Source: Cystobasidiomycetes sp. EMM_F5 (taxonomy: Eukaryota). From it: a DNA stretch of 64,000 bases. A program made the translations under genes and the position numbers. The stretch covers positions 1 through 64,000 of the forward strand of contig JBPGPT010000038.1 of NCBI GenBank assembly GCA_051047955.1, in the 5' to 3' direction. Below, piece by piece: positions 1-64,000 of the stretch (position 1 is the stretch's first letter; each line of letters begins with the position of its first letter). The notes below the pieces were generated by a model. The model worked only from the letters and a program-made list of their open reading frames with translations. It ran no database searches and was not told where the DNA came from.

Positions 1-278
1 ACCTGAAGTCCGAAGAAGCCCGAAGTGGAGACTTCGGTGGGAGCTCGGCTCACATATTCTAAGTCGTCAGCATCCTTCGGACTTATTTCGACTTCCCTTG
101 TCCCATCAAGTACCTCTCGAAATTGATGTCTGATGTCGTGATTCTCTCGTGTAGGAGTAGGCAGCGCAAGGTCTCTTTGAGTCCGAGCTCACGAGGTTGA
201 TGTCACAAGTCGCCCGAGGCAAACTTGAACTCTGGATTTGGGGAAAAACAAGTTGTGCTACGATTACAGCATCATAGA

Positions 279-385
279 ACCTTGATCTTTGATGTGTATC
301 TGAACGGCCTACTGGGGTTCCTCAGGAAGACGGTACGTGTGCAGTTCCACCTTAGTCCTTGATGTGTAGCTGGACTACCTACTGG
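279..385. repeat. Imperfect 37-bp direct repeat, 70-bp period
   Basis: ACCTTGATCTTTGATGTGTATCTGAACGGCCTACTGG (279-315) vs ACCTTAGTCCTTGATGTGTAGCTGGACTACCTACTGG (349-385). Confidence 0.7.
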
Positions 386-1351
386 CTTCCCTCACGGCAA
401 ACCTTCTTCGAGCATTGGCATCCAACAGCGAGGGTGCCCGGCTGCATTTGGAGGAGCTGTCCGGCGCTTTGAGAGTCCATCTGACTTGAAGTCGAAGCGG
501 GAAGTTTTTGCCAGATCTCCAACTGTAGTTTCGAATGGATTGGTTTGTGCGCGATGCGCAGATGGTCGAGGAACAAATTCCCTTGCCGTGAACGAAGTCT
601 TTGCGAGTTCTACACACATCGTCGCGCGTATCGATGATTATAGCTCTGAGGGAAATTTTATTTCGAGACGTCAAGGTGGTTTCCCTTCTTCTCGGCAGAA
701 ACAATGCCGCATTTACTGACTTTTGACATGAGAGGACCATATTTCTGTGGCCTGGGCTTGGGCCCTAATCTTCTCAAGCTTGAGCAGATGGATGGAACTT
801 CTGCTTTGGGCAGCTGATGTTTTTGCTTGCCAGGAACGATGGATTCGTCGTTATCACTGAGTTCTGTTATGTCTGCATCGGCGTAGATTGGTTTTTCCAA
901 GTCTCAGAAGGATTTGACATATCGCATCTGTTTGCTGATGACCACGTTCTATTCGGGAAAAGGCCTGCGTCTGAAAGGTTTCGTGGACCCCAGGAAATGC
1001 AGAGGATAAGTCAAAGGCTCCAGGTGACAGGACTTGGCCTGGCCGATAATCGTACACCGGAACATGATTTCTGTTGGTCACGGCGTACGAAGGCGCATTT
1101 TGACGCTTAAGCACCATCCAGTGCCTTACCGTAAAGTAATGTTTGATAGCTGTGTAAGAAATCAAGAGTCTAATTCTGTTGCATGCCGTGGTGGTTGCCA
1201 GCTTCGATGCGGGTCGTTGTGAATGTTGACGGCGTGAAGGGAAGGTCAGCAGCTTCATGGAGGTGTAGTTGAGCGGCATCTCTCCAGCGGTATGACGAGC
1301 CCCCTTCTGACCGCTGCCACGTTGCATCGCGATGTCTGCGGATGAACAAGC

Positions 1352-1405
1352 ATTTCAAGGGCTAATTAACTGCACTAGCCCATCAAGTGCATCAGCCCTT
1401 GAAAT
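1352..1405. repeat. Inverted repeat / hairpin
   Basis: ATTTCAAGGGCT (1352-1363) pairs with AGCCCTTGAAAT (1394-1405); inner TGCACT/AGTGCA stem. Confidence 0.8.
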
Positions 1406-1850
1406 CAGTCTTTGACACGTTTTTCGCCTCACGAAGTCAACCGGTATAGGCGCCGAGTAGAGCTGCTTGGTATTACCGCGAGCTAAATGTGTCATTAATA
1501 AAATAATGAATTAAAGAACCGGCGTTGACACTACTGTCGTATGGCTGTTGTAGTCTCGGTATGTCCGGCTGAGCCGCCGCCATAGCCAGGTTTGATGCCC
1601 GGAGCGAGGAACAGAGAAAGGCCAGAGCAGGTCAGGATACTGATAAGGACGGCCGGCAAGCACCTTGATGAGACACCATGTGCCGGCCCGTCATCAAGTA
1701 ATTCTTAAATGTTTGAGCAGATTCGTTCGATCAAGTCCTTTGTGGACCGTTCTCGAAAAATCGGCGCGGTGCAGATGTCATATCGCCCAACAACAACACC
1801 AGTATTCTTTCCTACTACGCTCACGACATTTGTAGTGTACCAGAGGCACC

Positions 1851-4575
1851 ATGTGCGCGCGTTCCTACTGCGTTAAGCTACAAGTCGACTGACATACTCT
1901 GATTTGCAGGACCAGCGTTGTAGGACTGGACATTGGCTCGAATACGAGTAAAGTGCGTAAAGGCAATATCACTGGCAACAGCTACTAAATCTTGTCTCCG
2001 TAATTAGATTGGTCTCGCCCGGTGAGCATAACATGGCCATGAACCGTGCACGCTCACAACGCTTACGCTCTTTATGATAGCAACCGAGGTATCGACATCA
2101 TTGCCAATGAAACGAGTAATCGTCTCAACCCGTAGGCATCGACTGTCTGCGTCACTCCACACTGCGTACACTGCTGATTTGAGCCTCTTCAACAGATCCC
2201 TGGTCGGTTTTGGCCCCCGGAATCGCTTCTGCGGTGAGGCAGCAAAATCGCAGGAGACCTCCAACTTCCGTAATACAGTTGGCTCGTTAAAACGCCTGAT
2301 TGGACGCTCTTTGTCGGATCCGGAGATCGAGCAGTATGAGAAGAAATTTATTCTGGCAGACCTCGTAGACGTAAAGGGGTCAATTGGCGCCAAGGTGAGA
2401 GCTCGAATCTACCGAGCGGTATGCGCTATCACAGCTCATGCTTTCTCTGCTACTGCGCATTCTTCAGGTGAACTACCTTGGCGAGCAAGTCCAGCTGTCT
2501 GCTACGCAACTCATGGGAATGTACATGGGTAGTCTTCGAGAAATTGCAGCAAAGGAGCACGGCGGAGCTGTGAATGATGTAGTGATTGCTGTTCCGGCAT
2601 ACTTTACCGACTCGCAGCGCCGCGCCGTCCTGGATGCCGCCGACATTGCAAATCTACATGCATTGCGCCTCATTAACGATACCACCGCTACTGCGTTGGG
2701 TTACGGTATTACGAAGCTAGACCTACCAGAGCAGGACCAGCCACCGCGACATGTTGCGTTCGTCGACATTGGCTATTCGGATTACCAGGTGTCGATTGCA
2801 GCTTTCAACAAAGGAAAATTGGTCATCAAGGGGACATCATGGGATAGACAGTTTGGTGGCAGAGATTTCGATTACGCACTGGCTCAGCACTTTGCAGCAG
2901 AATTCAAATCAAAGTACAAGATCGATGTTCTCAGCAACCCCAAGGCTATGTTCCGACTCCTCACCGCTGTAGAGAAACTGAAGAAGATTCTCAGCGCGAA
3001 CGCTCAAGCACCTCTCAGCGTTGAGAGTATAATGAACGATGTCGACGCTTCATCGTCCTTGTCACGGGATGATTTCGAGGGACTCATTGCCCCACTACTC
3101 GAACGCACGGTCGCGCCTCTGGAGCAAGCTCTCGCCGATGCCGGATTGACGAAAGAAGAAATCGACAGCGTTGAGCTCGTCGGTGGCTCCACTCGGATGC
3201 CGGCCTTGAAGAACCGTGTGCAGGAATTCTTTGGCAAAACACTCTCATACACCATTAATCAAGACGAAGCCGTTGCGAGAGGTGCTACTTTGGCTTGTGC
3301 AATTCTTTCCCCTATATTCAGGGTTCGTGATTTTGCTGTGACGGACATCAATTCCTTTCCCATCGATATTTGCTGGGAAAAGAATGACGTCGACAACGAG
3401 ACTTCGATTCGAGTCTTGGAAAAGGGTGCCACGGTACCAGCAAATCGGACCATCACATTGCGACGCAAAGAAACTTTCGATCTCGAAGCACGTTATTCTC
3501 CGGACAGTCGCCTACCGCCTGGCACGAACCCTTGGATTGGCAAATTCACGGTCAAGAATATCCAGCCGACCAAGCAAGGCGATCATGCTGTAGTCAAGGT
3601 CAAAGCACGTCTTGACATTCACGGTATATTTTCGTTTGGCTCGCCGTACGTTCTGGAGGAAAGCGAAGAGGAGGAGCAATCTACCCCGGCCGATGCCGCA
3701 ACTGAGCAGGAGAATGCCGATGGCGTGAGCAATGTCCCAAAGAAGAAGAAGACTATCAAGAAGGAAGTGCCAGGAATCTTTGGCTCGGCCGCATTGGACC
3801 GAACTTTCGTGGAAGAGATGCGCGAAGAGGAGGGCAAGATGTTCGAGTCGGACAAGCTCGTCGCGGCCACGGAGGACCGCAAGAATGCTCTGGAGGAGTA
3901 CATCTACGAAGCCCGTGATAAAATTGACGGGGCCTGGTCCTCGTACATGCCGGCATCAGACAAGGATAAGTTCCGTGAGCAGTTGACTGCAGCAGAGGAC
4001 TGGCTCTACTCTGAGGATGGCGAGGATGCAACAAAATCAGCTTACGTTGAGAAGCTGGATGTTTTAAAGAAAATCGGCGATCCGGTGCATTTTCGTTTTC
4101 GCGAAACCGATGAGCGTCCCAGAGCGCTTAAGGTCATTCGTGAAACGGTGGTGGACTTCATGAACAAAGCCACGTCAGGCGACGAGAAGTATTCTCACTT
4201 GTCCGAACAAGATCTCCAGTCTGTCATCGAGAAGTGTGCCAATACTCAAAAATGGCTGGACGACATGGGCGCAAAGCAAGCAGAGCGACGCAAGGACGAG
4301 ATCCCAGCCTTTACGAGTGCCGAGATTCGCAAGCGTTGCGATGAGGTTGCATTGTAAGTCGTTGACATAGAACTGGATCCAGAGCCTTACTAACAACTAC
4401 ATCCAGCTTCTGTCGTCCAATTCTCAGCAAACCCAAGCCAAAGCCAAAGACCACGGAAAAAGCATCCGAGCCCACCAAGCAGGAGAAGCCGGCTACGACG
4501 AACGGAGACTCGGAGATGCCCGATCTCGAGCCAGTCGACGCCAAGAAGGCAGATCCGGACATGGATATAGATTGA
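1851..4575 (+). CDS. SSE1: Hsp110/Sse1-type Hsp70-family chaperone (nucleotide exchange factor), multi-exon
   Basis: Spliced N-terminus MTSVVGLDIG..IGLAR NRGIDIIANETSNR; AKSQETSNFRNTVGSLKRLIGR; LINDTTATALGYGITKLDLP; ELVGGSTRMP; DRKNALEEYIY; last exon after the intron at ~4353 ends PDMDID*. Confidence 0.97.
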
Positions 4576-4835
4576 GATCTGGATGTAAATTAATGTGCTT
4601 TCTAAGCAGACAGCAGTTGCAATCTAGATTGAAGGCGGTTCTTAGGGCTAGTCAAGTTTTGCATGCGCACACGCGAGTAGATCGCGTTGGGCAGGTCACG
4701 AAAAATCCCGTTAACAAGTTGTGTGCGTAGCCTGGTACACGAGGAGGGACTAGCTATAAGGTGTTGCACGTTCACAACAATCACGATGAAGGAGGCGCAA
4801 TTGCCAGCTTCTGCAGTGCCACTGAGAATTCGAGT

Positions 4836-6950
4836 TTATACTGTAGGAGATAGAGAAGTAGTCAGTGCAATGTCGCACGGTATCACGTACAACACGCTTA
4901 CGAAGATACGTAAAGTATTCATTCTCGACGTCTGTTCGGTCATCTAGACCTTCCTTTCCATGAACTTCCGCTTCTGACGTCTGATGGTACTTTCGTTGCA
5001 TAGAGTAGTCGGTGATTTTCTCGTCAAGACCTAGTTCGAGACGCTTCCTCTCCTTGCGTTTCTGTAGCCGCATAAGATTGAGTGCTTGTAGCACGACCGC
5101 TGCAGCGAAGCAGCACCAGATTCCTAGGATGGCTTGCAGAGAGACGTGATATGTAGGAGCTTGTTGTGCACTGAAGATATACGGTGTCGCGATGTTGCCT
5201 AGAGAGTTGGCAGCGTTGAAAGTGCTGTGAAGAGGTAAGCGGCCTCAGAATTTGCCACCCTAGCGCTCAAAATCGCAACAAACCTAATACTTACGTATAG
5301 TAAACAGCCTTCTTGGTTTGACCTTTTAAGAGATTCCCAATGGTAATTGAGCGGCAGGGAAATGAACGGTCCGCGGGGCATAATGTTGATAGATAGGATA
5401 GATCACCCAGTCAGCCAAGCGTAGCACCACAACAACAACATAACGTTCTCTAACCGGCTGCATTCGCTCCGATCCAGGAGAGGAGTATAGGGTTGATACC
5501 GAAGAGTAGATTGAGCAGGTAAAAGCCGAAAAGAAGAACGCCTTGATTGCCTGGCGTCTTTGGGACGGCGTACATGAGAACGATTCCGATGAGAACAATA
5601 ATGACAAAAGCGAAGAGAATGATGGACTTGTTCTGGAATCGATAGGCTAGATATGAAGCCGTTAGAATCCCGATAATTTGTACTGCTCCGGTCGGTCCAT
5701 TAAGCAAGACAGACTGATCCGATGTGAAGCCAAAGAGCGTATTCAATATGATAGACCCAACTGGTAATAGCATTCAATTTAGCTGGGAGCCACTGGTGAA
5801 GACAACATGCAACGTACATGTTGACGAGACTGCCGCGCCTGCGTTGTTACAAAAAATCATTACCACGAACAGAAACCACTTGATCTCCGTAAACGCCTCG
5901 AAGACTTGGTACATCTTGAAGTCATGAGACACGATACCTTGCTGATTGGCCTTCAGGCGGTCGACTGCTTTAAGCTTGTCCTCGGCATTTAAAAACCTCG
6001 CTTCACCCGGCGAGTCGTGAGCCCACCAGAATGTAGCGATACCGACCATCACGGTAAAGAGTCCAAAGAGCAGGTAGACGGACTGATAGGTGTGCAGAGA
6101 CGTGGTAGGGGCCCGAGCCATGCCATAAACGACGAATGCAGATATCATTGTGCTGAGTCCGTAACATCCATACCACATTGCAACCCGCAGTGGTTGTTCC
6201 GAACGCCGATAGAAGGAGATTGTGATCAGACTGAATAGAGGCACAACCTGTATGAAAGCAGTGATTTAGCCACCGCGTCTCTGTGCTCTAGTGCCTAGAC
6301 AAGCCCTACAGCCGCTGAACGACAGGGTCGGCAATACCAGGACAGTCAATGAAAATCTCGAAGTTGCTAATTACAAGGAGCGCTTACCTTCAAAGCCCCC
6401 GAGAAAGAAGCGGGCGGCCATGAGGCCTCCATAGTTTGTCGAGCCAGCCATTCCCAAGAGAGCCACGGCCCACCCGATTACGATGACGGGTAAGATGTAG
6501 CGATACTTGAACTTCACGACAAGCCAGGCTGCAAGCGGCTGCACACCGAGTTGAGCATAGTATCCAATTGAGCCGATGTTGGGATAATCATTGCCGGTAA
6601 GATGTGCATCCGTCTTCAATCCGTAGACAGCGGTGAGACCGACAATACCTTTGTCGGCGGATTGAAGGAAATAAATCATACAGAGTAGAGAGAGAATGGT
6701 GATGTCTGTCTTGCGCAAGATACGCTTGTTCTGTAAGCCTACAAGTCAGATGAAATATTTTGGGCAGGAGAAGCCATTACGAAATTCCACGTACGTCTGC
6801 CTCAGAACAAGTCACGGTCCCCGGTTCTGCGATGTCTTTGCCTTGCTCAACGCCGGGAGCAAGATGATCCACATGTTCGAGAGATCCTTCACTTTCCTTC
6901 TCGCCAAGGTGATTTACTTGCGGAGTCGGGCGAGCCACTCCGTCCAGCAT
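4836..6950 (-). CDS. MFS transporter, anion:cation symporter (Dal5/allantoate permease-like) family
   Basis: Exons give RILRKTDITILSLLCMIYFLQSADKG, AARFFLGGFE, FYRRSEQPLRVAMWY, HDSPGEARFL, WIGANAAG and DDRTDVENEYFTY. Confidence 0.92.
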
Positions 6951-7873
6951 GTCGGCGGGAATCTCGGTCGAAGTGTAGTATTCTGCGACTGTGCTCTGTT
7001 TCAGGCTTGACTTTGCGTGGTTCTCTACCAGGTGGGTAACGAAGGGAGAGCACCGCAGTCTGCAGCTGGACGGCTGAGGATTTGGTACCGACTCACTGGA
7101 GGCCTTTGTTGCCCCATGTTAGCCGTTAGAGTTCCCCATGGGCATCGCACGCATGTAAGCGGTTAGCGAAGGCTGCTTATGCAGACAAAAATATCATCGC
7201 ATTCCGCCCTTCATTTGGGATCGCCCGGCCGCGGCAGACGAGAGATTTCGGCATAACATCGGCGGATTGACTGAAAGCACGTGGGAGGAAGATACACTTA
7301 AATGTGTACGAATACGCCTCTGACTTGTTGCCCTGAACATATATCCGCGAGGCTTAATAAGACTCATGGCGAGAGTGTCACAATACCTACCGTCGACTAA
7401 TCCTGCTATCTGAGGACTTACTTTCGCCGCAGTCCGGCTTGAATCAGTTTGGATCACTTTGAGCTATGTTGGCAGAGATCCGTCTCTGACTGCAATCTGC
7501 AGTGGTTATTCATGTGCGGTGCATACCTTTACCTTATGAATACCTTATTGAGCGGTTCTGTGAAACGCAGATTTAGTCGAGCAACTCAAGCCAGGCGTAT
7601 TCCAGGCGTCTTCCAAGCAGACACTTTCTCACATGGTCGTGCATAAAGCGCATAAGCATGAAGTCTTGATCGCTGTCCTCAAAGTGGGCAATGCATGCGA
7701 GAAAGTGGACCTGGCTACTCTAGTCCGACTCATTGACTGGAATCCGGTACATTGTCCACAAAACACAGGTATGACTGCATCTGTTGCGTGGCAACCGGTC
7801 AGCATACAATCTACTCCATAACATCATATTCTCGTCACGCCTACTAGCAAAAAAAAGGTCAATGAGCCAATGC

Positions 7874-9627
7874 TCAAATCGGACTTGTAATTCTTGACGA
7901 AAGTAGAGCGGACAGCTGAGCTAAATCCGAAGATCGGTCCAAACTGGTAATCAATGCCAAGATAGCTTCGGTGCGACTGTCAGAGACGACTAATTTGAGC
8001 ATTTTTTGGACCTTCATTCTGGAGTTTTGGATCGTCAGGCAGGCACCCAATATCTTGTATCACCTGCTTACAATATGTCTTCGTCACTGAGCCCAGGGAG
8101 TATCGCTCGTGCGGCTTTGAGTGTCTCGCTTACACTAGACCCATCGTTGAAAGTGACGGTGATCCGGCAGGCGAATTTATTGTTCTTGTCTTCGTCAAAC
8201 TCGGAGGCGTGCTCGTAAGTAACCTTTTTCTCGACAATCTCCCGAATTAACGGTCTGTCGATCTGTTCTTGCGTGAACTGCGTGACGAAAACCTCCCCAT
8301 CCAATAGCTGTGATGCTATAGCAAATCCAACAACCATTTGAGCAGCTACGGTCGGGACGGGTGCAGGTGGCAGAGGAAAACAGCCATGATGTATGGTAAC
8401 AGCAGATGCAGCGATATTGATGTTCTTGATGCTTGAAATATCATTTACTCGAGGATGCGCGTCTTGAATCTTTTCGAGTAGGTCAGCATGCTTGTACGAC
8501 TACCCCCCTTTCAAGCGGAATGCACTCACTTTCGCGAGACATTCAATTGGTGTCTGTACAGCTCCCATGGCTGCATGTTCTTTTATTGCGTAATGAAGGG
8601 TCTCCCATCTGACTCCCAGCTCGTCGCATACTTCATCAACAGCTGCGGGTCGCTCGGACCTGCTCCAAACTGAATAAAAGCCGCCATAGGGAACATCTAA
8701 TATCTGTTCAATGCTGTGCCGAAGAATCAGAATGACTGCAGCAATATGACACTGAGGAGACTGACCCAGTGAAACCAGATCGGCTCAGGAAGACGGCTAG
8801 CAGACCATTGCGGGCGGCGAACCCATGTTGCATTCGTTTGACCATTGCGCCCGCTTGAGCAGACATCAGGCCACAGGCCTGCGTTGCCGCAGTACCGAGA
8901 GCATGCTCTGTCTGCTGAGGACTGAGACCAAGGAGCTTTGAAACGGAAGCAGCGACCCCGATGTGACCTGGACAAATGGTTGAGTCATGTGTATCGATGT
9001 GGGCTGTCACACTGTCACTCACCCATAAGTGTCCCCGAATGGATGCCGCGGTTGAGCAGATCTACTCCACCAAGTGCGAGGCCAATGCGCGGGGTAACCT
9101 CCAGCCCCACTATCAGGGCCAAGAGTAGGTCATTGCCGGTAATCGAATGTCCTGAAGGTCCAAGGGATCCGTCAGCCAAGACCCTCACCATACAGCATCC
9201 CACTAACCTTTGCTTGTCTCGTGTTCTATCGCCGCAATAAGCGATGGCAACATCAGACTCATTGCATGATTGGGAGACCGGCGATGGAAATCATCCAATT
9301 CGAAGCCTTGTACGAAGGAAGAGTTTAAGAGCGCCGCACACAATGGGCCTACTTTCTGTGTTATGCGGCACCGTCGCAGCTCAGCAAAGTTTCGTCATTT
9401 CTTCACATCAAACTGACCTTGTCCCAACCCCAGATTCCACAGGCTCCGGGCGACTCAATTTCTAGCAATGCCTCCGTACCAATGGATGACCAAGGAAGGT
9501 GTGACGCGACCAGACCGCATGCAATGCCATCCAGCGCCATGCATTTTGCTCGCTGCTGTACTTGGGTCGGTACATCCTCGAGGCGCAATTTGCATATCCA
9601 CTCGGTTAGTTCGGTTGTGACAGACAT
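7874..9627 (-). CDS. MmgE/PrpD-family enzyme, cis-aconitate decarboxylase (CadA/ACOD1)-like subgroup
   Basis: LDGIACGLVASHLPWS, VQGFELDDFH..H, GLEVTPRIG, TQACGLMSAQAGAMVKRMQHGFAARNGLL, VPYGGF and ITVTFNDGSSVSE are colinear with Aspergillus terreus CadA as recalled. Confidence 0.92.
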
Positions 9628-9732
9628 TGCGGAGCGTGTAGTTGCTGTGTGAAGGCAAGCATGGTGTGCCAAATGACCCTACAACCGTGCCAGAACGACC
9701 CCGGAGAGCCGGCCGACCGAGTGGAAAAGGCT

Positions 9733-9742
9733 CGGACTTCCG
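9733..9742. promoter_or_regulatory. Putative Zn2Cys6 binding site CGGA-N2-TCCG (CGGACTTCCG)
   Basis: Inverted CGG triplets in the ~200 bp divergent promoter between the PrpD-like gene and the TF; the same motif occurs in two other cluster promoters. Confidence 0.6.
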
Positions 9743-9830
9743 ACTCTTGATCGGCAGCGTTAGACCCCGTCCCTTCTCCACTCGTGCAGCGAAGGCATCT
9801 CGTTAACGGCCACAGCCGTCCACTCACAAT

Positions 9831-12680
9831 ATGGCTCATGATCTCGACATTAATGGCAGTACTCAGACCATGCAGGTGTCGCCCTTGCTCAGCAGGACCG
9901 AATACACGCCAGTCAACGTTACCTCTAGATCTGAGAACAATGACCGCGCTCGGAAGCGTCTGAAACGGTGCCCAAATGCGTGTGTGGAGTGCCGTCGGCG
10001 GAAAGCGAAGGCGAGTCAGTGTTTAGTCGCCCGACGGATCATGGGTCTGAGTGGACTTCCGATAGTGCAACCGGCAGACTCCATGTTCGGGTTCGTCCTG
10101 TTTATCTCCTTCGGGCGAGACGACGTGAACTCAAGCGCGAAGTTTGCAGAATGCATCAAACGAGACGAAGCACACCTATGCTACGGGGCGATGCCCGTCG
10201 CAGACGGCCGGGAAGCACTGGAATCATTGTCTTACATCCCCGCCAGTATATCGAGTCTGAATGCCCTGGCCGAGCGAGTCCGAGCGCTCGAGGAATCGCT
10301 AGGCGGGGTCAAAAGGGCCGCTACACCAGGCGGCAGTCAGTGTTCCGACAATATAGGCGGCAGTACTAAGAATGGGCGACCCGCCCAAGAATCTGTACGC
10401 GCCGATTCGGGCCTGATAACACCTGCAGAAGCTAATCTCGAGGATAGTGAGGCCAATCCACGAAGTTCTCATGCATTATGAACCACTGCTGAATGCTCCA
10501 CTACTCCTAGCTGTTAGACAAATTGAGCAACATGTGCTTGAAAGCTTCGCGGAAACCGCTTTGTCAATCGATGGCCGTGCGCAATTCTGCAAATCTACTC
10601 GGGTCGTTTTGGCTGACATCCATACCTCGGTCCTTGTGCAGCTGTCACATTTGCCAGCAATGCCGGCGATCGCATCCGTGATCCCCTGCTCAGCACGAAA
10701 CGCGCGTCCATTTGGCTAGCTGTGGTTCCATCTCGTACGCTCAAGGCTTACACTCTAATCACCGACGGAGCCGCGCCCCTTCGTCAGCTTGTCCGTGCTC
10801 TGCCTAGTCGAGGCAGATGCAGATTATTGCTCGACATGTTTTATGAGTGTATCGATAAAGACTGGCATTATCTGCATCGACCGTCATTTTCAGCTCAATG
10901 CGACGAATTCTTATCCCTAAACAATGACAACGATCTCCGTGATCTCGATCCCGCCTGGCTAGCCTTGTTCACCAATACTCTTGCGTTGGGAGCCAGAGCT
11001 CAGAGTATTCGATTCCCCGATGACACGTTAGGCGAGGCCCTGCATGTCAAGCTCTCGGCAATGAGCGAGCTCTGTCTGGCATACGCCGAGTGGACCACCC
11101 GACCCCAAGTGAGGATAGTACAGGTACGTCAGTTCCCGTCTACGAACATAGCTCTGCGGAGCTTACCACAACGCGCACCGCTCCCGAAGTAGACCCTAAT
11201 TGGTATGACATGCCTGCTATCACATAGCGGCTCCCTCTTCTTCAGCAACCCGCAGGACATGGATCTTGGCGGTGCTTCTCGGGCAAGGCGATTGCTCGGA
11301 GTGGCTGTTTCGCTTGGTCGCTCCCTAGGACTTGATCGCGTGACGTTGTCGGCAACTGAAGAACAGTGCCCCTTTTTTCGAGACGCTGCTTTCGCAAGCG
11401 ACGGACCGTCAAGTTCTCATAACGAGATGGGCAGAAGATGGTGGTGGTGTCTTGTCGCTCTTGATGGCAAGTCATGCATGGGATCCCGAACACATCGACG
11501 TCACATACAGCCTGGAAGCTGTCAGTGTTTGGAGAACATCGTCCGACTCAGAAGCTGAGTCGATTGTCTTTCCAATCACAGACTGTACACCGTTGCCATC
11601 GCGCAGCTTGGATACCGACCTATCGATCGAAGTTAAGGGAGCAACTTCGAGCGATGCGGATACTATCATCTATCAAGCTCACCTCATAAACCTGATTGAT
11701 AAGTATCCCACTGGAAGAGGACTTAGCTACGGGGATATACGAATGCTGGATGGACTGTGGCGACCGCATTTCCAGGAGCTACTTGGCTGCGATGTCGGCG
11801 ACCCTGGCCATCAGTATATGCAAGGAGCTTCCTTTAAGCCTCTGCGTCTCTCTCTGGTGGCGGGACTTCATAATCGTGTATGGCCCATCTCAAATTGCGG
11901 TGGAGACTAGGGCTGACGAGATACATAGCTTCTGCAGATTCATAGACCGTATCTGTAAGTGTACTCCACCAAGGATTGTTAAGAGACTTAACTGACTGGC
12001 ATTCGTGTTGAAATAGGCTGAAGGGATTGACAGACGCCAATTTCAAGCAATCGTATCAGACATGCGCCGATTGTGCGCTTGCCATCATGACTGCATATTC
12101 GGCAGAGTGCATTCGAAATACGATCCTTTTCGACTGGTGGTCGTATAAGCATATTATAAATGCGCTCATTGTCATGACACTGGTCTATATACACGATCGA
12201 GGCAGCCAAATACGGCCATGCAGCCCCATCGATTGGGCACAGGTGAACGCACGCACTCTGTTTCTCAAGGGGTCGACAGCGCACAATGAAGTAATCAGGA
12301 AAACAGCGCAGCAATGCTTGCGTCTTCTGGAAGCTTTGTGCTCGGCGGCCGCTACACTGGCTGGCAAGACTAGCGGAAGGGATGCAGTTATCGCTCTTCA
12401 GAGCCTTGTACGAGAGTCGAAGAACATGCCTGAGCAACCAACGCAATCTTCGGAACCCGCTGAGAATGCAGCGGCTGCTCGAACCCTAGACGTCTTCAAT
12501 GAGACCTGGCCGTTTTCCCCCAGCGACAGACACTTGAACGGCAGCGATAGTAACAGCCTCTTGGATCAGACGACTTTCGATAGCGACCTGTTGAAGTACT
12601 TCGACTTTGATGGGATTGTGACATCGCATGAGCAATACTCGAATTTCGGAGACTTTGACTGGTTAGTACAGCAGTACTGA
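9831..12680 (+). CDS. Zn(II)2Cys6 transcription factor with fungal TF middle-homology region
   Basis: Spliced cluster CVECRRRKAK-CNRQTPCS-ECIKRDEAHLC; LPSRGRCRLLLDMFY..WHYLHRPSF; LGRSLGLD; EMGRRWWWCLVALD; acidic C-terminus DFDWLVQQY*. Confidence 0.9.
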
Positions 12681-12797
12681 AAACTTAGATATCGGTCAGC
12701 GTTGTAGAAGTGGGCTGCGCACAGAACAGGTGTATAGATACAAAGCAATCCTTTTCACGTAACATTAGCATATATATACAATGAGTTGGATTTGCGG

Positions 12798-14215
12798 TCA
12801 GACTCCGTTTGTGTAGGCAGTACTGCCAACGGCAGCATCAAACTTGAGTACTTTGTCCAAGCCTGTTAAGCACATCAGACACATGCATGCCGTAGTGAAA
12901 CATGCCAGGAGCTCACCGACCAGATTGAACATGTCTCGAGGACTGAGTATGCTCTCTGTTGCCAACGGTGGTTGGTTAAGACCAGTCTGCCTGGTGTACG
13001 CGTATGCAGTCAGAGCGGCATTACAGACAGGACCGAGACCCGCTGTCGGCATGATCTGCCGACACTGACATATCAGCAACACCTTCGGCAATTGTGAAGA
13101 ATCACGCATACAGCCAGCTTCGCTCCCATTCGCTCACAGTCTGACGTGGACCATAGCGGAGTACTGCCTCCGGCGACAAGGTTTAGGAGAACGGGCGTTG
13201 GTGCCAGAGCGGCAATTGCCTTGACTGCTTCTGCTTCGGAAGTCACGCCTTCGAGAAACGCTACGTCGGCTCCAGCTTGTACAGCAGCGTATAGGCGGCT
13301 TATAGCCGTGTCGATGCCGTGACTTTGATCCAATTAGCATAATTTGATGCACTGCGTCCGCCGCAAGATAAGGCTCACCTTTGCAAAGCGTCAGACCGAG
13401 CGATAATAACCTGGAAAAGAGGCAATCGATTAGTTCGGAATGCGAACTGCAACCGCGGCCTTGCGCGACTCACCATATCGCTACCACCGCCGATTGTGCT
13501 TCTGGCATACACGGCAGCTTTGATACGGCGTACAAATTCATCGACAGTAACGATCTCCTTTCCGAGCAAGTGGCCGCAGCGCTTGTTGGTGACTTGATCC
13601 TCGATGTGCAGTCCCGCAACCCCTGCACGATGCTAAACAGATATGCTTTTATTGGCGTGACTCCCCTGGCAATGCAGTGTACCGAGACTGCTTACATATC
13701 TGTGAACAGTGCGTTCGATCTGCGAGGTTGAGCCAAAGCCGGTATCGGCGTCACAAATCAACGGGGGACATCCCGGGAGATTCGCGATCACTGTTGCAGC
13801 TTCTACCTGCAGTGTGGGTCAGTCGTAAAGTAAATATGTGTTGTTTCACGAGTGTCTCGACACACAAAATCGTCCATTGAAGCAAAAGCCAAGTCAGGTA
13901 GGCCAAGTCGGCTAGCGGTTACTGCTGCGCCACTCATGTCTGTACACAGCAGCATAATTAGTAATGGCCGCCGGCAGCCTGACGCCTGCGCCTCACATAG
14001 GCATTCAAAACCCGTCCGGATAGCGGCTGTATCAATAGGATCAGATAGACGGAAGATTTCGGTTTCATAGGCGACGCACCATGAGCGGTGATCCCATCGT
14101 AGACTCCAGGGGCAACGACTATTCCGTCTCTGTCTAGCAAACGTCTCAATCGCGTGGACTGAGGTACCCAAGCACTCTTATGGCCATTCGACAGCCCATT
14201 CCCGTTGATGGCCAT
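12798..14215 (-). CDS. Isocitrate lyase/PEP-mutase superfamily C-C lyase (2,3-dimethylmalate lyase / oxaloacetate hydrolase-like / PrpB-like)
   Basis: [79 protein letters not shown]. Confidence 0.93.
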
Positions 14216-14328
14216 TCCTGTGGTTTGACGTAGGATGAAGGAGGATGCGATGTGGAAGCAGATCAATACGAGTCCGGATCACAAGTAGTCTCATCTTCAG
14301 CTGTTTGCGCCGGCTGACGGAGATGGAC

Positions 14329-14386
14329 TGGAAATCCGTAACGCTCCGGGCCGCACGACCGGAAATCCATATATTCGGAGCTCCGA
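14329..14386. promoter_or_regulatory. Three CGGA-N2-TCCG-like sites upstream of the lyase gene
   Basis: TCGGAGCTCCGA (14375-14386, perfect palindrome) plus one-mismatch copies TGGAAATCCG (14329-14338) and CGGAAATCCA (14360-14369). Confidence 0.6.
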
Positions 14387-14783
14387 TGAGGTCGTAGTCT
14401 GCTCACAGCGGCTGGACGAGTATAACATGAAGAGCGACAAAGCGATGAAGAGCGCCCGTACGGTCACCTTCACCTGTGTACGGTCGTCGATGTTGTCGGA
14501 CCTTGGGCAATCTCCACTTTATGCGAAACTCATCAACTTGAATGGCAAAGTACGCGTGCAATAGGTTAACATTGAGCAGAAGACTGTAGCCTTACTGGAG
14601 CAACAAGGCTGAACCTGATTCCTGTCTTACCGCAACCATAAGTTACTGATGGAATGGCAATGGACATATTGTACATATACACAATTTGTCGAAAACATGT
14701 GGACGAGCTAGTAACCATCCCAACAGACCTTTTGAAGTACTCCACGTATCTCCACCGCGCTCGATACACTTTGTGCGAGTCCG

Positions 14784-16833
14784 TCAAATTGAATATCTGA
14801 ACGACAAATTCTGCTTGTCCGTAAGATCCCGAAATGCACGGTCCACAAGTGCGACCTCGCCCAATGCATCGCGACGCTTGTTCTCGCGCCATGCGGTATA
14901 GATATAGGCTATAGTGATCAAAATCGATCCGATGGCGCAAATCGTGATTGCGATGAAGCCGGTTGTCTACATTGACTTTTCAGCAAACATCGTTTTCAAA
15001 TCGACACTACTTACGTATTTGGGAGCCTCGGTAGCGAGGAAGAACTTAGGTCCTGCCGCGTTTGCTGCATTGGTGCAGATAACAAGCCACGCGGCGCATA
15101 TCGTTTTCTTCGTATGACCAGCCACCTTCGTCGAGATTAACGTTAGCGGACCCTACGTACGATTCGGGATGACTCACATTAGCTGTTGCAAGTCCAAAAT
15201 TCACCGAAACCGCGCCAAGGAACGCGGACTATTGAGGGATGCGCCCTTAGCATACTTCGCCGTCACGAACTGCATTCTCCGTACCATCAAGTAAATCCCA
15301 GCGAAAAGGCCTTGCTCATTGGTGGAGGGAAGAACCCATAGGAGTATGGCTCCCAAGAGGACGAGCGATTGACAGCCCAAGGAAAGAAGGCCCAAGCAGT
15401 TTCGAAAACGTAGACTGACACCCAGAACAATAAGAAGGATGACGATAAGCATCATACCCGTGGGTATGCTCAGCACCATAGCCCTGAGTGTTTCAACCGC
15501 AAGCTGGCGTCAGCCAATGCGGGACGTGCGGATGGACACCATACAGACTCGCCTGTATGCTGATGTTTTGAGCAATTGTTTGAACAGAATCTGGGAGAAC
15601 GCTGAGCTCTGTGAAGTCAGTTGCATCGAGTCAGTCGTTGTCTCTTGTACATTTGGCGCTGGGGCACACACCAAGCTGTTTGCAGGAGTAATGGCGAATT
15701 GCATCAAGCCAACGGCAATGACACGGAAGTCAGTGATAGCCTCCCACACCTATCAAGAAAATGACTTCAGCTTGTACAGTTCTGTATAGGGTGGACAGCC
15801 CGTACCTGCTCTTTCTTGAAGTGTCTGTTCTCGATGCCGGACTGGTTGATCCGGAGACGCTCTACCGCCAGATATCGCTGCCTGGGTGTGAGCATCCATG
15901 CTGTAACGGGACTATCTGGCAAGAAGAAGAAGAGAAGGACACCAAACACCATAGTGACCACGCCCCAACAGTAAAACATATTTCTCCAGGGTGCAATCGC
16001 GCCTTGCAAGTGAAGCAAGCCATAATTCACAGCGACTGTTATGGGAATGCTACCTCCGGCTGATTGCAAGAAAGGAGACTCAAGTTAGCATAAACGGCTT
16101 CGGCACAGTCTTGACAATTTGGCTTACCACCCATCCACCAGATACTGTGTCGTGGCACTTGTTCGTGCTGTGAGGCCTCGTCGGTATGACAGCATGCTCA
16201 AGTCGGCACATTTGCTCACCTTAGTGTACCACGCGCCGATGAGTAGAATGAAGCAAGGCTGCACGCCAGCCTCGCATAAACCCAAAATAGTTCGTTGTAC
16301 CATCGTAGTCGGGTATGAAGTGCACCATGCGGTGCTCATGCAGGCAAGTCCCCACAGAAACACGTAAATGGAGCACACTCTGCCCGTGCGAAATCTTTGC
16401 GCAAGGAAAGCTCCGATGGGGGCGCCGCAGACAAAGCCGACGTAGTAGATCGTGGTAGCATTCGAATACCGACCAGTGTTGAGTTGGCCATTCTCGGTGT
16501 AGAAGAGGTCGAGATCCCTGCATCATCGTTGTCAGGGCGTGTCTATGTAAGACTGCACGTCACTACGAAAACTTACGAAGATGCACCAAAGTTGATGGCA
16601 GTTGACAAGAGGTTCTTATCGGTATAATTCAAGCCATACGTAATAACCATGAGTGGCATGAGGACGAAGTCTATCTTTCGGACAAGCTTCTTGAGTTCTT
16701 GCGGGGTTGCGGGAGGTTCATCGCGGGCAGCGGCCAGTACCTGTGCTCCCGCATCCTGGAAGGTTTCTTGCTGTCCTTCAGCGTCGACTTTAGGGTTGTT
16801 GATGAATGACTCTTCGCGCTTTTCTTCTGACAT
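14784..16833 (-). CDS. MFS transporter, Dal5/allantoate permease-like family
   Basis: KKLVRKIDFVLMPLMVITYGLNYTDK, RTILGLCEAGVQP..GAWYTK, FFLPDSPVTAWML..AVERLRINQSG, AGHTKK, C-terminus DLTDKQNLSFRYSI*. Confidence 0.92.
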
Positions 16834-16978
16834 GCTGGCTCTGGCCTTACGCGGAAGGGTGGGAAGATAGTTATCGGGCGTCGTACTTAGTGCTCGAATG
16901 TATTATGGCATGAACAGGAGCGGCTGGGTAGAAGGAGGCATCGGCTGGGGTTCTCCAGATGGGGCTTTACATAGATGT

Positions 16979-17107
16979 CGGAACTCCGCTGCTCATGGAA
17001 ACGCTTGGCCGGAGTCCGCACGGAGTCCTGGTCATCGAAAGAACTCAGATGCCGCCCGGGTGCCTCGTCTGATCCAGCCGGCTCGACGGAGAATGAGCGG
17101 ATCTCCG
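16979..17107. promoter_or_regulatory. Two CGGA-N2-TCCG sites upstream of the second MFS gene
   Basis: CGGAACTCCG (16979-16988) and CGGATCTCCG (17098-17107). Confidence 0.6.
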
Positions 17108-17537
17108 AGGAGGCAGCATCAGATGATACGAAACTTGTACGAGTAAGTGTCTGGCTGATTTCTTCCAGCATCCGAAGTTGGCACCCACGGAAAGGGCGCG
17201 CAGGAACAACGATTACCATAATTACTGTGAGATGCTGCGTGATTGCTAAAGTGTCGCTGCCATCCAAACACTTTGTAGCTGATACTGCGCGAACCTAACG
17301 CATATAGCAGCGCAGCCCATCTTGCTGGCTGCTGCATATGCCAGCGAGGCTCGCCATGCTGCGCAAGATATATACCCGCCATTCTGCTTGTTGTGCATTG
17401 ACAATTTTCCCGATGGGGCTTGAGACTCTTGCCTTTAGGACAAAGTCCATCAACGAGACGCTCCCCGACGGCATACTCGGTCCTAGCTGAAGGTCATCAA
17501 CAGCGCCCACTGAGACTGCTGCATCGCCAAGATTGCC

Positions 17538-19288
17538 ATGTCGTCCGTCACACCAGACCTGCCAGTAGCTGGTGGTAACCGGGATGGCGCTGTCTCGGAG
17601 CATGCATCAATAGCACCCCTTCGCAAGGCGACAAAGGACATGACCAAGGGTGCGTACCCTGTGTGGTCACGTCACATCGCGGACAGTTGCTGAAACTATC
17701 GTCTGTGGCATGACAGCTGAACGGCGAGCCTTGCAAGTAAATGCAACTAGCAACGCCCTACTCTGTGTGAACAATAGCTGACAGACGCTCACACAGGAGC
17801 AACAACGAGAACACAATGCCAAAGAACGAGCGGCTAGGGAATCTGGCGGATCCGATGCCAAAAGAAGCGACAAGGTCAAAGCCAAAGCTAAAGACAAGGA
17901 TATTGTTGCCGAGAAGCGGAAAGCGGCAGTACCTGCGCCTGTCAAGTCTCAAAGCAAATCGCTCCCCGCTTTCGCTCTGCCGCAGCCAGGCGATCTGGGG
18001 TCGAATTCTTCAGCATCCGTCATGAGTCTTTTCCTACATTTAGACGCCCCGAAACCAACAAGATCCCTAAGTACGAAAGCGCAATCTGAGATGGTTCATC
18101 CCTGCATACAGCGCCTAGCTCTTCAGTATGCCGACTTTAAGATTGTCGGTGCCAACGCCAGATGTTTGGCCATGCTGGAGGCCTTCAAAATCGTAAGAAG
18201 ATATATCGAAACTTGCCCACTTGTCGAGGTACACTGATCCGTGTTGTAATTTCAGCTTATATCGACATACATAGTCCCGCCTGGGAAGTCCTTGTCACGG
18301 CATTTACCTACGTATCTATCGCCTCAGATCGTCCACTTAGTCAAGGCCCGCGCGCCGCTAGCGGTCAGCATGGGCAACGCTATTCGTTATCTGAAATGGG
18401 AGATATCGCAGATACCTCCAGAAATGCCAGACGATGAGGCGCGAGAAGTCCTCTGTGAACGCATCAACCACTTTATACGCGACCGCATTCTCCTGGCTGG
18501 CCAAGTAATTGAGGAAAACGCCATCACGAAGATCAACAACGGGGACGTCGTCATGACATTTGCCAGGTTAGTAGTAGTTTTATGGCTTCCTACATTGCCT
18601 TGCTGACACGGCAATTGTCGACAGATCTTCCCTGGTCGAAGGCGTCCTGCTTGCCGCGAAACGTACAGGCAAAGCATTTTCTGTGGTCATTGTCGATTCC
18701 CGACCAATGCACGAAGGTAAGCCATGCAGCGCAAAAGTCACGTCTGGACTTACTTGGAATGTTAGGGCGGAAGATGCTCAAGTCTCTGTTGGCCAATGGA
18801 ATATCCTGCTCGTATATACTACTACCAGCTATCGGCGTAGTGCTTCCCACTGTGTCGTTGACAATACTCGGAACGCACGCTATGCTGTCCAATGGAGCCA
18901 TGTTTTCTCGCGCAGGAACCGCGATGGTCGCCATGATGTCCAAAGGGGCCGGTATTCCGGTCATCTGTTGCTGCGAAACTTACAAGTTCAGCGACCGCAT
19001 CATGCTTGATAGCATAGTGGGTAATGAAAGAGGTAAAGCAGGCAAAGAAATACAATCGATGCTACTTATCTGACTGTCGTAAATACGAACTGCGCAGGCT
19101 CCACGGCGGACATCTTGGATGGCGATAACAAGGATGTTGACAATGCACATCTCGGAGTCCTCAACTTTCTATACGACGTCTCACGTCCCGAAGACGTTAC
19201 GGCAGTAGTCACAGAGACTGCCATCATACCTGTGCAATCCGTTCCATTCGTCCTGAGGGAGCATAAGCCCATCAGCTTGGGCGGCTGA
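17538..19288 (+). CDS. GCD2: Translation initiation factor eIF2B delta subunit
   Basis: MTKAERRALQE, SLFLHLD, VHPCIQRLALQYADFKIVGANARCLAML, SMGNAIRYLK, VIVDSRPMHEG, LGTHAMLSNGAMFSRAGTAMVAM, CCETYKFSDR, LYDV. Confidence 0.95.
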
Positions 19289-20118
19289 CAGTGTATCAAG
19301 TTCCTTCGCGTACGGCTGTGTGCCAGGGCAAACGGCATATGGAGAAGATTGTCTTAGCATATGGGGCCACACGCCTCGCGCATATCGTTCTCTGCAGTCA
19401 GTCAAGTCACATACGGGTACAGTCTGCAAATGGTCGCTCATCGAATAGCTGGGACAAGCGTGACAGTGCATGGAGCAGTCGTTGCAGCCATAGTTTCGAT
19501 TTGGGGTGGTAGGTGGTGCCCCTTGGCCCTGGCACCTGTTGATCAGCGCGACTCTGCCACGACACTGCCGTAATGCAGCGCAACGTCCTCGCCAAAATCA
19601 TTAGGCCATAGCTCTTGGTAAGCTTAAGCAGCACATGCACACCGGGGGGTCGCTTCATCAAGCGTTTGCAACCCATGTGTGGTGGCTGCGATGCTCACGA
19701 AGACGCAGTGCAAAAAAGGCAATAGCTGCGTAGTAGGATAGAGAGACGGAAATGCGGTAGAAACGGTATCGTTGCTATATCGTTGTGCTTGCCTTCAACC
19801 GAAATCTTCACAATCGCTTCAGCTCCCTTAAGCACTCTGACGGCTATAGAATGGCTTCGGTAATCGGACTGCCAAGTTGGGCGGACTATCGTACTCCATC
19901 TCTAACGGTAAGTATTACCATCCAGCAGATCATCTACGGATTGCGTCAGTGAGATTGTTGAGGTATCGCTGGCGCCGTTAGCTGAAAGGATCAAATGGGT
20001 CTTGACAGACGTTACAGCGTTTCAGACCGCAGATACTGTCCGCGGAATGCTTGCAGAATTGGAATCGTCTTTCGTATTGCAATCAGAGTGGCTATGCCTG
20101 AATACTACTGTCATGGAA

Positions 20119-21021
20119 TCAGACGGGTGTCATCGCATCCTTTCCAATTGCCCAGTCAATGCCTCCCTTGATATGCTTGAGAAAGGTAGGATCCTGCCAG
20201 AGGACAGTAGCGTGCCCAAGGCTACTGTACCACACTCGCCCGGTGCCGGCCAAAGGTCCCTCTCGCTGAGCCTCTCTGAACCAAGCGATGGGAAATGGAT
20301 GACCACCCTGCCTGTCCTTCTGTATATTCTTAAGTGGATCATCGAAAGATGCAGGATCAACAGTGACCAAGAGCTGCGAGTGCAAATTATCTGAGGTGTT
20401 AGAGGACTGTAAAGCCAGGCATGATGAGCTTTGCACCACATACAGAAACTCCTGTCTGCCGTGGATCACTCTGGAAGAAGTAGACCTCCTCATGCAGACG
20501 CCACGATGGTGGCAGACAGACAGTCGAGGGATGAGCGTGCTGGTGTATTGTGAAAGTAGCAGGTTGAAATTTGGAGTGGCGATCAAGTATAGCACCAAAC
20601 GCCCGAGTATATGCCTCAACATCCCGAAGGGCACTTGTAGCCGAGTGTATGCCGATAAGTGCTCCACCACTGAGGATGAACCGGGACAGATTGGACTTTT
20701 GTGTCTTATTGTCAAGAACGTCTCCGCTCGGTGACAGGAATATCAGCGCCTTGAAACGAGACAACAATTCGTAGTCGTCAAAGACCGTTGGGTCTTCGAT
20801 ATATTCGCTTTCGTTGTATCCGAAGTCGCGAATTGCAGATACAGCAGCCGCGGTAGACTCGTGTCGATAGAGCTATGTTAATGTGGGCGATGGGCGGGTT
20901 ATTGACAAGGAGGTCAGCCAGGTACGGAAACAGAGAATTGCTCAGACAATGATCTGACAAGTCTTCCCACCATAGTTCGACTAAAGAGCAAGAAAGGCTT
21001 GACAGTATTCAGGTTGGACAT
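20119..21021 (-). CDS. ThuA-like (trehalose utilisation; class I glutamine amidotransferase-like fold) protein
   Basis: LLFSRTM/LYRHES, FLSPSGDVL, GGALIGIHSA, HPST..LP..W...EEVYFFQSDPR, PIAWFR, GRVWYSSLGH..W.DP.FLKHI.GGIDW. An alternative in-frame ATG lies at 21063. Confidence 0.87.
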
Positions 21022-21274
21022 GTTTCGACGTGGGAGCTCGAAGCCTTGGTCTACAATTCCCATCCGTTCGCAAGTCTGTACAGAAGTGCGTAAGGTAAAG
21101 CGACTTCGGCGAGCACATACGAGGCTTCCGTTCACAATTGATGAGGTTCATGTAGGATAGTGTCGTCACGGCTTTTAAATGCCGATCTCTTGGGCGGCCC
21201 TCAACTTGGAATATCACGGGTTTGTCAACGTCCTCTGCTCACCGCTCGCACCATAGTGCATGTACTCCGTCATT

Positions 21275-24107
21275 ATGGACTACGGATCCGAGGAATGGTC
21301 AGTGACACGTTGGCGATAGGACAGGCTTTGCGGGCTGGGGTGGCGTTCGTTTCCTGTGCGGATCCGAACAAAGCAGACAACAACCAGCCTATGAGCTAGC
21401 AACAGCAGTTTGAGTAGTTCGGAAGTCACTGATCATTCACAAAACAGGGCTTCGACTTCGTCTTCCATATCTAATCCTGTGTTCGAACCGGCTGGCCAAA
21501 GTCCCGCTCGTCGACTCGCCAGTGGTGTGAGGAAGCTGAAGCCCCTGAAGCTAGGATCTTGTACTGGTGATTTGAGGCAACACTCGCTAACGCACGCACT
21601 GCTCAAAGCTGAGAAACATCGTCATTACCGCAATGCAGCTTGTCGTAAAGCGAAGGTGAAGTGTGACAGAGGAGGTAGAAGGCCTTGATTTATGGCTGTA
21701 GCGACTGACTACTAATGATGAGCAACACGGTCCGTCAGGTGACAACGCCCGGAGCCAAGCACCAACTACGAGATGTGGCAGATGTGTCAAGGTGAATGAC
21801 GATTGCATATACGAAGTGCACAAGACTGGCTACAAACATCCACCACTGTATGTGTCACCATCACTGCGCGCATCGTACGCAGCTGACAGTGAAGATGTTG
21901 TCTGTTGCCCACTTTCTCCGTCTCAGTCACCGCGTGATAGTGACAGAGACGGACCGTATGGCTGTCTCGCAACCCTTAGACGCCAGTGCAAGAGACTCCA
22001 GCGTTATTCCAGGCCGACACAATGACCCTCTTGCGGATGATCTCGCTAGGCATGCCTCTGCCGTGCCAGCACACGCCACTTTTCCGACGCTCGCCATAGG
22101 TACTGGTACCAAATTTTCGGACGATTTATTCGAAAGACCAGTAGTCCCGAATGCAGCGTCTACAAAGTTGTTCAAAGTCAAGCCGAAAAGGGATTGCTTG
22201 CCGGCGGAAGATCCCATTAGCAAGGGAATCTTGACTGAGGATCAAGCAGTCAATTACTTCAATTTGTAAGCCGAATATCATCGGGCATCCTTCGCCGCAG
22301 GCTCGTCTGACTTGTGTGTATATATCAGCTATCTGCTGCATCTGCATCCATGGAGCCCCGTTTTGAACACACGGCTGCATACGTTTCAATACGTTCGTCA
22401 ACATTCGACTTTCCTGCTGTGCGTGGTCTGCCTTCAGAGCGCAGCCTATCAAGCGAGCGATAATGTATGGAGAACACTCGCATCACACACAAAGAAAGTA
22501 TGCGGTACCATCTACTCCGAGGGATACCATTCTCTCGAGATAACCGCAGCCTTTGCTCTCTATGCTTCGCGACTGTCTTATGGAGAACCACATGAAATTG
22601 ACCAATCTTGGATACATCTTGGTACAGCTCTTCGCATGGCTGTAGAGCTGGGTCTGGACGAAATTAGCACGCTGGCTTCAGCTTATCCGATGACGCCTCA
22701 TAGAGCAGCACGGCAGGACTGGATAGAACGTCGGGCTGCGGAAAAATTATGGCTGAATCTGTATATACTAGACAGATCGTGCGTGCGAGATATAGAAGGC
22801 TATATCGACGATGGCATTGGAATGCCTTGTGACGTGGCTAACGATTTTGTCGCATCAGGATGAGTGGACAAATGGGCCGGCCGACAATGCTGGATGTCTC
22901 ATCGCAGGTGCTGCAACATGTCGAGAGCTGGTAGATGATCTACGAAGCTTATGATGCGCAACGTCTTACCTCTGACCTTTCACCGTCAGGATGGCTTCTC
23001 CTGGCACCGAGCAAGCCGAGCGGCTTACCGCTTCGCAAGCGCTCTTGCGGAGAGTTTTGGTGAGATTGTATCGCCGGTAGCGCCGGCCATAGCACGCCGC
23101 CTGAGCTTGTCACGCGACAGGAACGATCACACAACGCCAGTATGTCATCAGATCCACATCTGGAGCCTACAATCACATTGTGTCAATGGTATGATAAATG
23201 GTATCTGCAAAGCAGTAGGCCATAACATAATGCTCAATTTATTCGCATGCTGACAAGTCTTTTGCCGTAGATTCGTCATCAAGATGTAACTATCACCATG
23301 TCCGTATTCTTGCGCTAATGAGGGATACTAGCAGTGCCTCTGAGACAGAGAAGCGGCACGAAGCGCGACAAGTAGTACAGATCTGGCTGCATGATATCGC
23401 ATCGTCCCACAAGGTCGAGCATGCCACGACTTTGGCTTTGGTAGCAATGTCGCATGCCATAGTCGTTTTATGCCAAGTACGACTTACACACTTTTATCAA
23501 ACAATGAATCGTGATGATTGACGAATGAGTCCCTGCAGGCTGTGTTGCGGCTGGACCCAGGAGTAGTCACAGCCGAAGGCAACGAAGACCGGTCACTGGC
23601 CGGTCAACTGGTCGATGAGCTCAGTCTATCTGCAGAGCAGTGTACGCAGGGTACTGGCACGCTACGCTTCCATGCAGCATATCTGAAGCTGTGTCTTCAT
23701 TGGTTCGATCGGAAGAAGCTACACCACAACAGGTCGCAAGCGAGCCAGCACGTCAACCACGGTAAGCCTACTATTTTATTCAAAAGGATGTCTCATTCGG
23801 ATACTAACAGGTTCTTCTAGTCCTTGCTCAGCCTCCGCGACAGCATGCTCTTCATAATGAAGATCTGCGAGGCCCCCAGGATTCAATTCAAACAGGGCAA
23901 CTGTCTCTAATACAAAACGCTCTTTTTCCGGGCTGGACCGAGACTATGCCATCTCAGGATGATTACGCACTGCCCAATGACGATGTATGGACGGGTCAGA
24001 GTCTCCACGCTGACCTAGATGATCCAGTATTGGCCAGCTGGCTAGCGCAACTCACAGAAGACAGCTATTCCATCGGGCACATTGCCATGGACGTCGGCGA
24101 AAGATAG
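21275..24107 (+). CDS. Zn(II)2Cys6 transcription factor
   Basis: Spliced cluster SCTACRKAKVKCDR..RCGRCVKVNDDCIY; DPISKGILTEDQAVNYFN; HLHPWSPVL; WIHLGTALRMAVELGL; EKLWLNLYILDR. Start and end are estimated. Confidence 0.85.
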
Positions 24108-24380
24108 CTCTGTAAAAGCTGTTATTATGACATTTGATTGCACAATCACGAATGCATATTTCCGTGCAAAGTGCTGACGACGATCTGGTCTGCTACGTGC
24201 ATACATAGCAACAAGATAATACTTTGCAGTGCCGAACAACAGGTCTGCTGTATCGCCATATTTCACTCCACACTGACCATGTCAAATATAGATAACCAAA
24301 TTTGCATAACGTTTACTCTCTCTGCATATGGTCCATTGTGTTGCTTCCCCATACAGTGACAAACCCTGCTATTCGCATAG

Positions 24381-26911
24381 CTAAACCCGCTCGATGTGGT
24401 CGTCTTCATTCTCTGCCTTCGCGGCAAAGTCGGGTTCAAGACCGGCGCTCGGCTCGCCCTCCTTCGCCGTTGCAATGCTGGCGGTCAGACCCTGTGTTTG
24501 ATAGTCTGCGAAATCAGGTTCAGCATGACGCTCCCACTCTGAAGGTAGTGCTTGGCGTGATGCTCACTGGCAAAGTCTCTAGCAGCCAGCTTCTGCTCGA
24601 ACATCTCGTCGAGATCCTCGAAAGAACGGTTGCGCGTCTCGGGCTATGTCAATCAATGAAGACTAAACGTTTGGTCGCGAACTATCAAAGGGAAACTTAC
24701 CAAACAAAAATAAATCCACGTTGCAGCAATCAGAAGAGAGCCGCCCCAGATGAATCCGTACTACACGGTTAGTGCGTCAGTACGCCAAGCAGAGTCCGGA
24801 GCATGGTGTAGCCATCTACCTTGGCACCCCAGTTAAGATTGCCTGCATTACCATTGATGAAGTACGGAGCCGTAAATGACTGCGAGGGAGAGCGGTCCTC
24901 AGTTGCAACCAAATCCTACAGGCAAGCTAACCGAGTCACATACGATGAGCCATTGACTCAGATCGCCAAATATGAAGGCCAGAGCAAATGTCTTGGACCG
25001 TAGTCTGTTGCTGGACATTTCTGCCCCTACGGTCCACGACACTGGGGCCATACTGTATGTAAAGTTTGCGTTAGTGTTGCAAAGGACAAGCGACAAGATG
25101 TTGAAGCAGACGTACAAGCCGTAATAGGCGACCGTGTAAAGCGATATCATTGCCACGAGAACTTTGCCAGTTGAGAGCGATGTTGCGTCGGCCGTATACA
25201 CAGCCGCAAGAGTAAACATGCACACGGAAGCTGCAGAGAAAGAAGAGAGCAATAGAGGTCGACGACCAATGTATCGTGTGAGGATCAGTCCGAGAATTCC
25301 TCCAATGCTCCCGCACACTCCTTTAGAGACGAGGGTGGCAATAAATGGCGTGGGGTTCTTCAATCCGGTAACCTGGAAGAAGTCTATGGGTTGAGTCAGC
25401 GTCAGCTTGTCAGAGTGGAGCCTCAAACGAAACCCAGATTCACATGTAGAATAGCCGCTCAAAAACGCATTCTGGAACGTTGAAGTCAGCATTGCACACG
25501 AAACAGGGTTTGACGAAAACAAGCCTACACCTGTCGCTCCGGGAAGCATGATGCAACCAATAGCCAGAAGTGTTCGCCGCAAATTTGTCCCGCGGAAAAG
25601 GTCAACATATGATGCTCCAGCAGCCAGCTGTCTCTCATGCTCAACGCCAGTCACCATCGCTTCTAGCTCCTCCTCGACGTATTGGGCTTGAGGGCCAGTA
25701 CCTCTAAGGCGTATGAGAGCATTGCGTGCCTTGTCGTGCTTACCAGCCACGGTGAGCCATCGAGGGCTGGACAATCGTCAGCTCCTCATGCTTCCGCGAA
25801 AGTAATATACGCGCGTCACAGACCTCTCGGGGATGAACCAGGTCACGAGAAACAAACCTGCGCCGGCGTTAAAATCATGATTCGAAGGAGAGCCAGAGAT
25901 GCAAACCATCACTCACCCGCCGGTATTATGAAGCACACTGACAGCTGTACTTGATAATCCTGCTTTGAAGTACTACTGGCGTATGCATTGCTGACGAACG
26001 CGCCCACTAGCACTCCGAAGCCAGTAAAGGTTTGAAATAACTGGCTCATCGAACTCCGCTGCATCGCAGGCATCCTTCAGCCGGACACATGACATGCTGA
26101 AGAGCAACCAAGGGCAGCTCACCAGATGTGGAGGAGCTATCTCGGCCGAGTACACGATTGCTGCAAGTCAAGGCATGATCGTCAGTAATGCGGAATGGCA
26201 TGGTGTAAGTCACAAAATTAGTATAGTTGGAGGAAGGGCATCAGTTCAACATACCGTTCATGTAATTGAGCACATTCTGTGACGGCAGGGAGACAGCACG
26301 TTTGCCTGAGTAAGCTATACTATCGTCGTTGTCAATGCATAGGGATGGTACGCACGGATCCGCCAATAATAGTACGGCCAGCATAAATAGCAGCTCTCGA
26401 AGTGCCGAAGACTTGTAGGAGTAACGCAAGCACTCCGAGGTAAGACGAAAGTCTTACTAATTCCAACCGTCCAAACCTTTTCGACAGTACGGCGAAGAGA
26501 ACAGCAATGATAATTTGGCCAACGTAACCCAGAGAAGCGATGAGTTGTTGGAAGGTGCGATTAATTACATAGGTCCCTGTGCTAGTCTGGTCTCCGAAAA
26601 GCTTCAAGCTAACGCGACGGTAACATTACTCTCAGTCTGGGTCTGGAAAACGCGAAGCGGAGCAAGCGGCAGCAGCTTACAACCCGGATTGAGCCTGGAA
26701 ACCGGCAATGATAGTATTGTCGAAACCGAACTCTATGATATGGAAGGCCTGTATCAATTGTGACGAATTGCTGTATTATAAAAGTAGAGCGCTCACGGAA
26801 AGGTCCTGCAGCAATCATCAAAGCGATCAAGTACGCTTTGCGATTCTGCCATAGGGTAGTCTCATAGTAGGCCTGTGGCAGAAGTGTCGTGCCTGCATGC
26901 GATGCGTGCAT
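24381..26911 (-). CDS. MFS sugar porter (maltose/alpha-glucoside permease-like)
   Basis: LSKRFGR, YSAEIAPPHL(RG), IPESPRWL, SYVDLFRGTNLRRT, YIGRRPLLL, VGAEMSSNRLRSKT, PETRNRSFEDLDEMF. Confidence 0.92.
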
Positions 26912-27452
26912 ATTTATTCGGTTTGATGTAAGAAGTTGTCGATGTCGTCTTGTGCTATCTGACTGCGGATGTGTAAGGAGGTGTAGAAACGCAACAGAAG
27001 ACGGATCAAACGACAAGCTTTAGAAGACAACGAGCGGGGTTGGGTGTGTCTCGCGATTGTGCGAGGTCCAGAAGTGAAGGCCGGACGGGGTAAACCATGG
27101 GGTAACGTGGCATGAGCGCGAAGAGCGAGTGGTTATCATGACACCCAAGCTCGCCGTAAATGCCGTGCTGTGAGGCTTCGTCTCCGGCTGAGCCCCGTCG
27201 AAGCTTGAGTCGGGACTCGGACAGCGTGCTGCCATCCCGTGGGTGAACGGCATTCACGATGTACAGCGCTGTACATGAACCCCGACCACAATCATGTGCG
27301 ACATTCTATGCCTGACTGGCTGTCTAAGCAGTCCGAATCCGAGTGCACGTAGCTACGGTAACATCGATGCACGACGCAAAACCCCACAGAATCGCATCTC
27401 TTGACCAGCAGCATACTTTTGCTCAAGTTGGCTGTTATCATCCCACCGTGGC

Positions 27453-28654
27453 ATGCAGCTGGTTGGCTTCGTCAAGAAGGAAATAGCGGTCGACTCCGCC
27501 GGGACAACGCTCAGCTACTTCGACGCAGAAGGTCCGAGCGAACGGGTCCTAGTCTGTCTACATGGAATTCTTTATCGCAGCCGTAAGTTGTTTTCGGATG
27601 GAAGGCCCTTTGCACTTTACATCGCCCTGTATAAGCTGACAGCTCCGGTGCGCTGCTATTTGTGCAGCTATCTTTGAGAGACTCCTGCCTTTCGCCAAGC
27701 TGGCAGGAGTGAGATTGGTGCTGCTTGACAGAAGAGGTTATGGCGATTCTACCGACGTACCCCAAGCCGAAGTGGAATGTTCTTTCGACGGATCCGCAAC
27801 GGCTGCGGACGTGCTGGCGTTCCAAGGGAGACGTGCAAACGAGGTTGCGGAGTTTCTTCTCCGATTCGCAGCGCTAGAAGGTATCAACTCTAGGCGCCTA
27901 ACTCTGCTGAGTTGGTCTGCTGGCGCACGCATCTTGGTTAGTTTGCTAGCTTCGCAGGATCTTCAGAAGCTAGACAGTATTCTTGCTTCCCTGATTCTTT
28001 GGGGTTAGTCACGGCTGCATCCCGACTCTCACTTTGCATCGCAAGATCTAACTACCGTTGATGATTGCTCCCTCCTATCGTCCAGAAATGCCGTACAATG
28101 CTTTAGGCGTCAGTGCGCCTGCACAGGCATGGAATCCCTTGCATGATCTGTCCATTCCACAAGATGAGCGATTCCAAAAATTTGCGGGCTGGTGTTCAGG
28201 GTACTTCCGACATCCTGGCAGCGACGCCAGTGATGCAAGCTCTCTGGAATATCGTCGATACGAGCCAGAACCGCAGCCCACCATATTTACGATGAGCAAA
28301 GTGGACCTCAGTCGCGTCCAGGATACTCGGGCATCGCGATCATACGAGATTCGCATGTCAAACAGAGCGAAAGCAACAGGGTCCAGTTTAGTGGAGACTG
28401 AAAAAGCCTTCTTGCTGACAGCCACTCACAAGCCGTACTTTGAAAATGTCAAAATCACGGTTCTGTGGGCTCAGCAGACGGAGTGGGAAGTGCATTGGGC
28501 TGCTGAAGCGTTACGGGCGCTGCTGATTCATGCCAAAGCGCAGCACAACAGCCAATGCCGAGCAGTGCAGTTCGTAAAGCTGGCTAGTGGTAACCACTTC
28601 CTTCATTGGGCAGATCCAGGCAGCTGTATGGCTGCATTTAAGGCTGCCATGTAA
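27453..28654 (+). CDS. Alpha/beta-hydrolase fold protein
   Basis: LVCLHG, LLDRRGYGDST, nucleophile elbow LSWSAG, C-terminal GNHFLHWADP; two introns. Confidence 0.85.
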
Positions 28655-29133
28655 TGATGATTCGACCGGCCTGCATAGTCTGGAGCAAGGCTGGCCGTAG
28701 AATGATACAGGCACCATGTGTATCATTAGCACATCAATGAATACACACACGCAGTGTTTCTCTGAGGATCCTGTGCTCGTAGGGCATATTTACACAACAT
28801 CAGTGTGTTATTGCGCTGCGGATTAGATGCCCGACAGTCCCCACAAGAATTCGAACGCAAAGACCGGAAAGTGATGAGAGTATAGGTTGGCTATCGATCA
28901 TTTCACAAGCTCCGAGCATATGAGTCTCTTCTGTGCAGCAGCCCGCTTGAGCTAGACAAGTATGTCGCCACCTGTATCGGCACTCAAGTGCCGGTCGCCT
29001 AGAGGCCGGTCGGTCTAGACTTGCGATGTTCGAGCGCCGGATCCGCAGGCTATTGAGAACCGAGTGAATGCTTCACTGCGGTTGTGGTTTGATCACGACG
29101 TCCCTTGTCCCTCCGCTCCTAACTACCCTAATC

Positions 29134-30250
29134 ATGGCTCCTGCATTGAGCACAGAACGCGACCATAGTGGAAACAACTTATCAGCTAATGGTAGTGCGG
29201 GGCAGCACGGTTTATTCTACTGCGGCGGCACTGCAGTAATCACAGGCGGAGATGGCTGCATCGGGTTAGCCATCGTAGAAGGTTTGGCTCGATCTGGCAC
29301 AGACATCATAAGCTTACAACTCGATGCCAACACCCGAGTCAGCGAAATAACCGCCAGACATGGCCGTAGCTGCGCAATCTATATCTGCGATCAGCGCGAT
29401 CCCAAAGCTGTTGATGCTGCCTTTCCTAAGATTCTAGCGGATGGACATGAACCAACTATTTTCGTCAGCTGGTGAGCCAAGTAGATCTCCTCTCCTGCGA
29501 TGCTGACTTTAGCTTGATGTATCGCGGAGTGCTGGACTGCAACGACGAGGATCCATCCAGGACTGCCCTCGCGCGTGGCTCCTAGACTTACTGGAAGTGA
29601 ACACTATCAGCCAATTCATTCTAGCTAGGGATTTTGCAAGTTACCGTACCTCAGTTTGGAACGCGCTTAATAAAGCACAGCAAGAAGACCAATTGCACCA
29701 CTCACGTCACAGTAACGGCAAACTCATCTTCATCGCATCTATGCAGGCTTACACTGGCGGTAGCAACGTTACAGGCTAGTAAGTGGAATAGTGCCCTTAT
29801 GCACACGACGAGCCTTGACAGATTGCGTCTGCCAACAGCGCGACGTCAAAAGCGGCCGTACTGGGCACAGTCCGCGCCTTTTCCAACGAGTTTGCACCCT
29901 TCAATATCCAGACCAATGCCATAGCCCCTGGGTTAGTGGATACCGACTTCGTTGCCGCACTCAAATCTGCCCCTGGATTCAATGAAAAGGCTTTAGCGCG
30001 CATTCCAGCGAAGCGATGGGGAACACCTGGTGAGCGTGACAGCAAGTTTGTGTGCTGTTGCGCGCAACGTCTGGTGCAGAGGAGAAACTGAGACTCGCAT
30101 ACAGCTGACTATATGGGAGCAGCCGTCTTCTTGGCGAGCACCGCGAGCAACTACAGTAGGTCATTGAGCAGCGGGTCTTTCCGCACAGCTGACAATCCTG
30201 AAGTGTCCGGCCAATCTATCGTAATTGACGGTGGACGTCTAGCTTTCTAG
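29134..30250 (+). CDS. Short-chain dehydrogenase/reductase, KduD (2-keto-3-deoxygluconate dehydrogenase)/gluconate 5-dehydrogenase-like; possibly decaying
   Basis: AVITGGDGCIG, VSCAG, GKLIFIASM, spliced GYATSKAA, NAIAPG.VDTD, ARIPAKRWGTP, GAAVFLAS.ASNYMSGQSIVIDGG. Confidence 0.85.
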
Positions 30251-30457
30251 GCACTGTGCTTGCGTGACAGGGGGCCGGTCGAACCCCTTGATTGATCTTC
30301 AGTAGTGGGCAATTACAGGTTATTGTTTTAGCATACATGGCGCCTCCTGAGGTCGCGGATACTGTAAGCCACATGCTCGAAAGGTTTAGCGTCGCCTTCC
30401 GTATCACAGCGCGAGTAGCTATGCCTCGCCAATACCACTGTCGTAGTGTTTGAACAC

Positions 30458-31020
30458 CGGGAAGTTGCTCAAGTCCCCGTCCGGCCGATGGAAAATCCGG
30501 CTCGTTCATACAACTACAGGCTATCGGCGTGGTGCTTCCCACTGTGTCGCTGCGATACTGTGGACGCACGCCATGCTGTCCCACGGAGCTATATTTACAG
30601 GGATTGCCATGGTCGCTATGGTGTCCCAAGGTGCCGATGTTCCGGTCATCTGCTGCTGCAAACTTTACAATTTCAGCGACTGCGTCATGCTTGACAGCAT
30701 ACTGGCAGCGGAAAGAGGTAAAGAAGGCCAGGAATTACGATTGATGCGATTCATCTGACTAATGCCTAACGAACTGTAAAGGCTCATTAAAGCGGACATC
30801 TTGAATGGCGAATGGCGATGAACAGAATGTCGAATGCACATATCGGAGTCCTCAGTCTGTATGGCGTGTCAGGTTCGAAGGACGTTATAATTACGGCATT
30901 AGTCACAGAGACAGCCATTATGCCCGAGCAATCCATTCCGTTCATTCTGATGGGGCACAACACATCAAACGTGGGCGGTTCACAGCGTTGATGTCATCAC
31001 GCACGGCTCTATGAGCCGAG
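30458..31020 (+). pseudogene. Degenerate copy of the 3' part of eIF2B-delta (last two exons, intron and start of 3' UTR)
   Basis: Colinear with ~18768-19330 (e.g. GCTATCGGCGT.GTGCTTCCCACTGTGTCG, CCGGTCATCTG.TGCTGC, GAAAGAGGTAAAG, AGTCACAGAGAC), with 1-nt indels, a 6-nt deletion and the stop lost (TGA>TCA). Confidence 0.92.
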
Positions 31021-31111
31021 ATGTCGGGTATTTAGGTACGCGTAGGCATGGCTCAATGCGGATTCCGCGTTATACAGGCGAGACGAAGGAAGAGTTATGA
31101 TTATTTGTGCT

Positions 31112-32981
31112 TCAAAGGGGTGGGGTAGCATGCGCTTGCAATAATCCGATGTGCGAGAAGGCGATTCCCGTTGCTAGCCAAATTCCTAGTTCCGGGTGCT
31201 CTGGGCTGCGCACCGGTTGGTATGTTGCGACTTTGACTATAGCATTACCAGCGTGATGCATCGCGACCTTCTCGGCCAGTGCTCGGATCGCAGATGCTCG
31301 ACCCATGATGCCAACCTCGCGTGTCAATTCAGCATACGCAGGATCGGGGAACGTCGCTAGTGTTTTTGTCGAGCACACAACACCCTTTTCCCAGATGGGA
31401 ACGCCGACTATACGCTGAGTAAGTAACAAGCACCGTTGTGAGGCAAGATGACCTACAGTCCGATTCGTCCGTAATATGTATTACATCTCCATTCTGGGTC
31501 GTAAGGCTTGCCACAGGTTGTCCGTTGCCTGCGAGACTGATCACAACCAACCGAGTGGTCTCGGCTCCATCACGACGCATTGTACGGCTTGCATCAGCAG
31601 AAGCTCCCGACGGCGCGTGTGTGAGTGCTGTGGGATCTGATTCTGGCTGGCGTCTGGGTCTGAAAGTATCACCTTGCCCGTTCGGGGTGTGATGCGGGCG
31701 GTTGGTAGTAGAGACTTCCGCCAGCGGAGATGAGGTGGTTTCGCGAGTTGCGTCAATGAGCTGCAGTAGCCGCATGTTGACACTCGCAGCCAGAACTGGA
31801 TTGCTGCTGTCGGCATCCGAGAGCATTTGTGTCTTCGATAATCTAGTGCAGTAACCAGGTTCTAACGTTGTGACAGGTATTGGTGATTCAGCGATTGCAG
31901 CTATGTCTGCACGTGGATGGGCAGCCTGGGTACGTTCGTGATGATTGCTAGCATCTACAATAGGTCTAACCTTAGCGCCTTCGGAGCGAGTTGCAGCTGC
32001 AGCTTTGGTGTGCTGTTCTCGGAGTGCCTTCAGCCGCTGTGTAAGGGCGATGAGCGAGTATGATCATGGACAGACCAAACATGTAACTAACCGCTGTATA
32101 GGCTTCTTCTTTTAATTTTTCGACAGTCAACTTGTCCTCCATAAACCTTTCCCGTAATGTAGAAGATGAAGATATGTCGTCAACGAGCGGAATCGGTTGC
32201 AGGACTCTATTAGTCTGATAGTCGGCAAGTCTCTGTGAATGTGCGTGAGATATCGGAGGCGGAGGCAGCCGGGCAGAGCACTATGAGCCTCGCTACTGTG
32301 TCTACGTAGGAGACTTACCTTTTCATATGCTTCCATTGCGGCTTTCCGGCGCTCTCTCTCGAACTTTTCGCTTTCAAGACGGATCAGACTGCGCTCTTTC
32401 GCACGTGCTGCGTTCTCTGCGGCCTGTTCAACCGCTGAAGCTTTAGACAACGCTGTACAATCTGGAAGGATCTTCACACCTTGACTTCGCGACGGAATTG
32501 CTCCTCTGCGCGCTTCTCCGCAAGGGTCAGGGCTTTCTCTCGCGCTACTTCCCTCTCCTGAACGAGCTTTTCCGCATGTGAGGCTATTTTTGCGTGTCTT
32601 TGCTCTTCTTTTGCAATTTTCTGACGCTTTTTTCTTTCTTCTTTGGCTGCCTTCCTAAGCTCGCCCTGTTCGAGCTTATCCTTCTTCTCTTGCTCACGCC
32701 GCTCCTTTTGAAGTTGCTTTTTGGCCTCAGTTGCAGCGCGCTCTGCATCCCGTACAGCATTGAGACGGTCCAGCTCTGCTTTACGTCGCTCAGAAATAAC
32801 AGTAAGGATTGCGTCACGCTTGTCGGACGGGAGGTCCTTGCTGAGAAAGGGTTTGGTCTGGATATGCAGATTGCGGCGGCTCCACCCGTCCAAACCTTGA
32901 AAGTTGTAATTGTTCATTCCGAATCGTTGTCAGTAGAAGCATATCATGCGATCATGGGTACACACCAGATTCGTTTGCCAT
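31112..32981 (-). CDS. Hypothetical protein with K/E/R-rich coiled coil
   Basis: Probable start MANESG|LDGWSRR joined across a GT-AG intron; long charged helical exons at 32474-32900 and 32127-32470. Exon structure is uncertain. Confidence 0.5.
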
Positions 32982-33264
32982 TAGGCGCAATACGTAGAAC
33001 CCTTGGTGGCGAGAGTCGTCAGACAGGAATGCAGCTGCAAGGCGTTGAAACGGCACCGGACTGACAATGAACACTGTCAGAGACGCTTCACGTGCCCACA
33101 ATATGCGTTTGCAAGTGGTGAGCCGAATACAAGGGGCTATGTTCAGAAATTCATCGGGAGGCAACGGCGTTGTACGGCACGTGAGCTTCGATGGTGTGCA
33201 CCGACCCTCTGATAGCGAGCGTGAGAATGCGGTGTTGCTTGGGCAGAATGTAGAGTTGATTATA

Positions 33265-35033
33265 TCAGTCACTACCGCCACCCAATAGATCTCCAATACC
33301 ACTCCAGAATCCTCCGGAATCTGATGCTGCTTCGCCAGGGCTCCAAGGGTCATTCAACAGTCCGTCTTGACCGGCTTGATCGCCCCAGCCTGACCCATTG
33401 TCGTAAGAGGAGTCTCCGATACCTGGGGATTCTCCATATTCAGGCGAGGCGTAGGGTTCGTTAATTGTTGGAGAGGTATCGATATCTGCTGGTACCTGCC
33501 CGGTCGACGGAGGCACTTCGCTCGGCACGGTGCCTCCAGGCATCGGCATCCATAACATGGGCATTCCGATGCCGCCTCCGCCTTGCCGACTGAAATAGTC
33601 GATGTCTACCGTTATCGCCGTTGCCAGCAGAATTGCGCGTTGATCCAGGGTAAGTCCTCGAGTGTCTTCGTCAGGCACATGCACCATTTCTCGCGATGAT
33701 GATGAGACCTCTGCGCCCTTACTCTCCTTCCCGGCCTTACTAAGCTCCTCGTTGAGCCCAACACCTTTTTCCAACCGCTCTGTGATTTCAGCTTCAGCAA
33801 CATCCTTATCGAAACGAAGAACGTATTGGCCAGTATCTGTGAAAACCTCGCGGCCGAATCCCATGAAGTTACGATTAATAGATGCCAGCACTCGACCGCT
33901 CTCCGACTGGAGATAGAAATCCCATGCAAGAAGCCTCGCGTCAATGCTAGCGAATTGATCGTACGAATCCGTCCGGCCCTCAGTTGGGACTATAGCCAAG
34001 TTGTCCGATGTTGTCAGACCAGGTGACGACAGAAGTCGCTCTCGATGATACAACGAATACTTTCGTCTGTATGGGTGCCATACTTGTTGACATTCTCCGA
34101 TTTTGTTCTCAGGCGAAGCTTCCTCTGGACCTCGATACACACTGATGCGCGAGTTGATGACGGAAAACGGTCGCTCGACCCGCAGGACAACATTGCCCAC
34201 TAAGTCCAAAACTACGCAAGAGAAAGCTGCGGTCATATTCGGCAAAATTAGCATTGTCGGATTGATAACATGAGTTGGTAAGACCAACGTCGATGTCCGC
34301 GCATGACTTGACGACCTATGGCACGGCCGAAACCACCTTCTGACTCGGCTAGGTATCCCACATCCTCACCTTGAGGGTTGACGAGCCGGTATCGATTAGC
34401 CTAAAATGTCGAATGCTTAGCAATTGCCTGCTATTCCAACAATATCTCCTCACTTGCTCGTAGCCCAAGAGCACGTTCATCATCTCGATTTGTCGCACAA
34501 CAACCAGTGCTGGCTGGGAAAGCATTTCGGCTGCAGAATGCGTCACATCCAGTAAATCGCCGGGCAGAGACGGCGGAGGCTTCCCTTCTAGTGCTTCGAT
34601 ACCGTTGACTGGTACATACTGATCAATGCCACCGAAGAAGGACTGGCTTGCTGTAGCTGTTGAAGTAGGCGTCTTTGCGGAGTTGTTCGCTTCCGTGACA
34701 TCAAATCGAGACCGCTGACGAGAGAGGGCATGAACATGGTGTGGTGAAGCTGGTTGTGACAATGTTGGCGTTTGTGCAGGAACTGATGACTTCCCGATTA
34801 TACTGCTCGGTTTACGTAATTGCGTCGTTGATGGATCCCGGACGCGAGACAATCGACTTCCTGCACAGACGGCATGGTTAGCTCGGGATTGGTTTGGGCT
34901 GTTTACAAGTTCAGGGCTTACCGGGCCGTCTTTTATCAAAGGATCTGGAGGATGCATACTTTCTCACTTGAAATTGTTGCAATGACCGAGGAAGCGCAGT
35001 GGTCTGTCCATGGGTCGTTAGAAGGCGTCGCAT
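33265..35033 (-). CDS. AIM25: Mitochondrial phospholipid scramblase family protein
   Basis: LVVVRQIEMMNVLLGYEQ/ANRY, VERPFSVINS, IGECQQVWHPYRRKY, INRNFMGFGREVFTDTGQYVLRFD, LTLDQRAILLATAITVDIDYFSR; Arg-rich N-terminus. Confidence 0.92.
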
Positions 35034-35355
35034 GTGCGTATTGGAATCGACGTGTTGCTTCACAGAGAATAGGTGTAGTGCTAGCGAAGCAGACGAAAGT
35101 ACTGTGGTTGAGTCAAGGCCCCATCGCCTTTTGTTGATGCTCACGTGGTTGCTCCTAAGTACTTCAAATTCCTCTAGGTACTATACGCTACATAAATGGT
35201 GAAGTGGCCTTCTGCATGGAAAGTATTACAACCTACTTTGCGTATGAATACGCCATGAGATACAAACGTTTCAGAAGCGCGATGTTGTTGTAACGCCGCT
35301 GTGTGACCGAAGAAGTCCCATGAAGAAGGATACGCGCCGTCAATACTTGAATACC

Positions 35356-36314
35356 CTAGTCGTGACGATAGTCATTACTCTTGGACAAACGTTCCGGGCT
35401 GCGACTGCGGCTTCGGCTTCGTTTGCGGGCTCGACTGCGGTGAGGACTTCTGCTTCTTCTCCTTACACTTTTTTGGGCATCGCTTTCCGGGCTGCGACTT
35501 CGCGACGCACGAGATCTGCGATCCAATACATCGGTACCCCGGTTGCTGCGGTCTGAACGAGACCTTTCCTTTTGAGCTCTGCGTTCTTCCCGCGCCCTAT
35601 GCCGCCCTTCTTTACGTGCCGCTTTCTCGAGACGCTTTTGCTCCTTTTCCGCATGTCGCTGGCGCCGTATTTCGTCAGTGTCATTTACAGCATCGTCTTC
35701 ACCCTCGGATCGGCGGGGCGTGGGAGCGTAACCTCTGTGAATGTGCCGTTAGATGGTAATGCGATAAACAGCAGACCTTACTGCATATCCGTAGATACTT
35801 ACAGAGCGACTGCCAGTGCATCCTCTTCGGCTTGCTTGATCTTCTTCAACTCTTGCGCGCGGGCATCACTACCACTTTGCTGCTCCTTATTGTACCAGTT
35901 GACATCCTTGTTTTCTGGAAGGTCAGGCTTCGTCAGATAGTATGAAACAGGCTGAGCACTGCAAGACTTGCTCTGCCACCGGCCAGCTGGCGCTAGAACT
36001 GAATGGCCTAGGTAGTTCTGCAACGACGGGTCAGTGAGACTTACATCTTGGCCGGGACAATGCTTTACCTCTCGGTCTTTGTCTGTCACTACATTGCTCC
36101 ACTTGAATTCTGCTTGTCCACCGCGTGTCTGGGCAGATTTCGTGATACGCATCAGCCAAATCGCCCGAATTCCGCATCATCACGTATTCCATTGGCCCTT
36201 CCACTCACGCCGCCTGAGTAACGAAGGAACCCGGTCAGAACGCTCGCTCTCGATGATCACAATCACAGTAGTGAGCAGCTCACCACGTATAGGTTCACCA
36301 CGAATGCCGGCCAT
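35356..36314 (-). CDS. MMTAG2/C1orf35-like protein with RS-rich tail
   Basis: TRGGQAEFKW..V..DKDRENYLGHSVLAPAGRWQ..NKDVNWY, ELKKIKQAEEDALAVAL; C-terminal RSRSP repeats. Confidence 0.87.
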
Positions 36315-36509
36315 GTGTTGGAATCGGGGCAGGCCAAGTGTGACTCCGTAGAGGCGGCATCAAGTATGAGGGTAATCGGATGGGCAAAAGGAGCTTTGGA
36401 AAGGAACCATATACGGCTATAATTGTACATTCGTGTTGAGTTTGTTTTCTGTGTCTAGTCGGAAGCACATTGTTTACAGCCCCCCGGTCACGTTGATCAA
36501 TACCCCGAT

Positions 36510-38984
36510 TCATCTGTACGAATACCCTTGCTGCGCAAGATATCCAGTCAGAGCTTTTGCGAGTTCCACCTGCTCTTGCGAGCTGAGGCTCGAGACGATG
36601 ATCTGCATCACTGAGCCGACAGTGACATGATTGTCACGTATGATACTGGAATAGTAAACGTAGGCGAAAAGACCCATCAAAAATCTGCAAAAAGCAAGCG
36701 ATTAGATATAGCAAACGCTAATTATGAGTTTTGCTTACTGGCAGTCCATGCGGTCTGTCATACCACCATGACCTGGAATGGAGTCTCCGAAGTCTTTTAC
36801 GTTGAATGCTCGCTTGAAGCCTGACGCAAAGAAGCCTCCGAAGGGCGCAACCAAAGAAGCAAAAACAGCCATCACTATCGCGTGAAGCTGAAATGGGGCG
36901 TACGGCAAGTGCGTGATCGAGAAGCCAGTCTATTGAGGGACATTTAGCGCAACGCACCGGATGCATAGATGAGCCGACTTACCACTACTTGTATGACAGC
37001 AGTCGCTTCCTGTGGTACATTCAGCGCCGTCCACTGAAACACATCGTTTGGCGTGCAGGCGACTGCAGAAAATGCCGTCGTTCCAAGGTCGGTGGCCGGG
37101 CAGATCATGTATGGAAAGCGCATGAACGCGGTCGCCCACTAAGGCCGCAAGCATGGTTAGGTACTCCGCGCTCTCATCACATCTTGATGCTTGCACTTAC
37201 TAGATAACCGAAGACCACGGTTGTAAAGAATGCGCCTACAAAACCTTCTACAGTCTTCTTAGGCGAGAGCTTTATGAGCTGGGTTCGTCCGAACAACATG
37301 CCTGATGTACGTTGCAAGAATATCAGGTTGGCTGAGAGGCATGATTGCCCGTACTCGCTTACCCCATACGTATGCCGCAATATCATTCATGATGACCAGG
37401 GACGCTGGCAACCAGAACCAGATGATGCCTTCCAAGATGTTATTCACGATAAAGTGGCTCGAAACCACGATGAGCAGTAAGCTCATGTGAATCCAGCAAA
37501 ACAGTCCAAACTGTCGTCGCAGTTGATTGCGTTTCAGATTAGTCACGAAACCGACGAACCCAAGCGTATAGAGCATAAAGGAGATAAAGCGGTGATGTCG
37601 CGCAAACGGCACAAAGTATGCGTCAACAAAGACGATATGCTGAACTCAGGACGTTAGCTTATGCGGAAGAATCATAATATACGAAAGTACCTTGAAGTAG
37701 TAGATCATTGTCTCGCCGTGTAGAAAGTAATTTGTCGCAGCGAAGAAATACCAAGATGTGACCTTTGACCAACGCTCTCTTTCGGCCTTCGCTTTCGCGT
37801 CCCGTGCAGCTTTTGAGGATGATACAGCAGTAAGAGAGTGTCTTCCGTTAAGGCCATCGTGTCGGTGCGAGTTTAGCGGTTTGGCAGCCACATCGAAGAG
37901 TGCGGAGATCTCCTTGAACACTAGAGCTTGACACACGATCACCAAGATGATGAGATAGACATGACCCATTGCTAGAAGGCCTGTAAGACGGACAGCTCGG
38001 TCAGCTCCAGGTGAGAACAAACAATGTAGGGACCGCCGGACCGCAGAATCCACCGATCATTACCAGTGTCCAGATTGTGCGCGTCGCTATACTCTTCCAC
38101 TTCTTTGTCGGGTCGTGATCTTGCCCGTATGCAGCTACTGCTTGATCAAGCTGGCCAATGGTAGACTTCGCTTGAATCTGCGATGACTGCTTGAGGGCGG
38201 TACCGCTTGATGCTACATCGATACCTTGTTGCACAGCACCCCGAGCGCCAGCTTGGGCTTCCACGAAGGAATTTGCTTGAAAAGCACGCGGAGTTTTCGC
38301 CTCGTAGTCATTAGCGGAAATTCTACCGTCTGGAGTCGAAGGACTGGCCTCGACGATATAGCTTTCGTCACGCTCGTCGTGAGCGTCCCCGCCCATTTCA
38401 GACGCCGTGCTGCTGTCATCTTCAATGAGTAGCGACATGTCCTCTTCCTCTGTACTTGCGATACTTGCAGCATCATCGTGCTGCTGACTGGGTGCAGCCG
38501 GCGGCCTGTTCATGGCTTTTGCAGTGGCATCCGTGAGAGCGGCATTGACACGATGCATAGAGTCTCGGGCAGCAGTGCCCAGGTCTGCAGCCCTTTGCAA
38601 GCCGTTTGTGAGTTGCGCAGCAACTTGACTTAGATCTCCTTTCGATATAGATGCATTATTGGACATCGTCTCCTTGTCTGCCACGCCATTGCTTGTAGAC
38701 GTGTTTCCGGCCCGCTGCTTTTCATGCAGAGAAAGATCGCTACCTATCCGTGTTGTAACAGGTTCGCCGACCGCAGCACTATTCGCATCCTTCGCCTGCC
38801 TTTTCTTGGCCGCTGCCGCTTGACGCTTTCGAGCCTTTTTACTCGTTCCCAGCGGGGATGTTATCGGCGACAGCAACGATGGCCCGCCATCTGCAGTATC
38901 ATCATCGTCGTCCGAATGGTCGTCGGCGCCTTCGACGTGTACTTTGCGCAGCCGGGCATTCGCATTTTCGAATTTCAGCATCAT
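36510..38984 (-). CDS. CDS1: Phosphatidate cytidylyltransferase (CDP-diacylglycerol synthase)
   Basis: [105 protein letters not shown]. Start is uncertain. Confidence 0.95.
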
Positions 38985-39260
38985 GACGTTCTCCAATGGC
39001 AGCCGTGTGACACTCACGCAGAGAGAAGGCGGATGGCGTTGCAAATTGCGATGTTTGTGACATGACGAGGCAGGCTCTTGTTGTTGTTCCGCCCTTGCAG
39101 GGTGTAAAGGGATTAGGTCTAAGCCTGTTTCACAGACCGGGGCTGCCACGAATCGCACCCGTAGTTGGGAGATACAAACCGCAGGCAATCACAGCGCAAT
39201 AAGTCGAGTTCTTGATCACATGGGTCTATGTATATATGCTGCAAGAGAGGCTTGAACAGA

Positions 39261-39990
39261 TTATGCTTCCGACTCAATGAACCCGAATCTTCGACTGCGT
39301 CCCAGACTGCTCTCATCATGAGGTAACTGCTCGTTCCTGCCCAGTGCTATCCCAATGTAACGCCTCTCTCGCCTAAGTATCCTTTCCGATGTTTTGCCAG
39401 AGTTGGCTGGGGGATCATTGGTGCCCGTCGCGTGAGAAAGTGCTGCATGATTATCGGAGGAACTCTCGCCGTCGACCGCTTCAGGCGACAAGCTGAGTGG
39501 TGTTGCCGAAATGCCTTTCGCAAGCCTCGCCATCGTATTTACGGGCTTGCTCTGTTTGTAAAAGCGAACATATCCCGGTTGCAGAGCGAAAAGGGTATGA
39601 TCTGTGCCCATACCGACCTGTCAGGAATTTGTATCAGCTGCTTCGCCTCTCTTGACTCTTAGCCAAGGAGCCGTGATACCCACATGCTGCCCGGGAAACC
39701 AGCTTGTCCCTCTTTGCCTGACCAATATTTCGCCTGCATTCACGAGCTGCCCTCCAAAACGCTTTACTCCCAAGCGACGTCCCGCTGAAGAACGATTGTT
39801 CTTCGTGCTGCCACCACCTCTCTTCGTAGCTGTACGTATTTGCACAGTACCTGCGAAGATATGTCAGTTCATGACTGGCTCGACAACGCGCTGCAGATGA
39901 CCCCTCACTTGGCTGAACATCGCTAAATAGCGAAGAGATTACGCAGCGGGATGTTGAAGCCACGCAGTGCCGGGACAGGAGGGTTAACAT
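39261..39990 (-). CDS. MRP7: Mitochondrial ribosomal protein bL27m
   Basis: [71 protein letters not shown]. Confidence 0.93.
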
Positions 39991-40162
39991 GGTGGTTCGC
40001 GAGGGCGTCAAAGATCTCAGCGGGCTTGGGGTTGTTTAGAGGATAGATGTGCGGCAATCGGACTGAAGACACTCATGGCCAACGAATTGCAAACGCTTTG
40101 CAAACAATGAATCACCAATTGTCCCGTTACTATTCACACACCACTTCCCTTCACTTCACTGC

Positions 40163-43100
40163 TCATGACGACAATCTTAGGTGAGCTAAGCTAGGCGCAG
40201 CCGTAGCGGACATTGCGAGAGTGGCTACTCCGGCTTGCGACGAAGATAACGCATCCGATGGCTTCGAGCCGCTGAAAAGGTCCGGCCTGGTTTGCAACGT
40301 TTGCAGCGGCGGCGTTTTCGTACCGGCATAAATGTGACTGTGCCGCCGGATCTGCGAATCGAGGTAAGCCGGCTACACGAATTTGGCATCGGACATGACG
40401 CACCATCGTTTTCTCCTCCATCAGAGTATTGTACCGAAATGCGACACGTACGTTAGGTACATTGGTTTTGTCTACAACGTTACCTTCTGCCCCTGGAAGG
40501 TACCAGTCGTGACCCAACCAATGCCGCTTGATTTCCATTTCAAATCCACTTTGAATGACGCTGTTTCGAGCCAGCTCGCACATATCCGCAGGAGAGAGCT
40601 TGTAGATTTGCGCAGCCACACTGTACTCTTCCATCAACGGCTCCTTGGTGTAATGAAGCTGTAAGGGATCGTCCGTCGACAGGCTAACATTCATGCCCAA
40701 TTTAAAGTACTGAGGCAACGGATTGCGCTCATATGTCAGGAAGAGGGCATTGTTCGATAGCGGCGACATGGCAACACCGATCTGCTCCAGGTAGAAAAGA
40801 TAACATAACGCCGGCACTTTCCTTAGCAGGATTCCGTGCGAGATCGAATGCGAAGTCAAGAACGCAGACGTAAGGTGATCAGTATCTCCAGCTTCCCCAG
40901 CGTGAGGGCGTAGTACAAATGTGTCTGAATGCGGATATCAGCATTGTCACCACCTGGACGAGGTCTAAGCTTACTGAAACCACGAACGCGCCGCCAGTTG
41001 TTGAGACTGGACATGTTAGCGAATAGATAGCTACACATTGATTCAGTCCAGGATGCGAACGTTTCAGGCCAAGCTGCTTACAAAAGCCAGTAATTGTACG
41101 GAGGGTTTTGCGATGTATTCCAATCTTTCGGGAAAGGATACTCTGACATTGCACTGTTAGCTTCTATCACACCCTCGGAGACGGCATGTTCACATACTTC
41201 TATACAAACGCCTTTCTGGTTTGGACTCGTCATCAACGCTGTCAAATCCTATTACGCGCTGTAGGAAGACGTGAACCTCGGGATGGGTGCTTGGGTCTTG
41301 CGTAACCTCAAACAGGGGCTGGAAAATGTCTGAGAGACAGTCGGTTTCGGATCAGCTTTCTAAATGAGGTGGCATTGCGATGCGATACATACTTTCTATA
41401 ACTTCAACAAATGACTGTACAGAACCACTAGCCTTGAAGACTTCGTACAGCCGAGGAATCTGGATTAGCCAGCGGACATTGTCGGAAAAGAGCTTGTTGT
41501 GAACGACCCATTTCGCCAGCTTGTCCCACTCGCCTCGGGAACGTCCGTAGATTGAAATTCTGTACTCAGCCATCTGATACTTTGTCGCATGCAAATCTTC
41601 GAACACCTCCTTTGTCACTTCGGCAAGATAACGTCCTTGAATGTGGTTATCGGTCTTGAGGAAAATCTCCCTCAATCGGCTTTCGCCGATGGGATCTGAG
41701 GTGTTTGCAAGCGTCAAGACGGCACCGACTTTAGAAGTGTGCTATACACACTGTACTTAGCATTGAAGCGATCAAATCGGTGGAACGCATCGCGGTGAGC
41801 GTGCATGTCCAGAGTATCAATGGAGAGATCGTAGGCGGTCAAATTCAACGACTCGAAGACTTGACGCAGCGTAAGTAAACGACCATCTCGGAATGTCACT
41901 GTGTCCTATAAACAAGCATTCAGGACACAGTCACCGACTGTATGGTCGAAGGAACAGCAACATACTTCTTGGCATTTTTTCATCTTCGACTTGATGAAGC
42001 GTAGTAAATGTTTCTGGTTCATACAAGCGGAGTGATGTACATGCGTATCCACTTTTCTGACGTTATAGAAGTCACTGTATTTACGACCCGCCTCATATCA
42101 GTAATTCTGCGAGGCACTGCTCGTTCGGACTCACCGATGAGGAACCCTCTTCATCTCCGCCAGCTCTTGATATTCGTTGAGTAAGCAGTACAGTTGCCAT
42201 CTCGATTCCAAATACTTGATGCGTCGGTAGGCGAAAGACTTTGCTGGACCATCGGAGATGACACCCAGGATATACTCCAGGTCTAGAAAATATTCCTTCA
42301 ACGTAGGGATGGAAAACACAGCATTTGCAGCCGTTCGTTCTTCACAATGTGTAAGCATGTCAGGCGTGCCTGCACAGCATCCATTCCATAGCCTTGGCAT
42401 CACTCACCGACTTGGTCATTCTCGTACACCTGGTATACCCCTTGGCTATCGATAGCATACCTGTAATAATGGGCTCCAGGTATATCACATTCTGTAAAGT
42501 CGAAGCGATTTTCCGCTGGTCGCACTGACTCGCTAGACGTGCTTGCAGCTGCATAAGGGTCACGAGACTCCCAATGTGGCTTCGGTGGCCGAGGGTAAAC
42601 CTTCCACGGCTGGAACTGAGGGTTTTCGTCCAGTCCTCTGGTTTCATTGCCGTTCAGTTCCGGCGAGCGATGTGTGTCTTCAAACGATACCGACGGTGTT
42701 CGAGCGGGCGTATACGCCGGCGTCTGCGGATTGCATGTACTTGTAGACGTAGAGTTACTCCGAGGTGCAAATTCGCCGTCGTAATTGATCGGGTTATCCT
42801 CCAGTCTCTGACACGAGAGGGCGATATACTTGTCACGAAGGTCGATGCACGTCTGAAAGGCGGCGTAGAGCTGTTGAAGCTCTGCCGAAACAGCTTCAGC
42901 ACCATCTGTTGCTTGAACTCCCTCGCCTTGCAAGCCAAGTTCAATCTCTTCGTCGTCATCGGCATTCGTGATAGCAGTTGAGTATGGTGGATGCTCCTTG
43001 TACTGGAAATTTGGCACGCCCGATGGCATTGCGGCACGACTGGGCGAATTCCCATTACTGGATGGTCTGACACGGCGAGTAGTCTCTGGCGAGAGGCTCG

Positions 43101-43721
43101 ATCTTCCCCTACCATTACTCGGATCCGTCCTATCAGGCGTCTCGTTGCCCGCCGAACTGTTGACTATTCCCGTTGCAGCTGACACATCGACAGTGGAAAT
43201 ATCAGACGACATGCCGGTGGTCGGCGCGCGAGATTTTATCGGCGAGGAGGGCAGACCCAGCGAAGTCGTACGCAGTCTTCCGCTAGATATGGCAGATGTA
43301 CCGGATGACGAGATGCCACTTCCGGGCGGCAAGCTTGCATGCGCTTGACTCGATGGAGATGCTAGTAGTGTGTTGAAGTCGGGCATGACAGCCTGCGAAG
43401 ATTGGACATTGACACTGTCTTGGGGCTGAGTGGCGAAATACTTTGAATCCAGCTGTCAACGATGTGATGTGGGTGCATTGGATAAGAGTGCGAAAGGCAC
43501 CAGCTTTGTCAGCAAGCTTCAAATGTGTCAACGACTCGGAAACAAAGTCGCACCATCTGAGACCGTTTGTGTTCGGTTTCATCAAAGAATGGGTTTGCGC
43601 CAGGTTGTGGGGACGATGGAGGACTCAGCCAGTCTGGTCTGCCTATCGGTGTCACTCCCTCGCTGCTACTTGGATCTTGAAGATGCGAACGCTTCGCGGT
43701 ACTGTCATTGTTCGCCGGCAT
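40163..43721 (-). CDS. AMD1: AMP deaminase
   Basis: [83 protein letters not shown] likely first exon starts at 43721. Confidence 0.97.
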
Positions 43722-45635
43722 CTTATCGAAAAGTGAATATGACGATAGATATGGAGGTTGGTTATGAAGCCGTACAGACGAGGACGCCGGTCGGATGTAG
43801 AATCGCAGACAGATTGAGTGGTAAACCTGTAAGCAGCGGTGCTATGCGGTCGAAGTAGGGGCAAGGTTTGTGACGGAGAATATAGGTCGCCTGCTATTGG
43901 TTGAAGTCGCAACGATACAGTAGCCAATACATCCCACAAGGTTGTTAACTACAACGCTACAGTCTATGATGGGTGACATGATGGTCCCACCGTTGCGCCT
44001 ACTTCTTATCCATCTACTTTATACCAACGGTCTCGAGGCCCGCTAATCGCATCTTGACTGCGACTTCTAACACATAATCTAGGCATTCAGCTTGCGACTT
44101 TGCCTTCTCCCAATCAGGCCCCCACGAGTATGTGCCGTGCCTTCGGACAAGAATAGCGGGGCTAGGTAGGGATGTAGAGAAGAAAAGGCATCAGATGTTC
44201 AGCTAATCACGGCACACCTGTGAGACTAAACGCACGCATCGGGATACTCCTTTAGCGTCTTCTCCATATCAAACCTGAGGTCCTCTTCATTCGGCGTATT
44301 CTCGATTATGGGAATGACGAGTGTATCGAGATCTAACACACGCGCTCAGCGAAGTTCACAAGATAATCCAAAATTTGACAAGCTCACACGACATAGCTTT
44401 GCCCATTCCTCCTATGCGCATCCCCTTGATCATCTCCAGATGCGACACTTCAAATGTCTTTCCCGGCCACAGTAGGGTAGCCATGACTGCATGCTGAGAG
44501 TGTGTATGAATGCACGCATAGCAATCACGCTGTTCGTAGCAGTTGTAGAATATAGGAGTGCACGCAGATTGCTTTAGCGGCTTCTCAGGCGCTGGCGAGC
44601 GGAGAACTTGGCGTGTTTGTAAGACGAGAACAAAGAGGTCTGTCGGGACTATGCGTTCTTTTTGCACACCTGAAGAACATTTCTCATTAGAGAGGTAATC
44701 GAGTCCTGCTCAAATGAACGATCCCATACCGGTTGGTGCGATATAAATATGATCTCTGTTAAGATATCACAAAATTACCGGCCGTACTGGTCAGCGTCTT
44801 GGCTTAGCCCACCCTTTGCGAATGGACATTCCTCCACCAGTGCCCGTTACCCATCCAAGCGTATAGAATCCGCGGCATAGTCTGGTATTTCGTCGTGTGA
44901 GGCGTTAGTTTTGGCCAAAGTCCGACAATTAGCCGTCTGTCAATTCACTCGGGGATGAGGTTTGCGGGATGAGTTGGATCATTGCTCAGGACGAGGGAGT
45001 GGTCATTCATGCTGATGGACGGAGTACAAAGTCAGTGCACGCCTTCAGGGGTGATCGAGAAGCCGACAGTTTGGTCGACCGAAGTCGCAATGCATGCAGC
45101 GTTTCGTGATTATTGAACCGCTGTGTGCGCTTCATGAGGCAGTATGAACTGTACGGTACGGCAGCGTGCAACTCGTTACGACACTCGCAACATGCTTCAC
45201 GCGCACGACCACACGATTTCGTTTCAACGGTGCGGGAATGACCGAAGAAGCAAAAGCGCAGAGCTCCGAGAGTCGTTGAGCGGAGGGCGCCGACTCTGCG
45301 AATCGTCATTTGAAAGCGCTGAGTGGGCGCACTGATTGCTCACTTTCCTGCATTTCCAGCATTACTTTAACGGCAATCTCCAGTCGACACCCTCTCACCA
45401 ATCCCCGCTCAACTCGTATCTATCTGCCAGCCTCCGCTTCACAAGCGCCGGCTGACACATTGCTTCTCGGTGTGCACCGTGTGGCCACGACTCGCGCAAA
45501 GGGGGTCTCATCCTTCTCATCCGAGTGACATTGCAGCTAGCCGAGCACAGACTGACAGCAGCTCAAGTCAAGCTACCCTTCTCGCTCTCCCACATCCAGT
45601 CGAGTTTCCTCCCCGGTCGCGACTCCGACACCGTC

Positions 45636-47422
45636 ATGGCTGCCCATCAGCCAAACAATGCCGCACGGTCCCTCACAACAGGCGCAGTCTGCGAACATGT
45701 CCATGCAGTCCGAGTGAACAGCAAAGATATCACCGCAGCGGAGACAGCGGAGACAGCAATGAAACATCCACTGTTCAGCGCCTCCAGCCAGCTCGCAAGT
45801 GGATTCAACATACATCCCTACGCGACGCGAGGGGCTCGGAAATCTGCTCCACCCTCCGCTTTCTACAAGTCGAACATACACGGCTCCACTACGCCCAATA
45901 CGACCCTCTCCACTATCGCGACCACCAAAGAACATGCCCCCACTACGGTCAACCCCTTCAAACTCACTTCGATGCTGCTCAAGACTAGATGGCTAAAGCA
46001 GACAAGTAATGCAGATGATGATAGCGATGACGACTTTGGATGCTGTGGATTGCTGCCAGAGGAGAACGAGAGTCAGCGGGAATTTGACGAGGACGCTGAA
46101 CTTGTCATTCGCCTCGAGCAAGGCATGTCGTATCGGAGTAGTAAACGAGAGTCGGACTCGTCAACAGAGAGCGATGGTGAAGTGAGCGCGAAAATATCTA
46201 CCAGTCACATTCTTAATCTGACTCACTGCGCTATTGCCGTGCGCAGTACTTGACCTCTCCAGTGCCATGTCTCTCCGTTTCCTCCGTTTCCACAGCATCT
46301 TCGTCGCCTGTCTTCCGCTCGCCAGTCATTGCCAGCGAACACTACACCTTTCCTCCCAGGTCGGTTGCGCCGGCTCCCGCGGCGAAAACTGCGCTGCCAA
46401 GGGTGTCGGCACAGCAAGAATCCGTATACGCTTCATCAACTAGTCGCTCCAGATCGCTCGAAAGTAACGCGCTTCTCTCCATCACTGCACATGCTCCATA
46501 TCGTGCACCTATTCCTCCTTGTTCTACGCCCGTATCCAGAACTTCGATTGAAGTCCCCTCAAGTCAGAAAGCGGAAGCTGACGATGCCGGAAGAGCAGAA
46601 TCGACTCTTATATCGGCAGCCACAAAGTTGGCAGAAGAGGAACAAGCTGCTATAGATGCTCTCGACTTCTTCTTCGCCAGTAAAGAAAGTCAGCGACGCG
46701 CGACTTCGCCAGGGGCGTTAGTTGAGCACTGTGATCGGAGTCTCGCGATGGTTCCCCATCGTCTGTCGACGGTCTCCAGTGAGGCGTCTACAAATGGCGA
46801 TGTGCCGGACATCGCAGCCATCGCTCGAGCACAAGCGGAGCGTACGATGCGTGTTGCCGAACAAGCAGCACAAGGCAGGCGTCGTTTGACCCTCGTCTCT
46901 CCCACCATACAACAGGAGCAGTATCTCCTTACCGCGCCAGATATCTTGCCTCCTTCGACGAGCAGAGCAGTAGTACCGATATCGTACAAAAAGCCATTTG
47001 TTGCTCGTCGCAGACCTAGTGCGCCAGCTTTATCGTTCGTCAAGGCCCGTATCCTGCCTGTCGTTTCCGAGGTACAATCTCCAACAACAAGCATTCCGAC
47101 GAGCAGATCAAGGTCGCGCACGTACAGCGCCGCTCCGTCAGGAACTACTGGCTTTCGCCGTAACTCTCATTCTACTTAACCAGTACCGAGTCTTCCATAC
47201 CTGCCAAGTCCGGAACATCAGTACTCGGGAAGCCAAAGTTACGCCGCCGGTAAACAAGACCTGCACATCACAGTCCCCGTCACGACCGTTGACAGAACCA
47301 TCTCGGAAGCGCTGAGAGCAAGGTCACCAACATCACCAAAACGTGCAGTCTTTATGCATAGGGGTTCAACGCTGCCTCCGGTCGAGATGCCAACTCCTGA
47401 TAGACCCTACGTATTCATCTGA
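45636..47422 (+). CDS. Hypothetical Ser/Pro-rich, probably disordered protein
   Basis: Two long ORFs (242 and 309 aa) joined in frame by a GTGAGC..CAG intron at ~46182-46247. The 3' end is uncertain. Confidence 0.5.
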
Positions 47423-47848
47423 TTGCATGATTCGACCGAAGGACTCGTGAAAGCCAAACACCAAAATTATCCGATATCTGCTGTCGGACATGTAACATAT
47501 TGCTCTGTGGGTATGGACGCTGAACGCTCAGTGGAAGAATGGTATGCAGACGGGTCTTGACTGACATAAGGCCAGAGTCTAGACGGGATAGAAAGACTCA
47601 AACCCAGGCGATGCCAGATGGTGTCACAGTGCGATTGCTGTGAGGCAGCGCATGCTCATCAATGTTGTATCAGTAGTCACCGGGAAGCTGCTAGGGGAAT
47701 CCGATTGGCGAACAATTGTGGTTGGGGGTAATGACATGAACACAACGTATCTGACAAGCTGAAGCACAAATCGCCTCGCCATGTACACTTTCTACTGACT
47801 ATGAATCTAAAGTACGCAATCCTTTTCTTTTAAACGCATCGGCAGCGT

Positions 47849-48940
47849 TCAGTAGTACGGAATGTGTGATGTCGAAGGCTTTGTGGCATTTTCGGGGAAG
47901 TAGGCAAGCGGTGTGTAGACCGGCGAGGCAGGGACCGATCGTGCGCCGCGAGCACTGATCTGCGTCAGAGGCGCTAGGGTAGCTGAAGTGGAGTAGCGTT
48001 GAAGAAGCATTCTCGGTCGTTGCGGCATCAACGGTGGGTGTTCTCGAGCGGACGAAGAAGTCGGAAATGCAACGAGGTTGGCGGTAGGAGACAGTAGCTG
48101 CCGCATCCTGGGATCTGAATTGGTTCGCACGTGCTGTTGACGTCCACTTTGCGATGGCGTATATGGGCGAAGATTTCTCGCGTCTGTAACGAGCATGCCA
48201 CCATGTCCATCAGAGATGATAACCTGCTGTTTGGGTTGAGCAGGAGGACGTGATATAGCATGTCGGTCGAGCCCCATTTCGGCAAGGTCTGCATCACTCA
48301 GAGTATCCAAGATGATTTGATTGACAGCCTGGTCTCGCTTCACTTTGCTGTCGTCAGGCTGTATGGGTGATGCCGCCCGGCTGGACGGTAGACTAGCGTT
48401 TCTCGAGCTCCGTACAGACCCCCTATGCGACGACCGCTTACTTCGGCCTTCGCGACGAGTCCGACAACTCCTGCACGATTGACGAGAGTGACGAGACTTG
48501 CGTGAGCGATGGGATCTGCGTTTTGATGCTTCCGAGGACGAGGACGAGGAGGAAGAGGACTCGTGCGAGTGTCCGCTACTGTCACTGTTGCTGTCATCCG
48601 AGCTGCTTGATGAATGATCCGAGACGCGTCGTTGAGACCTCGTCCTGCTCTTGCTTCTCTCCGAAGTCACGTCAGTTATGGAGCTCAGCGATCCTGATCG
48701 CTGACGGTGTCGGGAGCTAGGCCGAGACACGGAAGGCGGACGCCGCCGGTGCAAAATTTTTGATGTACGGCGAGACTCTCTCTTCGTATTCACTGCCAAA
48801 GGTTTGCGAGAATCGGCTTGTATGGGTAACGATGATTTTGCATGCTTGTTTGCAGTCAGCTGGAGCTGTCGTGCAGCCAGACGAGCAATGTTGATATCGC
48901 TAAAGTCTGGCTCGTGCATCTCTGGCGGATGTAAAGCCAT
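47849..48940 (-). CDS. Hypothetical Ser/Arg-rich low-complexity protein
   Basis: Single ORF of ~363 codons from the ATG at 48940; no recognised domain. Confidence 0.6.
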   Translation of the reverse strand: MALHPPEMHEPDFSDINIARLAARQLQLTANKHAKSSLPIQADSRKPLAVNTKRESRRTSKILHRRRPPSVSRPSSRHRQRSGSLSSITDVTSERSKSRTRSQRRVSDHSSSSSDDSNSDSSGHSHESSSSSSSSSEASKRRSHRSRKSRHSRQSCRSCRTRREGRSKRSSHRGSVRSSRNASLPSSRAASPIQPDDSKVKRDQAVNQIILDTLSDADLAEMGLDRHAISRPPAQPKQQVIISDGHGGMLVTDARNLRPYTPSQSGRQQHVRTNSDPRMRQLLSPTANLVAFPTSSSAREHPPLMPQRPRMLLQRYSTSATLAPLTQISARGARSVPASPVYTPLAYFPENATKPSTSHIPYY

Positions 48941-49577
48941 GTTGACAGTACTTTGGAGGTTTCGGAATTGAGTGTGGTGTGAAAAAATTATCGTTACACC
49001 TACGGGATGGATGCGAAGAGAAGAGTCGAGGAGCTTAGTGTCAGCCTCCTTCACATCTTTGAGGCGTCGCAAGCCCGTCCGAGATGTTGACTCGCTGCGA
49101 ATCTGATCGGAGCGAAAGCAGACCCTTGATCAACGAAATTTTCAATCAAGTCAGTGAAAAGGGTGGATCCGAGCTCAACAATGCTATGCATGTCAGTGAT
49201 AGCGCTGTCAAACCAGCACAGCCGAGGCGGTTTAGGGTTCCGTCTATCAGAGAGGCGTCACCCATGATGCGTTTGACCGTTTCTGGTGGATCAGCCGCCT
49301 CATCAGTCACCCAAAAAATTGACAATGTCGCTTGTCTTGCTTGCTTGCCTTTGATGTTGCTTGTCTTGCATGTCACTGGTATGATTATAGATACAAACAT
49401 CGACTGGCGATTAACGCTAGATTTATCCGTAATTGTACAGCTGCGTTAGTTTGAACCTGGCATGGAAATAGCCGAAGGGAAACAACTCTGGAAGAGTGAA
49501 GGGATATCACAGCGTTACCGGTCTTATCGTGTCATACATTACAATGTGAGTGACATTTTGCAAAAAATAAGAATCGA

Positions 49578-49924
49578 TTAGCACCAGCAGTTGTCACAGC
49601 AATTCTCGCAATCCCAACAACACCTTTCGCAGCAGAGGCTGTCGAATAGTAACCTAGTCAGCGATTGCCAGTCGAGCCAGTCGGAACCATATCGACTACC
49701 ATTCTTCCTACTCACTCGCACTCGAAGCAACCCACAGCGCCCACGCCTGTACAGCAGGCACAGCACTGCCAGCAAGGATCTCTCGCTCCATATGCGTGAG
49801 TTCCCGATGCGTATGACCCGTAGCCTGAATTATAGCTTCCGTATGCGCGAACACCTGGCGGAGGTATAGCCATTGCTGGCGTGCCGATGTACGATGTTCT
49901 ATTCACCATCATGGGTGTTGCCAT
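49578..49924 (-). CDS. Small Pro/Gly/Tyr-rich protein with Cys-rich C-terminus (CYSTM- or metallothionein-like)
   Basis: Exon ...DPCWQCCACCTGVGAVGCFE spliced to DLCCERCCWDCENCCDNCWC*. Confidence 0.65.
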
Positions 49925-50880
49925 TATTGGCGGACTGATAGGGTATTGCTGTTAAGAGAACATGGGATCACCGTTAGCCAGCTCATACGTAAGGCAGTTG
50001 TCGTCCAGCTCACCCCTATCACTACGGGATTTCCCCAGTCATCATACACAACCTGGCCAGTCAGCTGATCTCGCAGAAATACTGGCTGTGTCATTTTGTG
50101 TCTGCGGCCAGCTTGGTGTAGTTCAAGTCAAGGACGAATTCCACGATAGAAGGGCAATATGTGAAGAAGGAACGAGCGGTCAGGGGCATGATGAGAGGTG
50201 GATGCCGGAACCTTTCGGTCAGCCATGTGCATTCTCGTCGGACAATCTCTGCTGCATCAGCTTTTCAACCTGGTGTTTGACACTTCGTGAGTTTAGGCGG
50301 GCCACCACCGACCGTCATCCGATCCAAAGAAGCGTGGAGTATGTAGATGCGTCGGCCATGAGCAGTGCAGCAAAAGATATACGTATCCGTCTTCTCGTTA
50401 GCATCTGCCCGTGCTTCCACGGCGCAGCTGTCACTTTATCACCCACCATCGCGACGATTGCTTTGTCAGCACCGGTTGGTTCTGGCGAGCCGCGTCAGCC
50501 TCGACGATAAGCTCTGTCTCCCACCACCAGCACAGCCAGCAACAGCACGCACCCATCCTAGCTCATCGACACTCAGCCCCGTTCAGCTAAACAAAAGGTG
50601 AGTTTCCCTTATCTGGCTCGCCCGCTGCTGTCGCTTGTCGCTTGTCGACCGGCGTCAGTCGTTTGTGCAACAGCGGGGTGCAGGAGTTCTTCTGCATATC
50701 GTTCAATGCTGACTGGTGTCTGGCTGCCCTTTGCAACTGCCCCATTCCTCCTGTGCACGGGTCACTCCTCCGCCACCGAATAGGCCTCTTGAACCCGTTC
50801 AGTCAGCAAGCACAGCCAATCGCTTTCCGCAACCTGCCAACTCGCATTGTCGCAAAGACTCACACATACTCTGACCCACA

Positions 50881-51642
50881 ATGCAAATCTTTGTCCGTGA
50901 CATCGCAGGCAGTGTCTATGCTGTCGGTGAGTCAGTGCTCTCTGCATACCGTTTCAACGCAGTGCCCGTCCACCTAGTAGCCACATGCTGAGGATGTCCT
51001 TGTTACTCGTATACAGTCGCGGACGACATGTCAGAGCTGCAGTCTGCTATCATAGCCCGCTCTGGCCTCTCTTCGGATAGTCTGCGGATATCGCACCGTT
51101 CAAGGCAACTAAGCACATCATCCAACTCGCCCCTGCAAGAATTGGGAGTTTACAATAATGCAACAATAGACGTATCGTCAAGATTACGAGGTGGTGCGCC
51201 AAAGAAGCGATGTGCATTCGTGTTTGCAAAGCAGCAAGCGTCCTCGTCTGCCAGCACTACGGTAGTGGCGACATCAAGTGATGCCAGTACCTCTGCGACG
51301 GCGCCTACTCCTCAGCAGCTCGAAGGCTCCACGAGCACGTCAGCCGAGTCTTGTGGCAACGCATCTTCCACAGCTGCAGAATCCAGCGCATCCACTGCAA
51401 GTTCAGCAACCGTACTGCCTTCACCAGCCACACTCGAAGCCATACTAGAACGATGCTCATCTGCAGCACTCCGTATGGTCGGCGACTGTCCTCGCTGCAC
51501 AAAGTCATACTGCTCTACCCATCGTCTACCGGAAGACCACGCCTGCCCTGCTCTGGCTGGATGGCGCAAACAGGCTTTCGACGAGAACCGGGCAAAGTTG
51601 GAGAAGGAGGCAGTCATTACCAGCAAGATTAGCGCATTCTGA
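50881..51642 (+). CDS. Ubiquitin-like domain plus AN1-type zinc finger protein (ZFAND4/ANUBL1-like architecture)
   Basis: MQIFVRDIAG, intron, ...VSSRLRGG, then KKRC...C..AALRMVGDCPRC.KSYCSTHRLPEDHAC. Confidence 0.88.
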
Positions 51643-51983
51643 AGCACTCTTTAGTTGCCCACGCGACTACTGCAGTGTCGTTTACCGCACAACACATCAT
51701 TGGTGACACGCAGCCCACCTTCCGGTCGCTGTTGCGTCATTTCGTTACTAGATACCCAAAGCAGAGCTTCCTGCATGCAAAGACATTCTGTATATTTCGT
51801 AACTATCGTAGTGATAGATCCTCACATAGATACATGTAGCGTCTAACGCCGTAAGCTCTCTTCTGTACATTGAGCTGGTTGTCCCCACTTTCAATACATT
51901 CTCATGGTCCTGAACCACGATGCAAAGAGGAGTTCACAATATTCCAAGCATACCATCTGATCCATATTCGTGCACATTAACTC

Positions 51984-53160
51984 TTATACCCTCAGCCCTG
52001 CGTGTGGTCTCGGCCGGTTGCGCTTTGTGAGCATGTCGTTCGTCTTTGTAGTCATATCGACAAAGGGTCGTGCCGAGTCTGTTGCCAAGTAAACACACTC
52101 TGCTTCCACGTTGACATTACGCGAGTCGTCGACTTGCTCTGCTTCGCAGACCCGTAGCGGGACGGCGGCCAGACCTGTCGTTTGCCGGATGTGCGGAGAA
52201 CCAGTGTACGACAGGAAGCCGCTGTTCACCTGCAGCAGGCAATTACATGCATGAGCTGAGCAAACCACTGACTTTGTGAGGATAGCAACTCACAGAAGTA
52301 GACGCCTGGACGAAGGTACCCTTGCCAGTATACGCTTCGGTCACGTCCGCAAGAGGGGATTCTGTAAGATCTCGCATGCGTCGCTCAATAGCGGCAGCAT
52401 CGCGAGCATCATCCAGACCGCTACGCCGATTGCACTTCGGGGTTGAGACATTCTCGTTGGCTTGAGAATTCGAAAGGAAAGAAGGAAGGGGATCTCTGTA
52501 AATGGCCAGACATTCCCGCTTGCGTTTGGGTTTAGGCTTGTTTGCCTTCCTGTAGTCACATCGAGGAACAGGGAATTGAGGAGGTGGTTCGCGACTCGGA
52601 AGGGACGCTTTGACGCCTTGCATATCGTATATAGATTCAAATTTTGCGTTTGCAGCTTTCCGATATTCATTTTCAGGCGACGCAATCTCGAAAGGCCGCC
52701 TTCCTGCCCAAATATCTGGCAGCTCGGATTGATACGACGAAGATAGCGGTTTGTTGTCGGAGGCATCTTCAAAGAGCCGCGGCGATTTCACCACATTTGG
52801 CATTTTGCTAGCGTTCAAGATACAGCGATCTCCGGTTTGCGCAATCTTGTTGTGTGACCCGCTAGCTTTCATGTGAGTAGATTTTGTCGCATAGCTGCTG
52901 CTTTTGCAGCTTTTACTCTTCCTTCGCAAGCCACCAATGTTTTCCTTGTCGTCATCGTTGTTTACAAAGGTGTCGCGGAAAACGGGAATTGCGCTATTGG
53001 ACGGATTCCGCGACGCGTATCCAACAGCATTCGACATCTTCAGTGCGGGTGCAGAGGCCTCGCAAGCAAGCATGCGGGTGTAGCGGGGCTTTGACAATGT
53101 TTTCGCGGATTTAGAAGCCAACGGTTGATCTGTAAATACGCTGAAGCTAGCGAAGCCCAT
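51984..53160 (-). CDS. Hypothetical protein
   Basis: ORF of ~300 codons with DDKENI and RDLTESPLADVTEAY motifs, plus a short 3' exon. Confidence 0.55.
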
Positions 53161-53671
53161 GTTGAAGCGAAAGTGCCTCGCGTGCTCTGCTGCTGACGAC
53201 TGTAACGCTGGAGGAATTTGCTGAAGGAGTTTTGCTGTCACGCCGCGTCAAGGGCTGTACGGGAATAAATAAACAAACAAACGAAAGCCGGTTGACAGCA
53301 GAATAAAGCAGCAGGCAGAATAGGTGGAACACCAAGCAGTATGCAGGTGATGGAATGCACTTGGGCAAGGGCATGTTTCCGAGAACAGCATCCGCTCGTC
53401 ATGTCATTCAAAGCCGCCGCGCGATCGGAAAATATACATGAAACGTCAAACAGCTGCCATGGCATATCATCGTTAAGTCACAGAGGCTGGTTACTCAGGT
53501 CCCCCAGATCTCTTCTATGCTACATTCAGAAAGATGTGGAATCCTCCCGTCCTCGCACTGACAGCATACCCCGTCTCAGCGTCATCTTCTTAATTAGCCT
53601 GCCTCTTCAACTTGCCTCAGATCAGGCTAGATTGGACTTCTGATGTGTTACGAGAGACGGCACCACTGGCA

Positions 53672-55374
53672 CTAAACACATACGTGGCGCGTAGACGATT
53701 CAGACTGATCTGCCAAACCCGTCGAGCGAACTCTTTCAGCTTCCCGGCGGTACGAAGCAGGAGACGCTCGACTAGGGTTTGTCAATACCATAGCTAGAAG
53801 GAGACCTATGGCGCCCGAATCGCCAATTACGCCGTACAGAGTATGTCCTCTGCGCGAAAAACCTGCGTTGACTTGAAAGGAGCCTGGGCCCTTCTGCCAG
53901 CTACGAACTTGCCCTCGCTGATCAACAAAGGCCGATATGCCTTCATCAGCACCGTCGCAGACCATGTATGCAGAGTTCAAGCTCCGTGCCATTATCTGCA
54001 GTTGGCGAATGCGTGTCCACGCGAGTCGTGCGTCGAAGACTGACGAGGGAACCATTGTCAATGATGCGGGGTAAGCCTGTCGGAGAATGTGTGGGAACGA
54101 GGTGTCGTGACAGATGGCAGCTGAAAGCTGTATCACAGCGTCATCATGCCTGTTTTGAGAACGCAAATGAGGCACGGTAACGGATACATTCCGAGGCAAA
54201 GGATCCCTGCCTGCCTCGTAGACGTAGGTCTCTGCGTACGGAACTAGGGCCTGCTTCAGATAGGTAAAAACTGCTGTGCCGTCGGCTCCGAAAGCGGACA
54301 CAGCTGTCGAGTACTTTCGTTTGTTAGTGATAGATGGTGCTGCGTAAGTCGCTGCTATGACTGCTCTTCGAGTACGAGCAAGGTAAGAAACGCGGTCGAA
54401 CAGTCTTGCGTTGTCAATTTTACCCTCAACGCGGACCGCATTTTCGGGCCACAAAAGAAGCTTAGCGCCAGCTCCTGAGATAGACTCGGTTTCTGCAATG
54501 ATTTGGTCTATTCCACGAGACTCCTCTGCTTCGGTAAAGGAAGAACGCAAGCCACTCGCGTAAATTCCGTCTCTTTGGCCGTTCGCTCAACAAGCATGGG
54601 AGCAAGCCATATACAGAGGAGGGCTACAACAGCCGCTCTACCGGCATTGCGTCGCCGAGAAGACGTATGTACGCAATCAATGTTTGCGTTCCCGATTTGC
54701 GTTTGATGAAGGAGGGTTGTCCTTTCGTCTGGAGAGTCCGTCACATCGATCAAAGTATCATTTGGCACAGCGGCGCTTGTTTCCCAAGCCGAGAATGCGT
54801 TTGATAGCAATACAGCAACGAAAGCTGTAATAAAGTCAATGAACGCCATGCCAAAGAGTGGCAGATACGTTGCGGTCGTGCCAGACAACGCCGAAAGCGG
54901 CGTCCAGGAGATCAGGCGTCCAAGACTGTGCAAGCGGCAGAATATCGTCCACACAGAGCACCACAGAAATGGAAAGATCAAAAGGCTTAGTGAGTGCGAG
55001 TTGAGTTGGTCGGCCTTGTCAGCCAGAATGACACCAGCCAGCGCGGTGAAGTACACAACGAAAGTGACCAGTAGAGCAGTCGTGATTATGACAGCCAACT
55101 TATCGAGAAGAGCATCACTTGTAGCATTTGCTAGCACTAGGCCAGCAGAGATAGTGAGCCCCAATAAGACGAAGACCCAGCTTGAGAAACGTCGACGTAG
55201 CAGGTCCGACCGAGCTTCATGTGAGATTAATGCGATGAGTGGAACCGCAGCAAAGAGAGACTGCGACAGTGTATGTGTAGTCGTCAGACCTATGATGGCA
55301 GCGCCGGTTATCCATGTTGACAATTGTCTGGCTATCCACGCCTAGGCAGCAAGTTGACCAGAATCATCGAACAT
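53672..55374 (-). pseudogene. Membrane-bound carbon-nitrogen hydrolase, apolipoprotein N-acyltransferase (Lnt)-like; reading frame interrupted
   Basis: Multi-TM N-terminal half ending VACVLP; nitrilase half LLLWPE..YLKQALVP..AAICHD in the -1 frame, with no room for an intron at ~54510-54545. May be an assembly indel. Confidence 0.65.
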
Positions 55375-55492
55375 GATCTCTACGAATGCGAAGCAAGAAC
55401 GATAATGAACTCTAGTAAAGGATTCAACTCTAGCGCGCCGAGAAGTCATTCACAAAGACATCTGTGAATATGTTACAAGCTCCGGACCGCAT

Positions 55493-56166
55493 TCAATGGC
55501 GTTGCTGACTTGAAACAACCAGTATGATGCAGGTTGCTGCTATGGTGAGGGTAACCAGTAGACTGGATATTTGAGTGATCTTGCCGCTCGTGATATGCCC
55601 CAATCCACGTATCATGTCCCGCTGAGCCTTGAAGAACGCGGAAGTCGCGGCAAACAAGGAAATCAAGCCTACTGTAAAGAAGATTGCCCCACCCTTACGT
55701 TGTTGCTCAGTCAGCTGGTGGTCCTCGATGAATGATAGACGACCAAACAACTGACAGGAATTGCGAATCGATTCTCCAAGGATAGACCTGGTCTGGGTGT
55801 TTGGCCCGTCTCAGCGACCTGCAACCAAAGATAAGCGCGTTGCAACGCTGACACAACACAGAATGAATTACCTGCAAGCGTATTAGCAAGCCACCTGAAA
55901 TGACCATACAAAACACAACGAGCTTCATCCAGGCCAGATAGTTACGTTCATAAGCTGGAAGAGCTGTGCATTAACGCGCCTCGATTCTCTTGTGTACTAG
56001 TTTGCGTAATACCCAAGAAATCTCTTGTGGTTGAGCCTTCATTCTTTATGGTAAGTTGCTGCCCGCTGTAGACTGCTGGGCTTGCCGCAGCTGCATCAGG
56101 CTGTTCATTTACGGCCGCAGAGGCGGTGGTGACGAGAGGAGGGCCTTCACGAAACAAAGATGTCAT
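55493..56166 (-). CDS. DUF202/YidH-like small membrane protein
   Basis: NEGSTTRDFL/AYERNYLAWMKL followed by three hydrophobic segments. Confidence 0.82.
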
Positions 56167-56341
56167 GTGCAGAAGTCATGAGTGCGAACGAGGAAGGGTG
56201 ACTTTGAGGATGACGAGCTGGTTGCAATTCGCCACCGCACGCGTCACGGCCGCAGTCATGGTCGACGCATACTGCACAGATGCATATGCATAGCAAAAAG
56301 AGCTGAATTGTATTTCTCAAACTTGTCGAGCGGATCGAATT

Positions 56342-57211
56342 TCACAACAGACTACCTCTGACAACGTACACGCTGTCGGCATCATGAGTCTGAGACCCGA
56401 TACTCCGGGTAAGATCCAGCTTTGTGAAATTCACTGTTTCCGACGTGGCCGACTCGTCGCTAATGAGGCATAGGAACAACAGCTGCGACACGCTTTAACG
56501 AAATTCTGCAACGGCAAAGCGGAAAATGCCGTGACTTACATCATCAGACAATGCTGTTGACAAATTGTTAGTATTCTTGACCATCATTATAGCTGCAAAT
56601 AGGTCCAGAGCTTTCCCACACACTATGTCCTGCTCACTTTGGCCTCAGGTTATAGGTTATCATAGAGCAGGCATACAGACTCCTACCTGCTGCAACCAGA
56701 GATCCATGGACGTGGCAGAAGATACGTTTCGTACACACAAGTATCGACGCTCTTGGGGTGGTGCTTGCTTCTTTGGATCTGCCGGCTTTGCTCTTTGTTT
56801 CATCTTCATGACCAATAACTTTTTGTCGATAGGTTTCAAGGTAGATTGTTTTGCGCCCTTTCCAGAAGACTGAAATGCTTGGAGGTCCGGAAAGTTCTGA
56901 CGGAGTACGTCCAGCGCTGCCTGCTTCTTTTGCTGTCTTATGGAGGATGTAGCAGTGGACGTTGCTCGTCGGTTTGGATCAGGCAACAAGTCCTTCAAGC
57001 CCGCTGCCGGTATGAAGTCTGTATCATGAGAAGCAGTCGTCGCAACGGAACGTATTCCAGTACAATCGTGAGCTGCTGGCAATGCATCATCTGCATGTTC
57101 CTTGCAAAACGCTTTGGCGCACAACCCGCATTTATATGGGAGGAAGTCCAGCGCGCGGCATGTTGTACAATGACTTCCTACGTCCGCTGCATCTGGTTTG
57201 AGGACGTCCAT
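56342..57211 (-). CDS. AN1-type zinc finger protein (Cuz1/ZFAND1-like)
   Basis: VGSHCTTCRALDFLPYKCGLCAKAFCKEH..HDC; MKMKQRAKP..ERRYL. Confidence 0.85.
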
Positions 57212-57308
57212 ATCAGCATTGTTTATGTCGACGAAGATGGTGTGAGTTCAAGTGGCGCCGGTTCCCCTTTTGTCCAGACCCACAAACGAAATGCGGCCAG
57301 GAGTGAAG

Positions 57309-58254
57309 ATGACGCCGCACGGCAAGACTGTTCCTCACACAACACCTTCTACTTGGAAGTCCCTCTCCTTTCATGTAATTTCGCTAGCTATCCTGCTGAA
57401 TGCATTCAGGACCCTGCGGACACCCTGTGAACATCACATCATCCGATGAATATCCATTGCACGGCAGGCTAAATCTTACAACATCAGCTCCGCTTGGGAA
57501 CTTCATTGAATCGCAGTTCGGATCCTGGTACCAGTTCCTCACTGTTCTCGGTTTAATCTCCGCTATATTGACAATGGCAGTTGCGATCCTCAAGGATGTG
57601 CTGCCACAATTCCGGATGCTCGACAGTATCAAGAACGCTATAGGAATCGTAAGCGTGCCTGCCGAAGGCATGATTGCCATCCTCTACTGGGGCTTGCGCG
57701 CATACGACCCCAAACTGCTCCTGCAAGATGATCCGAAATACCGCATTCCCCTGCCACTTGATCTCAGCCTGTACGCTGCTACTGTATTAAAACCTTATGC
57801 GATGCCTAAGATTGCCATCTGCAGTCATGCTGTCCCTGCTGCAATACTCTGGATCGATTTCCTTCTCTTCTCTCCACCATATTCCGAAAAATCACGGCCA
57901 CTCTTGTTATCCGGTACATGCTCGTTGCGCCGATCGACTATGTCCAGCTGATATTATGGGACAGCGACTATGACCGCTGGCTATACCACTTGGATGGAGT
58001 ACTGCAAAAGTCGCAACGGCAATTGTATGTGCAAATTCTTCCATACCAAAGCCATACCAACTGATATGAGTGCAGTTCCTTATCCTTTCCTCGGAGAATT
58101 GGGTCTGCCACAGCGCTTGACTTTCTATGCAGCGTGTACAGTTGTTGCCTACGTTCTGTTCAAGATCGCAAATAGCATTCACATCGCACTAGACCGCCTT
58201 TTGGGCAAAAATGTGCGAGTTGCCAAAAGGCAAGCGCAGGGAAAATCGCTGTAA
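57309..58254 (+). CDS. FAR-17a/AIG1-like membrane protein
   Basis: QFGSWYQFLT, ILYWGL, DLSL/HAVPA..LWIDF, Y..WMEYC..NG..PYPFL. Confidence 0.87.
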
Positions 58255-58602
58255 TGCCAGCATCAGCTTCGTCTAATGCGCTGTCGGAATCTAATATCGG
58301 AGCAATAGACACTTATGTACGGCGTCAGTCACGCACGGGCAGACACAGCTGCAGCGTTCTTCAAGCGATGCCACAGTTGGTCGTATCAGTTGTTAAGCCC
58401 ACGGCCTTTAAACCCTCATCTGTTGCAGTATAGCCCAGCGGGTGAACATACATTTGAGGTTTACTCGCTGATACAGGTTTGAGCATCAACGCTCTTATCA
58501 TCCTGGTAAGAAGGAACAAGCAATTGCCGTGGCTTGTGGTGCCGAAATTTCCCGCTTCGTCACACAGCACGGCGACAACAAGACACGAAGGAACGCCCCT
58601 TC

Positions 58603-60194
58603 CTAATAAGCCGATGATTGCATCTTTCTCGCTTTCTCACTTTCGAGTCTTGCGTGCAGCATCTGTACTGCCGTCTGAATATTTCCGGGAAGGCCGCTAA
58701 TGGTCACAAGCTATGCGGTGGGGGGAATGAGCTTGGTTCACAATAATGCGATTGGCTATGACATACCCTCTCGTTCGGATTAGCGCCCGAACCTTGCGCC
58801 TCTGTAGGTTCCATGATTTTGATATTGCAGCCAGACATTTGGCGAATCTCGTTAATCTTTTGTCCGCCCTTGCCGATAATGTTGCCAACAAGGTCATTGG
58901 GTACATAAATTTGCTGAGTTTGACTGCCCGGTGCAGCAGCAGTAGACGGAACAGAGTACGAAGCAGCGGGGGGAGGGTTACGCGATGCGACCGCTGGTGG
59001 CATGCCACCAGCCGGGTGACTGTTGTAGCCATAGCCGGACGGAGGGCCGCCATGATACGAGCCGCCAGGTGCCGAATCGCCATAGCCTCGGCCACCAGGT
59101 CGACCGCCGTACTGAGATGACTGACCGTAACCGCCAGGAGCTTGACCGGAGGGACGATATGGTATGTTCGTTGATGGGCGGTCTGCATTTTCTTGTAAAA
59201 TCGTACCGACGTAATAGACAGCGATGTGGATAGCGTCGGCTACGCCTGTCACCGACAAAGTTCGCTACAAGTGCATACGTCAGACCAAGCTGTCATGAGA
59301 TTTGCATTACCGTAGCCCCGCACCTCTGTACTGCCTCTGAGCATCTCGCTTGATGCCTGCAGACGGGCTCCACTGGCTTCCTGGATCTCTTTTATCTTGC
59401 TTCCGGCCTTGCCGATGACGCTTCCCATACGATGATTGGGGATGAGATACCTGCAAAGTCACTTTTGGCACCACTGCTATTCGCTAAAACCTGCACATAC
59501 GTACTTCATAGTAATGCCTCGACTGCCTGGCAATGAGGCTTGATCAAAGGGCTCGTCGTTGAGCTTCCGAACGATGAGACCAAAAGCCTTTGCACGAACG
59601 TCAATTTGGATGTTGTAGAATTTTGAGCCTTAAACATACCTTGCTGACAGCGTCCAGCGGACCAGTCACGTAGACGACCCGATCTGGCTCGTTTGGATCA
59701 TGGTCGGAAACGGAAACCTTGGCGCCAGCTCGCTCGCGTATCTCCTTGATATGGGAGCCGCCTGCGTTGGACGGTGTCAGCTGCTTCGTCGTAGTTTGAA
59801 ACAGTGCCGAAGGGCGCTCACCCTTTCCGATTATGATGCTGGCCTCCTGGGTGAGAATGAGCGCTCGGATGCATATGGTGGGCACAGCTTCCACGCTTGC
59901 TGGTAGAGATGCAGAACCGCTCGCAGCAGCACCGTCTCGCCCAGAAGCTTCCTCCTTGAGCTGGCCATCTTCAGTCTTTGCCGAAGATGGAGCTGCGGGA
60001 AGTCCAGCATACTGAGCGCTGTTTCCTTCCATCTTGCCGCTTGCTACCGCTGCAGAGCCAGACGACCGGACATCCCCACTAGTACCGTTATTGCCTTCGC
60101 CCCTGTTCAGCTTCTTGTTTCCGCCGTGATAATAGTCTCCTGCTTGTGGAGAGCTCGAGCGTGCACGTTTGCCGTTGCCGTTGCTGTCGGACAT
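58603..60194 (-). CDS. Triple KH-domain RNA-binding protein (PBP2/PCBP/hnRNP K-like)
   Basis: Three GxxG loops: [43 protein letters not shown]. Confidence 0.93.
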
Positions 60195-61069
60195 TGCGGG
60201 TTGTGGTTGAATAATTGAGATTTCGATAGATTGAACGTGTGCACAGATACGATCGAGTGTGAAGTGGACGAGGTGCGGATAGCAGAATCCACAGTCAGCC
60301 GACCTAGCTAGTCAGATCACTATCCTATGCAGCGGCGTGTCTCGGATGAGCTTTGCAGAAGGGGCAGTCTCGACAAGATTGGAGAGTTTGACGGGGCGAC
60401 GAGTAGAAGTGATATGGCCGGACAGAGTTGACTGACTGAGCGAATTGAAGTAGTGTGAGACTGTGACGATGTACACGACGGTACGGCGAGTGTGCGGAAG
60501 CTGGACTGCACAGCTGGACTGGAACTGAAAGAGAATTCAAGGGAAGCGGTCAAGACACGGTCTGCCGACCAAAGGTGGTAGGCTCAACACAGCTGCCGGG
60601 TAGTCCAGTGTGCAGGACAGACGTATGAGCCTGCCTGACAATGGCTCCGCACGTATGTTGTAGGCTATGCGTTGGTGTGGAAAGCCTCGCTGGCAGGACA
60701 GCCCGAGATCCTGCGTCCGCCGCTGCGAGCTGGAGAAAGCGCACTCACAAAGACCAAGCTTGCTAGCGCGGAGGCTTTGAGGAGCGTGTAGCCACACCCT
60801 GCGCACGTCGAGACAGCCTTACGAAACAGATATGCTTTTGGGCGAAGGCAAAGATGACCGGACCTCGAGGTCTCTTAGACACAACAATACGGAGTTTGTA
60901 GGAATGAACAGGGATGTAGCAGAGAACAGCAAGCAAGGATAATAATGGGATGACATGGCAGGAACTCCGGGCTTTATGCTACTGAGCCTACGAAAACCTA
61001 GTATATCTAGTTAGCGGATGAGCGAAGACGGACGGAACCATGTCAGCATATTAAACCGACAACACGTCG

Positions 61070-62141
61070 TCAGCCAGCAGAGCTGCCCACCTCGTCAAAT
61101 GGCCGCGTGTCTTTCCAACAACTGTCCCAAACTTCATTTACAATCCGATTCGCCTCTAGTCTCCTAGCCTCGTTACTTTGTGGGGTTGCTTCGTAGGCTG
61201 CTAGATGGCTCATGACTGATATTGCTGCTCGACGTTTAGTACACTCCTTGATCACCGTAAGCACGAATGAAGGTGGACATGGGACGGGTTGCAGATTGAG
61301 GGGCATTCGTCAGTAACATACGGAGTAGTGAGCTCAAGTATGCTCGTACTTGATGCTGTTTAGTGAAATTGTAGTGCCTCCTCTGCACTTCGCGACCCCA
61401 TCGACAGTCGCCGGACAGCGAACTTGCCCGTATCTAAACGAGGAGCAGAAGGATAACGGCTTAAGTCAACCATGATGCAGACCGCGAGCAGTCCTTTCTC
61501 TTACCTCACTGCAGGCTACCATACGAACGTTTGACCAATCTACATTGAATCTTCGATGATCCCATTCGTGTATGAGTTCGTGCGCTAAAGCATCCTCTGT
61601 ATGTTTGCGCCCCATCAAGCGGTCCTGGCACAAGAGGACTCCGCCGTTTGGCAGGAAACCGCCAGATGCATTCGGCCCGCATGGAATACAAGTTATAGGT
61701 ACTGGCGAATTTGCCGGGACGTTGTATTCGGGTGGAGCCGTTGCTGATTCCATATAATCTGGCTTCGGCAATGAGTCTATGTGTTGCAACAGGAAGCGCA
61801 CGATGGGACCTTGACAGAAGAGTGCAGGCTATCAGCATCTCTGGCTTGAGAAAGACAGTATAGCTGTTTCAGCCAAAATATTTACTTTCCATGACGACCT
61901 TGTCTCTCCAGCCTTGACACCTCCGACAATCTTGCATGAGTTTCTGGGACTGCTTCTCTTGGTCACGAAGTTGGCGATCCTCCTCAGTGAGGCCTAGACC
62001 TGTCAGTTGCGATAGGTTTCGTCGCCAGCTCTCGAACGCTTTTGACGTTTTCGCGCTGTCTTTGCCAGAAGGCCTTGCTTGTGCGTGCCCATCGGAATTG
62101 AGCGGTGTCTGCGACGTGGAGGCTTCACTAGAACCTTGCAT
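61070..62141 (-). CDS. ATP23: Mitochondrial inner membrane metalloprotease Atp23
   Basis: CRRCQGWRD, SGGF..GVLLCQDR, EDALAHELIHEWDH, VACSE/IRASSLSGDCRW, VNEVWDSCWKDTRPFDEV. Confidence 0.93.
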
Positions 62142-62281
62142 ATTGTATATCTATTCAGATGTTTGCTCCTCGTATACGATTGTCGCTAGATTGGAGTTGA
62201 TCGGGGCACAGCTGAAGTCGACCTCAAGCCCGGTTTGACCTCGTTGGTATCAGCACAAATTGAGAATATAACTCTGCAACC

Positions 62282-62997
62282 ATGGGTGTGGGCGGGAGCA
62301 AGCCCGAATCTGCCAAGTCTGGCGATGAGCAGTCGTTTTATGCTGACCGACCTGTTCGGGTACGTCGTGTCGAAGCTTCGTGGTCGTAGAAACGAACAAA
62401 GCTACGTAACAGTCGGAAGATCCGCTGAACGTTTGGGCACATAGTTCTCTCCTTCTCTTATGCAACACCTGTCGGACTTACCATCCACCGACGGATCCTC
62501 CCCAAATGCACCAAGCGCAGCTCGACAATCGACACTGGACGAACACGTTCGAGCACGAATAGCGTCAGAACTAGCGCGTCTCAAAGCTCAAGAGTCTGAA
62601 ATACAAGAAAAGATTCAAAGGGTGTTGGAGCGGGAGAACCTAGAAAAGGAGACTTCAAGCGCAGAAGCTATCAAGTCTTCGCAAGTTCTCAAGCAAGAGC
62701 TCGAGGAGCTATCACAAAAGATAACGCAACATAGAGAGAGACGCAATGTGCAGAAGAACTTTCCGGAAATCGCTGCAGCGAGACGAGACTTGGTCGCCTG
62801 TTATCGCGAAAAGGTCGACAAGCCGCTAGATTGTTGGCAAGAGGCTGCGCAATTTAGAGCTGCTGTAAAAGCTGCAGAACAGGTCCGTGTCTCCACTCAT
62901 GCCGCAAGGACTACCAATTGGCGGGACTGACAGTTTGATGCATGTATCCTTCTTACAGGTCTTTGTGCAAAGGGAGGGTGTAATGGCGCAGGCGTAG
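62282..62997 (+). CDS. MIC19: MICOS subunit Mic19-like (DUF1690) coiled-coil protein
   Basis: Myristoylation-type start MGVGGSK, FSPSLMQHL, coiled coil, LVACYRE...KPLDCWQEAAQFRAAV. Confidence 0.82.
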
Positions 62998-63715
62998 AAT
63001 ATGAAGCATATAAAATGACGATAATCTGTCTTCAATGACAGCATTCATACCCACATGGGTGGCAGCGTGAAGTACGCTGACTTTATCATGCGGAACTCAT
63101 CTAACGTGTGTGTTGGGGAGCTATAGCAGTGAGATAATACACGCATGCTTACGGCCTGCTACATGAGCAGTTCTCACCACGTCAGCTCTATTCTATAGTG
63201 TCGGCTCAGGTCCGCGGCTGATGAGAAATGGCCAGCTGGTCCAGCACATCGACAGTAGTCTCCGATAGAGGTTGCAGAGTCTGCTAATATCGTGCAGTTC
63301 GGATCGCGTATTGCTGACGTTCCCTCGATCCCGTTGCTGATCTAACAACGTGTTGCACTCGATCACTGCCGATATCTCTTCCTTTGAAGACGTGGCACTG
63401 CCCGCTACAGTAACGTTGATTTCTTCCTGAGTCAACCTTTGGCCTGTCTCCGCTTTGAAGTTGAAGCTCGCCTAAACTCAAGTGTGCAAGATGCCGGAAC
63501 CGCCCATTATGACTGAGACAAGTGCAGGTAAGTTGACACGCTTTGGACATGCTGGCCGGCGGTCTGACTGTTGAGTTTAATCGCTCCTTGTTATGCTGAC
63601 GGTGTACACGATCTGTATCATGGACGCAGTGATGCAGTATCGTCTGCATCAGTCCGCTGCACCCGCTGGCGGGGAAGAGCTGTACGACATCGAACACGTT
63701 GATCCTTTTGGCATT

Positions 63716-64000
63716 TTAGGCTTGCGTGCGTCGCCAGTCCTCAACCCTAGAAGTCTACAGCGGCCGACGCTTCAAGCGCAATCCATCTCGGACCCATGCA
63801 TACGGTCTGCCACGCCACGCGTTCTGTCACATATCCGGACCACCTCTCTCGATCGGCATCATTTCGCCAGCTACGTTGCATCACCGCCTCCTTCGACACC
63901 GCTGCCACCGCTGCCAGAAGATGAAGACGGGTTGTCCACGCGCTTGAGGCAAATTGCGGGCCTGCAGCAGGTGCCGCTTATCAGAACATCAACGAACGCA
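63716..64000 (-). CDS. 3' end of an unidentified gene running off the window
   Basis: Open frame ..SWRNDADRERWSGYVTERVAWQT, a GTATGC..TAG intron, then TSRVEDWRRTQA*. Confidence 0.35.

Follow-up and report, generated by a model that had tools for sequence, protein, structure and literature searches.

The A. terreus itaconate cluster consists of cadA, mttA, mfsA, and a regulator gene. In the 2-methylcitrate cycle, the lower half (PrpD, aconitase, PrpB) couples an MmgE/PrpD enzyme to a PEP-mutase-superfamily lyase; the two handle a substituted tricarboxylate one after the other, and a hydration comes between them. Bacterial nicotinate fermentation employs dimethylmaleate hydratase followed by 2,3-dimethylmalate lyase (DMML). 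Fungi possess many CadA-like MmgE/PrpD proteins as well as lyases resembling DMML or oxaloacetate acetylhydrolase (OAH); Narayanan et al. in 2009 reportedly described the physiological role of fungal DMML as unknown. MmgE/PrpD enzymes are said all to use 1,4-dicarboxylates via an enolate, and an MmgE/PrpD (S)-(R)-methylsuccinate isomerase is described as an accessory isomerase in bacterial itaconate/methylsuccinate clusters (PMC12290011).

The window analyzed here, a 64,000-nucleotide stretch of the Cystobasidiomycetes sp. EMM_F5 genome (assembly GCA_051047955.1, contig JBPGPT010000038.1, positions 1 to 64,000), harbors a locus that joins both enzyme types to transporters and a transcription factor (TF), a plausible, so far uncharacterized catabolic unit. 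Proteins identical to those encoded here are listed under this species name. Our preferred reading, to which we assign a probability of roughly one-half, is that a Zn2Cys6 factor controls a catabolic cluster whose substrate is an imported, substituted C4-dicarboxylate akin to itaconate, citraconate, aconitate, or an alkyl-malate. The initial annotation had delimited five adjacent accessory genes between 4836 (stop codon of MFS1) and 16833 (ATG of MFS2). All five were recovered at these coordinates by Pfam searches on single exons and by spliced models that are open from ATG to stop and rich in introns, with 7 to 10 exons per gene. The features of the locus are as follows.

2032-4354, plus strand: Hsp70-family gene, flank (Pfam)
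4836..6950, minus strand: MFS1, 531 aa, 8 exons, ORF open from the ATG at 6950 to the stop at 4836, Pfam MFS_1
7874..9627, minus strand: PrpD-like gene (MmgE/PrpD family, CAD/IDS-epimerase branch), 471 aa, 7 exons, spliced model
9733..9742, no strand: CGGA-N2-TCCG palindrome in the divergent promoter of the PrpD-like and TF genes
9831..12680, plus strand: Zn2Cys6 TF, 763 aa, 9 exons, open spliced model
12798..14215, minus strand: DMML-like C-C lyase (PEP-mutase/isocitrate-lyase superfamily), 318 aa, 9 exons, KRCGH motif
14376..14385, no strand: CGGA-N2-TCCG palindrome, 161-170 nt upstream of the lyase ATG
14784..16833, minus strand: MFS2, 516 aa, 10 exons, open spliced model, Pfam MFS_1
16979-16988 and 17098-17107, no strand: two CGGA-N2-TCCG palindromes, 146-274 nt upstream of the MFS2 ATG
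18250-19070, plus strand: IF-2B-family (eIF2B-family) gene, flank (Pfam)

The flanking genes had been named SSE1 and GCD2; Pfam assigns them to the Hsp70 and IF-2B families, and the two specific names rest on that level. The rest of the window was scanned by running 150 of the 153 listed ORFs of at least 95 aa outside the cluster against Pfam, a procedure that could overlook genes built of short exons only. Domains of PKS, FAS, citrate synthase, aconitase, and mitochondrial carriers were found in none of the 150, in agreement with the initial annotation as regards PKS, FAS, citrate synthase, and the carrier. Carrier, Aconitase, and Aconitase_C domains had no match in the window even when the cluster exons were included. 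The layout is compact, with a 203-nt divergent promoter separating the PrpD-like enzyme from the regulator.

Both predicted transporter genes encode MFS_1 domains. TIGR00893 (2A0114; ACS or Dal5-type family, TC 2.A.1.14) was the top NCBIfam match for two of the three exons tested in MFS1 and in MFS2 alike, with exon scores of 35-64 bits against a 395-bit cutoff that is set for whole proteins and bacterial members. The ACS family consists largely of anion importers. No similarity between MFS1 and MFS2 was detected by tblastn at 1e-3. The MFS1 gene includes a 5-nt micro-exon (6314-6310), and all seven of its introns, micro-exon included, are shown by spliced RNA contigs in all three runs of one study; among the cluster genes, MFS1 alone was seen in RNA contigs. 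The TF is transcribed divergently from the PrpD-like gene, and its first intron has a GC donor. Once two introns are removed, its product displays the canonical six-cysteine spacing C-X2-C-X6-C-X5-C-X2-C-X8-C, which fits the Zn2Cys6 pattern C-X2-C-X6-C-X5-12-C-X2-C-X6-8-C near the N terminus and substantiates the Zn2Cys6 assignment made earlier. The finger had no Pfam score on separate exons because it is divided among three of them.

One alternative is a chance neighborhood, that is, five accessory genes of unrelated roles whose enzymes share no pathway. The promoters speak against it. There are four copies of the palindrome CGGA-N2-TCCG in the 64 kb (0.8 expected), and every one lies within the promoters of the PrpD-like/TF pair, the lyase, and MFS2, the first of them in the 203-nt stretch between the ATG at 9627 (PrpD-like) and the ATG at 9831 (TF). 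It is the sole gapped palindrome with 4-nt halves common to three of the four promoters; such sharing was seen in 6 of 1,000 resampled promoter sets and in 21 of 1,000 random segment sets (p about 0.006-0.02), in a post hoc test with the motif taken from the very promoters tested. The motif is absent from the 923-nt region upstream of MFS1, and because of that, the inclusion of this gene in the regulated unit is doubtful.

Further evidence against chance comes from bacteria, many soil bacteria among them, where an independent pairing of these two families is seen. Among 80 prokaryote genome loci with a PrpD-like relative, 34 have a lyase of the same superfamily no more than 8 kb away, in most cases immediately downstream, and an aconitase-family large subunit is also present in 30 of these 34. 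The pair recurs in 16 of 80 metagenome loci, where its neighbors are GntR, IclR, or TetR regulators and an aconitase-type hydratase of two subunits, frequently with a PEBP protein as well. Furthermore, the paired bacterial lyases belong to the same PDP/DMML/OAH group as the lyase in the window. Because the families are paired in bacterial operons and the palindrome is confined to three cluster promoters, a functional link between the two enzymes is suggested.

Co-location of the pair in other fungi, which the initial annotation had proposed as a check, was not borne out: no lyase was found beside the CadA-like gene in any of about 12 fungus-like (eukaryote-like) metagenome loci within the flanks available, seven of these loci having at least 3.8 kb on both sides. 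In Fonsecaea multimorphosa, which appears in both match lists, the locus tags are about 90 genes apart. A paralogous PrpD-like gene in the same organism adjoins another TF-like sequence with no similarity to the cluster TF. The unconserved arrangement, the different neighbor of the paralogue, the restriction of RNA contigs to MFS1, and the post hoc nature of the motif statistics all count in favor of a chance neighborhood. Set against them are the bacterial pairing, the confinement of all palindromes to three cluster promoters, and the compact layout with its divergent enzyme/regulator promoter. We consider chance unlikely.

The descent of the enzymes was assessed separately. In trees, fungal PrpD-like proteins and lyases form clades apart from the bacterial ones, and the two proteins from the window both sit on long branches; compared with their counterparts in the bacterial operons, the PrpD-like protein is 37-39% and the lyase 41-47% identical. 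Recent bacterial transfer of either enzyme was rejected, both being of fungal descent and placed in separate fungal clades.

The PrpD-like gene encodes both domains of the MmgE/PrpD family, with single-exon Pfam matches (8068-9678, minus strand) to PF03972 (MmgE_PrpD_N; 2e-19, 5e-12, and 6e-8) and PF19305 (MmgE_PrpD_C; 1e-16). Among solved structures, human and mouse cis-aconitate decarboxylase (CAD; 1.6e-26) and IDS epimerase (1e-25) come closest, and the ten PDB sequences matching at an E value of ≤1e-5 comprise only CAD, IDS epimerase, and B. subtilis IRG1. No 2-methylcitrate dehydratase chain is found among the PDB matches at 1e-5 or better. The earlier "CadA/PrpD-like" label therefore holds as regards a CAD/IDS-epimerase-type MmgE/PrpD protein, whereas identity as a true PrpD was rejected. 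In the alignment, the equivalents of human CAD His103, His159, and Lys207 are retained, and a Lys occupies the family-invariant column that aligns with the Lys272 position. These four residues constitute the CAD core active site in human numbering (PMC6789909); they are common to the whole superfamily and do not prove CAD activity. The other mammalian active-site residues deviate: Asp93 is replaced by Glu and Thr97 by Phe, and in a fungal relative the His277 column holds Met. The same source describes the A. terreus enzyme, too, as departing from the mammalian Asp93, Thr97, His277, and Tyr318 (PMC6789909). Fungal and bacterial relatives agree at ≥95% in 58 columns, and the window protein keeps 53 of them; at position 283, a family-invariant His is replaced by Gln, and three more conserved residues differ. 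Judged by its sequence, the enzyme looks catalytically competent. A search of the CadA-like family returned 1,354 matches, and FastTree grouped the protein near one labeled cis-aconitate decarboxylase, although weakly (support of 92 and 80). A paralogue encoded by this organism is 56% identical to it.

This placement within the fungal CadA-like family, together with a gene set (CadA-like, MFS, and Zn2Cys6) that covers three of the four A. terreus components, invites comparison with an itaconate-type production and export cluster. Under that model, the CadA-like enzyme would decarboxylate cytosolic cis-aconitate, an MFS protein would export, the Zn2Cys6 factor would switch the genes on, and the lyase would be a passenger or a supplier of precursor. 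We judge this decidedly unlikely: identity to the CadA-labeled protein is a mere 40%, the Pfam scan of the window revealed no mitochondrial carrier, the exon-level TIGR00893 matches point to transporters of the ACS importer type, the lyase promoter carries the same palindrome, and the operons of the bacterial relatives include catabolic-type regulators as well as a hydratase and a lyase.

The lyase exons match the PEP_mutase/ICL domain (Pfam; 13073-13632, minus strand). The exon at 13632-13474 encodes the KRCGH gating-loop motif with its catalytic Cys, aligned with the same motif of DMML, OAH, and PrpB, and the remaining superfamily motifs, including the conserved Asp-rich metal-binding ones, are present in the spliced model, which places the protein in the lyase branch. 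Among solved structures, the closest relative is A. niger DMML (3fa3; 6e-52), followed by OAH (2e-43) and PrpB (~1e-28), as expected from the DMML-like identity originally proposed; identity to fungal homologues is 49-53%. A Pro aligns with the DMML Pro at the column where the OAH chain 3lye has Ser, which we take to be the OAH active-site serine marker. True OAHs are marked by a serine (PMC3256194). Oxalate formation, with the lyase acting as an OAH in a cluster for acid secretion, is thus highly improbable despite OAH being the second-best solved relative, given the better DMML match and the Pro. The lyase, too, appears catalytically competent from its conserved features.

The catabolic reading can be framed as a sequence of putative steps. 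An ACS-family symporter, more likely MFS2 but perhaps also MFS1, would import the acid. The cytosolic CAD/IDS-epimerase-type enzyme would then act on the 1,4-dicarboxylate backbone via an enolate, and decarboxylation, a double-bond shift, or epimerization might yield a substituted maleate or the right stereoisomer of an alkyl-malate. If hydration is needed, it could be performed by a housekeeping aconitase-family enzyme encoded elsewhere. Finally, the 2-hydroxy acid so formed would be split between C2 and C3 by the DMML-type lyase, through its KRCGH cysteine loop, into a short carboxylic acid and a 2-oxo acid, the likeliest being pyruvate. The import and two-step cytosolic route put forward previously is consistent with the enzyme families and the bacterial pairing, but not as a self-sufficient one: the cluster reading is weakened because no aconitase-family gene is present in the window, whereas almost all bacterial pairs come with one (30 of 34 loci), and the two-step route is probably incomplete.

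A broader and more tentative proposal is that the cluster described here and the operon widespread in actinobacteria are two forms of one undescribed CoA-independent pathway, in which a branched C5-C7 di- or tricarboxylate (e.g., itaconate, citraconate, or aconitate) would be prepared by the MmgE/PrpD enzyme, hydrated, and cleaved by the DMML-type lyase to pyruvate and a short acid. If true, it would give a physiological role to fungal DMML-like lyases and orphan CadA-like paralogues and would provide branched dicarboxylates, itaconate relatives among them, with a further, CoA-independent route; these acids matter in soil carbon turnover, on lichen and plant surfaces, and in biotechnology. A cluster that joins both enzymes to a regulator and acid importers, and that is mirrored by a common bacterial operon, provides a concrete handle.

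Compared with the described systems, the locus matches none in full. It resembles the A. terreus itaconate cluster in that CadA-family, MFS, and Zn2Cys6 genes lie side by side but differs in the missing mitochondrial carrier, the additional lyase, the probable ACS type of the transporters, and the modest identity to the CadA-labeled protein; this mismatch and that with the canonical methylcitrate cycle had both been noted in the initial annotation, and both stand. The order of enzyme types would likewise be that of the methylcitrate cycle, whereas the enzyme in the window is not of the PrpD type, the lyase is closer to DMML than to PrpB, and methylcitrate synthase is lacking. The methylsuccinate isomerase system similarly involves an MmgE/PrpD protein in the breakdown of a branched C5-dicarboxylate; it proceeds, however, through CoA esters (transferase, hydratase, and citramalyl-CoA lyase), and none of these genes is present in the window. 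With nicotinate fermentation and A. niger DMML (3fa3), the locus shares its most DMML-like component, the lyase, and the logic of hydrating a substituted maleate before cleaving it suits the bacterial operons; in the window, nicotinate-pathway genes are absent and the step before the lyase would fall to the MmgE/PrpD enzyme. The actinobacterial operon (regulator, MmgE/PrpD-like protein, PEP-mutase-type lyase, two-subunit aconitase-type hydratase, with or without PEBP) pairs the same two enzyme subfamilies, its PrpD-like proteins share the 58 near-invariant columns with the fungal family, and a dedicated regulator adjoins the enzymes, as in the window. The hydratase sets the bacterial operon apart, whereas the fungal locus adds probable ACS transporters and a Zn2Cys6 factor.

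The cluster region is eukaryotic DNA with many introns, and open reading frame (ORF) lists of the bacterial style therefore yield mere fragments of its genes. Pfam searches with single exons confirmed three gene types, namely MmgE/PrpD (8068-9678, minus strand), PEP_mutase/ICL (13073-13632, minus strand) and MFS (two transporters), and spliced models were assembled from coordinates, with introns of 45 to 132 nt that follow the GT-AG rule apart from one GC-AG intron. The initial annotation had described five adjacent accessory genes; that observation stands, and all five now have spliced models.

Spliced models of the cluster, its flanking genes and a second accessory group in the window
2032-4354: Hsp70-family gene, flank of the cluster
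6950..4836, minus strand: MFS transporter MFS1, 8 exons, 531 aa
9627..7874, minus strand: PrpD-like enzyme, 7 exons, 471 aa
9831..12680, plus strand: Zn2Cys6 transcription factor (TF), 9 exons, 763 aa
14215..12798, minus strand: lyase, 9 exons, 318 aa
16833..14784, minus strand: MFS transporter MFS2, 10 exons, 516 aa
18250-19070: IF-2B-family (eIF2B) gene, flank of the cluster
20122-20872, minus strand: ThuA-like protein, second group
22270-22860: Fungal_trans transcription factor, second group
24902-25777, minus strand: sugar transporter, second group
29068-29472: short-chain dehydrogenase, second group

The second group of accessory genes (20122-29472) lies beyond the eIF2B-family gene. The initial annotation had also noted that PKS, FAS, citrate synthase and mitochondrial carrier genes are missing, and this was borne out: neither these domains nor aconitase were detected by Pfam in 150 of the 153 listed ORFs of at least 95 aa outside the cluster.

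A fragment identical to an exon of the PrpD-like gene clusters with the NCBI protein EMMF5_005621, and a lyase exon is identical to EMMF5_005623; both proteins carry the name Cystobasidiomycetes sp. EMM_F5. The database models (350 aa for the PrpD-like protein and 243 aa for the lyase) omit exons that are present in homologues, including, for the lyase, those with the metal-binding motif; the 471-aa and 318-aa models can be aligned with full-length relatives over their entire length. The zinc finger of the TF is interrupted by two introns, and the canonical six-cysteine spacing appears once they are removed. The GC-AG intron (10011-10065) lies within this finger and has the sole non-GT donor among the 38 modelled introns. 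TF models obtained by automatic intron chaining were implausible and were replaced by a hand-curated model that restores the conserved TF motifs; a frameshift once suspected in this gene was dropped. An apparent frameshift in MFS1 is explained by a 5-nt micro-exon (6314-6310, minus strand) between introns of 73 and 62 nt.

This micro-exon is present in RNA contigs from two to three of three small sequencing runs of one study (X1 to X3; X1 and X2 named), and all other MFS1 introns are spliced out in contigs of all three. The runs, none of which is on record as RNA, contained ~15% of the search words. Across 4400-17400, their contigs cover 4557-7017 only, that is, MFS1; the lack of coverage of the other four cluster genes counts neither way. 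Single-base mismatches between the window and these contigs at 5321 (synonymous, at an exon start) and 6975 point to a different strain or allele as the source of the RNA.

The best solved relatives of the PrpD-like enzyme are human and mouse cis-aconitate decarboxylase (CAD; 1.6e-26) and iminodisuccinate (IDS) epimerase (1e-25); 2-methylcitrate dehydratase was absent from the PDB matches at 1e-5 or better. The family search returned 1354 matches, and most of the named ones are fungal, labelled "immune-responsive protein," MmgE/PrpD or aconitate decarboxylase, with 50-58% identity over the N-terminal domain. A FastTree phylogeny of 137 rows, with local support only, places the window protein and a paralogue inside a 53-row clade (support 100) that comprises database sequences and low-GC metagenome sequences and includes named fungal members; there the two group only weakly near a CadA-labelled protein. 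The other 84 rows form a second clade, 79 from bacterial genomes and 5 from low-GC metagenomes.

Compared with the active-site residues of human CAD, as listed in PMC6789909, the enzyme retains the equivalents of His103, His159 and Lys207 and carries Glu for Asp93 and Phe for Thr97, as does the fungal family consensus. It departs from 4 of 58 columns that are at least 95% conserved in the fungal group and in both bacterial groups (operon-linked and unlinked). One of these is position 283, in exon 5 (8530-8712), which has Gln in place of His; the paralogue keeps His. The column is also conserved in human CAD, in which the His lies nine residues past the position aligned with Lys272 and is not His277. 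In the PDB, exon 8530-8712 gave only chance matches. A 132-aa C-terminal exon had no match in a word-indexed homologue search at "longer" lengths, and a HMMER library search returned mostly exon-sized fragments, with just three clusters at ≥50% identity.

The paralogue, EMMF5_004862, is encoded on another contig of the same organism and is 56% identical to the PrpD-like protein. It is annotated as one 893-aa protein with a TF-like C-terminal half fused on, probably two neighbouring genes joined by annotation. By tblastn, this half has no match in the window, the cluster TF included, so the enzyme-regulator pair was not duplicated as a unit.

The lyase carries the KRCGH motif and is nearest to Aspergillus niger 2,3-dimethylmalate lyase (DMML; 6e-52), followed by oxaloacetate acetylhydrolase (OAH; 2e-43) and PrpB (~1e-28). 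In a 148-row tree, likewise built with FastTree and local support only, it falls in a 103-row clade of database matches with named fungal members (support 100), groups weakly with Agaricales, and is separate from 45 bacterial operon lyases. Both enzymes sit in clades with named fungal members, apart from the bacterial rows, so they are fungal in descent, and the cluster did not arrive by recent transfer from bacteria.

Three of the four promoters of the cluster share a candidate regulatory site. Zn2Cys6 factors bind CGG inverted repeats, and a palindrome of this type, CGGA-N2-TCCG, is present in four copies in the 64-kb window, compared with 0.8 expected after shuffling. Each copy is at most 300 nt upstream of a start codon: the PrpD-like gene and the TF have one between them in their divergent promoter of 203 nt, the lyase gene has one and MFS2 has two; MFS1 has no copy. 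No other gapped palindrome with halves of 4 nt and a gap of 0 to 6 is present in three of the four promoters. Equal sharing arose in 6 of 1,000 promoter sets resampled at first order and in 21 of 1,000 sets of random window segments of the same lengths, in a post hoc test with the motif derived from the same promoters. The looser CGG-N4-CCG is not enriched (15 matches versus 12 expected), and no exact k-mers of 8 to 12 nt are common to three promoters.

A pattern scan with the PrpD-like family alignment yielded 80 loci from metagenomes and another 80 from prokaryote genomes. In 34 of the 80 prokaryote genome loci, a lyase of the same superfamily is encoded near the PrpD-like gene, mostly immediately downstream, and 30 of these 34 also contain an aconitase-family large subunit. 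The linkage recurs in 16 of the 80 metagenome loci, all 16 on high-GC bacterial contigs; in the seven such loci run through Pfam, a regulator gene (GntR/FCD, IclR or TetR) is followed by MmgE/PrpD, PEP_mutase, Aconitase, Aconitase_C and, in some, PEBP. The hosts are mainly Actinomycetota (among them Streptacidiphilus, Tsukamurella, Catenulispora, Mycolicibacterium, Nocardia, Pseudonocardiaceae and Solirubrobacteraceae), and a few are Alphaproteobacteria. The lyases of these operons are members of the PDP/DMML/OAH group, and 31 of the 34 lyase-linked PrpD-like genes fall in two tree clades, one of 6 rows and one of 28 that includes 3 unlinked rows. A PEBP-family protein is often last in these operons (20 of the 80 genome loci; for example, metagenome loci L008, 14115-14750, and L013, 11431-12003). 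In fungal maleidride clusters, PEBP-like proteins are found alongside PrpD-type dehydratases, a hint that the intermediate is of maleate or anhydride type.

In 2-hydroxy-dicarboxylates, DMML-type lyases break the bond between C2 and C3. According to PMC12290011, every characterised MmgE/PrpD enzyme (methylcitrate dehydratase, the CADs of fungi and animals, IDS epimerase and methylsuccinate isomerase) works on a 1,4-dicarboxylate backbone via an enolate. The bacterial gene order suggests a route of three steps, in which the MmgE/PrpD enzyme would create or expose a substituted maleate, an aconitase-type enzyme would hydrate it, and retro-aldol cleavage would follow. In the yeast, an anion:cation symporter would import the acid: TIGR00893, the model of that family, is the best match for two of the three exons tested in each of MFS1 and MFS2. 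MFS1 and MFS2 are not close paralogues of each other and have no tblastn match at 1e-5 in the 80 metagenome loci; ESM Atlas look-ups returned generic MFS clusters only. The first and last steps would proceed as in bacteria, in the cytosol, a location we infer because the modelled enzymes have N-terminal extensions of at most ~17 residues relative to solved homologues and no C-terminal SKL-type signal. Hydration might come from a housekeeping enzyme or might be unnecessary, if the PrpD-like enzyme epimerises an alkyl-malate. The two-step cytosolic route put forward in the initial annotation is probably incomplete, given that the bacterial sets nearly always include a hydratase and Pfam detected none in the window. 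The best guess for the substrate is a branched C5-C7 acid of the itaconate, citraconate or aconitate kind.

Alternatively, the genes might form an itaconate-type production cluster; against it, the transporters appear to be of importer type, the lyase appears co-regulated, a mitochondrial carrier is missing, and the PrpD-like protein is just 40% identical over its full length to the CadA-labelled protein. It is also possible that unrelated genes are neighbours here by chance, as the expression data cover MFS1 only and no lyase was found in the flanks of ~12 eukaryote-like metagenome loci (L001-L007, L009, L010, L012, L014 and L034), seven of which have at least 3.8 kb available on both sides. 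In the sole species visible in both protein match lists, the two genes are ~90 locus tags apart. An oxalate-forming role is unlikely: at a column with Ser in the OAH chain and Pro in DMML, which we take to be the OAH serine marker, the lyase has Pro. A serine marks true OAHs, as stated in PMC3256194.

The locus is rated as a putative accessory organic-acid cluster. The enzyme families themselves are already known. Neither a fungal cluster of PrpD-like and DMML-like genes nor the bacterial operon is described in the searched literature, which lacks most subscription journals, and the same holds for the combination of these enzymes with the regulator, the palindromic motif and the bacterial mirror.

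Follow-up and report, generated by a model that had tools for sequence, protein, structure and literature searches.

The 3′ end of GCD2 recurs in decayed form beyond a five-gene segment in a Cystobasidiomycetes yeast

We analyzed a 64-kb window, meaning the whole stretch of DNA under study, of the basidiomycete yeast Cystobasidiomycetes sp. EMM_F5 (GCA_051047955.1 JBPGPT010000038.1:1-64000). The 3′ end of GCD2, the eIF2B-delta gene, is present twice in this window in the same orientation, and Pfam searches placed five genes in the 11.1-kb segment, hereafter the island, that the two copies bracket exactly. The upstream copy belongs to an intact gene, the downstream copy is decayed, and by the protein tree and their shared residues both stem from the host lineage. 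We tentatively read the repeat as the scar of a single insertion event, a reading to which we give a little less than even weight.

GCD2 extends from 17539 to 19288 on the plus strand (ATG at 17539, stop at 19286-19288), its 5′ exons being modelled by eye only. Pfam IF-2B matches were obtained on the open reading frames (ORFs) at 18250-18603 and 18513-19070, and the named homologues of the gene are eIF2B-delta/GCD2. GCD2 is an essential translation-factor gene. In our model, the penultimate coding exon (18766-19032) and the last exon (19098-19288) are separated by an intron at 19033-19097.

Local alignment delimited a direct repeat of 549 bp, with copy A at 18769-19317 and copy B at 30460-31008, both on the plus strand. 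A repeat search resolved it into three collinear blocks of 70, 163, and 98 nt, with 86, 80, and 76% identity, spaced by 11,685-11,694 nt. BLASTN aligned the copies at 75% identity over 543 nt (E 1e-97), and overall they are 75-80% identical. Sliding identity ranged from 0.55 to 0.88 within the repeat and was at most 0.5 beyond it. The pair is the only repeat family of at least 40 nt in the whole 64-kb window and is therefore far beyond chance. The first-pass annotation had described a decayed recurrence of this gene end in the same orientation, and its coordinates (18768; 30458-31020) agree with ours to within ~12 nt. It had listed two exons, the intron, and the start of the 3′ untranslated region as repeated. 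The last two coding exons and the intervening intron are indeed duplicated, and the untranslated part is limited to the ~30 nt that follow the stop codon. On its left side, the repeat breaks off within ~3 nt of a 3′ splice site. Since copy B has kept the intron, with 49 of 62 aligned bases identical, the duplication took place at the DNA level, as had been proposed. A processed retrocopy was rejected on the same ground, together with the lack of an A-run after copy B.

Copy A completes the open reading frame of GCD2, and the target gene is intact. Copy B begins 209 nt after the stop codon of the last island gene and ends ~105 nt before the stop codon of the next gene, which we call gene X. It carries indels of 1-2 nt and 6 nt, frame-breaking ones among them, and the stop codon is gone, so that the second gene end is decayed as claimed. 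When it is read in the frame of copy A, 101 of 140 residues are identical. Between the two copies, dN was 0.14 and dS 0.40, and mismatches occurred at 21/142, 19/147, and 35/146 sites of the three codon positions. Essentially all of the amino-acid change lies on the branch of copy B, the terminal branch of copy A being 0 in the protein tree. Copy B is thus a neutrally decaying fragment, unconstrained from the start. Changes from A to B comprised 17 A>G, 15 T>C, 14 C>T, and 10 G>A, in addition to 39 transversions. Repeat-induced point mutation (RIP) is a process of the Pezizomycotina; a RIP-mutated repeat was rejected here, as the spectrum is symmetric with no excess of C-to-T or G-to-A changes.

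One of the copies had been suspected of foreign-donor origin, and a tree of both 3′ copies had been proposed as a check. In our protein tree copy B is the sister of copy A (UFBoot 99 / SH-aLRT 89). Copy B also carries 12 of the 16 residues derived in A and eight of the 10 found in copy A alone, as well as five of the six changes polarized as later than the divergence from the nearest relatives. The lineage-specific residues of copy A occur in copy B in both exons, and sliding identity showed no mosaic step along the repeat. Because copy B is the sister of copy A and shares its unique residues, both copies derive from the host lineage. The suspicion of a foreign donor was thus not supported, and a copy from a distant donor was rejected on the tree position and the shared derived residues. 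Under the AU test, a duplication predating the divergence from the nearest relative was not rejected (p 0.108).

The island begins with ~800 nt (19318-20118, reaching from copy A to the stop codon of the ThuA-like gene) in which no gene was recognizable; none of 17 ORFs of at least 35 aa gave a Pfam match at or above the curated cut-off. It is followed by a ThuA-like gene (class I glutamine-amidotransferase-like) on the minus strand at 20119-20880, with approximate ends and at least one intron (Pfam ThuA, E 4e-27 and 2e-12 on two ORFs). A Zn2Cys6-type transcription factor gene with many introns lies on the plus strand at 21400-24770, again with approximate ends (Fungal_trans, E 8e-7 on 22270-22860), and a weak Zn_clus match was found at 21395-21685 (E 0.04). 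A major facilitator superfamily (MFS) sugar transporter gene occupies 24899-26900 on the minus strand, its 5′ end being approximate (Sugar_tr, E 5e-19 on 24902-25777; MFS_1/Sugar_tr on 26335-26625). An alpha/beta-hydrolase-fold gene was weakly assigned to 27405-28651 on the plus strand, ends approximate, from Abhydrolase_6/_1 matches (E 1e-3) below the curated cut-offs. The last gene, for a short-chain dehydrogenase/reductase (SDR), is on the plus strand at 29068-30250 (adh_short/adh_short_C2 on 29068-29472 and 29819-30088; stop TAG at 30248-30250). With a regulator, a transporter, and enzymes, the five genes look like a sugar-catabolism cluster. No paralogues of the island genes were found elsewhere in the window, and no source copy of the island was detectable there.

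The island is native in composition and bears no positive mark of recent arrival. Its GC3 is 0.51, compared with 0.54 in the flanks, and its tetranucleotide distance is within the range of the window. The nearest named kin of the ThuA-like protein, the only one of the five genes to be placed phylogenetically, are Pucciniomycotina proteins (Mixia, 48%; Atractiella, 50%). The ESM Atlas listed bacterial clusters for this protein; by the caveat attached to that resource such a listing does not indicate gene transfer, and HMMER and the named homologues contradicted it. Pfam searches of 51 ORFs in 17.8-35 kb, 94 ORFs in the rest of the window, and the edge ORFs detected no recombinase/integrase, transposase, or reverse transcriptase. 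Scans for tRNAs and Rfam families gave no match, and neither inverted repeats at the ends of the island nor gene relics at its edges were found; the only inverted pair is internal, 30 nt long with 70% complementarity.

Beyond copy B, gene X is an orphan ORF set on the minus strand at 31112-32929, convergent to copy B. It gave no Pfam family, no Atlas match, and no PDB match, and no hidden recombinase was found in it. It is presumed to be the original convergent neighbor of GCD2. A scramblase gene on the minus strand at 33268-34963 (Pfam Scramblase, E 4e-29) served as a synteny marker. In the nearest relative, the GCD2 protein (P0279) and the scramblase protein (P0283) were each found on a single Logan contig with a length of 10,944 nt, and judging from equal size alone, this is probably one and the same contig. 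If so, subtracting the two ORFs (1,044 and 990 nt) puts GCD2 and the scramblase gene no more than 8.9 kb apart, compared with 13,980 nt in the window, of which the island and copy B make up 11,691; as much as ~6.6 kb of additional DNA may still separate GCD2 from the scramblase gene in the relative. No ThuA relative, among the matches listed, was on a contig of 10,944 nt. Such a contig is too short for the island, which favors an insertion with a long target duplication. The empty site for which a check of relatives had been suggested is therefore likely in the nearest one, to judge from contig size alone.

The search for shared neighborhoods also covered 36 metagenome loci with GCD2 relatives at 44-78% identity, ~15 of them with at least 5 kb downstream. 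When all ORFs of the window of at least 50 aa were compared with them by tblastn, GCD2 alone was matched and neighbors were shared at 0 of the 36, loci that are too distant to weigh on either model. The tail of locus L001 after the GCD2 stop codon gave nothing significant against gene X and ThuA. GCD2 and ThuA are ~1000 accession numbers apart in Mixia, on different contigs, and GCD2 and scramblase are 33 to ~900 locus tags apart in named Microbotryomycetes. Cystobasidium minutum was absent among the scramblase matches listed.

The arrangement of the locus, in which the left flank, one repeat, the insert, the other repeat, and the right flank follow each other with copy B adjoining gene X, favors an insertion. 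The ancestor would have had GCD2 (plus strand) and gene X (minus strand) in convergent orientation, with their stop codons ~130 nt apart. The 11.1-kb five-gene segment would then have been inserted ~30 nt past the GCD2 stop codon, and repair of the break would have duplicated the 549 bp to the left, either through staggered single-strand breaks with fill-in or through replication template switching with re-entry 549 bp behind the exit point. The upstream copy, still joined to the rest of GCD2, would have stayed under selection, whereas the downstream copy, severed from the promoter and the 5′ exons, would have decayed neutrally ever since. The most likely cause is either staggered breaks or template switching, and insertion with break repair is supported by the fact that no mobile-element machinery was found; both the mechanism of break repair and the joint arrival of the five genes with this event are inferred. 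Several observations count against an insertion: 549 bp is long for a target duplication, the position of the repeat edge near a 3′ splice site is left to chance, and the island is native in composition while the AU test leaves room for an older duplication.

Another possibility, which we consider rather unlikely, is that the five genes are residents and that only the 549-bp copy of the GCD2 3′ end was pasted into the spacer between SDR and gene X, either while a break was being repaired or through two template switches during replication. The residents would then be bystanders and there would be no island. In eukaryotes, partial copies of genes are often found close to their source, and template and copy are here in cis, 11.7 kb apart on the same strand. 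The native composition, the intron-rich genes, the Pucciniomycotina kin of ThuA, and the absence of mobile machinery also suit this explanation, and its timing is left open by the AU test. It would nevertheless take a coincidence for the copy to land at precisely the point where a coherent set of regulator, transporter, and enzyme genes ends, ~105 nt from gene X and at the place that the end of GCD2 would occupy without the island. In the nearest relative, GCD2 and scramblase probably share a stretch of 10.9 kb, and the residents would have to have been lost there independently as well. Integration of a circle carrying the five genes and a GCD2 3′ end by one crossover at the chromosomal GCD2, as in the Campbell model, predicts exactly the observed structure with an intact target gene; we regard it as unlikely. 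The circle, an extrachromosomal circular DNA (eccDNA) or DNA from the same or a sibling species, would leave hybrid direct repeats and regenerate the essential gene. The homology is limited to one sharply bounded block, in line with such a crossover, and a 17-kb five-gene region of wine yeast has been proposed to move via a circular intermediate (PMC13447093, in the part of the report drawn on here). Nevertheless, a donor locus with the cluster already beside GCD2 is required, which pushes the question back one step. The Pfam searches turned up no recombinase and no replication-origin-like feature. The lineage-specific residues of A in both exons of B mean that the donor cannot have been distant, and identity along the repeat shows no mosaic step. 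If the circle came from the host's own or a sibling lineage, its integration would end in the same structure as a duplication at staggered breaks, and the present data cannot separate the two.

The least economical model is one in which the GCD2 3′ end and the five genes were duplicated in tandem and the second gene set was then deleted. It accounts for the direct orientation and for a spacing equal to repeat plus island, but it needs two coincident events, as the ends of the deletion must fall at the end of the second repeat copy and at that of the second cluster, and no remnant of a second gene set was found downstream; we consider it highly improbable. We give equally little credence to an artefact or another origin of copy B. 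None of the public runs spanned the repeat, and no RNA run was listed for the window: spliced contigs of run X1, a weak match (share 0.10), covered ~14.0-16.8 kb, with a short low-identity piece near 18.36-18.40 kb, run X3 gave one short low-identity piece at 30704-30739, and no contig of either run spanned GCD2, the island, or copy B. However, as the copies are only ~80% alike, an assembler would neither have collapsed them nor created the second one. The retained intron and the missing poly(A) tract speak against a retrocopy, and the nesting of B with A against a distant donor.

Placement of fungal metabolic gene clusters is usually deduced from phylogeny, and junctions seldom retain a readable trace. 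Here, one junction does retain a trace, a dated and polarized pseudo-fragment of an essential gene that marks the former gene end. If the empty site of the relative is confirmed, the locus would provide a base-level picture of transposon-free cluster insertion in a Pucciniomycotina yeast, with an event age of ~0.2 synonymous changes per site on each copy, and a direct test of break-repair duplication versus circle integration. If the five genes are residents, the feature is an ordinary partial gene duplicate. It is also conceivable, although quite improbable, that an integrase-free fungal metabolic cluster moves in the manner of a bacterial integrative island, leaving as a circle with the GCD2 3′ end as a homology arm and returning by a single homologous crossover in the same or a sibling species, with the gene regenerated. 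The flanking repeats could then pop the cluster out, and the empty site of the relative would be the state before or after.

A keyword search of titles and abstracts retrieved no account of a cluster in fungi that has a duplicated 3′ end of a host gene at its borders, which at that depth does not show absence from print. Under the Campbell model, bacterial islands and prophages that enter a tRNA/tmRNA gene or a protein gene at its 3′ end restore their target. As in those islands, direct repeats of the 3′ end of a target gene surround accessory-type genes here and GCD2 is intact. In contrast, no integrase or site-specific recombinase was found by Pfam next to the repeat, which is 549 bp long rather than tens of bp and contains an intron; the host is eukaryotic, and the island does not stand out in composition. 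Starships possess a tyrosine-recombinase ′captain′ and terminal inverted repeats, generate target duplications of a few bp, and are tens to hundreds of kb long. The island is likewise a multi-gene cargo block bounded by direct repeats, but it is 11 kb long, without a captain (DUF3435) or terminal inverted repeats, and its flanking duplication is 549 bp. Starship/Enterprise elements are described, in the part of the source used, as giant cargo transposons of the Pezizomycotina (PMC8092012).

Region B of wine Saccharomyces cerevisiae, as presented in the portion of the report available to us, is ~17 kb long with five genes, and a circular intermediate has been proposed for it (PMC13447093). Both are five-gene blocks with a regulator and transporters, Region B being found at varying chromosomal sites. 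It differs in being strain variable and of distant-yeast origin, whereas both repeat copies here belong to the host lineage, and that portion of the report mentions no duplicated host-gene end at its borders. At Drosophila inversion breakpoints, staggered-break duplications have a median size of 321 bp (range 46 bp to 1.9 kb) and mostly decay, according to the sections of Ranz et al. 2007 (PMC1885836) that we used. The copies there are inverted around an inversion, whereas here they are direct around an apparent insertion, in a basidiomycete yeast and with one copy that must stay functional, the gene being essential. What the two cases have in common, by the same sections (PMC1885836), is unique sequence, often part of a gene, duplicated on both sides of a rearranged segment and decaying by point changes and small indels with no transposon; in the window one of the two copies is decaying, and at 549 bp its size is within the range of tens to 2000 bp.

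A repeat search of the window, which is nuclear DNA of an intron-rich Pucciniomycotina basidiomycete, returned three collinear direct-repeat blocks with a spacing of 11,685-11,694 nt. Local alignment merged them into one pair, 18769-19317 (copy A, the 3' end of the intact GCD2 gene for eIF2B-delta) and 30460-31008 (copy B), confirming that, as the first-pass annotation had it, five genes are bracketed by a direct repeat of the GCD2 3' end. BLASTN aligned the two copies at 75% identity over 543 nt (E 1e-97). Identity ranged from 0.55 to 0.88 within the block and was at background (<=0.5) on either side, and the pair was the sole repeat of at least 40 nt in the 64-kb window.

The GCD2 model was built from reading of the sequence, Pfam IF-2B matches and a translation check. 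It places the penultimate coding exon at 18766-19032, the 65-nt last intron at 19033-19097 and the last exon at 19098-19288, all on the plus strand, with the next exon upstream (18626-18716, +) outside the duplication. A search with the conserved exon gave 161 proteins at E <= 0.001 among 213 candidates; the top matches (81-82% identity) were environmental, and the best named ones were from Cystobasidium minutum (74%) and Microbotryomycetes spp. (72-73%). On the left, the repeat begins (18766-18769 and 30460) no more than about 3 nt from the 3' splice site of the 49-nt penultimate intron, and on the right it runs about 30 nt past the stop codon, so that the copied block comprises almost exactly two coding exons and their intron. 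This extent is predicted by none of the models considered, which leave the coincidence of the left edge with a splice site unexplained.

Copy A completes an open GCD2 reading frame, whereas in copy B the stop codon is gone and there are indels of 1, 2 and 6 nt. Matches and mismatches between them numbered 210/45 for the first exon, 49/13 for the intron and 150/30 for the last exon (with the exon/intron border set one base too far left, which leaves the picture unaltered). By codon position, mismatches amounted to 21/142, 19/147 and 35/146, and a Nei-Gojobori comparison over 140 codons yielded dN 0.14 and dS 0.40, a ratio of 0.35. In protein trees the terminal branch was 0 for copy A and 2.0-2.9 for copy B. 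The indels, codon-position pattern, dN/dS ratio and branch lengths are those expected from one constrained copy and one that was neutral from the start, with an implied age equivalent to some 0.15-0.2 neutral changes per site in each of the two copies. The changes from A to B (A>G 17, T>C 15, C>T 14, G>A 10, plus 39 transversions) form a symmetric spectrum devoid of RIP-like bias, and a processed retrocopy was rejected because the intron is kept and an A-run is absent.

We then considered the lineage from which copy B came. In an IQ-TREE analysis of 47 rows, A and B formed a clade (UFBoot 99, SH-aLRT 89), sister to the GCD2 proteins of the nearest relatives, P0001 and P0002 (support 90/94). 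An AU test left the placement of B outside the group of A, P0001 and P0002 acceptable (delta lnL 2.89, p 0.108). A direct residue count is sharper than that test. At 16 sites, copy A departs from the residue common to at least three of its four near relatives; there, B has A's residue 12 times and the relatives' residue twice, with one other residue and one unreadable site. B also has five of the six changes assigned to A's line since its divergence from P0001/P0002, and 8/10 of the residues that A shares with none of five relatives, spread over both exons. The template of B was thus a gene already bearing this lineage's own substitutions. The proposal that one copy was foreign is unsupported, as is a distant donor for copy B in particular, while the donor may have been a conspecific or a sibling species.

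Between the copies, Pfam identified a ThuA-like gene (-), a Fungal_trans/Zn2Cys6 regulator (+), a Sugar_tr MFS transporter (-), an alpha/beta-hydrolase (+, a weak match) and an SDR (+, stop at 30248-30250), a set that from its family names looks like a putative sugar or glycoside catabolic cluster. Copy B begins 209 nt past the SDR stop, and about 105 nt separate its end from the stop of the convergent neighbour, gene X (31112-32929, -). Gene X is an orphan, with nothing notable in Pfam at E <= 1 and no match in ESM Atlas or PDB. At the other end, no recognisable gene was found in the spacer of about 830 nt between the GCD2 stop and the convergent ThuA stop (19289-20118), which may accommodate UTRs or a small gene that escaped recognition; the ancestral spacer between GCD2 and gene X is inferred at about 130 nt, compared with the 830 nt now present before ThuA.

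Like their neighbours, which are ordinary housekeeping genes (among them HSP70, AMP deaminase, mitochondrial L27 and KH proteins), the island genes are interrupted by introns. GC3 was 0.51 in the island and 0.54 in the flanks, and the island's tetranucleotide distance fell inside the window's own range. Codon-usage correlation was somewhat lower for the island, from a smaller sample (0.60, versus 0.77 for one flank against the other). No transposase, recombinase or reverse transcriptase was found among the ORFs scanned with Pfam in the island, its edges and the rest of the window, no tRNA or Rfam family in the respective scans, and no terminal inverted repeat in searches of the island ends and the whole window. 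Neither gene relics at the island edges nor paralogues of its genes elsewhere in the 64 kb were detected. For ThuA, the one island gene of the five that was placed, a word-index search gave two matches (63-65%) among 95 candidates. An exhaustive search gave 1565 at E <= 0.001, of which only three reached E <= 1e-30; the best representative was 51% identical. The nearest named proteins were from Mixia osmundae (48%), Atractiella (50%), Rhizoctonia (40%) and Kwoniella (41%). ThuA, with few close kin and with fungi as the source of its nearest named ones, is therefore fungal and patchy in distribution, which fits an accessory rather than a foreign gene.

In 36 metagenome loci with GCD2 relatives, none of the genes that neighbour GCD2 in the window was present. 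P0279 is a GCD2 protein from the 90%-identity cluster of P0002, which is the closest relative in the tree; it occurs on a single Logan contig, 10,944 nt long. P0283, among the best matches (56%) to the scramblase encoded at 33268..34963 (-), is likewise on exactly one, also of 10,944 nt, and from this equal size the two are probably on the same contig. If so, once the ORFs of 1,044 and 990 nt are subtracted, the interval between the two genes is no longer than 8.9 kb. The corresponding distance in the window, from the GCD2 stop to the scramblase ORF, is 13,980 nt, of which the island and copy B make up 11,691; the full island would therefore be absent from the relative, with space for as much as about 6.6 kb of additional sequence. 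No ThuA relative on a 10,944-nt contig was among the matches listed. The predicted P0279 and P0002 proteins read through three in-frame inserts of about 15-16 residues each, located at the window's last three GCD2 introns, indicating that intron positions are conserved and that the relative's introns are multiples of three without stops. In Microbotryomycetes, the locus-tag gaps between GCD2 and the scramblase gene, on equal-sized contigs, are 33 in Rhodotorula kratochvilovae, 339 in R. pacifica and 376 in sp. NB124-2; loose, chromosome-level linkage of the two genes, older than the island, is suggested.

We regard the locus as a candidate repair-associated duplication that would mark the insertion of a gene cluster. 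The insertion itself, part of the earlier interpretation, is likely. Insertion with a long target duplication, Campbell-type integration of a circle and a local pasted copy all lead to the same end structure, and replication template switching (MMBIR/FoSTeS) would give the same duplication. Our tentative preference is for a single insertion of the cluster with target duplication of the GCD2 3' end, because one event would suffice, because copy B would then stand at the expected end of GCD2 with gene X as its convergent neighbour, and because the probable empty site and the post-split timing agree with it. According to PMC1885836, staggered breaks at the breakpoints of rearrangements leave duplicated partial genes of 46 bp to 1.9 kb, and the duplication here falls within that range.

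That a copy of the GCD2 3' end was simply pasted nearby would account for the repeat, but it calls for a coincidence of position and for an additional, independent loss in the relative, and we hold it to be rather unlikely. The circle carrying a GCD2 3' end, proposed at the outset, would require a donor with the cluster already beside GCD2, which makes it more doubtful still. Tandem duplication followed by loss, the other initial suggestion, needs two matched events and is very improbable.

Upstream of GCD2, contigs of run X1 match 14026-16787 (-) at 99% or more, skipping eight segments of 48-68 nt that are bounded by CT..AC, that is, GT..AG on the minus strand. Judging by these matches, they are spliced transcripts of an MFS-type gene. 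The run is labelled 'DNA?' and behaves like RNA, and its intron sizes agree with those of the modelled GCD2 introns, 49 and 65 nt. Elsewhere in the window, two ORFs for AN1-type zinc fingers, at 50992-51639 (+) and 56663-57247 (-), lie within 6 kb of one another.
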